Assembly: GCF_000146505.1 (NCBI RefSeq)
Contig: NC_017448.1
Coordinates: forward strand, 480,001-512,000
Origin: Fibrobacter succinogenes subsp. succinogenes S85
GTDB lineage: Bacteria; Fibrobacterota; Fibrobacteria; Fibrobacterales; Fibrobacteraceae
Reading direction: 5' to 3'
DNA: 32,000 nucleotides
Shown: positions 1-32,000 of the stretch, in pieces
How positions within the stretch are numbered: position 1 is the stretch's first letter
Layout of the letters: the number at the start of each line of letters is the position of its first letter
The notes under the pieces: generated by a model
Told to the model about the DNA's origin: nothing
Seen by the model: only the letters and a program-made list of their open reading frames with translations
Databases searched by the model: none
Position numbers and translations under genes: made by a program

Positions 1-2
1 GC

Positions 3-725
3 ATAGGAGGCTTTGGTCACAATACTTGCGGTAGAAACGGCATTTTCTTTGTACTTGTACAACTGTTTGAATACGGGAACACGCTTACAGAGATTCCAAA
101 AGACATTGAAAATTCATTACTCGGATCTGAAAATCCTTGCGAAAACTATTGGAGTAAATTTCACAAGCAATATATTGCTACAGATTTTTTACCTGCATTT
201 ATAAAACAAAAATCAAAGATTTTTTCAGCAAGACAATCAAACGAAACAAGTACTTCTGGAGATTTCATTTACCATGACAAATTCGGCTATGGTCAAATTC
301 TAAAGAAATACGAAGAAAAAGGAGATAAAAGAATTGATGTTCTTTTCAGCGACACTATTACTAGAACATTAATCTTGAAATATGCTAACGAACATCTCAA
401 ATTCACAACCAATCAATACCATAATCAAGAATTCAATGAAGATGTTCACATTTCATCAGAAAATCCAATTTATGTGAATTGCACATTCAACAACGGCGTT
501 TTTATTGAAGGAAATGTATACCCTATTTTTATATCTTGCTCATTTTATGGTTATGACAGCGCAGGCGTGCAACTTTTAAATGGTTCTCAAGGATTTTTTT
601 ACAATTGCAGGTTCAACCATACATTCCCCTATATTTCGCCAAATATGAAAAATTGTTCTTTCGAACCTAACGCAACGAAAGATGAATTTAGAATCGGTGG
701 ATGCAATATAGACACCAACAAATAA
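3..725 (+). CDS. C-terminal part of a larger protein that runs off the left edge; helicase-tail-like FGxG motif followed by NCxF beta-helix-like repeats; function unknown
   Basis: My manual translation of frame 3 is stop-free from nt 3 to the TAA at 723-725 (...GDFIYHDKFGYGQILKKYEEKGDKRIDVLFSDTITRTLILKYANEHL...). The ORF track shows only the part after the first TTG (375). The region is visibly AT-rich. Confidence 0.5.
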   Translation: MGGFGHNTCGRNGIFFVLVQLFEYGNTLTEIPKDIENSLLGSENPCENYWSKFHKQYIATDFLPAFIKQKSKIFSARQSNETSTSGDFIYHDKFGYGQILKKYEEKGDKRIDVLFSDTITRTLILKYANEHLKFTTNQYHNQEFNEDVHISSENPIYVNCTFNNGVFIEGNVYPIFISCSFYGYDSAGVQLLNGSQGFFYNCRFNHTFPYISPNMKNCSFEPNATKDEFRIGGCNIDTNK

Positions 726-785
726 TTCAAAACACTGCTAAATTACGCAATTTGCACGATTTCGCACATATTAGAATTCAATCTA

Positions 786-814
786 TTGCATTCTGCATTA
801 CATTTTTATACATT
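786..814 (+). promoter_or_regulatory. possible sigma70-like promoter of the TA operon (TTGCAT-N17-TACATT) with a direct TGCATT repeat
   Basis: TTGCAT lies at 786-791 and TACATT at 809-814. TGCATT occurs twice in tandem. An AAAGGAG Shine-Dalgarno at 825-831 precedes the ATG at 839. Confidence 0.25.
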
Positions 815-838
815 AAATAGTATAGAAAGGAGCGTCTT

Positions 839-1120
839 ATGGCACAGGCAACAGTTTCTGCACGAATCGACAGCAAAGACAAAGAACGTTTTGACGAATT
901 CTGCAATAACGTTGGTTTGTCCGCATCCGCAGCCATCAACATGTTCATCAAGAGCGTCATCAATGAACATCGCATTCCCTTTGAAGTCCGCGAACCCATA
1001 GCCCGTTACAACGCAAAAGCAAATGACATCGAGGCCCTCAAAAAAGGCATCGAACAGCTCAATGCCGGGAAAGGTATTGTGAAAACACTAGAAGAACTAG
1101 AGGCAATGGAAAATGGCTAA
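839..1120 (+). CDS. type II antitoxin, RelB/DinJ family
   Basis: N-terminus MAQATVSARIDSKDKERFDEFCNNVGLSASAAINMFIKSVINEHRIPFEV matches the DinJ/RelB ribbon-helix-helix pattern (ARID...LG.s.S.ai..f...v.....iPF). It overlaps the downstream toxin gene by 8 nt. Confidence 0.85.
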   Translation: MAQATVSARIDSKDKERFDEFCNNVGLSASAAINMFIKSVINEHRIPFEVREPIARYNAKANDIEALKKGIEQLNAGKGIVKTLEELEAMENG

Positions 1121-1379
1121 AATCGCATTTTCCGAACAAGCGTGGCAAGAATATCTCTACTGGCAACTACAAGATAAGAAAACACTCAAAAGAGTCAACC
1201 AACTGCTTAAAGACATCGAGCGAAACCATTTCGAAGGCTTAGGCAAGCCTGAAGCATTGAAAGGAAACCTCAGCGGATTTTGGAGTCGACGAATTGACGA
1301 TGGCAATCGGCTAATCTACAGAATTAATGGTGAATTTATCGACATTCTTTCTTGCAAAGGTCACTACGAAAACGTTTAG
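1113..1379 (+). CDS. yoeB: type II toxin, YoeB/Txe family mRNA interferase
   Basis: The 88 aa product has FSEQAWQEYLYWQ..DKK..KR.N.L.KD..R..FEG.GKPE.LK.NLSGFWSRRI....RL.Y, near-collinear with E. coli YoeB (WSEESWDDYLYWQ...NLSGFWSRRI). Confidence 0.9.
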   Translation: MAKIAFSEQAWQEYLYWQLQDKKTLKRVNQLLKDIERNHFEGLGKPEALKGNLSGFWSRRIDDGNRLIYRINGEFIDILSCKGHYENV

Positions 1380-1384
1380 CATAC

Positions 1385-1419
1385 AAAAAAATCCCAGTCC
1401 GGTTGGACTGGGATTTTTT
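1385..1419. terminator. bidirectional intrinsic terminator between yoeB (+) and the 1437..2066 gene (-)
   Basis: Perfect 10-bp stem ATCCCAGTCC / GGACTGGGAT with a GGTT loop, flanked by an A-run (1385-1390) and a T-run (1415-1419). Confidence 0.8.
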
Positions 1420-1436
1420 GCAAATTCTCGTGAGAA

Positions 1437-2066
1437 TTAAGCTTCTTCGGAGAGTTCCGGAGCCTTCTTGATCACGTTGCGGCGACCATAGCGGACCTTG
1501 GACGGATCAAAAGCGGTTTCTGCAGCAGCTTCTGCCGGGGCTTCAGCAACCGGAGCGACCGGGGCAGCTTCGACAGCCGGAGCGGCCGGAGTTTCAACCG
1601 GAATGCGCGGAGCGAGCGGGCGACGAGCTTCGGCGACCGGAGCTTCAGCAGCCGGTGCAACCGGAGCGGCCTGTTCTGCAGCAGCAACAGGAGCTTCAGC
1701 GTTAGCTTCACGATGCGGGCGTTCCGGGCGGCGTTCGCGGCGCGGGCCACGTTCCGGACGCTGTTGTTGTTCATTGCGATCACGCGTTGCAGGGGCATGA
1801 GCCTGAGCCTGCTGCTGATTGCGGTTGTCCTTATTATTGTTGTTCGGACGTTCCTTGTTCTGGCGATTTTCCTTATTGTTGCCACCACGCTGAGCCATTT
1901 CCTGTGCGCTGATCGGGCGACGGGCGGACGGCTTCAAGTTCATGTCCGGGGTGAGCTTCTTGAAAATCGGGGTACGAAGCATCGTGAGAAGCTTATTAAC
2001 CTTAACAAGGATAACAATGCACAGAATCACTGCGAGGAGTGAAAGTGCGAGAGCGATTATTTCCAT
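1437..2066 (-). CDS. membrane-anchored low-complexity protein (N-terminal TM helix, Arg/Asn/Gln-rich then Pro/Ala/Val/Glu-rich repeats); function unknown
   Basis: N-terminus MEIIALALSLLAVILCIVILV is a TM helix. APVA/EAPVAEA-type repeats follow. A GAGGTG Shine-Dalgarno sits about 7 nt upstream of the ATG. This is the longest of several overlapping low-complexity frames. Confidence 0.6.
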   Translation of the reverse strand: MEIIALALSLLAVILCIVILVKVNKLLTMLRTPIFKKLTPDMNLKPSARRPISAQEMAQRGGNNKENRQNKERPNNNNKDNRNQQQAQAHAPATRDRNEQQQRPERGPRRERRPERPHREANAEAPVAAAEQAAPVAPAAEAPVAEARRPLAPRIPVETPAAPAVEAAPVAPVAEAPAEAAAETAFDPSKVRYGRRNVIKKAPELSEEA

Positions 2067-2359
2067 GTGGGCACCTCATAAAGTAAGGGTTGAACCACAC
2101 GAGCAGGCTGGAAAATAACCTGCAAGCGGGGTGACTGGAATGTGTGGGTTAATTAAAGACCATCTTACTAGCGCCTCCTTGGAGACTTGACGGTCGCGGG
2201 GGCTTCACGTGGGAAGCAAAAATGGTTTTCGCCGTGGCGACAAACCGGGGCCAGTCACGAGCGCAAATTTAACAAATTTTTCGTGCAGAAAATCGGTTTA
2301 TTGTAAGAAAATGAGAGAAAATTGTATGTTTTTTTGAGCACATGCGCCCAAAGTTTCTC

Positions 2360-2578
2360 TTATTTCATGTCCAAGGACTTGAGCGAGTGATCCACGGCCT
2401 TGTTGTGGGCGTTCAATGAATCCAAAGTAGCCTTGAGAACAAGGACTTGACGTGCCAGACGGGCGTTTTCTTCGGTAAGAGTTGCAATTTTGTACTCAGC
2501 CTCCTGGTTGGAGCAGCCCGAGAATCCAAACATTGAAATGCAAACTAAAGACGACAAAATAAGGGATTTCTTGAACAT
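2360..2578 (-). CDS. small coiled-coil lipoprotein (Lpp/Braun-lipoprotein-like architecture)
   Basis: 72 aa with signal peptide MFKKSLILSSLVCISMFGFSG|C (lipobox-like FSGC). The ~51 aa mature part is helical and heptad-like (LTEENARLARQVLVLKATLDSLNAHNKAV) and ends in Lys. Confidence 0.7.
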   Translation of the reverse strand: MFKKSLILSSLVCISMFGFSGCSNQEAEYKIATLTEENARLARQVLVLKATLDSLNAHNKAVDHSLKSLDMK

Positions 2579-2610
2579 ACCGCAAAATTAGATTATTTTT
2601 TGAGGGAATT

Positions 2611-2958
2611 ATGACAGTCGGACAAAAATGGTTGAAATTTAAACAGGATGGCTATTGCGGTTCTCTTACGATCCGTAGCCGTTCCGAGCAATCATTCGAG
2701 AGCGATACGGGCTATAACGACAAGCATATCCACAATGCAGTCCTTGAAATGGATCCGGAATACACTTACGTGAAAGTCATCCACGAGGGTTACAAGGGTT
2801 CACAGGACATACCTACTATTGAACTTGGGAACGATGCGGCGCAAAATCAGGACACGCTCGACAACGCCATCCTCGATGGGCTTGCCCACTTGCGCATTTT
2901 CCGTGAAGCCAATACCGGCGCCATTGTGCAATTCGGCTACAATTTAGACGAAGTGTAA
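2611..2958 (+). CDS. hypothetical protein (115 aa)
   Basis: Clean ORF with an ATG start, divergent from the lipoprotein gene and 17 nt upstream of the U32 gene. I recognise no family. Confidence 0.5.
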   Translation: MTVGQKWLKFKQDGYCGSLTIRSRSEQSFESDTGYNDKHIHNAVLEMDPEYTYVKVIHEGYKGSQDIPTIELGNDAAQNQDTLDNAILDGLAHLRIFREANTGAIVQFGYNLDEV

Positions 2959-2975
2959 ATTCTATTTTTGCGGGT

Positions 2976-5570
2976 ATGAACAATCCTGAACTTCTTTTGC
3001 CTGTCGGTACGCGCGACATGCTGGAATCTGCCATCAACAACGGGGCGGATGCGGTTTACTATGGTGTGCCCCACTGGAACGCACGCGGTCGAACCGAAGA
3101 TTTTTCATTTGAAGATGTCGAGGAAATGATCCGCTACGCAAGGCTTCGCGGCGTAAAGACGTACCTTGCAATGAACATCCTCATCTTCGAGCGCGAAATT
3201 CAGGAGTTGCCGGAATTTTTGGAACGCTTGATTGCGTTAAAGCCGGACGCGTTCATCATCCAGGACATCGGACTTGCAAGGCTCATCAAAGCGATCAGTC
3301 CGGAACAGGAAATCCACGCAAGTACGCAAATGACGCTTGCGAGTTCCGAAGCCGTGAACTTGGTCAAGGACATCGGATTTTCAAGAGCAGTTTTGGCACG
3401 CGAACTTTCGACTAAGCAAATTGCGCAAATCAAGAGTCTCACCGACCTAGAACTGGAAGTTTTCATTCACGGGGCACTTTGCGTCTCGTACTCGGGCCAG
3501 TGCCTTACCAGCGAAAACTTCGGCGGGCGCTCGGCAAACCGCGGGCAGTGCGCCCAAAGCTGCCGCCTTCCCTACCGCATTTTTGTGGACGGCAAGGAAT
3601 GGAAAGACCCGAAGGCCCGTTACTTGTTCAGCACGCGAGACCTGTGTGCGCTCCCAAAATTGGAAGAACTTCGCGAAATTGGCGTGGAATCGCTCAAGGT
3701 CGAAAGGCGTTTGAAAAGCCCGGAATATGTGGCCGCCGTTTCGCACGCGTATCGCAAGGCATTAGAAATTCTGAGCGAGAAAGGTTATAAAGAAAATGCC
3801 GAGTGTGCGAATGGAAATGCCGCCGAGCTTACCGCGCAGGACTTGGAACCGCTTGAAGTTTTGTTCTCGCGAGGACTCAACACAGGTTGGCTCGATGGAG
3901 TGAACCACCAGGAACTCGTCGATGGATCGTTCTCGAACCATCACGGTGAATTTATCGGAACCGTCGTCCAAGTAGACCGTAACGGCGTGATTGTAGAACT
4001 TGAAGACAAACCTGTTCCATGCACTTTATTGCCGGGCGACGGGATTTTATTTGAGGAATATAGGGCAGAGCCGGAGCCGCGCCAAACGGGAAGTCGACTG
4101 TACAAAGCGACATTCGCCAATCGCGCCGGGAAGTCGCAAGTTCGTCTGGAATTCGGTCGAGAATTCAACTTGCGCAAAGTCTCGTACGGCATGAAGGCGT
4201 ACCGCAACGACTCCCCCGCTCTCGAAAAAGAACTCCACAAGACTTTTACCGACAAGAGTTTCGCCAAGCACATTCCCGTGTGCATGACACTCGAAGGCAA
4301 AATTGGCGAACCGCTCAAACTCACGATTTGCGAAAGCACGAAAGCCGTCGCAGACGAAACACGCACGGTCACCGTCGAAGGCGCCATCCTCGAAGCCTCA
4401 CGCAACGAAGTCGCTCCCGATGCACTCCAAGCCATCGCCAAGAAAGAACTTTCCGGATTAAGCGCGACCGCTTACATTCTCGACAAGCTTGAAATTAAGT
4501 TACCTGCAAACGCATTCCTCCCCGGCAAAGTTTTGCGCACACTCCGCCAAGAAGCCGTACAAGCATTTGACGAAAAGCGCCTGCAGTGGAAAGAGCTTGC
4601 ACCATCTGCAGACAACGGTCGCGCATTCCTACATAGCGTCGCAAGCAGCACAAGCATGGTCGCGGGCAACCCCGACAAAGCAACAGGCACGCCCAAGAAC
4701 CGCCGCACAATTACCGTCCTCGTCCGCCGTCCCGAACAAATCGACGCTTTGCAAGGTCTCGACATCGACAAAGTCATCATGGATTTTGACTGGGGCGTGA
4801 AATACGACGAACCGCTCGAACGCATCCACAAGCTCGGCTTTGAAGCAGGCATCGCCACGCTCCGTATCCACAAGCCCAGCGAAAACCATTACATCAAACA
4901 AATTCTCACGCTCATGCCAGAATTTGCATTGGTGCGTAACCTCGGTTCGCTTGCGCTCCTCAAGGATTCCGGAATTCCGATGGTCGGCGACTACAGCCTG
5001 AACGCCACCAACAGCGCAAGCTACGATTGGCTCTTGGCTCAAGGCCTTGAAAAATTGCACCCGTCGTGGGATCTCAACAGCACTCAGCTCTTTGACTTGC
5101 TCAAGAACATAGACGGAAGCAAGCTCGAACTTGCGCTGCACCAATACATGCCAGCGTTCCACTCGGAATACTGCGCCTTCGCGCGCGCCCTCACAACAGG
5201 CCGCCGCTTCCCCGAATGCAAAAAGATTTGCACACAACATAAAGTCGAAATTCTCGACCATAAAGGCGAACGCCACTTCTTGCAATCCGATGCCGAATGC
5301 CGCAACACGCTCTTTGTCGGCAAGCCGCAATCCGCCCTCAAGCTATTGCCAAGGCTCATCGCACAAAATGTGAGCAGCTACCGCCTAGAACTCTTGGACG
5401 AAGAACCCGAATCTGTCCGCCGCAAAATCGACATTTACACGCAAGCCATCCGCGGCAAGCTCGACATCGACACCGCCATTTCAAAGGCCGGCGTCGAAGA
5501 AAAGTACGGACTCTCCGAAGGCCAGCTGTTCAATCAAAGTGTCTGGCAAGACCGAAAGAAAGGTTGTTAA
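2976..5570 (+). CDS. peptidase U32 family protein, long two-module form (864 aa) with Cys clusters
   Basis: U32 signature EVFIHGALCVSYSGQCLTS plus SANRGQCAQSCR. N-terminus LLLPVGTRDMLESAINNGADAVYYG is typical of U32. A second Cys-rich block lies in the C-terminal half (SEYCAF...FPECKKICTQH...AECRN). Confidence 0.9.
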   Translation: MNNPELLLPVGTRDMLESAINNGADAVYYGVPHWNARGRTEDFSFEDVEEMIRYARLRGVKTYLAMNILIFEREIQELPEFLERLIALKPDAFIIQDIGLARLIKAISPEQEIHASTQMTLASSEAVNLVKDIGFSRAVLARELSTKQIAQIKSLTDLELEVFIHGALCVSYSGQCLTSENFGGRSANRGQCAQSCRLPYRIFVDGKEWKDPKARYLFSTRDLCALPKLEELREIGVESLKVERRLKSPEYVAAVSHAYRKALEILSEKGYKENAECANGNAAELTAQDLEPLEVLFSRGLNTGWLDGVNHQELVDGSFSNHHGEFIGTVVQVDRNGVIVELEDKPVPCTLLPGDGILFEEYRAEPEPRQTGSRLYKATFANRAGKSQVRLEFGREFNLRKVSYGMKAYRNDSPALEKELHKTFTDKSFAKHIPVCMTLEGKIGEPLKLTICESTKAVADETRTVTVEGAILEASRNEVAPDALQAIAKKELSGLSATAYILDKLEIKLPANAFLPGKVLRTLRQEAVQAFDEKRLQWKELAPSADNGRAFLHSVASSTSMVAGNPDKATGTPKNRRTITVLVRRPEQIDALQGLDIDKVIMDFDWGVKYDEPLERIHKLGFEAGIATLRIHKPSENHYIKQILTLMPEFALVRNLGSLALLKDSGIPMVGDYSLNATNSASYDWLLAQGLEKLHPSWDLNSTQLFDLLKNIDGSKLELALHQYMPAFHSEYCAFARALTTGRRFPECKKICTQHKVEILDHKGERHFLQSDAECRNTLFVGKPQSALKLLPRLIAQNVSSYRLELLDEEPESVRRKIDIYTQAIRGKLDIDTAISKAGVEEKYGLSEGQLFNQSVWQDRKKGC

Positions 5571-5572
5571 AA

Positions 5573-5917
5573 CTATTTAAAAGAACAAACAACCGTAAAC
5601 GCCACAACTAGCGTAAAGAAAACTACGGCAACTGTATTAAGCACTTTAACAACGATTGCGTTATAATGCATTTGTCGCCATTCAACTTCCGAGTTCGGAG
5701 TGTTTCGTTTATTCCAAAACATCCTGATTAATTCAATTACAAAAACAGCGACGAGCAAGTACAGCATTGGAACCGCAAGAGGCAAATAAAGCCATAGTGC
5801 GGCTTCTGCATACCCAAATTTAAAGGTGACTCCAATAGCAATCGCTACAACCGCAAACAGCAAGTATGCAATAAAAAATACGAGAACTCGAAGAGTAAAC
5901 GGGAAGTTTTTCTTCAT
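5573..5917 (-). CDS. small integral membrane protein (about 4 TM), last gene of the TonB2-type operon
   Basis: The hydrophobic 114 aa product has its ATG (5915-5917) directly abutting the TAA of the TPR gene (5918-5920). Confidence 0.6.
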   Translation of the reverse strand: MKKNFPFTLRVLVFFIAYLLFAVVAIAIGVTFKFGYAEAALWLYLPLAVPMLYLLVAVFVIELIRMFWNKRNTPNSEVEWRQMHYNAIVVKVLNTVAVVFFTLVVAFTVVCSFK

Positions 5918-6961
5918 TTATTTCTTGTCGCGGATGCGGGCGTAGAGGGTTTCAGCTTTTTCGGTGTCGCCGGCGTTCGAGAAGATATGGCCTACGTTTT
6001 CGGCACCAATGCGGCCCTGAGAATTACCGGCACGCCAAGCCTTCATGTAACATTCAAACGCTTCGTCGTAACGCTTTTGCGTAAAGTAAATTTGCCCTAA
6101 ATCAAGGTTCAAATCGGCGATGCCTTTCTTGTGGCGGAGTCCTTCTTCCAGCGTGAAAATAGCCATCCACGGGGATTCATTCTTGACATACATCTGCGCA
6201 AGATAACGGCGAGCGGAAACGTTTTCAGGGTCCATCATCACGCCGTTTTCCATTTCATTGAGAGCGAGCCGCGTAGAATCCATGCTGCGGTAGTAATACG
6301 AGAGCGTGTAATGTACGTCGGCGCCAGCAGTCGCTGTCATCTGGAGCGCATTCTTGAGCGTCTTCACCGCATATTCGTAATCGCCAAGCTTTTCATAGAC
6401 TTCGGCAAGACCATACCAAGCGTCCATGCGGTCCGGGTTTAGCGCCAGCGCACGTTCAAAATGCTTTTGCGCAAGCGTCCAATCGCTGCCCTTCATATAA
6501 CATTCAGCAAGGGCGAAATGAATGTGATCCGTTTCCGTCCCGAGTTCAATCGCACGGTTGTAGGCGACAATCGCATCGCTCGGAGATTCGGCGAGGTAGT
6601 ACAAATCGCCAAGAAGCATCCAAGCCTTCACAAAATCCGGAAGGAGTTCAACAGTGCGCTTGTAAGCAACCATCGCGACTTCTTTTTTGCCGAGCTGCAC
6701 AAGGGCGTTGCCCAAGTTGAACCACGCAAACGGCTCGTAACGGCCATCGTCAATCGCGGCACGGTAATACTTCACCGATTCCTTGTAACGCCCCTGGTCG
6801 TAAAGCTCGTTCGCCTTGAAGAAGAAATCATCCGCAGCATGCAGCGGCAGCGCAAGAAGGAATACTAAGACGAGAGACGAGAGACGAGAGACGAGAGATT
6901 TTTCTTTCGTCTTTCGTCTGTAGGAGCAAAGCTCCGTTCTATTGTCTAACCTACTTAACAA
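5918..6961 (-). CDS. tetratricopeptide (TPR) repeat protein with signal peptide (TtpD-like position in the TonB2 cluster)
   Basis: Multiple 34-aa TPR units (e.g. YDQGRYKESVKYYRAAIDD, AWFNLGNALVQLGKKEVAMVAYKRTVEL). The signal-peptide-like SLVLVFLLALPLHA|AD is reachable only from the TTG at 6961, the only ATG/GTG/TTG upstream of it in frame. Confidence 0.8.
   Translation of the reverse strand: MLSRLDNRTELCSYRRKTKEKSLVSRLSSLVLVFLLALPLHAADDFFFKANELYDQGRYKESVKYYRAAIDDGRYEPFAWFNLGNALVQLGKKEVAMVAYKRTVELLPDFVKAWMLLGDLYYLAESPSDAIVAYNRAIELGTETDHIHFALAECYMKGSDWTLAQKHFERALALNPDRMDAWYGLAEVYEKLGDYEYAVKTLKNALQMTATAGADVHYTLSYYYRSMDSTRLALNEMENGVMMDPENVSARRYLAQMYVKNESPWMAIFTLEEGLRHKKGIADLNLDLGQIYFTQKRYDEAFECYMKAWRAGNSQGRIGAENVGHIFSNAGDTEKAETLYARIRDKK
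6866..6949 (-). repeat. heptamer-palindromic element, copy A (TAGAC box, GGAGC-TTT-GCTCC hairpin, CAGACGAAAGACGAAAGA, then (TCTCTCG)x4)
   Basis: Read directly on the minus strand as TAGACAATAGAACGGAGCTTTGCTCCTACAGACGAAAGACGAAAGAAAAATCTCTCGTCTCTCGTCTCTCGTCTCTCGTCTTAG. It lies inside the 5' end of the TPR ORF. Its TAG is the tonB stop. Confidence 0.9.
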
Positions 6962-7592
6962 AACGGAACTCCTTTGTAGCTTTTTGTGCTACTGGGAAGC
7001 CGCGTAACTGCGCCGGAGAGAACTTCCACTGGCGAATAGCCTTGAGCGCTTCGATATCAAAGCCATAGCCAGCCGGGTCCTGCGTCAGCACCTGAGCCTG
7101 AGCCACGTCGCCGTTCACATCAATCACAATAAATACTTTCACGTAACCCGAGACGCCCATTTTCTTGGCGCGTTCAGGGAACTTCGGCTGGATTTCGCGC
7201 AACACTTGCGCCTGTTCATCCACTTCGCCAGCCTCGTAAATAACATTTTCCATCGAGCCTGCATCTACGGCAACGCCATCGCCAGCAGCACCGCGAGCAA
7301 GCGACAAATCCATCTGGAAATTCTGACTGCGAGATACACCCATGTGCGCCGAAACCTTGAACGTGTTCGGAGTCGCCACCGTACGGATGACCTTCTGCTT
7401 CACTTCGGGCTTTTTCTCACTCACGAGGACTTCAACTTCGGTCACTTCTTCGAGAACTTTTTCGGACTTCACGCCTTTATCGAAGAACAACACGTTGATG
7501 ACCGGGATCGCAAGGAAGAACACCGCGCCCACGACAAACGAGAGCACAAACGCCACCGGGAATCGGAAATATTTCGCACAAAAGTCAAGCAT
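6951..7592 (-). CDS. tonB: energy transducer TonB
   Basis: N-terminal TM anchor, then a TonB C-terminal domain (GYVKVFIVIDVNGDVAQAQVLTQDPAGYGFDIEALKAIRQWKFSPA). It follows exbB and exbD. Confidence 0.85.
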   Translation of the reverse strand: MLDFCAKYFRFPVAFVLSFVVGAVFFLAIPVINVLFFDKGVKSEKVLEEVTEVEVLVSEKKPEVKQKVIRTVATPNTFKVSAHMGVSRSQNFQMDLSLARGAAGDGVAVDAGSMENVIYEAGEVDEQAQVLREIQPKFPERAKKMGVSGYVKVFIVIDVNGDVAQAQVLTQDPAGYGFDIEALKAIRQWKFSPAQLRGFPVAQKATKEFRFVK

Positions 7593-7603
7593 GAGAGCGA
7601 GAG

Positions 7604-8008
7604 CTACTCCTCCTTATTCGCGGAAATGGAGACTTTTCTCACCTTCGCCAAATTACATTCATCGAGGATATCAACCACGACTCCGTTGGGAGCGTCACGG
7701 TCGCTCACGATAATCACCGGGCGGTCCGGTGCTTCGGCCATCATCTGGCGGAGCACGGTCTGCAAAGTCGAGAGGTTCACCTGCGTCTCGTTGATGTGGA
7801 TGGTCCCCTGACGGGTGACACCAATCAAAATGCTTTCCTTCGCGAGTTCCTTTGCGGTACTCGCCTTCGGCTTCGTCACATCCACGCCAGTTTCTCGCGT
7901 AAACGTCGAAGTCACGATGAAGAAGATCAAAAGGATGAACACCATATCGAGCATCGGAGAGACATCAATGCCTCCACCGCTTCTCGAACGTTTACGGATA
8001 AAACTCAT
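7604..8008 (-). CDS. exbD: biopolymer transport protein ExbD/TolR
   Basis: 134 aa with IDVSPMLDMVFILLIFFIVTSTF (the ExbD TM motif). It overlaps exbB by 4 nt (ATGA). Confidence 0.9.
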   Translation of the reverse strand: MSFIRKRSRSGGGIDVSPMLDMVFILLIFFIVTSTFTRETGVDVTKPKASTAKELAKESILIGVTRQGTIHINETQVNLSTLQTVLRQMMAEAPDRPVIIVSDRDAPNGVVVDILDECNLAKVRKVSISANKEE

Positions 8009-8637
8009 TCAACCTCCTTGGCAAAGCAACGTTCTTCGAACTTGAGCGCTTCGCCCCAGGCAAAATCACCAATAGAATCTACTCGACTTTCGAGATAGTT
8101 ATAAACGAGCATCAACGGGAACGCGACAAGCAAGCCCGCCTGCGTCGTGAGGAGCGCTTCGGAAATGCCATCGGCCAAGAGCACCGGGTTTCCAAAGCCA
8201 AATTGCTTAATCGTCTCGAACGTATGCACCATGCCAGATACCGTTCCCAGAAGTCCGAGGAGCGGAGCAATCGAAGCGCAAGTCACAATCGTCTTGAGCG
8301 ACTTGGAAAGGCTCACGTCCAGTTCGTGACGCGTCGCGAGCATCGCATTGCGTACAGCCACAGGACCATCGTTACGGTACTTCCGCACGTTTTCGACCAA
8401 AGCCAAGAAGTAGCCAAAGCGGCGCTTGCGGAGTTTTGCAAAAGCAGCCTCCTCGCCCACCGTGTCCAAATCCTTGAAGAACTTCGAAGTCGAAGTGCCC
8501 TTCAGCATAAAATAATAGCCGTATCGTTCAAACATCAAGAACCAGCCCAGCCACCCAATCAGGAATAGCGGGAGCAACACCCAGCCGCCGCGCAGCAGGA
8601 TGCTCATGGTCGCTTCGATGACGGAATACTCGTCCAT
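8005..8637 (-). CDS. exbB: MotA/TolQ/ExbB proton-channel protein
   Basis: 210 aa with three TM segments and the conserved block IAPLLGLLGTVSGMVHTF...LLADGISEALLTTQAGLLVAFP. Confidence 0.9.
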   Translation of the reverse strand: MDEYSVIEATMSILLRGGWVLLPLFLIGWLGWFLMFERYGYYFMLKGTSTSKFFKDLDTVGEEAAFAKLRKRRFGYFLALVENVRKYRNDGPVAVRNAMLATRHELDVSLSKSLKTIVTCASIAPLLGLLGTVSGMVHTFETIKQFGFGNPVLLADGISEALLTTQAGLLVAFPLMLVYNYLESRVDSIGDFAWGEALKFEERCFAKEVE

Positions 8638-10205
8638 TACTTTTCCTTAATCCAGATAGCGTTGAGGACGGCAAGGCCCGTCTTTTCCATACGGGTACGG
8701 ACAGAATCCGAGATGTTCACGAGGAGCGTGTGCAAGAGCTGGAGCGGGATAGCCACGATAAGGCCAGCTTCCGTCGTCACAAGGGCAATGGAAATACCGC
8801 CTGCCAAAAGTTTCGGGTCGCTCGTGCCGTGCATGGTGATGACATTGAAAAGTTCAATCATACCCATAACGGTACCCAAAAGACCGAGGAGCGGTGCAGT
8901 CGAGGCAAACACGGAAATCCAGCTGAGGCCCATTTCAAGCTTCGGCACTTCGCCAGCGAACAGGACTTCGAGAGACTTTTCGGCGCTGGCACGGTCCTTG
9001 AAATTCTTGCCAAGCACGGAGCGCAACACCTTGCCCACTTCACCATGAGCACTTTGGGATTCAGCCGTTGCAAGACGGAGGTCGCGATTTGCGAGAGCCT
9101 TTACCGCATTGCGTGCACCACGGCCACCAAAACCAAGCACGAGGAGCCAAACAAGGCGCACGAGGAAGATGATAAGGCCGAGGATAAAGAGCGTTGCAAT
9201 CGGGTACATCAGAATGCCACCGTTGTGGAAAAATTCAGCAAAGTCTTCTTTCCACGTGGTTTCCTGGTGGTTTGCAAGTTCACTCGAAAGTTCGGTACTG
9301 AGGAGGACATCGACCGGCACCATCACGAAAGCGGAATCGTTAGCGCCAGCAAAAGCCTTTGCCACATCCTTGCGCGTTTCGGGAGAGAGATTTTCTTGCC
9401 AGCTATAGACGCGCTTCTTTTCGCCTGCCACCGGGAGCATCAAAGCCGACGGATGGAAGCCGTTGATGTCTGTGACCTTCGCCATCTGCATAGCAAAGAG
9501 GCCGCCCAAGCGCATGCGGTCGCCTTCGGCAACCGAGCTACCGAACATGAGGTCCGCCTTTTCGGTGCGGACTTCACGCGTAAACTTCATTTCTTTCTTG
9601 GCAACGTCGAGCATCGCGCGGGCAATGCGGAGCGGGTCATCACGGTAGAGCCCCATCTCTTTCTTGACCTTATTCTGCGCTTCGACGCGATCGGCAACCT
9701 TGAACGGCACGCCCTGTTCCTGGAACTTGGCGAGCATTTCCAAGCGTTCCGGACCTGCAGCGAGCGAGAGGTATTCGGCACGTGCCTTTTCAGCCTGGAG
9801 CTTGACCTGTGCCAAGTCTTCGCGAGCCACGCGCACATCTTCGAGCAAGCGGGTACGTTCGGACATCAAGGCATCCACGCGTTCCTTGCCGAGCTGATAC
9901 TTTTCATTGAAGAGTTCACGTTCCTTGTTGAACGTTTCGCGGTCCTTCCATCGGGCGGCGACAGCCATGTCGCGCTTGCGGCGGGCTTCTTCGAGATCAG
10001 CCTTAGCGCTGTTGAGTTCGGCGCGTTTCTTGACGGCATCAACAGTCGTGTTCTGCTGAGCATTAGAAGCAGGAGCGAGAAGCAAAACTAAGACGAGAGG
10101 CGAGAGACGAGAGACGAGAGATAAACGCCTCAAAAAACCGCTACTAGAAGACACTCTTTCGTCTTTCGTCTGAAGGGGCGAAGCACCGTTCTTTCGTCTA
10201 AACAT
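8637..10205 (-). CDS. large MotA/TolQ/ExbB-family protein with a ~330 aa N-terminal periplasmic coiled-coil domain (TtpC-like)
   Basis: The C-terminus carries TAPLLGLLGTVMGMIELF...LLAGGISIALVTTEAGLIVAIP. The N-terminus has signal peptide ...LSPLVLVLLLAPASNA|QQ. The ATG at 10205 overlaps the upstream TAA (TAATG). Confidence 0.85.
   Translation of the reverse strand: MFRRKNGASPLQTKDERVSSSSGFLRRLSLVSRLSPLVLVLLLAPASNAQQNTTVDAVKKRAELNSAKADLEEARRKRDMAVAARWKDRETFNKERELFNEKYQLGKERVDALMSERTRLLEDVRVAREDLAQVKLQAEKARAEYLSLAAGPERLEMLAKFQEQGVPFKVADRVEAQNKVKKEMGLYRDDPLRIARAMLDVAKKEMKFTREVRTEKADLMFGSSVAEGDRMRLGGLFAMQMAKVTDINGFHPSALMLPVAGEKKRVYSWQENLSPETRKDVAKAFAGANDSAFVMVPVDVLLSTELSSELANHQETTWKEDFAEFFHNGGILMYPIATLFILGLIIFLVRLVWLLVLGFGGRGARNAVKALANRDLRLATAESQSAHGEVGKVLRSVLGKNFKDRASAEKSLEVLFAGEVPKLEMGLSWISVFASTAPLLGLLGTVMGMIELFNVITMHGTSDPKLLAGGISIALVTTEAGLIVAIPLQLLHTLLVNISDSVRTRMEKTGLAVLNAIWIKEK
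10088..10202 (-). repeat. heptamer-palindromic element, copy B
   Basis: Minus-strand read: TTTAGACGAAAGAACGGTGCTTCGCCCCTTCAGACGAAAGACGAAAGA, a 35-nt spacer, then TCTCTCGTCTCTCGTCTCTCGCCTCTCGTCTTAG. It starts right after the ATG of the TtpC-like gene. Confidence 0.9.
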
Positions 10206-10996
10206 TAGTTAGCCTCCTTCGGAAAAGATACTGGGATAGTCACAAGTCTTGGAGCGGTCTTGCCTTCGGCGACCTTCATCACGTCCTTGAGGACTGTGCG
10301 CATCGTGAGGTCTTCGGAGACGTTCTTCCAGGAGTAGCCGAGACCGTTACGAGTGAGGAACAAAACATCGTTACCGTCATTGCTGACGAAAATCGAGGCG
10401 ACTGCACCGTAGCGCAAATACGTTCCAGCCACGTTGCGAGCGTCCACCTGCAAAAAGCCCTTCCAAACTTCGGTGGTGTAACCCAGGCGGATGCGGTCGT
10501 AAAAGACTTCCATCGTGCGGTTCAAGGCGTCGTCCGTTTCGATTAGGCCCTTGTGCAACATGCTTGCGATTTCCAGGATGTTCTTGACTGCTTCGTCCGT
10601 GCGGTACGGGAAATCCGATTCAAAGAACGGTACGAGAGAATCGATGACCGTCGCAAGAGAATCGGCGTACTTCGTCTTGCGGTTTTCGAAATAGCGGATT
10701 GAGCCATTCGTCTTGGAGCGGGCCGCTGAAATTTTCTTGAGTTCGACCTTGAGCGAATCGATTTCGGCTTTCAAGGACTTGTTCTGGGCCGAGAGGTTCT
10801 GCACCTTTTTGCGACCGACTTCAACGAATTCGGCATGGCGCTTCTTTTCGGCTTCGTGCATAGATTTTTCGCGAGCGGTTTCGGCCTCGACCGTCTTGAT
10901 TTGGCGACGAACGCTTTCTACCGTTTCTTGGGCAACGGCAAAAACGCCAGAAAGCCCCAGACACAACAATACTTTAGGAAGGAATGAAAATTTCAT
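10205..10996 (-). CDS. DUF3450-like periplasmic coiled-coil protein (TtpB-like, first gene of the TonB2-type cluster)
   Basis: Signal peptide MKFSFLPKVLLCLGLSGVFAVAQE, then a coiled coil, then a C-terminal domain (LRYGAVASIFVSNDG...). I chose the start at 10996. The ORF track extends to 11044, and 11002 is also possible. Confidence 0.7.
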   Translation of the reverse strand: MKFSFLPKVLLCLGLSGVFAVAQETVESVRRQIKTVEAETAREKSMHEAEKKRHAEFVEVGRKKVQNLSAQNKSLKAEIDSLKVELKKISAARSKTNGSIRYFENRKTKYADSLATVIDSLVPFFESDFPYRTDEAVKNILEIASMLHKGLIETDDALNRTMEVFYDRIRLGYTTEVWKGFLQVDARNVAGTYLRYGAVASIFVSNDGNDVLFLTRNGLGYSWKNVSEDLTMRTVLKDVMKVAEGKTAPRLVTIPVSFPKEAN

Positions 10997-11060
10997 GTGC
11001 ATAAAATACAAAGAAGTGCGACCAAAATTCACGCACTGATTCAATTTTTATGTAAAAACG

Positions 11061-11092
11061 GCGCAAAAAACGCATTTTTTCGCGTTTTTGCG
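11061..11092 (-). terminator. intrinsic terminator after the rluA-family gene
   Basis: A near-perfect ~12-bp inverted repeat (GCGCAAAAAACGC / GCGTTTTTGCG) lies immediately downstream of the TAA (11093-11095), followed on the minus strand by CCGTTTTT. Confidence 0.6.
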
Positions 11093-12058
11093 TTATTCTG
11101 CGAGGAGTTTTGCCATGTCTGCGGGGTATGCGTGGCTTTCGAAGGTGCGGGGTTCTTTCCAGTACGGGAGCTGGAGTTCAACCTTGTACGCAAAAAGCAT
11201 CTGGTTGTGAGCTCCAAGAACCTTGATATCTTCGTCGGTGAGTTCTCCACCCTGCGCGAGTTTCTGGTAAAATTCACCATCGCGGTAATACAGGCGGTCC
11301 CCCACAATCGGGTAACCCATCTCGGCGAGGTGCGCACGGATTTGGTGTTTACGTCCCGTAATGAGCTCCGCCTCGACGAGCGAAAGTTCCGGTGCAATTT
11401 CGGGGCAATCCAAATGGCGCACGAGCTTAAAGCGCGTAAAGCATTCCTTGCCACCTTCACGGTGGTGCATGCGCAAGCGAATCGGGTCTTCCGGGTCTTC
11501 ACGCAAAGGCATGTGGCATTCCACTTCGCCTTCCGGGAACTTTCCACGTACAACTGCGAGGTAGAACTTGCGAAGCAAAATGCGGTCCAGATTTTTCTGG
11601 AAACGTGCAGCCGTTTCGCCATACCTTGCAAACAAGATAAGTCCGCCCGTATCGCGGTCCAGTCGATGCATCGGCGTTGCCGTCTCGGAATCGAATTCAC
11701 GGCGGATGATCGCTGCAAACGTGTTGTAGAAAATGCGACCCGTATGATGCACCGGGACGCCAGCCGGCTTTGCGACTAGAATAAATTCATCATCTTCAAA
11801 GACCGTTTCAAAATCGGTCGGGACTTCGGGCTCGCTGTAATTTTCGACATGGTAAACGACCTTGTCGCCGCGATGCGCTACAGTCTCTACATTGGCTGTT
11901 GCACCATTAATCGTCACGAGTCCGCGCGTCAGGCGGTCTATCCAGTCTTCACGGCTGTGGTACGTGAAACGGTCGCAAAGGGAATCGAGCAAAAGGCGGC
12001 CTTCGTATTCAAGGCGCACTTCGCTTTCAAAGAACATATCTGACGGAGCCTTGCCCAT
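11093..12058 (-). CDS. RluA-family 23S rRNA/tRNA pseudouridine synthase
   Basis: Catalytic motif HRLDRDTGGLILFAR, an S4-like N-terminus, and KHQIRAHL near the C-terminus. I chose the start at the ATG at 12058 (MGKAPSD...) so that it does not overlap nadD. Confidence 0.85.
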   Translation of the reverse strand: MGKAPSDMFFESEVRLEYEGRLLLDSLCDRFTYHSREDWIDRLTRGLVTINGATANVETVAHRGDKVVYHVENYSEPEVPTDFETVFEDDEFILVAKPAGVPVHHTGRIFYNTFAAIIRREFDSETATPMHRLDRDTGGLILFARYGETAARFQKNLDRILLRKFYLAVVRGKFPEGEVECHMPLREDPEDPIRLRMHHREGGKECFTRFKLVRHLDCPEIAPELSLVEAELITGRKHQIRAHLAEMGYPIVGDRLYYRDGEFYQKLAQGGELTDEDIKVLGAHNQMLFAYKVELQLPYWKEPRTFESHAYPADMAKLLAE

Positions 12059-12059
12059 T

Positions 12060-12689
12060 TTATTCCCTGTACAAATCGTGCTTGATGATGTAATCGTAAA
12101 CGGACGGTTCCAGCCCCTGCGGGCAAACACTCCGGTTCAGCAAAAGCGACCTGCGGATGGCGGTACTTGAATAAACGCCGTTAAAGCCCTGTTCCGGCCC
12201 AAGCCAGTAAAGCGGAGCGTAACCATTGCGTTTATGTTGTTCCATATCCGGTTGCGGGTAACCATTGCGGGCAAAGACAATCAGTTCAATATCGCGGAGC
12301 AACAAATGGCCGTTGTAGTTCGTGCCGTAAAAATTCAAGGGGTCGCGCCAATGTGGGATACCTTCATAAGTATCGGCACCCGTGAGCAAGCGGAAATTAA
12401 TTTCCGGGAATTTTTCCTTGAGGCTCATCAAGAACACGTACGAGCCGCGATAATCGCCCTGCTGGATTTCCAGATCAGAAAGGAACAAACGCTTATCGCC
12501 TGAGAATGCAAGTTCGAGCATTGCAAAGCGGTCTTCTGGCGAAGTGTTCAACTGCTTGTCCCAGCGATCGGGACTCGGCATAAACCAGACTTCATCACAA
12601 AAACCTCGGTCCAAGCAGGTTCTAGCCACACGCATGTGGTCTTTATGGACCGGATCAAAAGCACCACCCAAAACAGCAACATTCTTCAT
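12060..12689 (-). CDS. nadD: nicotinate-nucleotide adenylyltransferase
   Basis: VAVLGGAFDPVHKDHMRVA matches the GGxFDPxHxxH nucleotidyltransferase motif. SSTAIR lies near the C-terminus (ISSTxxR motif). Confidence 0.85.
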   Translation of the reverse strand: MKNVAVLGGAFDPVHKDHMRVARTCLDRGFCDEVWFMPSPDRWDKQLNTSPEDRFAMLELAFSGDKRLFLSDLEIQQGDYRGSYVFLMSLKEKFPEINFRLLTGADTYEGIPHWRDPLNFYGTNYNGHLLLRDIELIVFARNGYPQPDMEQHKRNGYAPLYWLGPEQGFNGVYSSTAIRRSLLLNRSVCPQGLEPSVYDYIIKHDLYRE

Positions 12690-12714
12690 AACACAACTCG
12701 TCAGTATTTACAAA

Positions 12715-13344
12715 TTAATAGACAAACACAGAGAATCCAAGATTCATCTGCCAACGTCCACCCGAAACATCCCTATCAATCAACGGGTCATAATGTTCAA
12801 GCACCCAATGGTAACCAATATCAAGCGTCAGGAACGTTCTTGAGAAAACAATCCAGAACGTACCAAACCCTGCACTCCATTCATTCCATGCGACATCGCC
12901 TTTTTCGCTAAGCGCATTCACTCGAGAATAAGAACCTTTCACGAAAAATTCACTGAGGAGATGCACACCCAAATCAATGCTAAGATCCGAACTTTCAACT
13001 TCACTCTTACGGCCTTCGTCATCCTTTTCTTCGTAGCTCGAAAAGCCATAACCCAAGCGAACAAAGGCAAGGCCTGGCATCCATGCTCCAATCATTGGCT
13101 TGATTTGGCAAATGCCGACTCCGTTACCATCGCCAACACCCGCTCCTGAGCCAAGCCCAAAAGTACCGCCCAAGAATAGCGGCCAGCGCATACTAGTCCC
13201 CGCCCCCGCAGAAGCCCCACCAAACGGACTAGAAACAGCAGGCGAAGAACCCGAGAAGCCCTGAGCAAGCGAGCTCGTTGCCCCAGCAAGGACAAAGGCC
13301 AAAGACAAAACAATACGTTTTACAAAGTTCATTGAAAATTTCAT
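12715..13344 (-). CDS. putative small outer-membrane beta-barrel protein
   Basis: Signal peptide MKFSMNFVKRIVLSLAFVLAGATSSLA|Q and a Gly/Ser-rich linker. The remainder has an alternating hydrophobic pattern and the product ends ...GFSVFVY (aromatic C-terminus). Confidence 0.55.
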   Translation of the reverse strand: MKFSMNFVKRIVLSLAFVLAGATSSLAQGFSGSSPAVSSPFGGASAGAGTSMRWPLFLGGTFGLGSGAGVGDGNGVGICQIKPMIGAWMPGLAFVRLGYGFSSYEEKDDEGRKSEVESSDLSIDLGVHLLSEFFVKGSYSRVNALSEKGDVAWNEWSAGFGTFWIVFSRTFLTLDIGYHWVLEHYDPLIDRDVSGGRWQMNLGFSVFVY

Positions 13345-13345
13345 A

Positions 13346-13756
13346 TTATAGCACCAAAACCAATGCAAAGGCAAGGCCCATCACGGCATTAAAAAAGGCA
13401 TCGTACTTTGAAACAAGAAAGCTCTTTTGAGAAAGCGTTCTGTCGTGTAAAATTTGAATCAAAACCTTATCCGAAAGAAGCAATGTAATTATCAATTTGC
13501 TGACCACAATAGCCACAAGCCAAATCACAATATCCGAAAAATAAATCAGCACCGAATAGCCGATAGACAACACGCTAGACAGCAAAAGATTAGACCTGCG
13601 CAAATCAGCATCAGAGGCAGCATTGTCTTTTGCCATTTGCAAAAACTGGCTTGCTTTTTCAGAAACAACATTATAGCTAGCCACAAATTCCGATATATTA
13701 TAGCCCATCAGGATAATCGAAGCGATGAGCGCAATTTTTACAACATAATCAGACAT
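13346..13756 (-). CDS. hypothetical integral membrane protein (136 aa)
   Basis: Four hydrophobic segments; tightly packed between rsgA and the OMP-like gene. Confidence 0.5.
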   Translation of the reverse strand: MSDYVVKIALIASIILMGYNISEFVASYNVVSEKASQFLQMAKDNAASDADLRRSNLLLSSVLSIGYSVLIYFSDIVIWLVAIVVSKLIITLLLSDKVLIQILHDRTLSQKSFLVSKYDAFFNAVMGLAFALVLVL

Positions 13757-13760
13757 TGAA

Positions 13761-14993
13761 TTACTTTCCTGAATTCAAAATTCGTACATAACTTGCATAG
13801 CGAGCTTCAGAAATTTTGCCCGATTCAACAGCAGCACGCACAGCACAGCCCGGTTCCTTAAGGTGTTTGCAGTTGCTAAACTTGCACGTGAACAAATCAT
13901 CTTCGAAAAAACCCGGAAAAATCTTAGCAAGCGTTTCGGGTTCCATGTCCATAAGGCCAATGCTACGAATGCCCGGCGTATCGATTACGTAACCACCACC
14001 CGGGAAATCAAACAAGCTCGAAGAGGTCGTCGTATGGCGACCCTTGCCGTCGCGTTCACGAACATCTCCCGTGCGCAGTTCGGCGTGAGGAACAAGTTCA
14101 TTAATCAATGTAGACTTGCCGACACCGCTCATGCCACTAAAGACTGAGGACTTTCCGACGAGTTCATTGCGCAGAACTTCGAGGCCATCCCCACTTTTAA
14201 CGCTCACGGGAATCACCTTGTCCACGATTTTCATGAAGTCGCGGATATCGCTCGAAAGGTCCGCTTCGCCGTTCGGCAGCAAATCCATCTTGGTGAGCAC
14301 GAGCACAAACGGCAAATCGTTCAAGTTTGCGGCAAGCAAAAAGCGGTCCATGAATCCGTAGTTGAATTCCGGCTGCGTCACGCTTGCGACAATCACGACC
14401 TGGTCAATATTAGCGGCAAGCGTCTGCTGCTTGTAGAAGCTATCACGCGGGCCCGGGCGCTTGAGTTCGCTCTTTCGCGGGAGCACACGCACAACGCAAT
14501 ACTTCTGCGAACCGACGCCATCGCCTTCGTCATCTGCATCGTTCACGAGACCGAGCAAAACGCGGTCGCCCACGGCAGGAAATTCACCAAGCGTTTTGGA
14601 CGTTGTCGCACGGTACATGGCAGTAACTGTGTTAGACGAAAGACGAGAGTCGAGAGACGAGAGAGGGGTATTTTCTTTCGTCTCTCGTCTGTAGCTCGCG
14701 TCAGCGAGCGTTCTATCGTCTAACCGCACTTCGCAGGTGCGGCGGTGGACTTCGAGCACAAGGCCTTCCACACAATTTTCTTCACCGATGTTTTCAACCG
14801 GATTCTTGATACGCTTGATTTTCGCCTTTTTAAATTCGCGACTGAAACGTTCCTTGATAGGACGTTCATCAACGACTCCCGATTCCAATTCACGCATCAC
14901 GTCGATACGGCGGCTTCTGTGTTCGCGTCTTGATGTGCGAACACTCTTCAAAGGAGCTTCATTTTCGTCGGAATCAAAATCGTTATTTCGCAT
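13761..14993 (-). CDS. rsgA: ribosome small-subunit-dependent GTPase A (RsgA/YjeQ) with a basic N-terminal extension and an in-frame repeat-element insertion
   Basis: Circularly permuted GTPase motifs LVLTKMDL (NKxD-type) and FSGMSGVGKSTLINEL (G1), plus the zinc knuckle CKFSNCKHLKEPGCAV. The OB-fold strands VEGLVLEVHRRTCEV ... VTAMYRA...AVGDRVLL are split by about 30 codons. Confidence 0.9.
   Translation of the reverse strand: MRNNDFDSDENEAPLKSVRTSRREHRSRRIDVMRELESGVVDERPIKERFSREFKKAKIKRIKNPVENIGEENCVEGLVLEVHRRTCEVRLDDRTLADASYRRETKENTPLSSLDSRLSSNTVTAMYRATTSKTLGEFPAVGDRVLLGLVNDADDEGDGVGSQKYCVVRVLPRKSELKRPGPRDSFYKQQTLAANIDQVVIVASVTQPEFNYGFMDRFLLAANLNDLPFVLVLTKMDLLPNGEADLSSDIRDFMKIVDKVIPVSVKSGDGLEVLRNELVGKSSVFSGMSGVGKSTLINELVPHAELRTGDVRERDGKGRHTTTSSSLFDFPGGGYVIDTPGIRSIGLMDMEPETLAKIFPGFFEDDLFTCKFSNCKHLKEPGCAVRAAVESGKISEARYASYVRILNSGK
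14632..14722 (-). repeat. heptamer-palindromic element, copy C (inside the rsgA coding sequence)
   Basis: Minus-strand read: TTAGACGATAGAACGCTCGCTGACGCGAGCTACAGACGAGAGACGAAAGAAAATACCCCTCTCTCGTCTCTCGACTCTCGTCTTTCGTCTAA. The modular order is the same as in copies A, B and E. Confidence 0.9.
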
Positions 14994-15270
14994 TTTTCTT
15001 CAATTTAGAAAGTTTTTCGTCTTCGAGCTCCCGCGCTTCTTCCAATTCCTCTTCAGTCACCGGGCGTCCACGGCGAATTGATTCCATCAAAAAATGAATC
15101 GCCTTCAGGCGGCCATTGCACTTTTCGATGCAATTGTCGTAAAAACCTTTCGTTTTCCAATCGCTTTCGGGAATATGTTCCGAAGCGTACAGAAAATGCT
15201 CAACGCAAATAGAAAGCTGTTCCGCTTCCTTTCTCAAATCTTCCAAATTACTCTTCGTAAAAAAAGGCAT
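14983..15270 (-). CDS. hypothetical protein (95 aa, acidic/basic C-terminal helix)
   Basis: ATG-initiated ORF overlapping the rsgA start by 11 nt; no family recognised. Confidence 0.45.
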   Translation of the reverse strand: MPFFTKSNLEDLRKEAEQLSICVEHFLYASEHIPESDWKTKGFYDNCIEKCNGRLKAIHFLMESIRRGRPVTEEELEEARELEDEKLSKLKKNAK

Positions 15271-15323
15271 GGTCTAAAGATAGAAATTAGTAGACGGTAG
15301 GAAGTTGGCAGTAGGAAGAAGAA
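15271..15323. repeat. variant TAGAC/GTAGGAA heptamer element
   Basis: GGTCTAAAGATAGAAATTAGTAGACGGTAGGAAGTTGGCAGTAGGAAGAAGAAAGA. It shares TAGACGGTAGGAAGT with 18044-18058 and GTTGGCAG with 20223-20230. Confidence 0.7.
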
Positions 15324-15449
15324 AGATATCGGCAAGGTATGGAACCAACAGATGTACTTTTCCGCACATTTAAGGCAATTTTAAAGAAAAGCTCTTTTCG
15401 CAATTGATTTTTTTGTCTATTATTCAGTTGTAATCGAAGGAAAAAATCC

Positions 15450-16415
15450 ATGATTTCTACGCTTTTCACGCTTTTTAAGATGTCTCGCCCTGTAAATATC
15501 GTGATTGCCACCATCACGCTTCTCGTGGGTTATACATTGCTGCAGCACAATCCGACCACTCCAGTTCTGATTTTACAGATTATTGGTTTTTCTGCAGCAA
15601 TCGGATTTGCCAACATCCAAAACGACATTCTCGATCTAGAAAGCGACAAGCTAAACCGCCCGGAACGTCCTCTCGTGACAGGTGAAGTGTCCGTCAAGAC
15701 GGCCAAAATAACATGGATTATCCTGATGATCGTCACGCTTCTTTGCGGCATCGGCGATTCCACCATTCAGATTGTAAAATTCATCAACATCGTCAAGGAT
15801 TGGGACCACGCCCTTGATTTTGGATGGATGGGCGCACTCATCTTGGCGTTTCCGATGTTGTTCTTCGCATTTCTCGTCTTTTTGCTTATCGGGTACAACC
15901 ACTATCTCAAGCGTTCACCGGCATTCAAAAACATCACAGTCGCATTTCTCTGCACGACCCCGTTGCTTTACGCCGTACAGCACTTTTTCAATTTTGCAAA
16001 CCACGACTATCCAGAAGAACACATGTGGACAATCATTCCTGCAATACCTTTTGCGTTCTTACTGACCATTGCTCGTGAAATTTACAAAGACCTTGAAGAT
16101 AAGAACGGCGACCTTCAGGCAGGCATTATGACGTTTCCGATTATCGCAGGAGACAAAGTGGCTCGCAGGCTCGCGGGAGACATAATCATCTTTACATGGA
16201 TATCACTCCCTGTACCCGTTTTCTTTTTGGATAAGTTATTTGACCACAATTATCCGCCCCTGTTCCTCGCCTTAACAGCGTTGACGCTGACCCCCACCTT
16301 TGCCATCGTCATGGTAAGCGCAAGTAGCCAAAATTATCGTCGAGCACAGACATTCACTAAATTTGCGATGTTCCTTGGACTCATCACGCTTCTAATCTGC
16401 TCAGTAGTCCAGTAA
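15450..16415 (+). CDS. UbiA-family aromatic/lipid prenyltransferase
   Basis: Eight to nine TM segments. First Asp-rich motif NIQNDILDLESDKLNRPERPLVTG; second motif region REIYKDLEDKNGD. The start could instead be the internal Met at 15480. Confidence 0.8.
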   Translation: MISTLFTLFKMSRPVNIVIATITLLVGYTLLQHNPTTPVLILQIIGFSAAIGFANIQNDILDLESDKLNRPERPLVTGEVSVKTAKITWIILMIVTLLCGIGDSTIQIVKFINIVKDWDHALDFGWMGALILAFPMLFFAFLVFLLIGYNHYLKRSPAFKNITVAFLCTTPLLYAVQHFFNFANHDYPEEHMWTIIPAIPFAFLLTIAREIYKDLEDKNGDLQAGIMTFPIIAGDKVARRLAGDIIIFTWISLPVPVFFLDKLFDHNYPPLFLALTALTLTPTFAIVMVSASSQNYRRAQTFTKFAMFLGLITLLICSVVQ

Positions 16416-16464
16416 CTGATCGCTTTTCCAAGAGGCTCCCCAACTTGAGGAGTTTTTTCATTTT

Positions 16465-16505
16465 GTGTAATATTTTACACTTTTTGTTTTTACAAAATTT
16501 GTAAA
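16465..16505. promoter_or_regulatory. two perfect palindromes sharing TGTAA/TTACA half-sites upstream of the purF -24/-12 box
   Basis: GTGTAA-TATT-TTACAC lies at 16465-16480 and TTTACAAA-A-TTTGTAAA at 16489-16505, about 30-70 nt upstream of TGGCAC. Confidence 0.4.
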
Positions 16506-16535
16506 TCACATAGCAAAATCGGCTCTAGATTTTGA

Positions 16536-16551
16536 TGGCACGCATTTTGCT
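16536..16551 (+). promoter_or_regulatory. sigma54-type -24/-12 promoter upstream of purF
   Basis: Exact TGGCACG-CATT-TTGCT with GG-N10-GC spacing, about 90 nt upstream of the purF ATG on the same strand. Confidence 0.6.
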
Positions 16552-16639
16552 ATCCTATGCGGTCCACTTCTCCGCTTGCACCCGTATGGGTGAGCTACGG
16601 CCTTCGAGGCAAGGGAAGTATTCATTTCAAAGAGGCTTT

Positions 16640-18025
16640 ATGCTCGACGAATTGCACGAAGAATGCGGCGTTATCGGCATTTATAATGGCGACGCCGTTG
16701 TCCGTAATATTACCATGGGCCTTTACGCACTGCAGCACCGCGGTCAAGAAAGTGCCGGTTTTGCAATCAGCGACGGAGACAAGATTCGCGTCCGCAAATC
16801 CATGGGACTAGTTTCAACGTTACTGCGAGAACACAACATTGACGAATTTGACGGTTTCGCCGGCATCGGTCATGTGCGATACAGCACGACAGGTGCAAGC
16901 ACTCTTGCCAACGCACAGCCGATTCTCGTCAGTTGCAAGTGGGGGCAAATTGCAGTCGCCCACAACGGCAACATCACTAACGCCAACGAACTTCGTGCCG
17001 AAATGGAAGCCGATGGCCACATTTTCCAGACCACTTCAGATTCTGAAATCCTTTTACACGAAATAGCACGCACCCAGGCCGATGACCTGGGTGAAGCCAT
17101 AAAAAAAGCCATCACAAAATTTACGGGAAGCTTCTGCCTCGTTTTTATCAGCAAAGATTCCATGTATGTCGCCCGCGATGGTTTCGGTTTCCGCCCGCTC
17201 TCGATTGCCCGCATGGGTAAAGCATGGTGCGTTGCTAGCGAAACCTGCGCATTTGACTTGCTCGGCGCAAACTACGTTCGCGACATCCAGCCCGGTGAAT
17301 TTTTGACCATTACAAAGAACGGGCTCCATTCCGAACGCTTTACGCAAAAAGATCGCCTCGCCCACTGCATTTTTGAATACATCTATTTTAGCAGACCGGA
17401 TTCCAAGATTTTTGAACAAAGTTGCGATAAAATTCGCCGTAAGATGGGCAAGCAGCTCGCCAAGGAATGCCCTGTCGATGCAGACATCGTCATCTCTGTG
17501 CCGGACAGCGCCACAACAGCGGCACTCGGTTACGCACAAGCTAGCGGCATCCGTTTTGAAATAGGCTTACTCCGTAACCACTACGTTGGAAGAACGTTCA
17601 TCGACCCCACGCAAAACGTCCGCGAACAGAAAGTCAAGCTTAAATTCAACCCCATCGTGGGCGTGCTCAAGAACAAGCGCGTTTGCGTCGTCGAAGACTC
17701 CATCGTACGAGGTACAACACTCAAGATTTTATCCAAAATGCTCCGCGATGCAGGCGCACTTGAAGTGCATATCCGTATCGCATCGCCTCCGGTAGCTCAT
17801 CCCTGTTTCTTCGGCATGGACTTCCCGAGTCAAGGCGAACTTGCCGCAAGTTCTATGACGCCTAACGAAATTGCACAAATGCTCGGAGTCGAAAGTCTTG
17901 GCTACCTGAGCGTTGAAGGCATGAAGGAATGTACCGGTGAAGGCGAGAACTACTGCGCCGCATGCTTTGACAACGACTACCCCGATTATATCGGAACCGA
18001 CGCTCAAAAGACACGCTGCGGGTAA
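16640..18025 (+). CDS. purF: amidophosphoribosyltransferase (glutamine PRPP amidotransferase), Fe-S/propeptide type
   Basis: MLDELHEE|CGVIGIY provides the N-terminal nucleophile Cys after a short propeptide. Other motifs are GIGHVRYSTTG, the PRPP loop VCVVEDSIVRGTT, and Cys ligands (CIFEY, CFFGMDFP, CAACFDNDYP). An AAGAGG Shine-Dalgarno lies at 16629-16634. Confidence 0.95.
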   Translation: MLDELHEECGVIGIYNGDAVVRNITMGLYALQHRGQESAGFAISDGDKIRVRKSMGLVSTLLREHNIDEFDGFAGIGHVRYSTTGASTLANAQPILVSCKWGQIAVAHNGNITNANELRAEMEADGHIFQTTSDSEILLHEIARTQADDLGEAIKKAITKFTGSFCLVFISKDSMYVARDGFGFRPLSIARMGKAWCVASETCAFDLLGANYVRDIQPGEFLTITKNGLHSERFTQKDRLAHCIFEYIYFSRPDSKIFEQSCDKIRRKMGKQLAKECPVDADIVISVPDSATTAALGYAQASGIRFEIGLLRNHYVGRTFIDPTQNVREQKVKLKFNPIVGVLKNKRVCVVEDSIVRGTTLKILSKMLRDAGALEVHIRIASPPVAHPCFFGMDFPSQGELAASSMTPNEIAQMLGVESLGYLSVEGMKECTGEGENYCAACFDNDYPDYIGTDAQKTRCG

Positions 18026-18026
18026 A

Positions 18027-18060
18027 TAGTTAGAAGTAGGAAATAGACGGTAGGAAGTAA
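18027..18060. repeat. variant GTAGGAA/TAGAC element, left arm (after the purF stop)
   Basis: TAGTTAGAAGTAGGAAATAGACGGTAGGAAGTAA. It is inverted relative to 18110-18140, which reads ACTGTCTACTTCCGACAGCCTATAGTCTACTAA. Confidence 0.65.
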
Positions 18061-18077
18061 CGCTAACGTCATAACAC

Positions 18078-18101
18078 AAAAGGCTCCAAATGGAGCCTTT
18101 T
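18078..18101. terminator. bidirectional intrinsic terminator between purF (+) and the epimerase gene (-)
   Basis: AAAAGGCTCC-AAAT-GGAGCCTTTT: an 8-bp GC-containing stem with flanking A and T runs. Confidence 0.75.
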
Positions 18102-18109
18102 AAAATACA

Positions 18110-18140
18110 CTGTCTACTTCCGACAGCCTATAGTCTACTA
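18110..18140. repeat. variant GTAGGAA/TAGAC element, right arm
   Basis: GTCTACTTCC and TAGTCTACTA are reverse complements of GGAAGTAGAC/TAGTAGAC-type boxes seen at 18031-18058 and 15288-15300. Confidence 0.6.
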
Positions 18141-18141
18141 A

Positions 18142-19062
18142 TTAAGCGTTTTCAAATGTCCAGCGGATGTGTTCATCCAAAAATTCATGGGCATCGAATG
18201 CCAAATCAAAACTGTCCTTGATTTTCTGGACGCTATAGAGCATGGGTTCATCACCCCACCCCATATCGGTTTCAACGATTTTTGATTTGCACCCAGGCTT
18301 AAGGGCAATCATCTTTTCTGCAATTTCTTTCCAGCTAATCCATTCAGAACCAAGACCGAGGAAGATTTCTTCGTTCAAATCGGATTCCAGGAGCTTCATA
18401 TAAATTTGAGCCTGCTGAGAAGCATGGATAAACTGCGTACCGTCATTCTTGATGATATTGATATCGCGGTCTTCCTTGACAGCATAAGCCATTTCAAAGA
18501 ACCTGCGGTCAGGCTGAGAGCACCCATCGGGGAACGCCGGATTGCCAAACGTATATCCCGGACGGATAATATTGCGTTTCATCTTGACTTCGGGAAACTG
18601 GCTTCCGTAACCATGGCTAAAGCCAAGCACAAAAGCCTCACCAGCCGCCTTGGTCGCCCCATAAAGGTCAATCGGCAAATTGCTCGTCATCTCGTGCATT
18701 TCGGAACGCACACGTCCCATCGCCGAGGTGCTGCTAGTATAAATAAACTTGTCACAACCCGCACGAGCGGCCATTTCCAAAAGAGCGATCGTTGCACGAG
18801 TATCGTTCATGAGCATTGCACTTGGAGTATCGCCCCAACCGAGAGCCACGTGAATGCAGGCATCACAGCCGACAAGGCCCTCGCCCATCTTTTCAAAATC
18901 CGTCAAAGCGGCCTCGACAAACGAGACGTTCGGATTAGCCCTTAAAGTCGGCACCTTGTTCGGGTGACGCGTTGCTACAACGACTTCATGCCCTCTATCC
19001 AAAAGAGCCTTGACCACATAATGACCGATAAAGCCGGTACCACCCGTTACAAATACTCGCAT
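18142..19062 (-). CDS. NAD-dependent epimerase/dehydratase family protein (extended SDR)
   Basis: MRVFVTGGTGFIGHYVVKALLDRGHEV (Rossmann GxxGxxG) and YGATKAAGE (YxxxK). I chose the start at 19062; the ORF track extends to 19095. Confidence 0.85.
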   Translation of the reverse strand: MRVFVTGGTGFIGHYVVKALLDRGHEVVVATRHPNKVPTLRANPNVSFVEAALTDFEKMGEGLVGCDACIHVALGWGDTPSAMLMNDTRATIALLEMAARAGCDKFIYTSSTSAMGRVRSEMHEMTSNLPIDLYGATKAAGEAFVLGFSHGYGSQFPEVKMKRNIIRPGYTFGNPAFPDGCSQPDRRFFEMAYAVKEDRDINIIKNDGTQFIHASQQAQIYMKLLESDLNEEIFLGLGSEWISWKEIAEKMIALKPGCKSKIVETDMGWGDEPMLYSVQKIKDSFDLAFDAHEFLDEHIRWTFENA

Positions 19063-19175
19063 AAGAACTCCTTTTTCAACACCTATCTTTTCCAATATAG
19101 ATTATGTCGGTTCAATCCGGCAAGAGTTTACGTGAAATTACTAGATTAAATCCTGAAAATTCTAGTGAGGTTTTT

Positions 19176-20210
19176 ATGTCCCGTTTACGCGTTTTGGTAT
19201 TGATGGGCGGTCCATCTACTGAACATGATGTTTCTGTCGTTAGCGGTACTGGCGTTGTGCGCGCCATGGATCCGGAAAAGTACAACATCCACCCGGTGCT
19301 CATTGACAAAGACGGTACCTGGCACTGGTCTTCCCGTGAACTTTCTCCGTACCAGAAGGCTAATTTCTCGGAAAACTATTTCCACAGCCTCGAAGGCACA
19401 GCCGCCAACAAAAAGAAGTCTCCGGCTCTTTCGGAACTTCCGTCGGCCGATATTGCATTCCTCGCCCTCCACGGCAAGTGGGGCGAAGACGGCCACATCC
19501 AGGCCATGCTCGAAAACTGGAACATCCCGTACACGGGTTGCGGCCTTTTGGCATCGGCACTAGCCATGGACAAGATTAAGTCCAAAGAAATTTACCGTGC
19601 AAACGGTATCCCGACTCCGCCTTACCGCGTGATCTGGAAGCACGACTTTACCGGTGACACGCTCGTAAGCGTTGCCGACGAACTCGGATACCCACTCGTC
19701 ATCAAGGACCCGCTGGGAGGCTCATCCATCGGCATTGGCATCGCGAAGAATCTCGACGAAGCAGGCAAGATTGCACAGGACTTGTTCAAGGATTCTAACC
19801 GTTTGCTCTGCGAAAAGTTCATCGCCGGTGGCGAGGCTAGCTGCGGCTACATCGAAGGAGAAAAGCCACTCCCGCCGACTGAAATGCGCATGACGACCCG
19901 CGAATACTTTGACTTCGAAGCGAAGTACAACGGCGAATGCCAGGAAGTCACTCCGGCTGAATTTGCACCGGAACTCACAGCACGCATCCAGGAACTTGTG
20001 AAGAACGCCCACTACGCTTTGGGCGGTGCTGGCTACAGCCGTACGGACGTCCGCATCACGAAGGATGGCGAGCTCTTTGCGATTGAAACGAACACGCTCC
20101 CGGGCATGACCCCGACATCGCTGTTGCCGCAACAGGCAGCTTGCGTTGGCATCACCTACAGCCAGCTCATTGACCTCATCATCGACAAGAGCTTGGAGAT
20201 TAAGCGTTAG
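19176..20210 (+). CDS. ddl: D-alanine--D-alanine ligase
   Basis: MSRLRVLVLMGGPSTEHDVSVVSG, FLALHGKWGEDGHIQAMLE, an ATP-grasp region, and EINTLPGMTPTSLLP-type C-terminus (ETNTLPGMTPTSLLPQ). A GTGAGG Shine-Dalgarno precedes the ATG at 19176. Confidence 0.9.
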   Translation: MSRLRVLVLMGGPSTEHDVSVVSGTGVVRAMDPEKYNIHPVLIDKDGTWHWSSRELSPYQKANFSENYFHSLEGTAANKKKSPALSELPSADIAFLALHGKWGEDGHIQAMLENWNIPYTGCGLLASALAMDKIKSKEIYRANGIPTPPYRVIWKHDFTGDTLVSVADELGYPLVIKDPLGGSSIGIGIAKNLDEAGKIAQDLFKDSNRLLCEKFIAGGEASCGYIEGEKPLPPTEMRMTTREYFDFEAKYNGECQEVTPAEFAPELTARIQELVKNAHYALGGAGYSRTDVRITKDGELFAIETNTLPGMTPTSLLPQQAACVGITYSQLIDLIIDKSLEIKR

Positions 20211-20224
20211 CGGCGTTGCCGCAG

Positions 20225-20316
20225 TTGGCAGAACTTAGACCGCTTCGCTCTTAGAACTTAGACAAGTTGATCCAAACATTTTTCTAAGCTCTAAGTTCTA
20301 AGCTCTAAGTTCTAGT
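20225..20316. repeat. sibling heptamer-palindromic element built from CTTAGAA / TCTAAG(C/T) units
   Basis: TTGGCAGAACTTAGAC-CGCTTCG-CTCTTAGAACTTAGAC, a 19-nt spacer, then TCTAAGCTCTAAGTTCTAAGCTCTAAGTTCTAG. It is preceded by the hairpin GCGGC-GTT-GCCGC (20210-20222). Confidence 0.85.
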
Positions 20317-20334
20317 AACTACGAACTAGTAACT

Positions 20335-20964
20335 ATGAACTATAACTTAATAGTAGATACATCCCGAAAGGGAATTTCGATGGCACTGAGCGCGGACTCC
20401 GTGTACGAAGAAATGGTCGATCCATCTGCCAAGGGCGAAATTCTAAGCGCAAGCTTGGATAACCTTTTGGCTAAGGTCGGCGCCACTCTCGATGACGTGA
20501 AGCGTGTCATGGTAACTGTCGGACCGGGCTCGTTCAGCGGACTGCGAACGGGCGTCGCGTTCTGCCAGGGCCTTTGCTTTAGCGGCAAGCGCAATTTGTA
20601 TGGCGTGACGACATTGCAAGCCCTCGCCTGCTTTGCCGGCGTTCCCGATGAATCTGTTGCTGTCGTGATTCGCGCACGCAATGGATTCTGGTACTTGCGT
20701 TTGAACAACGAAGAGAGCTTTATTGAAACTGCAGACGTTGTTGCACGACTCCAGGCTAGTTCCGTGAAGAACGCTGTTGTTGATGCAGCCGCGCTTACAG
20801 ACGAAGCGCTCGTCGCCGTTTTCAAGGACAAAGGAATCGCAACGACTCTCGACACCGACAAGAAGCTCAACATGTGGTCTCCGCTTTTTGATACTGTGAA
20901 ACCATCGCTCATTCAAGAAGCAAACTACATCCAGCCGTCTTACTTCGAGAAGTTGAAGGTGTAA
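20335..20964 (+). CDS. tsaB: tRNA N6-threonylcarbamoyladenosine biosynthesis protein TsaB (YeaZ)
   Basis: VTVGPGSFSGLRTGVAFCQGL matches the GPGSFTGLRIG motif. It is followed by rimI, the usual pairing. Confidence 0.8.
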   Translation: MNYNLIVDTSRKGISMALSADSVYEEMVDPSAKGEILSASLDNLLAKVGATLDDVKRVMVTVGPGSFSGLRTGVAFCQGLCFSGKRNLYGVTTLQALACFAGVPDESVAVVIRARNGFWYLRLNNEESFIETADVVARLQASSVKNAVVDAAALTDEALVAVFKDKGIATTLDTDKKLNMWSPLFDTVKPSLIQEANYIQPSYFEKLKV

Positions 20965-20969
20965 TCACA

Positions 20970-21398
20970 ATGCTACTGCGCGAGATGACCGAAAATGACT
21001 TGCCACAAGTTCTTGAATTGCAACGGGAACTTGCGTTTCAGGATTGGAACGAGAAGCAATTTCTGTCGGAAATCCGCGCAAGCTATGCATATTGCGTTGT
21101 TTGTGAAGATGAAGCCAAGCTTTTAGGTTATGCCATATTCCATTTGCTCGGACCCGATTCCGAACTCTTGAGTATCGCCACTCGCGCATCAGAACAGCGC
21201 AAAGGCATCGGCAGTCAACTTTTGAAAGCGGGTTTGGACAAGCTCACCGAAAATGGCGACCAATGTTTTTTGGAAGTCCGTGATGGAAACGCCAAGGCTC
21301 GCGCCTTTTACGAGAAGCACGGGTTCAAGCTGTATAGCGTCCGCAAGAAATATTATTCCGATGGCGAAGACGCCGCATTGTACAAGTTCTGCAGGTAA
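20970..21398 (+). CDS. rimI: ribosomal-protein-alanine N-acetyltransferase (GNAT)
   Basis: GNAT motif A is LLSIATRASEQRKGIGSQLL, with ARAFYEKHGF nearby. It sits directly downstream of tsaB. Confidence 0.75.
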   Translation: MLLREMTENDLPQVLELQRELAFQDWNEKQFLSEIRASYAYCVVCEDEAKLLGYAIFHLLGPDSELLSIATRASEQRKGIGSQLLKAGLDKLTENGDQCFLEVRDGNAKARAFYEKHGFKLYSVRKKYYSDGEDAALYKFCR

Positions 21399-21403
21399 TT
21401 ATT

Positions 21404-22393
21404 TTGTCAAAAATTTTAAAATCAGATAAGAGCAGCCAAAAGAAAAAGAACTTCAGCATAGGCATCGCATTGCTGATTTTACTTGCAATAGCAATTATCA
21501 CATATATCATCTTTGAAAAAAGCGGTCACTGGCTTGTTCAAGACGATAACTTTGAACATGTCAAATGGGTCGCCATTCTCGACGGGCAAAGTGCAGACCT
21601 TGAACGTAGCGATTTTGCGGCGAACCTTTTAAACGAAGGCCAAGCAGATTCAGTCCTCATTCTCGGTCGTCGCGTTTATCGCGACCGAAGCAACTCTGAA
21701 TATTACGCCGACGACTTTATGAAACTAGGCGCATTCGATAGCAATGCCGTTTTTCTCGTCCCGCACAACGATCCCTCCACCATCAGCGAAGCCTATTCGC
21801 TCGTCCCTTGGCTCAAGAAGCACAATGCCGACACAGTCCTTTTGCTGACATCCGCAGCCTCCACATACCGAGTCAAGAGAATTTTCCAGAAGCTTTCAGG
21901 CAATAGCCCAGTCTACATCACCAAAGATATTCATCACGTGACATACAATCCCAATTGCTGGTACAGCAACCGCGAATCGCGCAAAGACTGGCTCCGTGGC
22001 TGGGCAGCTCTTTTCGTCTCGTACTTTGACCTTTTCAATACAGATACGCTTGAAGCAGTGGACTCCTCATACTACAAACCCATTAAATCTTACGCTGAAT
22101 ACAAGCGAGAATTCCGTTCAAACGTCAACTTGCAAAAACTCCTGCCGAAAATTGAGGACAAGATAAAAGTCGAATCAGAAAAAGAAGCCGTCAAGGATTC
22201 TGTAAAAGCAACAGCCAAAGAAACAACAAAAGAAGCTGTGAAAGATTCAAGCAAGACGCAAGAAAAAACATCGGCAAAAGCCAAAGATACACCCAAGGCT
22301 ACAGCGAAAGAACTGCCGAAAGAAAAGGCTGTAGAAAAGAAAGCTGATGCTAAAGCGCCTGCGAAAGCACAAACAAAGCCAGCAAAAAAATAA
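21404..22393 (+). CDS. DUF218/YdcF(ElyC)-like membrane-anchored protein with a Lys/Ala/Glu-rich C-terminal tail
   Basis: N-terminal TM IGIALLILLAIAIITYIIF. The core has ILDG...DSVLILGRR...LLLTSAASTYR, a DUF218-like pattern. The last ~90 aa are low complexity (KEAVKDSVKATAKETTKEAVKD...AKAPAKAQTKPAKK). TTG start. Confidence 0.6.
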   Translation: MSKILKSDKSSQKKKNFSIGIALLILLAIAIITYIIFEKSGHWLVQDDNFEHVKWVAILDGQSADLERSDFAANLLNEGQADSVLILGRRVYRDRSNSEYYADDFMKLGAFDSNAVFLVPHNDPSTISEAYSLVPWLKKHNADTVLLLTSAASTYRVKRIFQKLSGNSPVYITKDIHHVTYNPNCWYSNRESRKDWLRGWAALFVSYFDLFNTDTLEAVDSSYYKPIKSYAEYKREFRSNVNLQKLLPKIEDKIKVESEKEAVKDSVKATAKETTKEAVKDSSKTQEKTSAKAKDTPKATAKELPKEKAVEKKADAKAPAKAQTKPAKK

Positions 22394-22455
22394 TGGATCC
22401 TCTACGCTTCGCTTCGAGGATGACGGAGAAGCCGCGCATTTCACTTAAGCAACAA

Positions 22456-24123
22456 TTAAGCGCTTAACAGCAGCAATGCCGCAGTCAGAGGAGCGCTCCA
22501 GTTGATAGCAACTTCGTTACTGGCAAAAGAACATTGCTCGTCTGCATAAGACATGCCACGAGCCTCCCCCATGTAATGCGGTTTCCTATGCAAATCCTGG
22601 CGGTCTTCATTAATGCCACCAACGACAAGCCCAGGCACCGGTTCATCAACGCCATCGGAATGGCTAATGCGGTGATGCGGGAACTTCGGGGAACTCCAAG
22701 CAGAGCCCGTCACAAAGCTCACGTCTACAGGATTCTTGCCGTAAATAAATTCAATCTGTTCCATCGCCGCATCGCGATACTTCGAATCATTAAACCATTC
22801 ATACGCCAAATAAAGCGTCAGCGCATGGTTTGCAATATCGCCATTGCTCCCCCAGATGAACTTGCAAATTGAAAGTCCATACGGGTCTTCCTTTTGCAGA
22901 TGCAAGATTTCTTCGGCCGTGTACTTGAACGCCATACGGGCGCGTTCCGTCCACTTGCAATCCATTGTCGCAAGTGCAAACCAGGCTAGGTTCTGCGTTG
23001 ATCGCCATTGCAATCCGTATGTCGGCAGGTACGTGTCCATATCTACCGGAAGTTGACTTTCCAAACGTTCTAACAAGCCGGCAACATTTACGTCTGCAAT
23101 ACTTTCCACATTTTTCAGTTCGCGATACAGCATCGCACGAGCCCAGAAAAAGTCATCACCTAAATCCGAATCACCATAGCCGCCACTGCCTTCTGTATTG
23201 TGCGGCCAATCGACTTCAGGATTTTTTTCGGACCAAAGGTATGCGCGAACAGCGGCAAACAAGCATTTTTCTGCAAATTCGCTATCAACATTTGCATAAA
23301 CGTGGTGAGCCTGAGCTAGTGCGCCCACAAAATTCAACGTCGAAGAAGTCGACTTTCCAAGGATATAGCGCTTTTGAGAAGCATCCGATTCCGTAGGCGT
23401 CACAAAGCCATCCCAACGATAAGGAGTCACCTTGAAGAACACTCCACCATCATCATCTTGCATGCGCAAGAAAAATTCCAGTTCAAAACGGACTTCATCA
23501 AGCAAGCTTACCGGCAGTTCATACGATTCTTTAAAGTCGGCTCCGCCAACAATTGAAGACTTTTGAGAATGTACCTGCATCAGTTCACAGCCGAGCATCA
23601 AAGTCGCAACACTCACGCCGCCATTCACAATGTACTTGCCGTAATCGCCCGCATCGTACCAGCCGCCATGAGCATTCCAAAGCCCCGCGCGTTCCATCGT
23701 CGGATGGAATTCCAGCTTATCGTCCAAATGTGCCGCCGGGCGAGCCCAAATCCCCGCCAGACGCTCCGGTAATTCAACACCGCTCCGTTGGTAATAGAAC
23801 GACTTGATATTCGACTTGAGTTCACGCAAAACCCATTCGTCCGAGACTTCAAACAAATGCGACTTCGCATCAAAGTCCACCAAGGCAATCTGGTAACGCC
23901 CCGGGGTTTTGACCGCCGAAAAGTCACCCTTGAACAGAGTCTCGCCGGTGTATTCACAGCGCTGCAAGTTTTCGGCCAAACCCTCATAAACAACGCGATT
24001 TTCGCTATCTAGAATATTGAACTTGACCGACGGCAAAGAGGAGCCTTCCGAAAAGGCGACCAAAAAAGACTTTGCTCCTGAAGGAACATAACCCGGATGA
24101 CAATAATGGATTTTCGCGTTCAT
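22456..24123 (-). CDS. glycoside hydrolase family 9 endoglucanase/cellodextrinase with an N-terminal Ig-like (CelD_N) domain; no signal peptide seen
   Basis: GH9 blocks HGGWYDAGDYGKY, GDDFFWARAMLY, FPHHRISH and YADEQCSFASNEVAINW. The N-terminus MNAKIHYCHPGYVPSGAKSFLV resembles the Ig-like domain, not a leader peptide. Confidence 0.9.
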   Translation of the reverse strand: MNAKIHYCHPGYVPSGAKSFLVAFSEGSSLPSVKFNILDSENRVVYEGLAENLQRCEYTGETLFKGDFSAVKTPGRYQIALVDFDAKSHLFEVSDEWVLRELKSNIKSFYYQRSGVELPERLAGIWARPAAHLDDKLEFHPTMERAGLWNAHGGWYDAGDYGKYIVNGGVSVATLMLGCELMQVHSQKSSIVGGADFKESYELPVSLLDEVRFELEFFLRMQDDDGGVFFKVTPYRWDGFVTPTESDASQKRYILGKSTSSTLNFVGALAQAHHVYANVDSEFAEKCLFAAVRAYLWSEKNPEVDWPHNTEGSGGYGDSDLGDDFFWARAMLYRELKNVESIADVNVAGLLERLESQLPVDMDTYLPTYGLQWRSTQNLAWFALATMDCKWTERARMAFKYTAEEILHLQKEDPYGLSICKFIWGSNGDIANHALTLYLAYEWFNDSKYRDAAMEQIEFIYGKNPVDVSFVTGSAWSSPKFPHHRISHSDGVDEPVPGLVVGGINEDRQDLHRKPHYMGEARGMSYADEQCSFASNEVAINWSAPLTAALLLLSA

Positions 24124-24231
24124 ACCCTAAGAATAACTTTTTTCGGACAAAGACGGAAAACAAATCGCGACAGACATGTTTACCACAGGGAACATAACAT
24201 TTTTATCACAATTATATTTAGATTTTATACT

Positions 24232-26571
24232 ATGAAAAAGCCACTCAAAATCACCCTCATTGTATTAGGATCTTTGATCCTCCTCTACTTCGTCACACTT
24301 CTCGTAGCGCCCAAGATTGCCCGTAGCTACATCGAAGAGCACTCCAAGGAAATGATTGGCCGAAGCATCACCATCAAGAACATCAGCCTGAACCCGTTTA
24401 CCTACGTCTTGGACGTAGATACGCTCGCGGTCATGGAAGCGGACGACAAGACCCGCTTTGTCGCGTTCGACAAGTTCAGCATGAACATCAACCCGTTAAA
24501 GCTCTTCACGAGAACGCTTGACATCAGCGACATCTACATGAAGGCCCTCTATGTTCGCACCACGCAGCACGGAGAACGCTTCAACTTCTCCGACATTCTA
24601 GACTTCCTCGCCCAAAAGGACAGCATCTATTATGCCGAGCACCCCGAAGAAAAGAAGGTCGAATCGGACAGCAGCAAGAGCGCTGCCGAAATCGCCGCCG
24701 GGCTCCCCGTCAAGCTCAGCCTGAGAAACATTGTATTCGACAAGGGCAACATCATCTACCAGGATACAAAAGTCGGCTCCAAGTTCCACCTCAAGGACTT
24801 TTCCATCAACATCCCGGCCATTTATCTCGAAGACAACTCGACCGGCGTCGACGTGAGCCTCAAGTTTGCAGACGGCGGTGACCTGAACGTGAAGGTCGAT
24901 GCCAACATGGCCACCTACGACTTCAACATTTTCCTGAACCTGAATAGATTTGCACTCTCCTGCATCAAGCCGTACCTGAACGATTCCATCAACTACAAGG
25001 ATTTTGCGGGTTACCTCTCGGCTCAAATCTCCATCAGCGGTAACATCAACAGCATCCTCGCCTCCAATGTCAAGGGCAAGGTCTCGCTCGACAAGATTGA
25101 CCTCACCGAAGTCAGCGGAAGCAAGATGGGCGCAGAAAACGTCACCGTCGGAATCAACAAGGCAAACCTCGTCGACAACGAATACCTCATCGACTCCGTC
25201 ATCGTAGATGGTGCCTTCGCCCACATCGACCTGTACAAGGACGGCAAGACAAACATTGACGTACTCCTCACCCCGAAGAACAAGGCCGGAAGCGTGACGG
25301 ATACAACCGCCGCCGATTCTACGCAGGTAGAACCGGTTGCAGAAGCTGCAAAGCAAGAACCCGCAGACACGACGAAGGTCGTCGCTGATTCGACTAGCGC
25401 AACAACCACAGCAGAAAAGCCCGCCGCCGCAAAGAAGCTCAAGGCGAAGATTAACAAGCTCCTCGTCAAGAACACTTACATCACCATCACCGATCACACC
25501 ATTATCCGTCCGTTCAACTACAAGGTGAGCGCCATTACCGTTACCGGCCAGAACATCAACTACGACACGCCTTGCAACGTGAACGTTTCTGCCGCATTCC
25601 CCGAAGGTGGCAGTCTCTCGCTCAAATACCACGGAGCCCTCAGCAACCTGAACACGATGGACATCTACATCAGCGTGAAAAACCTCGTGCTCAAGCACTT
25701 CTCGAACTACTCGTTGCACTACACAGCCTACCCGCTCAAGGCAGGCACCCTCGCCTTCGCCAGCGAAAACAAGATTGTCGACCGCAACCTCGACAGCAAG
25801 AACACCATCGACATTTACAACATCACCGTCGGGAACAAGGTGGACGACATTGATCCGGAATACACAGTCCCGATGAAGATCGGTCTCTATATCTTGAAGG
25901 ACAAGGACGACAAGATTCAGTTCGACGTGCCGGTCAAAGGTAACCTGGACGACCCGGAATTCTCTTACGGCAAAATCATCTGGAAGACAGTCGTGAACCT
26001 TCTCGTAAAGGTCGCCATTTCGCCGTTCAGACTCGTCGGGAACCTCGCCATGGCAGGCGCCAACGCTCTCGGCTTTGACCTCGGCAAGAACAACGAAGTG
26101 CTAATTGATGCCAACACCGAAACGTTCACCAGCGAACAATACGCCAAGGCCATCAAAATGACCGAAATGCTCCAGAAGGATCCGAAGTTAATGCTGACAT
26201 TCACGCAATACTACAATCCGAGAAAGACAGCCAAGGAATACAAGGTCAAGCAGCTCAAAATTGATTTCTACAAACAAAAGAATAATAAGACTGAACTGAA
26301 CGAACTTGACTACAGAGCCATTGAAGAAATCAAGGAAAAAGACAAGGAGTTCCAGGCTTACGTCAAGGAACATTCCGCTGAAATTGACAAGAACTACATG
26401 ATGAAGGTTCTCCCGCAAATGGCAACAAAGCGCAACAACGACCTTCTCAAGGTCTTGCGCGCACAGCCGGGTGTCACGAAAAAGAACCTCAAGGTCATCA
26501 CTGCTCCGAGAGACGCACTCCGCGGCTACAAAGACAAACCGATGTATAAAGTTGACGTAGACGTACAATAA
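24232..26571 (+). CDS. DUF748 / AsmA-like large envelope protein
   Basis: N-terminal anchor MKKPLKITLIVLGSLILLYFV and a long beta-rich repeat body. The C-terminal block PMKIGLYILKDKDDKIQFDVPVKGNLDDPEFSYGKII is typical of DUF748. I chose the start at 24232 to avoid overlapping the GH9 gene. Confidence 0.7.
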   Translation: MKKPLKITLIVLGSLILLYFVTLLVAPKIARSYIEEHSKEMIGRSITIKNISLNPFTYVLDVDTLAVMEADDKTRFVAFDKFSMNINPLKLFTRTLDISDIYMKALYVRTTQHGERFNFSDILDFLAQKDSIYYAEHPEEKKVESDSSKSAAEIAAGLPVKLSLRNIVFDKGNIIYQDTKVGSKFHLKDFSINIPAIYLEDNSTGVDVSLKFADGGDLNVKVDANMATYDFNIFLNLNRFALSCIKPYLNDSINYKDFAGYLSAQISISGNINSILASNVKGKVSLDKIDLTEVSGSKMGAENVTVGINKANLVDNEYLIDSVIVDGAFAHIDLYKDGKTNIDVLLTPKNKAGSVTDTTAADSTQVEPVAEAAKQEPADTTKVVADSTSATTTAEKPAAAKKLKAKINKLLVKNTYITITDHTIIRPFNYKVSAITVTGQNINYDTPCNVNVSAAFPEGGSLSLKYHGALSNLNTMDIYISVKNLVLKHFSNYSLHYTAYPLKAGTLAFASENKIVDRNLDSKNTIDIYNITVGNKVDDIDPEYTVPMKIGLYILKDKDDKIQFDVPVKGNLDDPEFSYGKIIWKTVVNLLVKVAISPFRLVGNLAMAGANALGFDLGKNNEVLIDANTETFTSEQYAKAIKMTEMLQKDPKLMLTFTQYYNPRKTAKEYKVKQLKIDFYKQKNNKTELNELDYRAIEEIKEKDKEFQAYVKEHSAEIDKNYMMKVLPQMATKRNNDLLKVLRAQPGVTKKNLKVITAPRDALRGYKDKPMYKVDVDVQ

Positions 26572-26614
26572 TAGACGAGAGAACGCCGCTCTGCGGCTAC
26601 AGACGAAAGACGAA
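26572..26614 (+). repeat. heptamer-palindromic element, copy D (left half only)
   Basis: TAA|TAGACGAGAGAACGCCGCTCTGCGGCTACAGACGAAAGACGAAA. It has box 1, the GC hairpin and box 2, but no TCTTTCG arm. A terminator hairpin follows instead. Confidence 0.8.
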
Positions 26615-26620
26615 AAAAAA

Positions 26621-26646
26621 GGCATCGCTGAGCGATGTCCTTTTTT
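26621..26646. terminator. intrinsic terminator between convergent DUF748 (+) and nucleotidyltransferase (-) genes
   Basis: GGCATCGC-TGA-GCGATGTCC hairpin with an A8 run before it and a T6 run after it. Confidence 0.65.
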
Positions 26647-26696
26647 AAATGCGGATCAAGCGTGCCGCGCATTCCTGCGCTACACTATTTCAAAAA

Positions 26697-27617
26697 TTAT
26701 TCGTGAATCACGGCGTCAGCAAGCTTCTGGTTCACAACCTTTACACCGTTCCAAAGGATAGCATCACTAACTTCAGAATTTTCAATCACGCAGTTATCCC
26801 CAACCGACACGTTAGGACCGACCTTTGAATTCTTGATAACCACGTTCTTGCCGATATGGCAAGGCATGATGATTTCGGCTCCATCGACCGGAGACTCGGT
26901 CGTAGCATTGCGATTCAATACATGGGCATTCGTAGCAAGCAATGTTTCGACAAGGCCACAGTCCAGCCACTTTTCAACCGGAGCCGTACGGAACTTGCAA
27001 CCACCCTGAATCATGCGTTCAAGGGCATCCGTCAACTGGAATTCGCCCTTCGTGCGGATGTCGTTCTGCATGAGGTAGTTCAACGCCTCCTTGAGAGCCT
27101 TGACATCCTTGATGTAATAAATGCCAACTATAGCTTCGTCTGAAACGAATTCCTGCGGCTTTTCCACAAGGCGTTCAATATGACCATTCTTATCCGTGAC
27201 TGCGACTCCAAAACGCTTCGGGTCAGCGACCTTGAACGTGTAAAGAATATTCTCGGATGCATTCTTCAAGATGGACAAATCAGCCTCAAAAAGAGTATCG
27301 CCGAGGATAATCAAAAGCGGTTCGTCATCGTTTACATACGGAAGAGCAAGGCTAATAGCTTCGCCCAAGCCCTGCGGATTGGACTGGACCACCGTACGAA
27401 CAGCGCCCCATTCCGGTTTCTGTTTCAAAAAATCATCTACAGCCGAAGCTTTATAACCCGTTATAAAAATCGTCTCAGAAGGATTCAAAAAAAGAGCATC
27501 ATCGACAATCCAGTCTAAGATTGTCTTACCAGCAACAGGAAGCAAACACTTTGGTAGATTTTCCGTGTATGGACGTAGGCGAATGCCATTTCCAGCAACA
27601 GGAAGTACAATTTTCAT
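26697..27617 (-). CDS. sugar-phosphate nucleotidyltransferase with a C-terminal left-handed beta-helix (hexapeptide) domain
   Basis: MKIVLPVAGNGIRLRPYTENLPKCLLPVAGKTILDW (GxGxRL NTP-transferase motif). Hexapeptide repeats lie at the C-terminus (IGKNVVIKNSKVGPNVSVGDNCVIENSEV). Confidence 0.8.
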   Translation of the reverse strand: MKIVLPVAGNGIRLRPYTENLPKCLLPVAGKTILDWIVDDALFLNPSETIFITGYKASAVDDFLKQKPEWGAVRTVVQSNPQGLGEAISLALPYVNDDEPLLIILGDTLFEADLSILKNASENILYTFKVADPKRFGVAVTDKNGHIERLVEKPQEFVSDEAIVGIYYIKDVKALKEALNYLMQNDIRTKGEFQLTDALERMIQGGCKFRTAPVEKWLDCGLVETLLATNAHVLNRNATTESPVDGAEIIMPCHIGKNVVIKNSKVGPNVSVGDNCVIENSEVSDAILWNGVKVVNQKLADAVIHE

Positions 27618-27891
27618 TCAAAAACCCTTTTTTATTGTAGTGTTTTCAAACACCCTTACGTAAGGTGAAAGATAAAAAAATCGTACGAAAAAAACAATTT
27701 TTAATCATTTTTGGAACCTTTTCAACACCATTCTGTTTTCAAATTTCAAGCCATCAGTAAAACCTCGCAAAAGTTTCATTTTTAAACATTCTCTGTAGTA
27801 ACGACATTTTACAGCAAACATACAGTCTCAAAATTAAACATTTCATAAAATACGGCCTAAGTTCTACCCTATAAAATTGGATTTAACAGTT

Positions 27892-27907
27892 TGGCACGAA
27901 AATTGCT
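27892..27907 (+). promoter_or_regulatory. sigma54-type -24/-12 promoter upstream of groES-groEL
   Basis: Exact TGGCACG-AAAA-TTGCT with GG-N10-GC spacing, about 105 nt upstream of the groES ATG on the same strand. I could not find a CIRCE inverted repeat (TTAGCACTC-N9-GAGTGCTAA). Confidence 0.6.
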
Positions 27908-28010
27908 TCACAAGGGACGAAACAAAAATATGGTCCAATTTGGAACAGCTCCAACGTTCAAGTGGACCAAGCCATTTAACTGGGCAAAAGCCCAAAAGAG
28001 GATAAAAATA

Positions 28011-28292
28011 ATGATCAAGCCTTTAGCAGATCGAATCGTTGTCAAGCCGGCAGAAGCCGAACAGAAGACCTCCTCCGGTCTCTTCATTCCGGATAATGCA
28101 AAGGAAAAGCCGATGCAGGGTAAGGTCGTGGCCGTAGGTCCGGGTCGCAAGAACGACAAGGGCGAAGTAGTCGCTATGGAAGTCAAGGTTGGCGACGTGG
28201 TGCTTTACGGCAAGTACAGCGGTACCGAAGTTACCGTTGATGGCGAAAACTTCCTCATCGTTAAGGAATCCGACGTTATCGCTACTCTGTAA
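28011..28292 (+). CDS. groES: co-chaperonin GroES
   Basis: [45 protein letters not shown]... is canonical Cpn10. An AAAGAGGA Shine-Dalgarno precedes the ATG at 28011. The track start at 27891 is an upstream extension. Confidence 0.95.
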
Positions 28293-30062
<1,770 letters not shown>

Positions 30063-30128
30063 TCAACCGCCAAGTGCGCGCGAACAGCGCGCATCTAGGC
30101 TGCTAGAATTTCATATTCTAACTCCACT

Positions 30129-30163
30129 AAAAATCCCGACTCTGCAGAGTCGGGATTTTTTTT
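30129..30163 (+). terminator. intrinsic terminator of groESL
   Basis: Perfect 10-bp stem ATCCCGACTC / GAGTCGGGAT with a TGCA loop, followed by T7-8. Confidence 0.85.
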
Positions 30164-30189
30164 GTGCAGGCGTCGCGCCCCCACCACAC

Positions 30190-30216
30190 AAAAAAGGAGC
30201 CCGTAAGGACTCCTTT
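30190..30216 (-). terminator. intrinsic terminator of the PBP gene
   Basis: On the minus strand, AAAGGAGTCC-TTACG-GGCTCCTTTTTT is a hairpin with one bulge plus a T-run, about 80 nt after the PBP stop. Confidence 0.65.
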
Positions 30217-30292
30217 AATTAAACTCTAATGATTGAAACAGCTGACTGGAATATTTACTTCATACCGTCATTGTCTACTTCCGGCTTTTCAG

Positions 30293-32000
30293 CTAGAACA
30301 TCTTTCTCGTGCTACGCTTGGGCTGCTGCGGTTCGTCCTTGCCCTTGCCTTTCTTTTTCTTGGGCTGCGGAGCTTCATAACGGTTGTTTTCAACAACACC
30401 CTTGTTGCTGAACAAAGTAGCGTTATCAGCAGACTTTGTCTGCGACGAGAAATGGTTGCCATCGCAACGCTCCGTCGGGCCGTAGCCCGCCGTGTAGAGG
30501 CAGTAAGTCTTTTCAGAGCAGAACTCACCAGCGATAAGGCCCGTGTGGTTGCAGATGCCACGGCTGATTACACCAGGCGGAACCGGGAACGGAAGCTTCG
30601 GCAAATCCTTGTGCAACTTCGCCATCGTAGCCATCCAAATCGGGAGAGCGTCTTCAGTACCCGTATGACCGGCACCCATGGTTCCCGGATTGTCGGAACC
30701 GACCCACACGCCCATCGTGTACTGCTTCGTGAAGCCAATGTACCACGTATCCGTGTAATCGTTCGTCGTACCCGTCTTACCGCCACTCGGGTGACGGAAA
30801 CCAGAAGCCCACACACGGCCTGCCGTACCGCGAACGTTCACGTCCTTGAGCATATCAACCATCAAGTAAGCCGATGCCGGGCGCAAGACTTCGTGTTCAA
30901 CCTTGGAATTCTTCTCCACCACCTCGCCATTGCGGTCCACGATAGATTCAATCATGTACGGCTCAATGCGGTTACCGCCGTTCGGGAACACCGTGTAAGC
31001 AGACGTCATTTCCATAAGCGTTGCACCCACGGAACCAAGAGCCAAACTCGGGACCGCCTGCAACGGAGCACGCTTGATGCCGAACTTGCGAGCGTAGTTC
31101 ACCACGTTGCTGAGACCGTACTTCATACCCGTCAAAATAGCCGGCAAGTTCTTGGACTTGTACAGAGCGCGGCGGAGCGTCATCATACCTTCGAAGTCAT
31201 GTTCAAAGTTGCCTGGGCGCCAAACCTTGTTCGGGTTCTTGTCATCCGGGTCCGGGATCGTCACCGGCTGGTCGTTCACAGAGTCGCAGGGGCTAGCACC
31301 GTTGTCCATTGCGGTAGAATAGACGATCGGCTTGAACGAAGAACCCGGCTGGCGCAAGGACTGCACAGCGCGGTTCCACTTGGACTTGTTGAAGTCGCTA
31401 CCACCCACCATAGCGCGGATAGCACCCGTTTCGTTTTCAATGATAATAGCAGCTACTTCAGCGTGATGGTAACGGATACTGTCCGGGAAACGGATAAACT
31501 GGCCACGCTTGTTGCGAACCGTATCAGCAGCGAGATATTCCTTCTTGAAGAGCGTGTAGACGCTATCGAAGTGAGCGACAACGCTATCTTCGGGCATGTC
31601 GTACTTCTTGGTGAGCTGGAGCCTGCGAGTAGCGCGGTACTTGATGCGGCGACGGACACGTTCAACCTGTGCATAGGCGACACTGTCAAGGAACGCCTGG
31701 ATTTCCGGATCAATCGTACTATAGACGGACACGCCATCGGCATAGAGCGAGTTTTCGCCGTACTTCTTTTCCATATACTTGCGGATTTCTTCAAAGAAAT
31801 ACAAGCCCGTTCCAGTCACATCTTCTTTCTTGGCAAGCACAATCGGTTCTTCAATATACTTGCGGTATTCCTCGTTCGTGATATAGCCTGCATCGCGCAT
31901 CGCATAGAGCACCGTGTTACGACGGCGCTTGGAGGCCTTCGGATGACGGTCAGGGCGATACGTTTCAGGGCGCTGCAACATGCCCGCGAGCACAGCGTAT
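30293..32000 (-). CDS. class A penicillin-binding protein (PBP1A-type transglycosylase/transpeptidase), N-terminus beyond the right edge
   Basis: End of the GT51 domain (RPETYRPDRHPKASKRRRNTVLYAMRDAGYIT). Transpeptidase motifs RQPGSSFKP (SxxK) and GKTGTTND (KTG) are present. The frame stays open to the window edge. Lys-rich C-terminal tail. Confidence 0.9.
   Translation of the reverse strand, partial: YAVLAGMLQRPETYRPDRHPKASKRRRNTVLYAMRDAGYITNEEYRKYIEEPIVLAKKEDVTGTGLYFFEEIRKYMEKKYGENSLYADGVSVYSTIDPEIQAFLDSVAYAQVERVRRRIKYRATRRLQLTKKYDMPEDSVVAHFDSVYTLFKKEYLAADTVRNKRGQFIRFPDSIRYHHAEVAAIIIENETGAIRAMVGGSDFNKSKWNRAVQSLRQPGSSFKPIVYSTAMDNGASPCDSVNDQPVTIPDPDDKNPNKVWRPGNFEHDFEGMMTLRRALYKSKNLPAILTGMKYGLSNVVNYARKFGIKRAPLQAVPSLALGSVGATLMEMTSAYTVFPNGGNRIEPYMIESIVDRNGEVVEKNSKVEHEVLRPASAYLMVDMLKDVNVRGTAGRVWASGFRHPSGGKTGTTNDYTDTWYIGFTKQYTMGVWVGSDNPGTMGAGHTGTEDALPIWMATMAKLHKDLPKLPFPVPPGVISRGICNHTGLIAGEFCSEKTYCLYTAGYGPTERCDGNHFSSQTKSADNATLFSNKGVVENNRYEAPQPKKKKGKGKDEPQQPKRSTRKMF

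Follow-up and report, generated by a model that had tools for sequence, protein, structure and literature searches.

Can a palindromic DNA repeat lie within the first codons of a gene and be read as part of a predicted export signal, and is the run of heptamers that it carries a switch for that gene? These questions are raised by a gene for a TPR protein in the window, i.e. the whole stretch of 32,000 nucleotides of Fibrobacter succinogenes S85 DNA analysed here. Based on sequence comparisons, we suggest, with a probability of about 0.78, that the element is a heptamer-armed palindromic repeat that lies in frame within the leader of the TPR protein and is translated in the manner of the protein-coding palindromes of Rickettsia. 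This estimate covers the explanation as a whole, including the assignment of the element, copy A, to a Fibrobacter family of palindromic repeats of 85-115 nt.

The host locus and the start of the TPR gene

The TPR gene is the last of six genes on the minus strand (5.9-11 kb) that, from their Pfam domains, are ordered DUF3450, long MotA/ExbB, ExbB, ExbD, TonB and a last accessory gene:

5918-6961, minus: gene for the TPR protein (347 aa), last gene of the TonB2-type cluster, TtpD position
6951-7592, minus: tonB (213 aa; TonB_C domain, Pfam)
7604-8008, minus: exbD (Pfam domains)
8005-8637, minus: exbB (Pfam domains)
8637-10205, minus: long MotA/ExbB (TtpC-like) gene (Pfam domains)
10205-11044, minus: DUF3450 gene (Pfam domains)

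The order matches that of a TonB2-type six-gene cluster, and gene order and domain content are common to this cluster and the TonB2 operon of Vibrio, ttpB-ttpC-exbB-exbD-tonB-ttpD (PMC6957404). The likeness concerns the host locus, with the TPR protein called TtpD-like from its gene position; repeat insertions are present in the Fibrobacter cluster but are not reported for the Vibrio operon. The start region of the TPR gene is made up as follows (a slash marks predicted signal-peptide cleavage here and below):

6969-6974, minus: Shine-Dalgarno (SD) sequence AAGGAG of the TPR gene, inside the final tonB codons (K-E-F), 7 nt upstream of the TTG
6959-6961, minus: TTG start codon of the TPR gene, ancestral, in an 11-nt overlap with the tonB end
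6951-6953, minus: TAG stop codon of tonB, host sequence, present in the empty sites L016, L018, L019, L022 and L026
6865-6949, minus: element copy A (85 nt), which would be translated as LDNRTELCSYRRKTKEKSLVSRLSSLVL
6936-6949, minus: 5' box of copy A, TTAGACAATAGAAC
6923-6935, minus: hairpin (P2) of copy A, GGAGC-TTT-GCTCC
6903-6922, minus: AGACGAA boxes of copy A, TACAGACGAAAGACGAAAGA
6899-6902, minus: loop of copy A
6871-6898, minus: 3' arm of copy A, (TCTCTCG)x4
6865-6870, minus: tail of copy A, TCTTAG
6836-6864, minus: host-encoded remainder of the signal peptide, (V)FLLALPLHA, with predicted cleavage LHA/ADD between 6836 and 6835

On the minus strand the SD sequence is thus followed by TTCCGTT, by TTG and the codons TTA AGT AGG, by the 5' box, which opens TTA GAC AAT, by the hairpin, by the AGACGAA boxes and loop, which close on the codons AAA GAA AAA, and by (TCTCTCG)x4, TCTTAG and TATTCC. 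Tandem Repeats Finder reports a period of 7 at 6868-6898 (4.4 copies, 100% matches, score 62), and AGACGA/TCGTCT hexamers are about three-fold over-represented in the window (45 compared with 15.4 +/- 4.1 in shuffles).

The SD sequence, the TTG start and the residues MLSR are kept at all orthologous loci, element-free ones included. The element-free sites, which read ..AAGGAGTTCCGCTTTGTTAAGTAGGTTGTTG.. or ..AAGGAGTTCCGCTTTGTTAAGTAGGTTGTTGTGTTTGCTG.., have the same SD sequence, the same TTG and the same 11-nt overlap with the tonB stop, and encode MLSRLLCLLLLAVPLFA/AED, a normal short signal peptide of 17 residues. Because the TTG, MLSR and the tonB TAG are all present in element-free sites, they belong to the ancestral host sequence, and the element was inserted directly downstream of them. 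In the NCBI annotation of S85 the gene starts at the same TTG (CP001792.1; the TPR and TonB proteins match exactly), and the frame check found no in-frame ATG, GTG or TTG between the TTG at 6961 and the hydrophobic core in S85. Translation of copy A from this TTG as part of the leader is therefore strongly supported, as a prediction from the conserved start, SD sequence and MLSR, the NCBI call and the open frame of all 64 junctions described below. The overlap of the TPR start with the tonB end further implies that translation of the two genes may be coupled.

Much of what an earlier note had read from this DNA agrees with these results: the repeat element exists (one of five copies in 32 kb, with 7-nt boxes as building units), the TPR gene starts at the TTG at 6961, which is the only in-frame ATG, GTG or TTG ahead of the signal-peptide core, the element would be read as part of the leader, and the overlap with tonB is 11 nt (TAG at 6951-6953, TTG at 6959-6961). 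Its statement that the first ~33 codons are read straight through the element stands as regards the read-through, but the first four codons (MLSR), the TTG among them, come from the host and not from the element. It had also derived the tonB TAG from the TAGAC box of the element (6944-6948), which was mistaken: the TAG at 6951-6953 precedes TTAGAC by 2-3 nt and also occurs in empty sites.

We suggest the following sequence of events: (i) ribosomes would initiate at the TTG at 6961, probably coupled to tonB termination, and then read through the element; (ii) the AGACGAA boxes would contribute a basic stretch, YRRKTKEK, that lengthens the n-region; and (iii) the last heptamers would contribute LSSLVL, which, joined to the host-encoded VFLLALPLHA, would form the hydrophobic core and the cleavage site LHA/ADD of a Sec-type signal peptide. 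The element itself would be a polymorphic multi-copy insertion that survives only where the frame stays open, and the four heptamers would be a fixed-length 3' inverted-repeat arm rather than a hypermutable tract.

Translated from the TTG, the S85 leader is MLSRLDNRTELCSYRRKTKEKSLVSRLSSLVLVFLLALPLHA/ADD. It has an n-region of 26 residues with a net charge of +5, followed by the uncharged stretch LSSLVLVFLLALPLHA, in which L occupies position -3 and A position -1. A Sec-type signal is predicted from the charge of +5, the core LSSLVLVFLLALPL and L-H-A/A, features that were obtained by hand-made rules on L007, a sister allele (FFLALPLYA), and transferred to S85. The boundary A/A[DE]D[FY]F is conserved in all orthologs, and every precursor has a net positive n-region, a final uncharged stretch of 13-21 residues and A at -1. 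In S85 the uncharged stretch has 16 residues and the element gives LSSLVL within it; the host-encoded VFLLALPLHA looks too short to serve alone, so that the residues supplied by the repeat now appear to be needed by the predicted export signal. Direct translation also bears out the origin that had been proposed for the basic n-region (AGACGAA boxes) and for the early h-region (heptamers), as well as the equivalence of three heptamers and seven codons (SLVSRLS). Some strains have n-regions of 60-96 residues if read from the TTG, which is unusual for Sec signals, and these strains may use internal starts.

A family of elements with heptamer arms

Five co-oriented copies are present in the 32-kb window, all in the same direction as the flanking genes. 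The four copies other than copy A are:

10088-10202, minus: copy B (115 nt), directly after the ATG at 10205, predicted leader of the long MotA/ExbB (TtpC-like) protein, MFRRKNGASPLQTKDERVSSSSGFLRRLSLVSRLSPLVLVLLLAPASNA/QQ
14631-14723, minus: copy C (93 nt), in frame inside rsgA between ..CEVRL and TVTAMYRA.., in the N-terminal (OB-fold) region
26571-26620, plus: copy D, 5' half only, abutting the TAA stop of the AsmA/DUF748 gene
28292-28400, plus: copy E, untranslated, between groES (stop TAA 28290-28292) and groEL (ATG 28428)

Copy B is preceded by the SD sequence AAGGAGG and a TAATG overlap with the DUF3450 gene, copy D is directly followed by a terminator-like hairpin (26621-26646), and the arms of copy E are perfectly complementary (TCTTTCG/TCTATCG). 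In the common architecture TTAGACGAnAGAAC is followed by a small hairpin and by TAcAGACGAAAGACGAAAGA; a spacer of variable length (4-38 nt) then leads to (TCTnTCG)x4 and TCT(t)A. The predicted fold is a three-way junction (Y). Its outer stem consists of the terminal inverted repeats TTAGACGAAAGA ... TCTTTCGTCTAA, its second arm is a small variable hairpin and its third is a long stem of 7-nt boxes in which AGACGAA pairs with TCTnTCG. For copies C and E the fold has a z of about -6.3 on either strand. For copy A it is -41.5 kcal/mol (z -6.1) in antisense and -28.1 kcal/mol (z -2.8) in sense, the sense fold being weaker because TCTCTCG stands opposite AGACGAAAG, giving A.C in sense and G.U in antisense. 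The sequence of the small hairpin differs between copies yet stays paired in 97% of cells, with compensatory changes in three of its five pairs; none of 500 shuffles reached the observed covariation score.

Beyond the window, more than 30 copies were found in 0.93 Mb of related loci, where 31 of 34 5' halves are oriented as the operon. No Rfam family matches any copy at the gathering cut-off or at E<=1, a scan of viral contigs for the 5' half gave 0 matches, and we found no published description of these elements in the Fibrobacter literature. In the Rfam scan the sole family passing the gathering threshold was Fibro-purF, at 16562-16636. One paper annotates 29 'CRISPRs' in S85; that these are the same repeats is speculation.

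The site in the TPR leader is polymorphic. Strains with identical TonB proteins display five junction states, one of them empty, and from this presence/absence polymorphism the element would appear to be mobile. Comparison of filled and empty sites gave no clean target-site duplication, and none can be defined because the flanks of filled and empty sites also differ; the shortest rsgA site resembles the 5' box of the element. Within the 32 kb of S85 and the operon-centred loci, no partner transposase was identified.

Copy A itself is identical at 85 of 85 positions in all five sources of this allele, two of which (L007 and L062) were recovered without reference to the element, whereas the flanks are 86-98% identical (2-14% diverged). 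Such identity amid diverged flanks hints at a constraint or function that may go beyond that of a tolerated passenger.

Reading frames at the junctions

Is the element translated? To the 55 genome loci collected with the mature TPR protein as query, ten contigs with identical TonB and two metagenome contigs were added. Because the query was the mature protein, the junction had no influence on the choice of the 55 loci. The 64 junction sequences (59 distinct, 40 structural types) include three from S85 itself, and many of the compared sequences are from MAG or metagenome assemblies, in which short repeats can be mis-assembled. Between the TTG and the conserved A[DE]D[FY]F boundary lie 51-351 nt, a length that is divisible by 3 in 64/64 junctions, all of them free of in-frame stops. 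The 33 insertion types contain stops in the +1 frame (32/33) and in the +2 frame (33/33), about three stops each. An alternative in-frame start near the h-region is absent in six of these types, the S85 type included.

As a control, the untranslated exbD-tonB spacer of other strains holds the same kinds of repeats. There, the 21 distinct lengths above 60 nt include only 9 that are divisible by 3, and stops are present one or two codons upstream of the tonB ATG. Because the repeats in this spacer are unconstrained, frame conservation is a property of the position and not of the repeats.

Two further sites behave as the TPR leader does. At the DUF3450/TtpC-like junction, 47/48 loci keep the frame, without stops, between the SD-ATG and the mature QQ.. 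boundary, the sole exception being a mis-anchored alignment; the lengths are 69-201 nt, and the heptamer words AGACGAA, AATGTGN, AATTCGG and GGTACGA are found directly after the ATG. In rsgA the frame is kept in 16/16 loci with inserts of 0 to ~60 residues, the shortest form being RLDDGTVTA (L011). Since the alignment to solved RsgA structures begins only at GDRV, ~25 residues downstream of the copy C site, the insert lies in the N-terminal OB region of RsgA, where it would be placed at a beta-turn.

Direct reading shows how the arms are accommodated. Whichever of the three frames is used, (AGACGAA)n encodes RRKTKDE and (TCTCTCG)n encodes SLVSRLS, both stop-free; because 7 and 3 are coprime, the same seven-residue cycle arises in every frame, and stops come only from the element ends (TTAG, CTAC-AG). 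Most insertions are therefore tolerated. These loci amount to a natural experiment on the persistence of selfish or structural DNA repeats within protein-coding DNA: dozens of different insertions at a single site close to the start have all kept the frame, whereas in the spacer, a few hundred bases further upstream, the same repeats have not.

Alternative readings and related repeats

An unlikely alternative, but the one that survives best, is that the element is a functional cis-element whose structure or heptamer boxes act on expression and which is translated only incidentally, because of where it lies. Such an element could mask the SD sequence and start and so make TPR synthesis dependent on tonB translation, serve as a site of RNase processing or stability, or bind a post-transcriptional regulator, as has been proposed for TAACTGA heptamer repeats beside start codons (PMC4679880). 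In agreement with such a function, the copies are found where genes begin, end or adjoin one another, the five in the window are oriented as their flanking genes and 31/34 5' halves as the operon, the small hairpin covaries, and copy A is 85/85 identical where its flanks diverge by 2-14%. Moreover, in the S85 type the 5' box and one hairpin strand are predicted to pair with the SD-UUG region, with predicted paired probabilities for SD/start of 0.96-0.98/0.83-0.99 compared with 0.74/0.44 in empty sites. This masking is, however, not general, being strong in some types only, S85 included, and the average over insertions (0.85/0.59) is marginal relative to empty sites. Among strains with identical TonB the site is empty or filled by unrelated repeats, so that the site can do without any given element; copy C is located well within rsgA and remote from any start; and there is no Rfam match, the folding being a prediction. 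Given the 85-nt identity and the predicted pairing with SD-UUG in S85, a regulatory role, either enforced coupling to tonB or regulator-binding heptamers, keeps some probability.

Slightly less likely still, and speculative, is the idea of modular, exchangeable 'leader cassettes', in which the stop-free arms would supply n-regions and part of the core while the 5' parts would pair with the SD and start, jointly setting the dependence of an exported protein on upstream translation. If this were true, cassette swaps between strains or rare one-unit changes would tune or silence parts of the TonB machinery.

The earlier note had proposed a contingency switch in which (TCTCTCG)x4 gains or loses 7-nt units by slipped-strand mispairing and so turns the TPR protein on and off. 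The tandem tract does lie inside the ORF, its unit length is not a multiple of 3 and, as had been stated, one unit gained or lost shifts the frame, resulting in a premature stop at codon 30 (three units) or codon 47 (five units). At the TtpC-like junction, the number of AGACGAA units differs between strains (3-5), always with compensating changes elsewhere, and unit number can therefore change over evolutionary time; such compensated variation is on an evolutionary time scale and does not make a contingency locus. In the TPR leader, however, there are exactly four units in all five independent allele sources (S85; the rumen MAG L007; the ENA assembly L062; the JGI metagenome contigs L067 and L068), even though the pattern used in the metagenome search accepted 2-6 units. 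The comparison of heptamer number among strains that the earlier note had suggested thus yielded no variation, and an invariant number, which it had itself named as speaking against a switch, is what is found as far as a comparison between sources goes. No frameshifted allele is present among the 64 junctions. Four units is also the rule elsewhere: among TCTnTCG-type arrays of at least four units in 0.95 Mb of Fibrobacter DNA, 38/40 have four and two have five. Nearly all of the 38 are 3' arms, those of untranslated copies such as copy E included, and three are long AGACGAA arrays at the TtpC start, read on the opposite strand. The four-unit length of the arm equals the 1.5 + 2.5 units of the 5' boxes with which it pairs.

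In Neisseria, by comparison, the opa tracts are long and demonstrably variable. The two systems have in common CT-rich tandem repeats (CTCTT in opa) in the region coding for the signal peptide, where they encode hydrophobic residues, and unit lengths that are not a multiple of 3, so that a unit change shifts the frame (PMC3960869, PMC5354566). In contrast to opa, the Fibrobacter tract has four units, with no variation across the sequences examined, and makes up one of the two arms of an inverted repeat; four units are far below the tracts of known phase-variable loci (general knowledge; reviewed in PMC3960869, PMC2651432). We consider a switch very improbable and caution that short tandem repeats in leaders should not be equated with phase-variation switches unless population data say so.

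That the element is an untranslated leader RNA, with the TPR start downstream at a non-canonical codon or with no signal peptide at all, deserves almost no credence. Nothing specific speaks for it beyond the minor standing of TTG among start codons and the absence of translation of the element between groES and groEL. Against it, no in-frame ATG, GTG or TTG exists between the TTG and the hydrophobic core, 64/64 junctions are framed and stop-free in contrast to the unconstrained control spacer, and the empty sites keep the TTG, SD sequence and MLSR, the TTG there being the obvious start of a 17-residue signal peptide.

Returning to the in-frame, translated repeat that we favor, copy A and its relatives are best classed with the known protein-coding palindromic repeats, of which they form a new variant with heptamer arms. 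The Rickettsia palindromic elements (RPE) were described by Ogata et al. 2000 (as reviewed in PMC10969869). Both RPE and the Fibrobacter element are multi-copy palindromes of ~100 nt that insert in frame and stop-free and leave the host protein intact (PMC10969869), vary in presence or absence between relatives and occupy peptide-tolerant places, in Fibrobacter the n-region of signal peptides and a loop of RsgA. The likeness is one of behaviour only, in a different phylum, and no sequence relationship is claimed. In contrast to RPE, the Fibrobacter element is shorter (85-115 nt), has arms of 7-nt boxes that give the same peptide cycle in all frames, favors the first codons of operon-internal proteins predicted to be exported and would add part of the hydrophobic core of a signal peptide. 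Protein-coding palindromes, best known from Rickettsia, would thereby be known also from a free-living cellulose degrader of the rumen and from within signal peptides.

With MITEs and intergenic palindromes (Correia/NEMIS, ERIC, REP/BIME) the element shares terminal inverted repeats and strong predicted hairpins, a high copy density (the 32 kb contain five copies of this family as well as other families), co-transcription with neighbours and occasional fusion to ORFs; four of the five copies read in antisense as GTAG followed by a hairpin, which is REP-like. It differs in its strong bias towards gene-sense orientation and in its three-way architecture as opposed to a simple hairpin, and no target-site duplication or partner transposase was identified for it.

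Heptamer direct repeats are known in other bacteria, among them the STRR heptamers of cyanobacteria. TAACTGA heptamer repeats are present in Beggiatoaceae, Cyanobacteria and Bacteroidetes and, like the Fibrobacter boxes, form short arrays (2-6 units) of a 7-nt word that mostly lie close to start codons and point towards them, in some cases fall within ORFs, and are dispersed upstream of unrelated genes (PMC4679880). The words differ, however, and Fibrobacter has several of them, each array being matched by a complementary array to form a palindrome; its arrays often follow the start codon and would then be translated. Insertions of this kind account for the widely differing N-termini that gene callers assign to near-identical Fibrobacter proteins.

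Repeats in the leaders of the TPR and TtpC-like genes

Copy A of the heptamer-armed palindromic repeat (arms AGACGAA / TCTnTCG) lies in the leader of the TtpD-like TPR gene at 6865-6949, and all 85 of its positions are identical across S85, L007, L062, L067 and L068, whereas identity in the neighbouring coding DNA falls to 86-98%. Folding predicts that the Shine-Dalgarno, spacer and UUG start of the TPR gene form a 15-bp pairing (6936-6975, minus strand) with the 5' box and hairpin strand of copy A. The other copies in the window are the following:

10088-10202, minus strand: copy B, in the long MotA/ExbB (TtpC-like) gene, beginning 1 base past its start codon, ATG 10205
14631-14723, minus strand: copy C, an in-frame insertion of 31 residues inside rsgA (..CEVRL[DDRTLADASYRRETKENTPLSSLDSRLSSNTV]TAMYRA..)
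within 26571-26646, plus strand: copy D, 5' half only, then a terminator-like hairpin
28292-28400, plus strand: copy E, occupying the groES-groEL spacer, arms perfectly complementary

As judged from its sequence, the 3' arm of copy B would be read in the same frame as that of copy A (..LSLVSRLSPLVLVLLLAPASNA|QQ), and its spacer holds in-frame GTG and TTG codons. The DUF3450/TtpC-like junction that carries copy B is likewise a repeat hot spot, with repeats at 48 loci that are in frame in 47/48. The exbD-tonB spacer of loci L001-L065 served as the negative control for frame conservation: it spans 11 nt in the window (7593-7603, the empty state) and up to ~860 nt in other strains, its growth is due to the same repeat families, and the frame constraint is absent.

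At the rsgA insertion spot, other strains have different repeats or next to nothing. Stop codons directly abut copies D (AsmA/DUF748 gene) and E (groES), TAA being followed immediately by TAGAC.

Other repeat families in the window

15285-15320, plus strand: first set of TAGGAAG/CTTCCTA-type boxes
16562-16636, plus strand: Fibro-purF RNA motif, a known family, upstream of purF (99 bits)
18026-18145, plus strand: second set of TAGGAAG/CTTCCTA-type boxes, flanking a terminator hairpin on both sides between purF and a convergent gene
20225-20347, plus strand: palindrome of different heptamer words between ddl and tsaB; GAACTTAGA ... (TCTAAGc/t)x4, then (AACTAnG)n

The ddl-tsaB palindrome is predicted to form a hairpin of -44 kcal/mol (fold-energy z-score -4.0). 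The CTTCCTA x4 arm of the TAGGAAG/CTTCCTA-type boxes recurs in TPR leaders of other strains, where it would read FLLPTVYFLLL.

Gene calls and annotation

Among database gene calls, the N-termini of near-identical TPR proteins (P0001-P0030) differ, from 312 to 405 aa, because gene callers choose different starts inside the translated repeats. One example of such a translated repeat is the recurring peptide ..SNFNYKF..CGRGPSSE.., which comes from another repeat family. In a published survey of CRISPRs (PMC4852346), F. succinogenes S85 is listed with 29 'CRISPRs'; these may be false positives arising from the Fibrobacter repeats described here.

Follow-up and report, generated by a model that had tools for sequence, protein, structure and literature searches.

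The 114-nt palindromic heptamer element that follows the start codon of a ttpC-like gene in Fibrobacter succinogenes S85 (copy B) very probably belongs to a modular palindromic repeat family spread through the Fibrobacteraceae, is translated into the leader of the ttpC-like protein and invaded a signal peptide that was already there. We analysed a window of 32,000 nucleotides (contig NC_017448.1, positions 480,001 to 512,000), and all coordinates given below are those of the window.

Gene context and anatomy of copy B

The Pfam domains found along 5918-11044 give the gene order DUF3450, long ExbB, ExbB, ExbD, TonB, TPR. This agrees with the order ttpB(DUF3450)-ttpC-exbB-exbD-tonB-ttpD(TPR) of the TonB2 cluster of Vibrio vulnificus (PMC6957404). 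The putative TtpC-like protein, whose name rests on architecture and gene order, carries Pfam PF01618 at residues 398-507, and its N-terminal domain has a weak DUF3450-like match (E = 0.0046). The features of its 5' junction, in the order in which they are read, are as follows.

8637..10205, minus strand: ttpC-like long ExbB paralog of 522 aa, with a leader, a predicted periplasmic domain of ~290 aa and three MotA/ExbB-type TM helices
10213..10220, minus strand: Shine-Dalgarno (SD) sequence GAAGGAGG, 7 nt 5' of the ATG, within the 3' end of the DUF3450/ttpB-like gene; read directly
10203..10207, minus strand: TAATG, in which the ttpB-like stop TAA (10205-10207) overlaps the ttpC-like start ATG (10203-10205)
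10155..10201, minus strand: left module of copy B, made of the distal arm TTAGACGAAAGAAC, the hairpin GGTGCTTCGCCCC and the proximal arm TTCAGACGAAAGACGAAAGA; encodes residues 2-17 (FRRKNGASPLQTKDER)
10122..10154, minus strand: variable spacer/loop of copy B; encodes VSSSSGFLRRL and contains the in-frame alternative starts GTG (codon 18) and TTG (codon 25)
10088..10121, minus strand: right arm of copy B, made of three TCTCTCG heptamers, CCTCTCG and TCTTAG; encodes S29-L39 (SLVSRLSPLVL) and is complementary to the left arms
10059..10087, minus strand: part of the leader outside copy B, (V)LLLAPASNA, which holds the remainder of the h-region and the c-region, with cleavage predicted after A49 (between 10059 and 10058)

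On the minus strand, GAAGGAGG (10213-10220) is followed by ctaac, the TAA/ATG overlap, a single T and copy B (10088-10201). An earlier note on this DNA had placed the element right behind an ATG that overlaps the upstream stop codon, and this reading was borne out, with one base in between. The ORF translates to MFRRKNGASPLQTKDERVSSSSGFLRRLSLVSRLSPLVLVLLLAPASNA, then QQ, and the public annotation of the S85 protein (WP_012819887.1) begins at the same ATG 10203-10205. Copy B is read in its sole open frame, and the ORF contains 4.4 tandem heptamers. The GC hairpin of copy B is 13 nt long (10175-10187) with one mismatch, and the CTAC beside it is altered to CTTC. At the end of the right arm, the canonical TCGTCTAA is changed to TCGTCTTAG, whereby a GTC-TAA stop is lost in the ttpC frame.

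A second copy of the element lies at the 5' end of another gene of the same operon.

6865..6949, minus strand: copy A, within the 5' part of the TPR (ttpD-like) gene 5918..6961; begins 2 nt past the tonB TAG

This TPR gene starts at TTG 6959-6961, 8 nt before the tonB stop, and has the SD sequence AAGGAG. In translation, the right arm gives SLVSRLS(S/P)LVLV in either gene, whereas the left module gives FRRKNG..LQTKDER in the ttpC-like gene vs LDNRTELCSYRRKTKE in the TPR gene. The right arms are therefore in the same frame and the left arms in different ones, as the earlier note had it. Any frame of the heptamer array yields one cyclic peptide, and 'same frame' here means the same phase relative to the arm end.

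The predicted leader and protein topology

Copy B encodes residues 2-39 of the 49-residue leader, which cover the charged n-region and six residues at the start of the uncharged stretch. The final 10 residues, VLLLAPASNA, and the predicted cleavage site come from the flank, and the post-arm sequence of another locus (L130) is homologous to the 10059-10087 stretch. The proposal that the element encodes the signal peptide is thus right for the n-region and LSPLVL, and wrong for VLLLAPASNA and the cleavage site. The n-region is positive, with a net charge of +6 counted from ATG1 and +3 from GTG18 or TTG25, and its charges are element-encoded. The uncharged run, LSPLVLVLLLAPASNA, has 16 residues and a best 10-residue Kyte-Doolittle score of 2.94, with LSPLVL contributed by the element and VLLLA by the flank. 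Small residues occupy positions -3/-1 (S-N-A before QQ). By its charge, its core and its -3/-1 residues, this sequence has the features of signal peptidase I leaders and is predicted to be of the Sec type.

The orthologs have an A-x-A-like site at the equivalent place ahead of the conserved mature sequence; A-x-A followed by QQ and then ..DAVKKRAELNSAKADLEEA is conserved among them, and the hydrophobic segment is retained in all. The TM segments of the S85 protein are predicted at residues ~339-357, 430-457 and 473-498, and since the loop after TM1 is positive, location of the N-domain (residues ~50-330) outside the cytoplasm is supported. Together, the segments kept by the orthologs and the charge of this loop agree with the earlier argument that a leader is needed here. 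No usable start codon is present 3' of copy B; the sole candidate, TTG41, would give MLLAPASNA.

Comparison of gene junctions supports translation of the element

We compared 80 ttpB-ttpC and 42 tonB-TPR junctions taken from many genomes and metagenomes. All 80 ttpB-ttpC loci have an ATG located at -5..+4 of the ttpB stop that shares the frame of mature TtpC, and the frame from this coupled ATG is stop-free in 80/80. These junctions comprise 70 distinct leaders of 33 lengths, from 69 to 297 nt, and 14 of them hold full left modules. For leaders longer than 100 nt, the two remaining frames are open in 0/45 and 6/45. Similarly, in 42/42 tonB-TPR loci the TTG, located 8 nt before the tonB stop, begins a frame that runs unbroken into the mature TPR protein, over gaps of 46-274 nt. 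Within the set of 80 loci, nearly every junction of the Fibrobacter clade has (c/t)(g/a)AAGGAGG ahead of the start, with weaker variants in the most distant relatives. The same SD and ATG are shared by loci with no element, a stub, a left module alone, an arm alone, a full element or other modules. Arm-encoded leaders are also found in other genes: a second TPR gene, a lipoprotein gene with a LAAC lipobox, and locus L076. These comparisons support translation of copy B from the coupled ATG as part of the leader.

An unlikely alternative is that translation of ttpC starts within copy B, at GTG18 or TTG25; in that case only the right arm would be coding, and the left module would act untranslated between the cistrons, as an RNA or DNA element. 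A start at TTG25 would yield a canonical 25-residue leader, MRRLSLVSRLSPLVLVLLLAPASNA, with an n-region of +3. Spacer ATG codons precede the arm in the second TPR gene (L043, L055, L079) and in the lipoprotein gene (L037), and a long palindrome right behind the ATG should impede de novo initiation. However, no SD-like sequence precedes TTG25 or GTG18, whereas ATG1 has a strong SD and the TAATG coupling. In addition, an untranslated left module would not explain why the ATG1 frame is open at every junction, including the 14 leaders with full left modules and locus L126. Even with an internal start, the arm would still encode part of the leader, and the core finding would be unaffected.

The heptamer unit is not a multiple of three nucleotides, and we considered whether the tract could be a slipped-strand phase-variation switch for these TonB2-type genes. 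A tract of 4.4 tandem heptamers within an ORF and the varying heptamer number among relatives would fit such a switch. Nevertheless, out-of-frame natural alleles number 0/80 for the ttpC junctions and 0/42 for the TPR junctions, and the arrays are short, with at most 5 units. We rejected this explanation as very improbable.

Copy B belongs to a family of modular palindromes

The heptamer pattern AGACGARAGACGARAGA (at most 2 mismatches) has 17 matches in the window vs 0.02 expected, so the repeat is not due to chance. The matches group into five copies, four of which lie 0-4 nt past a stop codon. In addition to copies A and B, they are the following.

14632..14723, minus strand: copy C, an in-frame insertion within rsgA (13761..14993)
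26572..26617, plus strand: copy D, a left module only, 0 nt past the TAA of an 824-aa ORF and followed by a terminator-like hairpin
28293..28398, plus strand: copy E, a full element that occupies the spacer between groES and groEL, 0 nt past the groES TAA

The insertion site in rsgA is also occupied in other species with the ORF retained (L002, L091, L114). Palindromic insertions that keep the frame of a conserved gene are thus found in rsgA, ttpC and ttpD.

Our census covered the window and ~85 loci from at least ~40 Fibrobacteraceae genomes. It yielded at least 102 left-module matches, 99 of which were scored for their context, and these figures for copy number and species range are lower bounds. 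ORFs were called from stop to stop, a heuristic that differs from curated gene models. The family plan consists of a left module, (T)TAGACGARAGAAC, a small GC hairpin and CTACAGACGARAGACGAAAGA, optionally followed by a spacer and a complementary (TCTCTCG)n arm ending in TCGTCTAA. The element is bounded by terminal inverted repeats, TTAGACGA...TCGTCTAA, whose boundaries are sharp at 93 left and 33 right ends. The heptamer arms are stop-free in all frames, and the spacers, from 4 to ~120 nt among copies, frequently house other repeat modules. Full left-spacer-arm palindromes are present at many unrelated intergenic sites, including groES-groEL in the window and loci L017, L018, L032, L082 and L099. 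Among the matches listed, a right arm is found within 170 nt for 34/102 left modules, and solo arms as well as solo left modules occur at the ttpC site in relatives. As the modules occur separately, what is treated as 'one element' may comprise at least two units that evolve independently.

Among 54 distinct left modules, the 5-bp stem of the hairpin is 97.4% paired, with 65 double-sided changes. The stem covariation score is 0.643 vs 0.122 in shuffles; none of 500 shuffles reached the observed value, and slid controls gave at most 0.09. A CTAC at the 3' foot of the hairpin, which corresponds to GTAG on the opposite strand, is conserved in at least 90%.

The two leaders of the operon could in principle resemble each other because the TPR and ttpC genes recently came to share leader sequence, by local duplication or gene conversion. 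About 12 nt beyond the arm are similar (TCTTAGTATTCCTTCTTGC vs TCTTAGTTTTGCTTCTCGC), and the non-canonical TCTTAG end is common to both copies. Copies A and B nevertheless have different hairpins (GGAGCTTTGCTCC vs GGTGCTTCGCCCC), different distal arms (TTAGACAATAGAAC vs TTAGACGAAAGAAC) and spacers of 4 vs 33 nt. The window contains three further copies and other genomes at least ~100, and both sites are filled in distant species with yet other hairpins (L005). A local duplication of one leader, which we regard as extremely improbable, was rejected on these grounds, and the view of the earlier note that the element is dispersed was upheld.

The element appears to have invaded an existing signal peptide

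We next consider what orthologs lacking the element use as a leader, a question raised in the earlier note. The ttpC relatives at 51-59% identity have plain signal peptides, predicted to be 23-26 residues long, behind the equivalent coupled ATG; this start is kept in all 80 loci. Strains of one 90%-identity cluster range from MSFRNF... (no element) and MFRRKTLLPLL... (a 12-nt stub giving FRRK) up to 70-residue leaders. At the ttpC site of other relatives, L124 has 1.5 heptamers (MKFSSLVLV) and L125 has 4 heptamers, both without a left module. In contrast, L126 has a left module with no arm and no internal start. The sole difference between the close relatives L125 and L128 is the left module plus spacer.

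Since the distant relatives carry plain signal peptides after an equivalent start, such peptides appear to be the ancestral state, and the element appears to have invaded an existing leader and partly taken it over, not to have created export. The idea that two genes independently recruited the repeat therefore stands insofar as copies A and B are separate family members; as an export signal nothing was recruited, because export pre-existed.

A more doubtful reading of the same data is that the heptamer tract grew in place within signal-peptide codons, or is a separate module, and that the left module was added independently, in an unrelated event. The low proportion of left modules with an arm within 170 nt fits this reading, as do L124 and L125 (heptamers without a left module), L126 (a left module without an arm) and the difference between L125 and L128. 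However, complete palindromes with complementary arms and inverted ends occur at many unrelated intergenic sites, and the arms within leaders match the family consensus exactly, unlike a drifted codon repeat. Internal deletions would explain the partial forms equally well.

Mobility of the family is suggested by its dispersal, with five copies in 32 kb and at least ~100 in other genomes, and by presence/absence polymorphism, as the ttpC site varies within one 90%-identity cluster. A tblastn search of ~1 Mb of flanking loci with RAYT and IS200 TnpA (Y1) queries, a weak test, gave no match. Comparison of the exbD-tonB spacer between a filled site (L002) and 'empty' sites (the window and L001) revealed no clean duplication, and the 'empty' site of S85 itself contains CTCTCGCTCTC. 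The TA at the element ends could be a duplication or part of the repeat.

Adjacency to stop codons and a possible role of the hairpin

Among the scorable copies, 38/46 start at -3..+4 nt from an upstream stop codon, and for 12 copies the stop in question is their own TAG. The distance from a copy to the next downstream ORF has a median of 83 nt. Being far larger than the upstream distance, it led us to reject the idea that stop adjacency merely reflects tiny operon gaps. Copies inside ORFs are oriented in sense in 38 cases vs 4 in antisense. The 38/99 sense copies within long ORFs include 13 that are internal to them. The 23 copies counted at 5' ends are an upper bound, since some are located upstream of a clear ATG, in 5' UTRs that happen to read open (ackA in L017; L048, L066).

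It is possible, and we propose it tentatively, that the left module is a functional REP-like element at the 3' end of the upstream gene, with the GC hairpin 10-17 nt past the stop affecting terminating ribosomes, coupling or mRNA fate. Translation into ttpC would then be a tolerated side effect, which is compatible with our preferred explanation. This role would account for the stop adjacency with its asymmetric flanks, for the sense bias in ORFs and for the strong stem covariation, with different stems at orthologous sites. As in REPs, GTAG lies directly beside the hairpin on the opposite strand and, as in BIMEs, the repeats mix with other modules in mosaics. REPs of E. coli within ~15 nt of a stop codon reportedly lower upstream expression via ribosome stalling and tmRNA. 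On the other hand, the offset to the stop varies, about one third of the copies are in ORFs and distant from any stop, and the weak search of ~1 Mb of flanks gave no RAYT. No Rfam family matches the element either: at gathering thresholds, the window gives only Fibro-purF, and permissive searches with copies B and E hit nothing but miRNA precursors, through chance resemblance of hairpins and at scores far below threshold. Finally, the hairpin of copy B is imperfect. The RNA fold of copy B is no more stable than shuffles (z = -0.16), whereas copies A, C, D and E have z = -2.6 to -5.7. Given this fold, the hairpin mismatch and the change of CTAC to CTTC, an RNA or DNA function of copy B in particular may be decaying.

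Comparison with known repeats

Rickettsia palindromic elements (RPEs; Ogata et al. 2000, cited through PMC10969869 and PMC2229807) are ~100-150 nt long and lie in intergenic regions or in frame in protein genes. The Fibrobacteraceae repeats resemble RPEs as small palindromes of about this size found both in intergenic regions and in frame in conserved genes whose ORF is kept (rsgA, ttpC, ttpD). They are set apart by another, presumably unrelated, sequence, another host phylum, heptamer arms, a covarying hairpin and separable modules. Also unlike RPEs, they strongly prefer the position after a stop codon and are used mainly at 5' ends, in leaders.

Reading frames of the Yersinia YPAL/RU-2 and enterobacterial RU-1/ERIC MITEs form in-frame fusions with ORFs (Delihas 2007/2008; PMC2759123, PMC2229807), and in Yersinia YPO1552 a MITE encodes part of a predicted signal peptide. 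Only one predicted new ORF is involved in Yersinia, whereas the Fibrobacteraceae repeats are found in the leaders of conserved TonB2-system genes. Moreover, their translation is backed by comparison (80/80 and 42/42 open frames), and many modules turn over at one site. Our searches of the literature on Fibrobacter repeats, RAYT, MITE and heptamers found no description of the family. The family thus appears to be undescribed; the use of a repeat in an export signal, of which the earlier note knew no description, was preceded by the YPO1552 signal-peptide segment and by in-frame RPEs.

Like the REPs and BIMEs of Enterobacteria and Pseudomonas, the family has a short GC-rich hairpin with compensatory variation and an adjacent GTAG (here on the opposite strand), and its many copies form mosaics with other motifs, often near upstream stop codons. 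However, REPs are extragenic by definition, whereas about one third of the Fibrobacteraceae copies are in ORFs, and the heptamer arms are without a REP counterpart. REPs are also RAYT-associated; the weak search described above gave no RAYT hit.

Similar in plan are the Correia/NEMIS elements of Neisseria, MITEs whose terminal inverted repeats begin with TA; transcribed together with neighbouring genes, they form long hairpins and are sometimes fused to ORFs. Unlike the Fibrobacteraceae family, they have demonstrated TA duplication and RNase III processing, and they are without heptamer periodicity or any reported stop adjacency of comparable strength.

The short tandemly repeated repetitive (STRR) sequences of cyanobacteria are dispersed simple tandem heptanucleotide arrays. 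Our pattern scan also caught AGACGAA-type arrays in Microcoleus (L045, L100), which illustrates this likeness. STRRs are not known as palindromes with a conserved hairpin module, at stop codons or encoding leaders.

Proposed scenario and significance

Our preferred explanation, the invasion of a pre-existing signal peptide by a translated member of the family, would proceed as follows. The left module would usually settle a few bases past the stop codon of a co-oriented gene. Because the ttpB stop overlaps the ttpC start, copy B at such a position falls just inside the ttpC signal-peptide region. Ribosomes ending at the ttpB TAA would restart at the overlapping ATG and could read through copy B, as its heptamer arms are stop-free, its terminal TAA is lost and its TAG is out of frame. 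The element would have replaced the n-region and part of the core of an earlier plain signal peptide. The resulting leader would consist of a basic n-region extension (+6, from the element), a core formed by SLVSRLSPLVL (element) and VLLLAPASNA (flank), and an S-N-A cleavage site (flank). It would be cut off when the periplasmic N-domain is exported; the start of translation, like export and cleavage, is predicted from sequence. An equivalent, independent event probably took place at the tonB/TPR junction (copy A) and, in relatives, also involved other modules and other repeat families. Selection would retain only variants that preserve the frame and are stop-free.

A broader and more speculative model is that these repeats make up a modular heptamer-palindrome system of several sequence families sharing one plan (stop codon, GC hairpin, stop-free arms, complementary arm). 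Such elements might be targeted to, or selected at, positions just past stop codons, their hairpin acting in a REP-like manner on terminating or re-initiating ribosomes, and they might rebuild the leaders of exported proteins at overlapping junctions. They would be able to live in such junctions because their arms are open in every frame. If true, the repeat would serve to regulate operons and, at the same time, to diversify signal peptides.

The comparative support for translated repeat DNA is unusually clean, as dozens of repeat-derived inserts of 0 to ~230 nt are in frame at two junctions of one operon. The long leaders have practical consequences: gene callers and signal-peptide predictors will do poorly on leaders of 40-100 residues, and the hypervariable junctions could serve as strain markers. 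The adjacency to stop codons and the covarying hairpin suggest that this repeat family, newly exposed in one of the main cellulose degraders of the rumen, has a function or a targeting tied to translation termination. Even where energy transduction depends on a conserved system, it appears that bacterial signal peptides can take up mobile or repetitive DNA and be partly rebuilt from it.

The heptamer element and its copies in the window

The element found at the start of the ttpC-like gene reads, in the direction of transcription, (T)TAGACGARAGAAC, a GC stem of 5 bp closing a 3-5-nt loop, CTACAGACGARAGACGAAAGA, a spacer that varies between copies and (TCTCTCG)n ending in TCGTCTAA. The two arms around the small hairpin form the left module, and the heptamers form the right arm. 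Five copies (A to E) are present in the window, which comes from Fibrobacter succinogenes S85.

Features of the window
5918..6961 (-): TPR (ttpD-like) ORF, WP_012819883.1, neighbour of the ttpC-like ORF
6865-6949 (-): copy A, 5' end of the TPR gene
8637..10205 (-): ttpC-like ORF, 522 residues, exactly WP_012819887.1/ACX73657.1
10088-10201 (-): copy B, ttpC-like leader
10203-10205 (-): ttpC ATG, followed by T and then copy B
10205-10207 (-): TAA of the ttpB-like gene, overlapping the ATG
10213-10220 (-): Shine-Dalgarno (SD) sequence GAAGGAGG, then ctaac up to the ttpB TAA
13761..14993: rsgA ORF, WP_012819893.1
14632-14723 (-): copy C, in frame in the interior of rsgA
16562-16636: Fibro-purF riboswitch (Rfam match)
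26572-26617 (+): copy D, left module alone, ahead of a terminator
28293-28398 (+): copy E, filling the groES-groEL spacer

The heptamer pattern has 17 matches in the window versus 0.02 expected, and the element matched no Rfam family. Its predicted fold is three-way: the distal left arm pairs with the last heptamers, the proximal arm with the first, and the hairpin forms a branch. Free energies range from -31 to -38 kcal/mol, with z-scores of -2.6 to -5.7 in four copies and only -0.16 in copy B. It follows directly from the heptamer sequence that the arms are stop-free in all frames of both strands; (TCTCTCG)3 encodes SLVSRLS whichever frame is read.

Copy C lies inside the N-terminal (OB-fold) part of RsgA, where it encodes DDRTLADASYRRETKENTPLSSLDSRLSSN. 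This site is also filled in other species (loci L002, L091 and L114), with different hairpins and lengths and an ORF that is always intact; the L002 protein with its insert has 470 aa. Copy E begins 0 nt past the groES TAA and stops 30 nt short of the groEL ATG (predicted fold -38.4 kcal/mol, z = -5.7). Copy D, devoid of a right arm, begins 0 nt past the TAA of an 824-aa ORF (24097..26571, +) and is directly followed by an intrinsic-terminator-like hairpin and T run (26572-26647, +, for the whole).

Other heptamer repeats were also noted. A second family sharing the ground plan of the element occupies 20208-20345 (+): behind the TAG of ORF 19104..20210 come a GC hairpin (CGGCGTTGCCG), heptamers of the AGAACTT type, a loop, (TTCTAAG/CTCTAAG)x4, heptamers of the TAGTAAC type and then the next gene. 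TAGGAAG/TAGACGG-type arrays (15286-15320, 18040-18062 and 18113-18143), inverted and about 2.8 kb apart, flank the region of the Fibro-purF riboswitch.

Probable translation of copy B

Pfam domains gave the gene order DUF3450, long ExbB, ExbB, ExbD, TonB and TPR around copy B. This matches the ttpB-ttpC-exbB-exbD-tonB-ttpD order of the Vibrio TonB2 cluster (PMC6957404), so that, with the protein architecture, the name 'TtpC-like' is justified. Translation of the ORF gave the N-terminus MFRRKNGASPLQTKDERVSSSSGFLRRLSLVSRLSPLVLVLLLAPASNA|QQ, as the earlier note had read it, and the minus strand shows the TAATG overlap with copy B behind it. Hydropathy analysis indicated a leader and three ExbB-type helices (about 339-357, 430-457 and 473-498). 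Because a positive loop comes after the first of these, residues about 50-330 are predicted to be periplasmic, which bears out the claim that a leader is required.

Orthologous ttpB-ttpC junctions share the SD and ATG and differ widely in what comes next.

Content after the ATG at ttpB-ttpC junctions
L001: nothing extra; leader MSFRNFTAFVFAASLVALTPTATHA
L129: 12-nt element stub; leader MFRRKTLLPLLIAAFAVFAPASFA
L126: left module only
L124, L125: heptamers only, 1.5 or 4
Window, L128, L005: full element
L127: full element with a further insert
L002, L130, L131: stub or left module and other repeat modules

We added 80 more loci from metagenomes and scored all junctions with both the ttpB end and the mature part of ttpC. 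In 80/80, reading from an ATG placed -5 to +4 relative to the ttpB stop reaches the conserved mature sequence in frame without meeting a stop codon. The junctions contain 70 distinct leader DNAs, with 33 lengths between 69 and 297 nt. Of the leaders above 100 nt (45), one alternative frame is open in none and the other in 6. No explanation accounts for such a pattern unless the inserts are translated from the coupled ATG, as had been claimed for copy B, or at least are under selection for translatability. Initiation inside copy B, at the in-frame codons GTG18 or TTG25, appears unlikely, neither codon having an SD; even then, the right arm would be coding. Past copy B, the sole start candidate in S85 is TTG41, giving MLLAPASNA, and we found no usable ttpC start there. 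Translation from the coupled ATG is the reading retained here.

Relatives have at least three further repeat modules translated at this junction (leaders L131-L203, proteins P0002-P0134): GTCATCCTGAGCG..GAAGGATC ('CHPERSAKR.EGS'), GGGGAATGCCTTCCCC.. ('GE.LPLARTS..SSRGSNAAPATPRF') and GAAATGT or GGAATTN heptamers ('MKCEMWNV', 'KIGIRNSEF'). Some are nested within the AGACGAA element. Inside one 90%-identity protein cluster, leaders range from 24 to about 95 residues.

Contribution of copy B to the leader

Copy B encodes ttpC residues 2-39. These comprise a basic n-region extension (net +6) and SLVSRLSPLVL, whose last six residues, LSPLVL, are part of an uncharged run of 16 residues, LSPLVLVLLLAPASNA. 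Thus, the proposal that the element encodes the signal peptide holds for these residues, but VLLLAPASNA and the S-N-A|QQ site come from the flank and have their homologue in what follows the arm in L130. The right arm is predicted to be needed for the hydrophobic core, because five hydrophobic flank residues could not make it alone. In copies A and B, the canonical end TCGTCTAA is altered to TCGTCTTAG, whereby the GTC-TAA stop is lost in the frame used.

The earlier note had also called for a comparison with element-free orthologues. In relatives with 51-59% identity, the coupled ATG leads straight into a plain leader of 23-26 residues; the ancestral ttpC therefore already had a signal peptide. 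On this reading, the repeat took over part of an existing leader, and export was not recruited from it.

The TPR gene and other leaders

The TPR gene is predicted to start at a TTG 8 nt ahead of the tonB stop, with the SD AAGGAG 7 nt upstream; S85 has no other canonical start upstream of the hydrophobic core. In 42/42 loci, the frame of this TTG leads without a stop into the mature protein, over gaps of 46-274 nt. The shortest TPR leaders are plain, e.g. M-LTRLFALALLFAIPLFA|AEDYF. Copies A and B differ in their hairpins (GGAGCTTTGCTCC versus GGTGCTTCGCCCC), distal arms and spacers (4 versus 33 nt), and both sites are also filled in distant species, with hairpins that are different again. Local duplication of one leader was therefore rejected, and the two leaders are independent, as first proposed.

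The arm forms the leader core in further genes, namely a second TPR gene, a gene for a lipoprotein ending LAAC|S, and L076. The TPR leader of L002 owes its hydrophobic core to (CTTCCTA)n. The 11-nt exbD-tonB spacer of S85 (7593-7603, -; CTCTCGCTCTC) looks like a heptamer remnant. At this position L002, a close relative, carries a composite element (about 200 nt, L002:8649-8852) that combines a left module with a GGGGAATGCC... module and a right arm and ends 3-4 nt short of the tonB ATG.

Distribution and stop-codon adjacency

An exact-pattern scan of species-representative genomes yielded at least 120 loci. Among the matches listed, about 100 come from some 40 genomes of Fibrobacter, Fibrobacteraceae and Hallerella, and the remainder are simple tandem AGACGAA arrays of unrelated phyla. 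A left-module census gave 102 matches among those listed, of which only 34 are accompanied by a right arm at a distance of 170 nt or less. Many left modules run on into other repeat modules, hence a mosaic structure. The census copies have a sharp left boundary at (T)TAGACGA and the right end TCGTCTAA.

Across 54 distinct modules, pairing of the 5-bp stem reaches 97.4%, and 65 changes are double-sided. Its covariation score is 0.643 versus 0.122 in shuffles (0/500 reach 0.643) and at most 0.09 with slid partners. The discrete stem variants GGACC-TTC-GGTCC, GGCGC-AAA-GCGCC and GCCAC-TGC-GTGGC recur at unrelated loci and in different species, and orthologous sites carry different stems in different species in the left-module alignment, which suggests re-insertion or gene conversion over simple vertical decay.

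Position relative to stop codons was scored for 46 copies, those whose next neighbour upstream is an ORF in the same orientation with at least 120 codons. The module starts -3 to +4 nt from the upstream stop codon in 38, which places the hairpin 10-17 nt past the stop; in 12 copies, its own TAG serves as that stop. The next ORF on the far side is at a median distance of 83 nt, which rules out short gaps as the cause: stop adjacency is a property of the left module. This usual post-stop position, with the overlap of the ttpB stop and ttpC start, explains why copy B falls inside ttpC.

The 99 copies scored for context are 57 intergenic, 23 5'-open, 13 sense-internal, 4 antisense-internal and 2 at 3' ends. 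'5'-open' denotes an element that can be read without a stop in frame with an ORF downstream (at least 100 codons); the 23 are an upper bound, some being merely upstream of a clear ATG. Full elements in L002:8649-8852, L007:3416-3519, L038, L051 and L070 fill the whole stop-to-ATG gap (stop 0-4 nt upstream, next ATG 2-3 nt downstream), sometimes with an SD-like motif just ahead. Folding of the palindrome could bring such an SD and the start codon together.

Relation to known repeats and interpretation

In-frame palindromic repeats are not a new concept, since the Rickettsia RPEs are of this kind (PMC10969869, PMC2229807). A Yersinia MITE (YPO1552) is moreover predicted to encode part of a signal peptide. 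As in REP sequences, a conserved GTAG directly precedes the hairpin, on the opposite strand; the GC hairpin, mosaic organization and nearness to stops are also shared. However, the element departs from the extragenic location of REPs, and tblastn searches of about 1 Mb of flanks with RAYT and IS200 TnpA queries, a weak test, found no RAYT. The resemblance is therefore a lead rather than membership.

No publication on repeats in Fibrobacter turned up in our literature search. Four things appear to be new: the family as such, its heptamer-arm and covarying-hairpin design, its stop-codon adjacency, and the comparative evidence that two conserved TonB-system genes keep a wide variety of leader inserts translatable. 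The observation in the earlier note is confirmed, and its interpretation is partly supported, its core being right. The best explanation, which we consider likely, is a translated, frame-preserving invasion: a stop-adjacent repeat would have entered the pre-existing signal peptide of ttpC with the frame kept and, once translated, would have taken it over in part.

Follow-up and report, generated by a model that had tools for sequence, protein, structure and literature searches.

The rsgA gene of Fibrobacter succinogenes S85 carries an in-frame copy of a short palindromic repeat, here called family A. This copy is very probably translated and tolerated in a turn of the protein that serves as a nest for several repeat families across the genus. 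The copy lies in a window of 32,000 nucleotides, the whole stretch of S85 DNA that was analysed. Alignment of rsgA genes showed the insert to be lineage-specific, as the first-pass annotation had proposed, and the site to be used recurrently. The turn is a recurrent, tolerated repeat nest rather than a single accident. The phenomenon is RPE-like (Rickettsia palindromic element) or intragenic-REP-like, here in a new phylum.

The repeat copy in rsgA

The host protein of 410 aa, already named RsgA in the first-pass annotation, matched PF03193 over residues 170-347 (Pfam, E = 5.4e-54) and was 100% identical to the RsgA of F. succinogenes S85. It has the permuted G motifs of the RsgA/YjeQ class (NKxD before the P-loop, then DTPG). 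Across an alignment of 115 RsgA sequences the P-loop, NKxD and DTPG columns were all without variation (K235/D237, G287-S294 and D338-G341), and residues C370, C375, H377 and C383 of the C-terminal zinc finger were likewise invariant. The nearest RsgA clusters outside Fibrobacter were Fibrobacterales MAGs or metagenome contigs, and none was labelled S85 (paralog check). Misassembly of repeats is a risk in metagenome-assembled genomes, and the insert might be an assembly error or the mark of a decaying gene. However, the identical S85 protein was present on 43 contigs from several sources, one of them a 3.84-Mb genome record. The invariant catalytic and zinc-binding residues, flanks under purifying selection and the open reading frames of all 67 complete Fibrobacter genes compared below show that the gene is no pseudogene. 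We give an artefact or a pseudogene practically no chance.

The repeat copy was measured at 92 bases. It had been recorded as a full copy at 14632-14722; a full copy it is, and its true extent, 14632-14723, is one base longer. The expected order of box, GC hairpin, CAGACGAGAGACGAAAGA, spacer and TCTCTCG-type arm was present on the minus strand (Table 1), and the pyrimidine arm terminates in TCGTCTAA. The insert is in frame, the rsgA ORF is intact and no stop occurs, as had been stated. The peptide EVRLDDRTLADASYRRETKENTPLSSLDSRLSSNTVTAMYRA is present in the 410-aa ORF, and the low-complexity stretch added in S85 RsgA, about 27 residues, is DDRTLADASYRRETKENTPLSSLDSRLSSN. Compared with short-loop orthologs the net gain is 26-27 codons. 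A leave-one-out HMM, for which the window's three other full copies were the sole input, found the rsgA copy at E = 3.6e-16 over model positions 2-110 (nhmmer), and an 18-mer with three mismatches or fewer had 16 matches in the window against 0.01 expected. The sense-strand RNA of the copy folds at -43.8 kcal/mol (z = -5.9). In this fold the purine arm pairs with the pyrimidine arm, and TTAGACGAA (14632-14640) pairs with ATCGTCTAA (14715-14723). The only Rfam match in the window was Fibro-purF, and no repeat matched a described RNA family.

Table 1. Positions of rsgA, of the parts of its repeat copy and of the other family-A copies in the window
Feature	Position	Strand	Evidence
rsgA CDS, 410 aa, intact, insert-bearing	13761..14993	-	ORF list, Pfam, S85 identity, AF2
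Full family-A copy in rsgA, in frame, Leu91 to Asn121	14632..14723	-	sequence, HMM, short-loop orthologs
TAGAC box and left terminal inverted repeat TTAGACGATAGAACG, encodes L-D-D-R-T	14709..14723	-	
GC hairpin GCTCGC-GTCA-GCGAGC	14694-14709	.	sequence, fold
GTAG tag of the GC hairpin	14691-14694	plus	sequence
Purine heptamer arm CAGACGAGAGACGAAAGA, encodes ..YRRETKE..	14674..14691	-	exact pattern match
Spacer, loop of the long hairpin	14665..14673	-	sequence, fold
Pyrimidine heptamer arm (TCTCTCG-type) and right terminal inverted repeat TCTCTCGTCTCTCGACTCTCGTCTTTCGTCTAA, encodes PLSSLDSRLSSN	14632..14664	-	
Partial family-A copy (box, hairpin, first arm)	26569..26620	+	nhmmer, E = 4.6e-12
Full family-A copy, spacer of the 133-aa and 544-aa ORFs	28290..28400	+	nhmmer, E = 1.8e-32
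Family-A copy as N-terminal extension of an ExbB/MotA-family protein (8637..10205)	10086..10203	-	
Family-A copy in the leader of a TPR protein (5918..6961)	6862..6951	-	open from conserved TTG

In a sequence search against solved structures the alignments began past residue 141 and did not place the OB-domain insert, which was placed by an AF2 model and Foldseek. The best Foldseek matches of the model were the RsgA structures 7boi_W, 5no2_Z and 2rcn (TM 0.79-0.82), on which it superposes outside the insert. The strands of the N-terminal OB domain in the model are residues 74-82, 86-91, 122-126, 144-150 and 164-170, and the insert (residues 92-121) sits between E86-91 and E122-126 with low confidence (pLDDT 46-69). 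In the AF2 model the insert fills the turn that links strands 2 and 3 of the OB fold, in line with the surface loop suggested earlier, and disorder is predicted for it. The OB domain of RsgA is its anchoring contact with h44, and the beta1-beta2 loop recognises the h44 minor groove (PMC5499641, PMC8579695). The description of RsgA as essential was overstated, since the protein is reported to be non-essential in S. aureus (PMC8579695).

The turn across Fibrobacter

The comparison covered 67 complete rsgA genes, from the window and from 66 other Fibrobacter species, most of them metagenome-assembled genomes. L065, cut by a contig end, and L068, which is not Fibrobacter, were left out. The loop ranged from 4 residues, as in L004, to 58, in L019, between near-invariant flanks, and the longest loop, a composite of 88 aa, was found on the metagenome contig L179. 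Short loops of 4-5 codons occurred in 16 of the 67 genes, repeat-derived loops in 41 and other long loops in 10. Family A was present in 24 of the repeat-derived loops, family B in 9, C in 7 and D in 6, with more than one family in 5. The 51 loops of more than 5 codons were all multiples of three and none contained a stop. The turn has 2-6 residues in Fibrobacterales outgroups and in most distant RsgA proteins, and three distant RsgA proteins have unrelated insertions in it. The upstream flank EVHRRTCEVR[L/F/I] (EARL in L063) and the downstream flank VTAMYRA were conserved with synonymous variation only, a pattern of strong purifying selection.

Family A was in the sense of the gene in S85, L001-L010, L021-26 and L018, and reversed in L016, L061 and L034. 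In L002 a family-D copy was nested at the family-A spacer position, L003 and L006 had A plus B, and L009 had A plus a C-like element. On the rsgA tree, a single-gene neighbour-joining tree, the insert types were interleaved with short loops.

Some of the 'empty' sites resemble footprints. The L004 site reads TAGATGATGGAACG, in which 11 of 14 positions match the A box, and L059, the most divergent lineage, also shows remnants of the A arm.

One ancient insertion followed by decay, instead of repeated gains, may account for part of the pattern. Taken to its limit, this reading has a single family-A entry in the Fibrobacter ancestor and no hotspot; all diversity would have been generated on the spot as the insert decayed, lost internal segments, was excised almost precisely, or was converted or replaced by other repeat copies. 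It agrees with the A-arm remnants of L059, the most basal lineage, and of L031, L051, L053 and L013, and with the short loop of L004, all of whose relatives carry A. Copies with a common spacer yet wholly different hairpins (GAGC versus CCCGC) also suggest conversion. However, family A occurred at the site in both orientations, very close relatives alternated between A and C, and the unrelated families B, C and D, alone or nested, are not derivable from A by decay. We therefore find a single entry rather doubtful. At least several separate entries are needed, and the single-entry view complements the main explanation and cannot replace it.

In the explanation that we favour, a family-A copy would have entered the RsgA OB domain at the turn of 4-5 codons that joins beta-strands 2 and 3. 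The heptamer arrays are stop-free and the compact copies can be read through in one frame per orientation, so an insertion that keeps the frame would simply be translated. The S85 insert would then be a flexible surface loop, and RsgA would remain functional. The conserved frame suggests that the insert is translated. It would persist because constraint on the gene is tight and this turn is among the few sites free of it, and we infer that this lack of constraint is also the cause of the hotspot, which would hold a repeat nest across the genus. A preference of the repeats for inserting into or beside one another is perhaps a second cause. Copies of at least four repeat families have struck the turn, which also bears nested insertions, internal deletions and footprints. 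Most likely the insert has no function of its own, and it is presumably neutral.

A selected function would place the benefit either in the protein, with the loop tuning how the OB domain contacts the 30S decoding centre, or in the DNA or RNA hairpin, through pausing, stability or processing of the message or as a recombinase target. Stem differences among the rsgA copies come as paired changes that preserve base pairing (L002 CCCGC/GCGGG, S85 CTCGC/GCGAG, L007 CCTGC/GCAGG), so the hairpin could be under selection, unlike the prediction of a purely neutral insert. The stable RNA fold and the anchoring of the OB domain on h44 (PMC5499641) also favour this reading. However, 16 of the 67 species had no insert at all, and others held 10-58 unrelated amino acids in either orientation, with no conserved peptide or structure; the loop is moreover predicted to be disordered. 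Quasi-palindrome correction and gene conversion can also yield paired stem changes without selection. We judge a selected function of the rsgA insert unlikely.

Absence of the insert from the mature protein, by translational bypassing, RNA processing or an intein-like reaction, is suggested by the very stable hairpin in the coding sequence. In that case length and stops would vary freely, yet the 51 longer loops were in frame and stop-free, as were the nests in the ExbB-like and TPR genes. Intein motifs are absent from the insert, as are a stop codon and any matching pair of take-off and landing codons. Removal or skipping is extremely improbable.

Family A in other genes and loci

Family A is a dispersed repeat of Fibrobacter that is short, palindromic and non-coding. 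A literature search found no description of Fibrobacter repeats. Full copies span 83-112 nt and are bounded by terminal inverted repeats of 8-9 bp (TTAGACGA...TCGTCTAA); the interior has a GTAG-tagged GC hairpin and the heptamer AGACGAR in two inverted arrays. Most common is a half-module of 45-48 nt (box, hairpin and first arm) without the second inverted repeat, and the right arm was found within 90 nt in 16 of 121 copies among the metagenome matches listed. The box consensus TAGACGARAGAACG was present in 28 copies from the window and the species loci and was likewise kept among the 123 metagenome copies listed. These 123 copies had 70 sequence variants of the hairpin stem with the structure kept, and 95 of them had a perfect stem of at least 4 bp, compared with an average of 0.5 bp in shuffles. 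The window copies read GTAG-CTCGC.., GTAG-GAGC.. and GTAG-CCGC.., with ATAG and GAAG variants too; GTAG was part of the metagenome search pattern, and independent evidence for the tag is that of the window and the species loci only.

The metagenome scan found the A module on at least 120 contigs. Among the matches listed, the module was found in Fibrobacter genomes and metagenome contigs, which argues against a family confined to few loci. About 50 of the 123 listed copies were sense-oriented and lay at the upstream stop codon or up to 15 nt past it. The window holds four family-A copies besides that in rsgA, and two of them begin directly at TAA followed by TAGAC. In one of these (26569..26620) the TAA is the stop of the upstream gene, and a terminator-like hairpin follows. 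The other (28290..28400) separates two ORFs that we take to be groES (133 aa) and groEL (544 aa).

Family A was shown to lie in frame in other genes across the genus. At the nest of the ExbB-like protein, which matches PF01618 (Pfam), 14 species have a conserved ATG, length differences that are multiples of 3 and zero stops. The leader nest of the TPR protein, whose assignment is supported by TPR Pfam matches, measured 144-369 nt in eleven species, congruent modulo 3 and stop-free. Its window copy reads RLDNRTELCSYRRKTKEKSLVSRLSS, and the left arm is thus in the same frame as in rsgA, as had been noted. Within long ORFs, 35 of the 123 listed metagenome copies of the A module were sense-oriented. 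Pfam domains stood on both sides of the insert in 7/7 hosts tested: aminotransferase, radical SAM/SPASM, MnmE, CbiX/siroheme synthase, EF-G-like, RlmL-like and CobA-HemD.

The heptamer arrays lack stop codons in every frame, and compact copies are stop-free in forward frame 2 (DDRT..) and in one reverse frame. A stop-free span was rejected as a coding test, being uninformative at gene 5' ends when the arrays are stop-free in all frames. The modulo-3 comparison among orthologs and the flanking Pfam domains were used instead. Family-B copies that seemed to lie inside ORFs turned out to occupy the gap between two genes, on the antisense strand.

The distribution of family A points to mobility by transposition or recombination. 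No target-site duplication was definable from filled and empty sites at four loci, a comparison limited by flanks that were too diverged or occupied by other repeats. A possible TA duplication (TA/GAC...GTC/TA) was indistinguishable from the ends of the element itself. About 2.1 Mb of sampled DNA showed no autonomous partner (IS or RAYT), and the only inverted pair of A boxes 0.5-3.5 kb apart in it flanked an ordinary gene. The sampled loci held no transposase candidate flanked by A boxes. IMG/VR viral contigs gave zero matches and so no sign of phage origin.

A further reading, which we rate as improbable, takes the 45-48 nt A module as a portable intercistronic cassette placed before the next ATG and translated in its other frames. 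Its parts would be a TAG-containing box supplying a stop codon, the GTAG-tagged hairpin and a purine-rich tail resembling a ribosome-binding site. In two other frames the cassette would give core proteins loops, linkers and signal-peptide extensions, and would create gene fusions. The hairpin would be actively maintained even in coding sequence, as the paired stem changes in rsgA suggest. If so, machinery that reads structure independently of sequence (a recombinase or transposase, or an RNA-level function) would be expected, or alternatively a templated palindrome-correction acting genome-wide, and the rsgA turn would be a preferred target, beyond mere tolerance.

Implications and known systems

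Under the favoured explanation of a translated, tolerated insert, repeats would have colonised housekeeping proteins in frame (RsgA, MnmE, the EF-G-like GTPase, the aminotransferase, CobA-HemD and others) across a whole genus of free-living, cellulolytic gut bacteria. The rsgA turn would be a natural experiment on insertion tolerance, with a single OB-fold turn taking from 4 to 88 residues. Elsewhere the repeats would supply parts of signal peptides and interdomain linkers. For annotation, hypervariable low-complexity loops in Fibrobacter proteins may be repeat DNA. The rsgA loop, hypervariable between invariant coding flanks, could serve as a practical strain marker. A hairpin with its structure kept and its sequence hypervariable may also inform how REP-like elements arise and are maintained.

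In-frame colonisation had been called rare outside Rickettsia, which was overstated, as intragenic REPs, ERIC/RU elements and Coxiella MITEs are known (PMC3733652, PMC2759123, PMC10969869). GTAG-tagged REPs, some of them intragenic, were described by Di Nocera et al. (2013), including copies inside genes of Opitutus terrae, Xanthomonas and others and different REPs at about one site in Xanthomonas recB (PMC3733652). Family A shares with REPs the small GC-rich stem-loop with a GTAG tag and the occurrence of some copies inside genes for known proteins, and it may share the position of copies chiefly just 3' of coding regions in a fixed orientation. In contrast to the typical REP stem of 20-40 bp, the family-A stem is only 4-6 bp and hypervariable in sequence. 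It is also embedded between direct AGACGARAGA repeats, and full copies add a longer inverted-repeat element.

Family A is similar to MITEs (ERIC/RU, Correia, Coxiella QMITE; PMC2759123, PMC3184786, PMC10969869) in size (about 90-120 bp), in its terminal inverted repeats and strong secondary structure, in having no transposase gene and in being fused in frame to an ORF of the host in some cases. However, no target-site duplication or parent IS of family A was found at the loci and in the DNA sampled, and its commonest form is the half-module. The cyanobacterial STRR, which are dispersed in the genome, consist of a 7-nt unit repeated in plain tandem. Family A resembles them in its 7-nt arrays, and 7 is not a multiple of 3, so all three frames are cycled. 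In contrast to STRR, the family-A arrays are inverted around a tagged hairpin, and we know of no STRR that are recurrent in-frame inserts in core genes.

In-frame colonisation by RPEs was a surprise when found, and was tied to reductive genome evolution in an intracellular parasite. The cited accounts describe RPEs (Ogata et al. 2000/2002) as short palindromic repeats that are both intergenic and in frame within genes (PMC10969869, PMC3733652), with 19 of 44 copies intragenic in R. conorii (PMC10969869). The analogy with these elements drawn in the first-pass annotation was apt, and it extends to the many other genes with family A in frame. Both repeats have intergenic copies as well as in-frame copies in genes whose products are functional and conserved, both add a peptide at fold-compatible positions, both belong to genomes with several families, and both have a large intragenic share (19/44 in R. 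conorii, compared with the 35/123 listed sense-internal A copies). However, Fibrobacter is a free-living gut fibre degrader of a different phylum, while Rickettsia lives as an obligate intracellular parasite and its genome is decaying. The family-A sequence is presumably unrelated to that of RPEs and is built of inverted heptamer arrays and a GTAG-tagged hairpin. We therefore treat family A as an analogue of the RPE and not as a member of it, distinguished further by the reuse of one four-codon site by several families across the genus Fibrobacter.

The rsgA insert and its host gene

The first-pass annotation had claimed, from the sequence alone, that a palindromic element lies in frame within rsgA and splits its OB fold, and all the details it gave were present in the insert, a copy of a dispersed repeat (family A). 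On the minus strand the copy runs from the box TTAGACGATAGAACG through the hairpin GCTCGC-GTCA-GCGAGC (whose opposite strand bears a GTAG tag), the purine arm CAGACGAGAGACGAAAGA and a 9-nt spacer to the pyrimidine arm TCTCTCGTCTCTCGACTCTCGTCTTTCGTCTAA, and its two ends form a terminal inverted repeat of 8-9 bp. An HMM of the three other full copies recovered the rsgA copy at full length (E=3.6e-16). A search with an 18-mer at up to 3 mismatches gave 16 matches in the window vs 0.01 expected, and four other copies were placed in the window. As a single strand the element folded into a three-way junction of a terminal stem, the GC hairpin and a long heptamer-arm hairpin, with an energy of -43.8 kcal/mol (z=-5.9) for the rsgA sense strand. 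Family A is compatible with coding because the AGACGAR and YTCGTCT arrays hold zero stop codons in all frames and each compact full copy is open in exactly one frame per orientation.

Repeat copies and associated features in the window
Feature	Position	Strand	Remarks
TPR gene	5918..6961	minus	leader nest 6862-6961
Family-A copy	6862-6951
TonB-like gene	6951..7592
ExbB/MotA-family gene	8637..10205	minus	PF01618
Family-A copy	10086-10203		at start of ExbB/MotA-family ORF
rsgA ORF	13761..14993	minus	410 aa; 100% identical to RsgA of F. succinogenes S85
rsgA family-A copy	14723 down to 14632	minus
Family-B copies	15285-15320; 18114-18143		GTAGACGGTAGGAAGTTGGCAGTAGGAAG and inverted partner
Mechanical ORF	16532..18025
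Fibro-purF RNA motif (Rfam)	16562-16636	plus	99.1 bits, E=5.5e-25
Family-A copy (partial)	26569-26620	plus	26569-26650 with following hairpin
Family-A copy	28290-28400	plus

The rsgA product matched the RsgA_GTPase family (E=5.4e-54), and the P-loop, NKxD, DTPG and zinc-finger Cys/His columns were all invariant in the RsgA alignment. Of the rsgA loci retrieved for 67 further Fibrobacter species, 66 had a complete gene, L065 being truncated at a contig end; another locus, L068, was not Fibrobacter. All 67 complete genes, the window's gene included, had an open reading frame, and identity among close relatives exceeded 95% with the loop left out. The gene is therefore alive, and both an artefact and a pseudogene are excluded by multiple independent records of S85 rsgA together with this conservation pattern. 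Skipping of the segment, or its removal from the product, is contradicted by the strictly conserved frame and the absence of stops.

The loop flanks EVHRRTCEVR(L/F/I) (EARL in L063) and VTAMYRA were otherwise invariant, with codons varying at synonymous sites. Between them, the loop ranged across species from 4 codons (DDGT, NDET, SEET, PEEGT and others) up to 58, and reached 88 codons in one metagenome contig. The turn was short in some Fibrobacter and measured 2-6 residues in outgroups within the Fibrobacterales and in the majority of distant RsgA proteins, which supports a lineage-specific insertion. Three distant homologues from other lineages (P0123, P0129 and P0131) carried long unrelated insertions at the same beta2-beta3 turn, so the position is generally permissive well beyond Fibrobacter.

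The AlphaFold2 model (115 aligned sequences; mean pLDDT 78.5) agreed with the earlier placement of the insert, showing residues 92-121 as a loop between OB-fold strands 86-91 and 122-126 with a low pLDDT of 46-69, and superposed on 30S-bound E. coli RsgA with a TM of 0.79-0.82. As modelled, the segment lengthens the beta2-beta3 turn by ~27 residues and is probably disordered. In published structures, RsgA is anchored on h44 through its OB domain, whose beta1-beta2 loop recognises the minor groove (PMC8579695, PMC5499641).

Recurrent insertion at one turn of RsgA

Recognisable repeat DNA occupied the turn in 41 of 67 rsgA genes; 16 had a loop of 4-5 residues and 10 had other long loops. Families A, B, C and D were present in 24, 9, 7 and 6 of the 41 loops, respectively, and five loops held more than one family. 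The hallmark of family B is CTTCCTACTTCC...CCGTCTAC, family D reads GATCCTTCG...GCTCAGGATGAC, and family C consists of inverted TTCGGAA/AACTCCG arrays adjoining a small GC hairpin. Family A lay in gene sense in S85, L001-L010, L018 and L021-L026 and was reversed in L016, L061 and L034. Family D was nested within the A spacer in L002, a truncated A was followed by B in L003 and L006, and A was followed by a C-like array in L009. In a separate observation, the L037 turn (10267-10366 of that locus) held a tandem 15-nt repeat, (SADVQ)n, and none of the dispersed families.

In an rsgA tree from which the loop was left out, short loops were interspersed among the insert types, and A and C alternated between very close relatives. 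The L004 loop, TAGATGATGGAACG, matched the A box at 11/14 positions and all L004 relatives carry A; judged by such matches, short loops of this kind look like footprints. Remnants of the A arm were present even in L059, the most divergent lineage. Interleaving, nesting, footprints and remnants thus point to a mixed history of repeat gains, some of them nested, deletions within inserts and losses that were nearly complete. A single ancient A insertion followed by decay and conversion accounts for the footprints and remnants but does not explain all, since it leaves both A orientations and the unrelated families unexplained. Several independent entries, at minimum, are required.

We propose that the beta2-beta3 turn took in a non-autonomous, presumably mobile palindromic repeat in an open frame, which would be translated as a floppy surface loop, tolerated and probably neutral. 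The turn may be among very few unconstrained spots in rsgA, so that insertions purged elsewhere would persist and build up there, and a possible tendency of the repeats to insert into, or next to, one another may contribute. A selected function of the insert in rsgA is unlikely, as a quarter of the species are without it and the others share no peptide or structure.

Family A in other genes

Two neighbouring genes carried in-frame nests. The ExbB/MotA-family gene kept its ATG in 14 species, 3 of which run directly into a normal signal peptide, while 11 have 33-120 extra nt of A, D and other repeats before the signal-peptide core; all length differences were multiples of 3 and stop-free. In the S85 protein the A pyrimidine arm encodes LSLVSRLSPLVLV, part of the hydrophobic core. 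The TPR leader starts at a conserved TTG that overlaps the TonB-like gene's stop codon, and the distance from TTG to signal-peptide core was 144-369 nt in 11 species, all congruent modulo 3 and stop-free. Leader sequences were completely different among the 11, and in several the hydrophobic stretch FLLPTVYFLLL is encoded by heptamers of family B. In the window, family-B copies also occur just upstream of the 95-aa ORF preceding rsgA; in the rsgA turn of other species this family reads LPTSDFLPST.

Both plus-strand A copies start exactly at the preceding gene's stop (TAA, then TAGAC). The copy at 26569 is a half-module with a terminator-like hairpin and a T-run behind it; the one at 28290 takes up the spacer separating a 133-aa from a 544-aa ORF, probably groES and groEL. 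The Fibro-purF motif lies upstream of an amidophosphoribosyltransferase-like ORF, and because of it the mechanical ORF probably starts too early.

Scanning metagenomes for the box-hairpin-arm pattern of A gave matches in at least 120 contigs, and the same pattern gave zero matches in IMG/VR viral contigs. Among the matches listed we classified 123 non-redundant copies, counting as internal those with at least 40 codons open on each side. Of these listed copies, 35/123 were sense-oriented inside open frames and 13/123 antisense; ~50/123 lay at, or at most 15 nt past, the upstream ORF's stop codon, the box TAG itself being that stop in 20 and an ATG following within 30 nt in 12. Pfam showed domains on both sides of the insert in 7/7 internal cases tested, so the hosts are real proteins: a class I/II aminotransferase, a radical-SAM/SPASM protein, MnmE (insert inside the G domain), a CbiX-siroheme synthase, an EF-G-like GTPase, an RlmL-like methyltransferase and a CobA-HemD with two inserts. 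Typical insert peptides were LDERT-x5-LQT(K/R)DE or (L/F)RRENAxxxATDERRE.

Several host genes also look like nests (L070/L080/L112/L171, L082/L145/L148/L166, L128/L184 and L178). The aminotransferase and radical-SAM inserts had variable extra repeat sequence downstream, differing by contig; one CobA-HemD protein held two A modules; and in a putative TilS-like protein an antisense A module adjoins a family-D segment. Separately, three close relatives showed three states at one gene's 3' end (L033 1990-2140 vs L032 and L040): none, an A copy whose TAG truncates the C-terminus, and unrelated GGAATGT/GTAATGT heptamer-type arrays. This is a further case of different families reusing one site.

The commonest form of A was a 45-48 nt half-module (box, hairpin and first arm), a right arm lying within 90 nt in 16/121 copies among the matches listed. 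In nearly every copy the GTAG-tagged hairpin was a perfect GC stem of 4-6 bp whose structure was kept and sequence was not: among the listed metagenome matches (L069-L188), the 123 copies held 70 variants, and in 95/123 the stem was perfect over at least 4 bp, compared with a shuffled-control mean of 0.5 bp. One hairpin subfamily, GCTCGC-AAG-CTCGC, has a direct repeat in place of the palindrome. rsgA copies with the same flanks showed paired, stem-keeping changes (CCCGC/GCGGG, CTCGC/GCGAG, CCTGC/GCAGG), which may reflect selection, templated palindrome correction or gene conversion.

Comparison with known repeats

In the literature searched, these Fibrobacter repeats were not described. The closest analogues of family A are Rickettsia palindromic elements (RPEs) and intragenic GTAG/CGTC REPs (Di Nocera et al., PMC3733652); next come MITEs that have in-frame copies (PMC10969869, PMC2759123). 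Family A has the tag and palindrome of GTAG-REPs, and the inverted repeats and size of MITEs; filled and empty sites compared at four loci gave no clear target-site duplication, and a search of about 2.1 Mb of sampled DNA gave no parent IS. To RPEs, from another taxon, we liken family A by behaviour and do not claim membership. The Fibrobacter repeats behave like all three, but differ in sequence, heptamer-array architecture, host phylum and lifestyle, and in the reuse of one turn by multiple families across a genus.

Follow-up and report, generated by a model that had tools for sequence, protein, structure and literature searches.

The purF gene of Fibrobacter succinogenes subsp. succinogenes S85 appears to be preceded by a sigma-54 promoter and by activator sites that it has in common with genes of nitrogen assimilation. 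The window, that is, the whole stretch of 32,000 nucleotides that was analysed, contains a -24/-12 box upstream of purF which is very likely a genuine sigma-54 promoter of this gene. The explanation that accounts best for all the observations, and which is considered probable as a whole, is that an enhancer-binding protein (EBP) bound at the dyads upstream of the box activates this promoter and that purF is a member of a nitrogen regulon. The combination of box and dyads is of a mechanistically ordinary kind, and it is the target that is unusual.

The box, TGGCACGCATTTTGCT, is an exact -24/-12 element co-oriented with purF, where GG (16537-16538) and GC (16549-16550) are separated by 10 nt within TGGCAC-N5-TTGCW. 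The first-pass annotation of this DNA had described an exact sigma-54 box with GG-N10-GC spacing about 90 nt before purF and in the same orientation. This description was confirmed at 16536-16551 of the forward strand, the measured distance from the box end to the purF ATG (16640, same strand) being 88 nt. The ORF starting at this ATG encodes amidophosphoribosyltransferase, as indicated by its match to NCBIfam TIGR01134. It had also been claimed that the motif occurs twice in the window, beyond chance expectation, and the counts agree with this claim. The TGGCACGNNNNTTGCW pattern has two exact matches, one at purF and one at 27892-27907(+), and exact TGGCACG-N4-TTGCW was not found in any of 100 dinucleotide-preserving shuffles of the window. 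When up to two mismatches are allowed, 23 matches are found in the window versus 16.7 expected, so only the two exact boxes stand out. A segment of 3.3 kb around groES is identical to S85 CP001792, which puts the window at about 33450-65449 of that genome. Neither rpoN nor a gene for an EBP is located inside the window, where the genes are ordinary housekeeping ones. The features discussed below are listed in Table 1.

Table 1. Features of the purF and groES upstream regions (positions are counted from the first nucleotide of the window).
Feature	Position	Strand	Basis
Distal predicted activator site, TTTTCA-TTTTG-TGTAAT	16455..16471	.	One mismatch (TTTTCA) to TTTACA-N5-TGTAAA
Degenerate middle dyad, TTTACA-CTTTT-TGTTTT	16474..16490	.	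Left half is the 3' arm of 16465-16480
Proximal predicted activator site, perfect dyad TTTACAAAATTTGTAAA	16489..16505	.	Centre 39 nt upstream of the first box nucleotide
Sigma-54 -24/-12 element, TGGCACGCATTTTGCT	16536..16551	+	Exact pattern, conserved GG/GC
Predicted transcription start (+/-2 nt)	16562	+	Sigma-54 geometry, 12 nt past the C of the -12 GC
Fibro-purF leader RNA (RF02974), riboswitch candidate	16562..16636	+	Rfam, 99.1 bits
purF (Fisuc_0051), amidophosphoribosyltransferase	16640..18025	+	TIGR01134, 511 bits
Second exact sigma-54 box, TGGCACGAAAATTGCT	27892..27907	+	103 nt before the groES ATG (28011)

The second exact box precedes groES-groEL, and the sequence TTGGCACG[A/G]AAATTGCTT is invariant there in 10 Fibrobacter contigs, with poorly conserved sequence immediately upstream. 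No TTTACA dyads were found upstream of groES; the conserved upstream elements of this gene are GTTTCATTTTTAAAC (27773-27787) and, at 27825-27839, a copy related to it. Both groES and groEL are in the chaperone expression cluster of S85. Judging by these sequence features, the groES box seems to belong to a sigma-54 heat-shock regulon separate from the nitrogen regulon proposed for purF. The suggestion that the motif might represent a major promoter class of the lineage is thus unsupported, the two boxes apparently being parts of two ordinary, separate regulons (nitrogen and heat shock), and no support was found for the suggestion that the box is the target of a different factor. Fibrobacterota are conventionally placed with Bacteroidota in the FCB superphylum. 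A tendency towards sigma-54 dependence of groES and grpE has been described for Bacteroidota and Planctomycetota (PMC12316311). Like the sigma-54-dependent chaperone genes of that survey (groES, grpE and dnaK), groES-groEL of Fibrobacter is preceded by a box; the survey did not include Fibrobacter, whose groES promoter is distinguished by GTTTCATTTTTAAAC and has no nitrogen dyads.

Upstream of the purF box, positions 16489-16505 form a perfect 17-nt palindrome, TTTACAAA-A-TTTGTAAA. Two perfect palindromes with TGTAA/TTACA half-sites had been reported in this region; the one at 16489-16505 stands, while the one at 16465-16480 (GTGTAA-TATT-TTACAC) is perfect over its 6-bp arms only, the 4-nt spacer lacking self-complementarity. 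The conserved unit across relatives is TTTACA-N5-TGTAAA, usually present in two copies 30-34 bp apart, and the supposed palindrome at 16465-16480 consists of the right half of a distal site and the left half of a middle site. In the S85-type relatives L024, L130, L137 and L167 the homologous distal site carries an intact TTTACA, and the middle-dyad arrangement of S85 is also present in L024, L130 and L167. The tandem dyads of S85 are located 39 and 73 nt upstream of the box. The possibility that TTACA/TGTAA dyads are a common genomic repeat was considered and rejected, the dyads of the 32-kb window being confined to the region upstream of purF. In 186 kb of Fibrobacter loci, 22 of the 29 exact dyads are found within 400 nt upstream of purF.

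The same arrangement was detected at genes of nitrogen assimilation. In contigs encoding a protein identical to the S85 EBP discussed below, an operon dapF-dapL-EBP, headed by dapF and with the EBP gene last, adjoins glnA (GS type III), which is divergent from gltB-gltD-nadE. In these contigs a sigma-54 box of perfect consensus, itself behind tandem dyads about 30 bp apart, precedes each of the genes dapF, glnA and gltB. In L006 and L008 the tandem dyads are followed by a third, promoter-proximal dyad and then by the sigma-54 box before dapF; the third dyad lies 11-12 nt before the box and overlaps the promoter-proximal region. At the PII sigma-54 promoters of several loci the box is present and recognisable dyads are absent.

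Public metagenome contigs were scanned for two dyads 14-18 nt apart, a pattern blind to sigma-54, and a box was accepted within 220 nt if GG and GC were fixed and at least 9 of 11 positions agreed. Of 115 tandem-dyad instances, 36 were found beside a sigma-54 box after the removal of 14 array-like contigs. The array-like repeats in these contigs, some of them clearly from termite gut, matched the pattern and were set aside as unrelated. With boxes matching at 10 positions of 11 or better, the first gene downstream was dapF (16), pyrG (6), glnA (4), gltB (3), purF (3, and one more contig with only the purF leader), gdhA, encoding NADP-glutamate dehydrogenase (2), or PII (1). Several module-bearing contigs have 60-65% G+C, which indicates that the dyad-box module reaches beyond Fibrobacter.

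The distances from the centre of the proximal dyad to the box fall into the classes 39-41, 51-53, 61-63, 72-75, 83-86 and 92-96, and the distance of 39 at S85 purF belongs to the first of them. For 61 non-identical promoters, which are phylogenetically related, the Rayleigh R was 0.685 at a period of 10.75 bp; with each distance value counted once, R was 0.55 (p ~3e-4). Such helical phasing would fit an activator that has to reach the promoter complex from a single side of the helix. Sharing the dyad-box module with glnA, gltB and dapF-dapL makes purF a presumable member of the nitrogen regulon. It is likely, from the sites together with co-expression, that this is a sigma-54 regulon of nitrogen assimilation and glutamine use, where the same module is predicted to drive glnA, gltB and dapF-dapL and, in relatives, also gdhA, PII and pyrG.

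RNA-seq data for S85 are available for 14 chemostat conditions, which were carbon-limited and not nitrogen shifts (PMC6204037, Table S2). In these data purF (Fisuc_0051) was placed in the 45-gene co-expression cluster 12, together with dapF, dapL, glnA, gltB, amtB and PII (PMC6204037). The Pearson correlations with purF, calculated from the tabulated means, are 0.99 for glnA, 0.98 for gltB, 0.95 for dapL, 0.95 for PII, 0.91 for amtB and 0.86 for dapF, versus 0.28 for the upstream neighbour ubiA and -0.44 for the second annotated purF (Fisuc_0707). The correlations tie Fisuc_0051 to the predicted regulon independently. Since Fisuc_0707 is expressed independently, Fisuc_0051 may be a nitrogen-status-specific isozyme.

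As the first-pass reading would need, the S85 genome contains both rpoN and bEBP genes. According to the annotation, rpoN (Fisuc_1239) is present and expressed, as are at least five sigma-54 activators (Fisuc_0397, Fisuc_0612, Fisuc_1121, Fisuc_1815 and Fisuc_1882); Fibrobacteres have also been scored as RpoN-positive (PMC3372290). Fisuc_1815 (ADL26291) comprises GAF, Sigma54_activat and HTH_8 domains and is annotated as a member of the NifA subfamily, and a GAFTGA motif was seen in its L009 orthologue. The best NCBIfam match of this protein is NifA TIGR01817, end-to-end, with a score of 458.4 bits, below the equivalog cut-off of 528.85; Fisuc_1815 is NifA-like in architecture and is not classed as NifA. 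Genomic linkage and the architecture of the sites make Fisuc_1815 the most likely binder of the purF dyads. Its own expression in the S85 RNA-seq data is nearly constitutive (cluster 1), so that it counts only in part as a member of the regulated operon.

The spacer between the box and purF contains a full-length Fibro-purF RNA, which matches model positions 1-75 of 75 in Rfam RF02974 with a score well exceeding the gathering score of 60 and ends 3 nt before the purF ATG. With the C of the -12 GC at 16550, a start 12 nt further falls on RF02974 model position 1; this position is likewise 12 nt after GC in L003 and L024. It seems from this geometry that purF transcription starts at about the first nucleotide of the leader.

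The Fibro-purF RNA, a candidate riboswitch, is known from Fibrobacter alone and always upstream of purF; it has been reported as an OFF element acting on purF translation and possibly responding to phosphoribosylamine (PMC7668255). Malkowski et al. (2020) placed lacZ in E. coli behind the leader and its 'native promoter'; the fusion was expressed in minimal medium and silent in rich medium, leader mutants in conserved nucleotides were the same as the wild type in rich medium, and a contrast between ΔpurF and ΔpurD was reported (PMC7668255). That study concerned the same species, and the leader in the window is a full-length, high-scoring member of the same family. The native promoter, left uncharacterised there, is here assigned to the sigma-54 type in S85 and of another type in about half of the relatives. 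A counterpoint to the sigma-54 reading is that the native promoter gave regulated expression in E. coli (PMC7668255), where the cognate EBP is absent. If the construct relied on the sigma-54 promoter, E. coli would need to supply an EBP of its own, and therefore part of the effect of the medium could be promoter-borne. The contrast between ΔpurF and ΔpurD is not easily explained via the promoter.

The purF loci were taken from 80 species genomes, and 22 Fibrobacter sequences, including the window, carry the leader. In nine relatives (L002-L009 and L024), which form class A together with the window, a box nGGCA[C/T][G/A]-N4-TTTGC[T/A] is located at the same position, -104 from the purF ATG. Within this class GG and GC never vary, GGCA...TTTTGC being the same in all 10 sequences, and the stretch from the box to the leader is free of indels, while the 10 nt that separate box and leader vary freely, as does the upstream flank. 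Twelve relatives with the same leader (class B: L001, L010-L017, L030, L042 and L043) have a different promoter element. No sigma-54 box, weaker ones included, was found at class-B purF on either strand. Their conserved TATATTT[T/G] ends 5-6 nt before RNA nucleotide 1, with a longer T-run in L015, L016 and L042, and occupies the place of the sigma-54 box relative to the leader; we take it to resemble the Bacteroidetes -7 element TAnnTTTG. At the class-B loci L013, L017 and L043, sigma-54 boxes are found only at divergent PII promoters.

Conservation of the motif upstream of purF in relatives, to which the first-pass annotation had pointed as a check, was found in part: the box is kept in nine relatives and replaced by the other promoter in 12. 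In more distant Fibrobacterota and other phyla (within L018-L080), purF has neither a sigma-54 box nor the Fibro-purF RNA. The two classes are interspersed on the purF tree, although chimeric assemblies may inflate this interspersion, but not the existence of both classes, most of the relatives being metagenome-assembled genomes. In the sister pairs S85/L001, L003/L012 and L024/L014, the 5' end of the RNA marks the exact point where homology sets in, with none upstream. The presence of two promoter types at one place before a conserved leader argues strongly for the box being a promoter as opposed to a part of the RNA.

Most class-B relatives still possess the TTTACA-N5-TGTAAA dyads, and a carA-like gene that has no box is preceded by dyads as well. 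To our knowledge, there is no known way for an EBP to activate a promoter of the class-B type. The retention of the dyads at promoters without a box therefore means that the dyad-binding protein may not be, or may not only be, an EBP. In class B, either the binder is not only an EBP, or the EBP works at a promoter that is not of the sigma-54 type, or the dyads have some other use. This observation favours the explanation that the sigma-54 box is real and the dyads bind a nitrogen regulator other than an EBP, such as a repressor or co-regulator, the EBP acting from elsewhere or from solution. The third dyad at dapF, which stands at a typical repressor position, points in the same direction, as does the lack of co-regulation of Fisuc_1815 with its supposed targets. 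However, the tandem spacing of 30-31 bp and the strict helical phasing are traits of EBP upstream sites, the commonest target of the module is the operon encoding the EBP, and this protein has a DNA-binding domain, HTH_8. The explanation by a non-EBP regulator is thus considered unlikely.

It is very improbable that the box is conserved but non-functional, or used only occasionally, and that purF of S85 is transcribed from a housekeeping promoter as in class B. Relatives of class B do without the box, and the native promoter region was expressed in E. coli, which would be in line with a housekeeping promoter. However, no sigma-70-type promoter was found in 16350-16700, an interval also without an intrinsic terminator, and TAnnTTTG has no match in the S85 spacer before purF. 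The GG and GC of the box are invariant amid diverged flanks, the box sits where the class-B element does relative to the leader, and purF is co-expressed with operons having sigma-54 boxes and dyads and not with its neighbours. Enrichment of TAnnTTTG in the spacers of the window was also considered as a test for housekeeping promoters, the sites being too few to judge. It is hardly credible that the box is transcribed and belongs to the Fibro-purF RNA or to the expression platform of this RNA, or is the site of a non-sigma-54 factor, for, although it adjoins the conserved RNA at a fixed spacing, it is outside the Rfam model, the full-scoring RNA exists without it in 12 genomes, the homology of sister pairs is lost exactly at the RNA 5' end, and near-identical boxes precede groES, glnA, gltB, dapF, PII and pyrG, which have no such RNA.

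The preferred reading, a sigma-54 promoter of purF with EBP sites upstream, had been put forward in the first-pass annotation and is supported by conservation, phasing and co-expression. According to this reading, RNA polymerase with sigma-54 would bind the -24 GG and the -12 GC and form a closed complex. EBP dimers, most likely those of Fisuc_1815, would occupy the dyads at 16455-16505 and join, on the proper side of the helix, in a ring with ATPase activity, which would touch the closed complex and use ATP to open it. The transcript would begin at about 16562, the 5' end of the Fibro-purF leader, and the leader would independently gate the translation of purF, its reported signal being phosphoribosylamine. 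Transcription would thus track nitrogen status, with the leader RNA acting afterwards. The GAF domain of Fisuc_1815 probably senses nitrogen status, and the signal probably leads to activation at scarce glutamine or high 2-oxoglutarate. The rationale may be that, when glutamine runs short, the cell increases its glutamine users PurF, PyrG and perhaps NadE along with GS-GOGAT, and Fisuc_0707 would supply basal activity. In the searched literature, no data on RpoN or EBP mutants or in vitro data were found for the purF promoter, and nothing specific was found on sigma-54, RpoN or nitrogen regulation in Fibrobacter; the dyad-box regulon is not previously described there.

At the enteric sigma-54 promoter glnAp2, two NtrC dyads are in phase and spaced by about three turns of the helix. 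The Fibrobacter system is similar to it in its -24/-12 promoter, in the dependence on the face of the helix and in its targets, GS and nitrogen assimilation. Other similarities are the tandem 17-bp dyads of the 6-N5-6 type, which lie 60-150 bp upstream and are spaced by about 30 bp, and the promoter-proximal site at the regulator's own operon, which suggests autoregulation. Unlike NtrC, the Fibrobacter candidate is a NifA-like EBP with a GAF domain and no two-component receiver, the site is TTTACA-N5-TGTAAA and not TGCACC-N5-GGTGCA, and the regulon extends to the synthesis of nucleotides (purF and pyrG) and diaminopimelate. NtrB and NtrC have been reported as absent from rumen bacteria, and it was stated that the classical NtrBC/PII system is absent and suggested that nitrogen regulation may be unnecessary (PMC13196213). 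Fisuc_1815 shares the GAF-AAA+-HTH domain architecture with NifA, but the Fibrobacter dyads do not fit the NifA upstream site TGT-N10-ACA, and the targets are glnA, gltB, dapF, purF, pyrG and gdhA, not nitrogenase.

The classical control of purF involves sigma-70 promoters repressed by PurR in E. coli, and PurR together with a purine riboswitch in Bacillus. Fibrobacter likewise seems to have two layers of control on the first committed step of purine synthesis, which in Bacillus are initiation and a leader RNA. In contrast to the classical systems, the transcriptional layer of Fibrobacter appears to report nitrogen status and not purine status, and no PurR-type box was identified at S85 purF.

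The results supply a promoter, previously uncharacterised, for an orphan riboswitch candidate, and this promoter would need an activator absent from E. coli, which bears on the reading of the published reporter assays. Promoter turnover is cleanly exemplified in nature by the alternation of two promoter classes at one position before a conserved leader. A bolder and rather doubtful possibility is that Fisuc_1815 is a master nitrogen regulator of Fibrobacterota, replacing the missing NtrBC and including PurF and PyrG in its regulon, and that the purF promoter has been swapped repeatedly between the sigma-54 and housekeeping types with the operator kept. If this were true, this EBP family would also act at promoters that are not of the sigma-54 type, and the reporter evidence for the orphan 'PRA riboswitch', obtained in E. 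coli from a sigma-54 promoter, may need re-examination. For a rumen cellulose degrader, a concrete circuit of nitrogen control can be proposed, consisting of RpoN, a NifA-like EBP and a 17-bp operator, with glnA, gltB, dapF-dapL, amtB/PII and purF as targets. A link to nitrogen status via sigma-54 for PurF, and in relatives also for CTP synthase, would be an unusual addition to the sigma-54 repertoire.

In 12 relatives (loci L001, L010–L017, L030, L042 and L043), the sigma-54 box directly upstream of the Fibro-purF leader RNA is replaced by a conserved element, cTATATTTT / TATATTTG. Its 3′ end lies 5–6 nt ahead of the leader, and its T-run is longer in L015, L016 and L042. This element is similar to the Bacteroidetes −7 box. 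The sigma-54 and non-sigma-54 promoter classes are intermixed on the purF tree, and homology between sister purF loci breaks off precisely at the 5′ end of the Fibro-purF RNA.

At five loci, a consensus sigma-54 box also precedes a PII (glnB/glnK-like) gene at a distance of about 50 nt, and in L013, L017 and L043 the PII gene with this box is divergent from a purF gene of the non-sigma-54 class. A search within 300 nt around the five PII boxes detected no TTTACA dyads.

The dyad TTTACA-N5-TGTAAA, the putative activator site, is repeatedly present within the coding sequence of dapL in several lineages. It could be a regulatory site serving the downstream gene of the enhancer-binding protein (EBP) or a coincidence of coding. 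The 157-nt spacer between dapL and the EBP gene in L101 is made up of short tandem repeats, namely four copies of TTAGAAC and CTAGTAACT-like units, and this structure may be the reason for near-constitutive expression of the EBP, in contrast to dapF and dapL.

Coordinates of the features in the window and in the comparison loci
Feature	Locus	Position (strand)	Location
PII sigma-54 box	L009	967(+)	
PII sigma-54 box	L013	2519(-)	
PII sigma-54 box	L017	2705(-)	
PII sigma-54 box	L043	2671(-)	
PII sigma-54 box	L095	7948(-)	
Dyad	L006	~5991	inside dapL
Dyad	L008	~6023	inside dapL
Dyad	L009	6816	inside dapL
Dyad	L101	3237	inside dapL
Tandem-repeat spacer	L101	4085-4241	dapL-EBP
GTTTCATTTTTAAAC	window	27773-27787	~112 nt 5′ of groES sigma-54 box
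GTCTCAAAATTAAAC	window	27825-27839	~60 nt 5′ of groES sigma-54 box
Inverted repeat	window	27934-27973	groES 5′ leader
Repeat-unit spacer	window	28293-28427	groES-groEL

Tandem dyads in the metagenome contig L207 are followed, at a distance of 281 nt and with no sigma-54 box detected, by a minus-strand gene resembling carA (small subunit of carbamoyl-phosphate synthase, called from the N-terminus only). This gene would be a further glutamine amidotransferase, possibly under the TTTACA-N5-TGTAAA operator. In six other metagenome contigs, some of termite-gut origin (L104, L163, L171, L196, L211 and L217), the TTACA-N5-TGTAA pattern occurs 10–36 times per long array in evenly spaced repeats. As sigma-54-linked dyads these arrays were set aside, having no relation to sigma-54 boxes; they are probably satellite or CRISPR-like repeats.

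Upstream of groES, GTTTCATTTTTAAAC is almost unchanged across six diverged Fibrobacter lineages, with a single A/T-variable position, and together with the related GTCTCAAAATTAAAC it forms a pair of candidate activator sites for a heat-shock EBP. The inverted repeat of the groES leader, TGGTCCAATTTGGAACA...TGGACCA, is kept in all 10 Fibrobacter groES loci and could act as an RNA thermometer or a protein-bound hairpin. The groES-groEL spacer consists of GACGAAAGA / TCGTCTATCGTCTTTCGTC repeat units inverted about a small GC hairpin, GCCGCTTTGCGGC.

Comparison of positions −4 to +6 in the sigma-54 promoters of L081–L101 and the window revealed that many Fibrobacter promoters of this type have a G-rich segment and then CGAA(A)C near the predicted start, as in GGGACGAAAC (groES) and GGGGGCGAAAAC (glnA). 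This may be an initiation-region preference particular to the lineage.

A second S85 gene, Fisuc_0707, located outside the window, is also annotated as an amidophosphoribosyltransferase (PMC6204037 Table S2). In the S85 data of the same table, its mean expression exceeds that of purF Fisuc_0051, and the two profiles are anticorrelated (r = −0.44). Therefore, Fisuc_0051, under leader and predicted sigma-54 control, may be a conditional isozyme.

Follow-up and report, generated by a model that had tools for sequence, protein, structure and literature searches.

A conserved sigma-54-type promoter with a candidate enhancer palindrome upstream of groESL in Fibrobacter succinogenes

Introduction

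Which sigma factor transcribes the chaperonin operon of Fibrobacter succinogenes, and what would switch it on? The question arises from a 32,000-nt stretch of the genome of F. succinogenes subsp. succinogenes S85 (GCF_000146505.1, contig NC_017448.1, positions 480,001–512,000; hereafter, the window), in which an original prediction made from the letters alone placed an exact sigma-54 -24/-12 box before groES, in place of a CIRCE operator or a sigma-32-type promoter. Heat-shock control is poorly understood beyond Proteobacteria and Firmicutes. Every sigma-54 promoter requires an ATPase activator and is silent when that activator is not active, and GroESL and DnaK are normally required constantly. 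Essential chaperones behind an activator-dependent promoter would be a counter-intuitive arrangement, implying an activator that reads proteotoxic stress.

Results

The box (TGGCACGAAAATTGCT) lies on the plus strand at 27892–27907, with its GG at 27893–27894 and its GC at 27905–27906. It agrees with the extended consensus TGGCACG-N4-TTGCW at all 12 specified bases, and the two doublets are exactly 10 bp apart. As originally claimed, it is the second perfect copy of TGGCACG-N4-TTGCT in the window; the only other one lies at 16536–16551, upstream of purF, and 0.24 matches at no more than one mismatch are expected in a shuffled window. The PurF protein of the window is encoded identically in CP001792.1. 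The first estimates of about 105 nt between box and groES and of a 390-nt spacer hold in substance: we measured 103 nt from the end of the box to the groES ATG (28011), and 393 nt for the whole spacer, which begins after a minus-strand nucleotidyl transferase gene (ending at 27617) and has a GC content of 0.29–0.31, compared with 0.45–0.52 in the flanking genes.

Conservation was assessed in 25 distinct Fibrobacteraceae sequences, comprising the window, 14 genome loci from GTDB species representatives and 10 metagenome variants. The genome loci, taken from one genome per species, were 13 from Fibrobacter or other Fibrobacteraceae and one (L014) that is labelled Alistipes and was counted as Fibrobacteraceae on the relatives of its GrpE. 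A TGGCAY-N5-TTGC box stands 42–103 nt 5' of groES in all 25 sequences, although the surrounding flanks have diverged and are otherwise unalignable. Across 133 kb of Fibrobacteraceae DNA, read on both strands, 23 strict boxes were found where composition predicts 0.37, an enrichment of about 60-fold; each of the 23 reads on the coding strand and stands just before groES (16), grpE (3), dnaK (3) or purF (1). Because the box has been kept while its flanks diverged, and because it is enriched in this way by gene type, it is by comparative criteria a functional element, with a chance match excluded.

When the upstream regions were set in register by the box, a 16-bp imperfect palindrome, GTTTCA-N4-KAAAC(A), emerged in one or two copies 5' of the groES box in 15 of 15 Fibrobacteraceae sequences. 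The window has two copies on the plus strand: a distal candidate enhancer site, UAS1 (27773–27788, GTTTCATTTTTAAACA), which is an imperfect palindrome matching the motif exactly, and a proximal one, UAS2 (27825–27840, GTCTCAAAATTAAACA), with one mismatch. UAS1 begins 119 bp and UAS2 67 bp upstream of the box, 52 bp apart from start to start, and the centre of UAS1 is about 111 bp from the box start; relatives with two copies have them 27–62 bp apart. Of 80 genome loci, 11 contain the exact motif, in each case upstream of groES, and L014 has an extra copy downstream of groEL, after which come TGGCACGTATTTTGCT and finally grpE. The distance between palindrome and box can be as short as 11 bp (dnaK) or as long as 169 bp (groES in L005 and L008), and such variability fits an enhancer rather than an operator obliged to overlap the promoter; the palindromes of grpE and dnaK, at only 11–21 bp, are closer to the box than classical enhancer sites. 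Of the activator sites suggested originally, the two TTAAACATT direct repeats are real and correspond to the 3' halves of the two conserved palindrome copies. The accompanying TGTA-N12-TACA (27794–27813) is present in the window, is missing from all 14 related upstream regions and is most likely a chance occurrence. An enhancer-binding protein (bEBP) probably recognizes the GTTTCA-N4-KAAAC palindrome, which on these comparisons is a newly defined candidate enhancer motif for sigma-54 chaperone promoters.

The same arrangement was found in grpE-dnaK-dnaJ loci from Fibrobacter sp. UWH9-type genomes and Hallerella. The grpE gene of both genera and the dnaK gene of Fibrobacter have their own palindrome and box (L211–L213 and L214–L215), as does grpE of L014, and Hallerella dnaK has a box with only a GCTTCAAAATGAAAC-like sequence upstream. 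Within these 12.6-kb loci, strict boxes occur at grpE and dnaK only, and dnaJ has neither palindrome nor box. The module recurs before grpE and dnaK in both genera, so a predicted sigma-54 chaperone regulon defined by palindrome plus box at groES, grpE and dnaK is well supported.

Scanning metagenome contigs for the palindrome followed after 58–118 nt by the box returned at least 120 stretches. Genes downstream of the matches listed include groES, with 11 loci of Fibrobacter type and 2 from other lineages, as well as dnaK (3), clpB (4), a probable hsp20 (1) and prpB (about 21, belonging to the known PrpR/sigma-54 system of Proteobacteria); one of the dnaK contigs with palindrome and box belongs to Candidatus Goldiibacteriota. 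Given the size of the collection, many of the remaining matches are probably due to chance. About a dozen groES loci of Bacteroidales and Cytophagales have sigma-54-like boxes (TGGCAC/T-N5-TTGCC/T) at -63 to -111, and the GTTTCA-N4-KAAAC palindrome was absent from the Bacteroidota loci examined.

Other known promoter and operator types were searched for in the same regions. The best match in the window to CIRCE (TTAGCACTC-N9-GAGTGCTAA) has 7 mismatches in 18 positions, and the best matches in all 15 Fibrobacteraceae regions have 7–9; as a positive control, the same type of scan found perfect or near-perfect CIRCE elements 5' of groES in nine non-Fibrobacter loci. The sigma-32-type pair CTTGAA-N12-17-CCCCAT gave zero matches in the 15 upstream regions. 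The predicted replacement of both elements by a sigma-54 box is thus supported by the comparison, neither alternative being conserved. The scenario named at the outset as a refutation, a Bacteroidetes-type TAnnTTTG -7 element lying over the box, fails as well: such an element overlaps the box in 1 of 15 sequences (L006 only), and the TTTG 5' of the box varies among relatives, reading TTTGGCA, TTGGCA or ATGGCA. A sigma-70-consensus scan, applied to an organism whose housekeeping consensus may differ, gave one weak site, TTCACA-16-TATGGT (27907–27934), which overlaps the 3' end of the box and whose TTCACA hexamer is not conserved in relatives. The conserved blocks of the Fibrobacteraceae spacer are the palindromes, the box, the start region and the hairpins, with no others. 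The box is only 42–44 nt from the ATG in L003 and L013, so these two leave no room for a downstream promoter.

The predicted transcript would begin at a conserved start-site region (GGGACGAAAC, 27914–27923, plus strand). Taking C27906 as -12 places +1 at about 27918, and we infer a groES transcription start there. In most groES leaders, 6–9 nt separate the box from a GGGnCGAAA block, which also follows the Fibrobacter grpE and dnaK boxes. When the same -12 rule is applied to the purF box, +1 falls at 16562, the exact 5' end of the Rfam Fibro-purF match (99 bits), a coincidence that lends indirect support to the idea that such boxes set 5' ends.

The two leader hairpins described originally are present and conserved among relatives. 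Hairpin 1 (27931–27969, plus strand) pairs UGGUCCA with UGGACCA around an inner UUGGA/UCCAA helix and appears in both the minimum-free-energy and centroid folds. Hairpin 2 (27981–27994, plus strand; UGGGC-AAAA-GCCCA) appears in the minimum-free-energy fold and ends 3 nt before the Shine-Dalgarno GAGGA (27998–28002, plus strand), which was read from the sequence, lies 8 nt before the ATG and belongs to a conserved purine-rich block (AAAAGAGG/AAAAAAGGA). Between the hairpins is a conserved linker motif, TTTAAC (27975–27980, plus strand), which is TTTAAAC in relatives; TTTAAAC- or TTTAAAT-like motifs also occur 5' of the Shine-Dalgarno of grpE, dnaK and groEL. The window leader folds at -24.2 kcal/mol (z = -2.5 against dinucleotide shuffles), and the mean z over the 25 leaders is about -2. 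Stems were judged from single-sequence folds, the MAFFT leader alignment being not structure-aware and excluded from pair counts. By these folds, 20 of the 25 distinct leaders have a stem of 4 bp or more that begins between +12 and +18, and it is the structure of hairpin 1 rather than its sequence that is conserved, because its stems are formed by at least seven different, fully complementary sequences (UGGUCCA, GCCC, GGCCC, GCCGU, GGUUC, CCGC and CCCC). Hairpin 2 forms in 16 of 25 leaders, with 3–8 nt between its end and the Shine-Dalgarno; in most of them its core is GGGC...GCCC and the inner pairs vary. Three leaders (L003, L013 and L138) have no stable hairpin, and several others lack hairpin 2. 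The Shine-Dalgarno is outside both stems, and in 21 of 25 leaders it is unpaired with a probability of 0.56 or more. A search of Rfam gave no match for the groES leader.

The operon consists of groES (28011–28292, plus strand; an ORF of 93 aa, 98% identical to GroES of an F. succinogenes MAG) and groEL (28428–30062, plus strand; an ORF of 544 aa whose translation is a typical chaperonin-60). In Hallerella loci L214 and L215, the gene after groES, the groEL orthologue, belongs to the Cpn60_TCP1 family. The groES-groEL spacer (28293–28427, plus strand) contains nested inverted repeats (AGACGAAAGA / TCTTTCGTCT) and folds at -39.9 kcal/mol (z = -6.5); its length is 32–36 nt in some species, and in others it holds 100–160 nt of species-specific repeats.

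A sigma-54 promoter calls for both RpoN and an activator. On the rpoN check suggested originally, the literature bears as follows: the supplement of PMC12316311 reports an S85 RpoN, Fisuc_1239, in which the three RpoN domains are all present, and Fibrobacteres genomes are scored RpoN-positive (PMC3372290, Table 1). No rpoN gene lies in the fetched loci, which are neighbourhoods only. As for an activator, S85 is reported to encode a sigma-54-type response regulator, Fisuc_0397 (PMC3079729). The search for an adjacent bEBP gene, suggested originally, found none, either among the window ORFs (Pfam) or in the fetched Fibrobacter loci, including beside the chaperone genes (scan for the GAFTGA motif). 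Such genes were seen only in other phyla: in four Bacteroidota loci they lie about 2 kb 5' of groES, and elsewhere they adjoin prpB, flagellar or uspA-type targets.

Discussion

We consider it likely, from the comparative evidence, that F. succinogenes groESL is transcribed from an enhancer-dependent sigma-54 promoter. In the proposed mechanism, RNA polymerase with sigma-54 (RpoN, Fisuc_1239) would bind the box at 27892–27907 as a closed complex, and dimers of a putative bEBP would bind the two GTTTCA-N4-KAAAC palindromes. The bEBP would then form an ATPase ring, reach the polymerase over the AT-rich DNA between them and open the promoter, transcription beginning near 27918. The resulting leader of about 93 nt would have two conserved stem-loops, the 5'-proximal of which most likely stabilizes the mRNA or marks a processing site, and neither of which would conceal the ribosome-binding site. 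At the groESL, grpE and dnaK promoters, sigma-54 control would replace both sigma-32 and HrcA/CIRCE. By analogy with other chaperone regulons, the inducing signal is presumed to be heat or unfolded protein.

Four other readings were weighed against this one. That the box is a chance match without function draws on the shuffles, 2 of 100 of which gave two matches in the window when one mismatch was allowed; its presence in every orthologous region, amid diverged flanks, and its recurrence in a single orientation before only four types of gene make this reading negligible. A different concern is that an unrecognized housekeeping (sigma-A) promoter supplies most groESL transcription and sigma-54 only a conditional boost. 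GroESL is as a rule indispensable, and a sigma-54 promoter that lacks its activator shows no basal activity; the weak site at 27907–27934 offers a -35/-10-like pair; and the F. succinogenes purF region, cloned together with its 'native promoter', gave regulated expression in Escherichia coli (PMC7668255), which hints at signals readable by sigma-70 in the vicinity of such boxes. The TTCACA hexamer and TAnnTTTG are nevertheless not conserved, the spacer has no further conserved block, and L003 and L013 leave no space between box and ATG, so that we judge this reading unlikely, albeit one to be taken seriously. The constant need for chaperones would in any case call for either a partly constitutive activator or a second, unrecognized promoter.

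The other two readings accept the promoter and differ over its control. The palindromes might be bound by another kind of regulator, such as a small XRE-family helix-turn-helix repressor or anti-activator, since in one Fibrobacter clade an XRE-family gene is always directly upstream of the palindromes and groES (L003, L004, L005, L009 and L216–L218), a synteny that persists at protein identities down to 53%, and a protein bound 11–21 bp from the grpE or dnaK box could occlude or touch the polymerase. This gene is, however, not beside groES in the window (S85), L001 or L011, where the palindromes are fully conserved, and the window has zero homologues; the 21 homologues found are from Fibrobacter only, whereas the palindrome-plus-box module reaches Hallerella and Goldiibacteriota. 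Distances of up to 169 bp and the mandatory ATPase activator also argue against such a regulator, which we hold to be improbable. A role of the leader as main temperature sensor, as an RNA thermometer or riboswitch-like element, would be in line with the conservation of both hairpins, the several complementary stems of hairpin 1, folding better than that of shuffled leaders and the position of hairpin 2 against the Shine-Dalgarno. But the Shine-Dalgarno is left free by the hairpins, some leaders dispense with one or both of them, Rfam offers no counterpart, and the GC-rich stems (-6 to -15 kcal/mol) would not melt over a physiological shift. The thermosensing suggested originally is thus very improbable, and mRNA stabilization or processing is the favoured inference for the leader hairpins. 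A classical thermometer of the ROSE or fourU type was rejected, the Shine-Dalgarno not being paired in a temperature-labile hairpin.

How does the enhancer-dependent promoter favoured here compare with known systems? Computational predictions of sigma-54 promoters in 16 phyla (Carrera-Reyna, Cruz-Flores and Merino 2025; PMC12316311) found GroES, GroEL, GrpE, DnaK, DnaJ and IbpA enriched for such promoters in Bacteroidota and Planctomycetota, and that paper cites Sabree et al. (2009) for sigma-54 at groES and grpE of Bacteroides thetaiotaomicron and Flavobacterium psychrophilum. The circuit is accordingly less unusual than first described. Bacteroidota and Planctomycetota share with Fibrobacter a predicted -24/-12 box at groES, grpE and dnaK, and theirs extend to clpB and ibpA; Bacteroidota, a sister phylum, and Fibrobacter both belong to the Fibrobacteres-Chlorobi-Bacteroidetes group, the evidence being computational in both. 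The palindrome sets Fibrobacter apart from the Bacteroidota loci, and leader hairpins and the start region are not described in PMC12316311, where Fibrobacterota enter only the supplementary table of RpoN and are not discussed. Francke et al. (2011) mention neither chaperonins nor Fibrobacter. Our literature search found no experimental paper on such a circuit, and none that names its activator or describes its palindrome or leader. Sigma-54 chaperone promoters have thus already been predicted elsewhere, and what is new here is the candidate enhancer motif, the predicted regulon partners and the leader architecture.

The motif has a likeness in the PrpR/sigma-54 prpBCDE system of Proteobacteria, in which GTTTCA-N4-TGAAAC-type palindromes lie about 60–120 bp before the box. 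Several of the prpB promoters recovered from metagenomes (at least 21, approximately) have a divergent PrpR-type activator gene, whereas no PrpR-like gene lies beside the Fibrobacter chaperone genes, and the PrpR system has other targets in other phyla. The half-site shared by the two systems could have arisen by convergence or could point to related DNA-binding domains.

Sigma-54 stress promoters include those of E. coli pspA (with PspF) and ibpB and of Myxococcus xanthus lonD (with HsfA/HsfB). Like these, the Fibrobacter promoters would combine sigma-54 with an ATPase activator, here a predicted one, for stress and proteostasis genes. In E. coli and M. xanthus, however, the core groESL and dnaK are under sigma-32 or HrcA, whereas in Fibrobacter it is the core chaperones that have the predicted sigma-54 promoter. 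HrcA-CIRCE resembles the Fibrobacter arrangement in its target operons and in having a palindromic element upstream, but CIRCE itself is absent from Fibrobacter (at least 7 of 18 positions mismatched), and the palindrome there is a different one, set at variable distance and paired with a sigma-54 box.

A broader proposal, which we advance tentatively and which is slightly more apt to fail than to hold, is that a dedicated bEBP recognizing GTTTCA-N4-TGAAAC drives a complete proteostasis regulon from sigma-54 promoters (groESL, grpE and dnaK, and elsewhere clpB and hsp20) in Fibrobacterota and Candidatus Goldiibacteriota, and probably in other phyla as well. We found no experiment in the literature on the sensing of protein-folding stress in the Fibrobacteres-Chlorobi-Bacteroidetes group. 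The palindrome provides a bait for the predicted activator and a search pattern with which to trace the extent of the regulon, both in Fibrobacter, which is important for cellulose degradation in the rumen, and in candidate phyla for which only metagenomes are available. If the proposal is true, it would represent a distinct, uncharacterized form of heat-shock control alongside sigma-32, HrcA/CIRCE, HspR and CtsR, and sigma-54 would be effectively essential in these bacteria.

Extent of the module beyond Fibrobacterota

The GTTTCA palindrome (GTTTCA-N4-KAAAC), a candidate enhancer site, was also found together with a sigma-54 box 5' of dnaK, groES, clpB and a probable hsp20 in other lineages. 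The metagenome contigs carrying this combination, among the matches listed, are L180, L085, L172, L101, L159, L110, L146, L148, L179 and L154; therefore, the module extends beyond Fibrobacterota. In L180, which belongs to Candidatus Goldiibacteriota judging by the relatives of its DnaK, both elements lie upstream of a dnaK gene encoded on the minus strand (8192-10123). One further contig, L014 (CAVKGV010000004.1), is labelled Alistipes onderdonkii in its genome collection; its GroES and GrpE cluster with those of Hallerella and Fibrobacteraceae, its regulatory module is of the Fibrobacter type, and it has probably been mis-binned.

Candidate regulators and additional upstream elements

Four Bacteroidota loci (L030, L050, L062 and L065) encode a sigma-54 enhancer-binding protein (bEBP) with a GAFTGA or GSFTGA motif, the gene occupying positions 1 to ~1100, about 2 kb 5' of groES (at 3001). 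In L050, the one locus of the four examined closely, the bEBP has a helix-turn-helix-like region at its C-terminal end and is followed by a small lipoprotein-like ORF, a 264-aa ORF, a small membrane ORF, groES and groEL, with a sigma-54-like box (TGGCATACCTTATGCT) at -84 relative to groES. This bEBP is a candidate activator of the Bacteroidota form of the sigma-54 groES circuit.

In one Fibrobacter clade, the gene order PBP1, XRE, groES, groEL is constant, with a gene for an XRE-family helix-turn-helix protein immediately 5' of groES (L003 2445-2792, L004 2360-2737, L005 2325-2672, L009 2495-2824 and L216-L218 4001-4342). The product (103-125 aa, 21 homologues found) is Fibrobacter-specific, and the adjacency to groES is kept at XRE identities as low as 53%. 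It is possible that this protein acts as a clade-specific co-regulator.

In L002-L005, L007, L008 and L216 (4425-4445), the DNA separating the palindromes from the forward groES box holds another sigma-54-like box, in reverse orientation, whose reverse complement is TGGCAA/G-N5-TTTGCT/G (TGGCAAGGAAATTGCA for L216); in L002-L005, L007 and L008 it lies ~44-120 nt 5' of that forward box. It would fire away from groES and, in some species, would drive transcription antisense into the XRE gene. No such box was found in the groES upstream regions of the S85 clade. Genomes of the Fibrobacter sp. UWH9 type (L211-L213, ~5844-5866) carry a different palindrome, TTTGCAAACA-N2-TGTTTGCA, 5' of the one that precedes grpE; it also lies 5' of the XRE gene in L216/L217 (~3969-3990), with no copy in the window.

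Other features of the window

Inverted repeats nested within one another (AGACGAAAGA / TCTTTCGTCT) make up the 135-nt groES-groEL spacer (28293-28427), whose fold has an energy of -39.9 kcal/mol (z = -6.5). The corresponding spacer of related species measures either 32-36 nt or 100-160 nt, the latter made of differing, species-specific repeats. The window spacer looks like a REP-like insertion, which could influence the groES:groEL ratio.

A minus-strand cluster at 5918-11044, unrelated to the groESL promoter finding, encodes a DUF3450 protein, one long and one short MotA/ExbB-family protein, ExbD, TonB and a TPR protein.

A second exact sigma-54 box (TGGCACGCATTTTGCT, 16536-16551) is located directly 5' of the Fibro-purF RNA (Rfam RF02974, 16562-16636, 99 bits) and purF (ATG at 16640), with no GTTTCA palindrome nearby in the window. 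The +1 predicted from this box, 16562, coincides with the 5' end of the RF02974 match. A Fibro-purF RNA reporter in E. coli was run from the 'native promoter', and sigma-54 goes unmentioned in that paper (PMC7668255). The reading of this reporter could be affected by a sigma-54 promoter.
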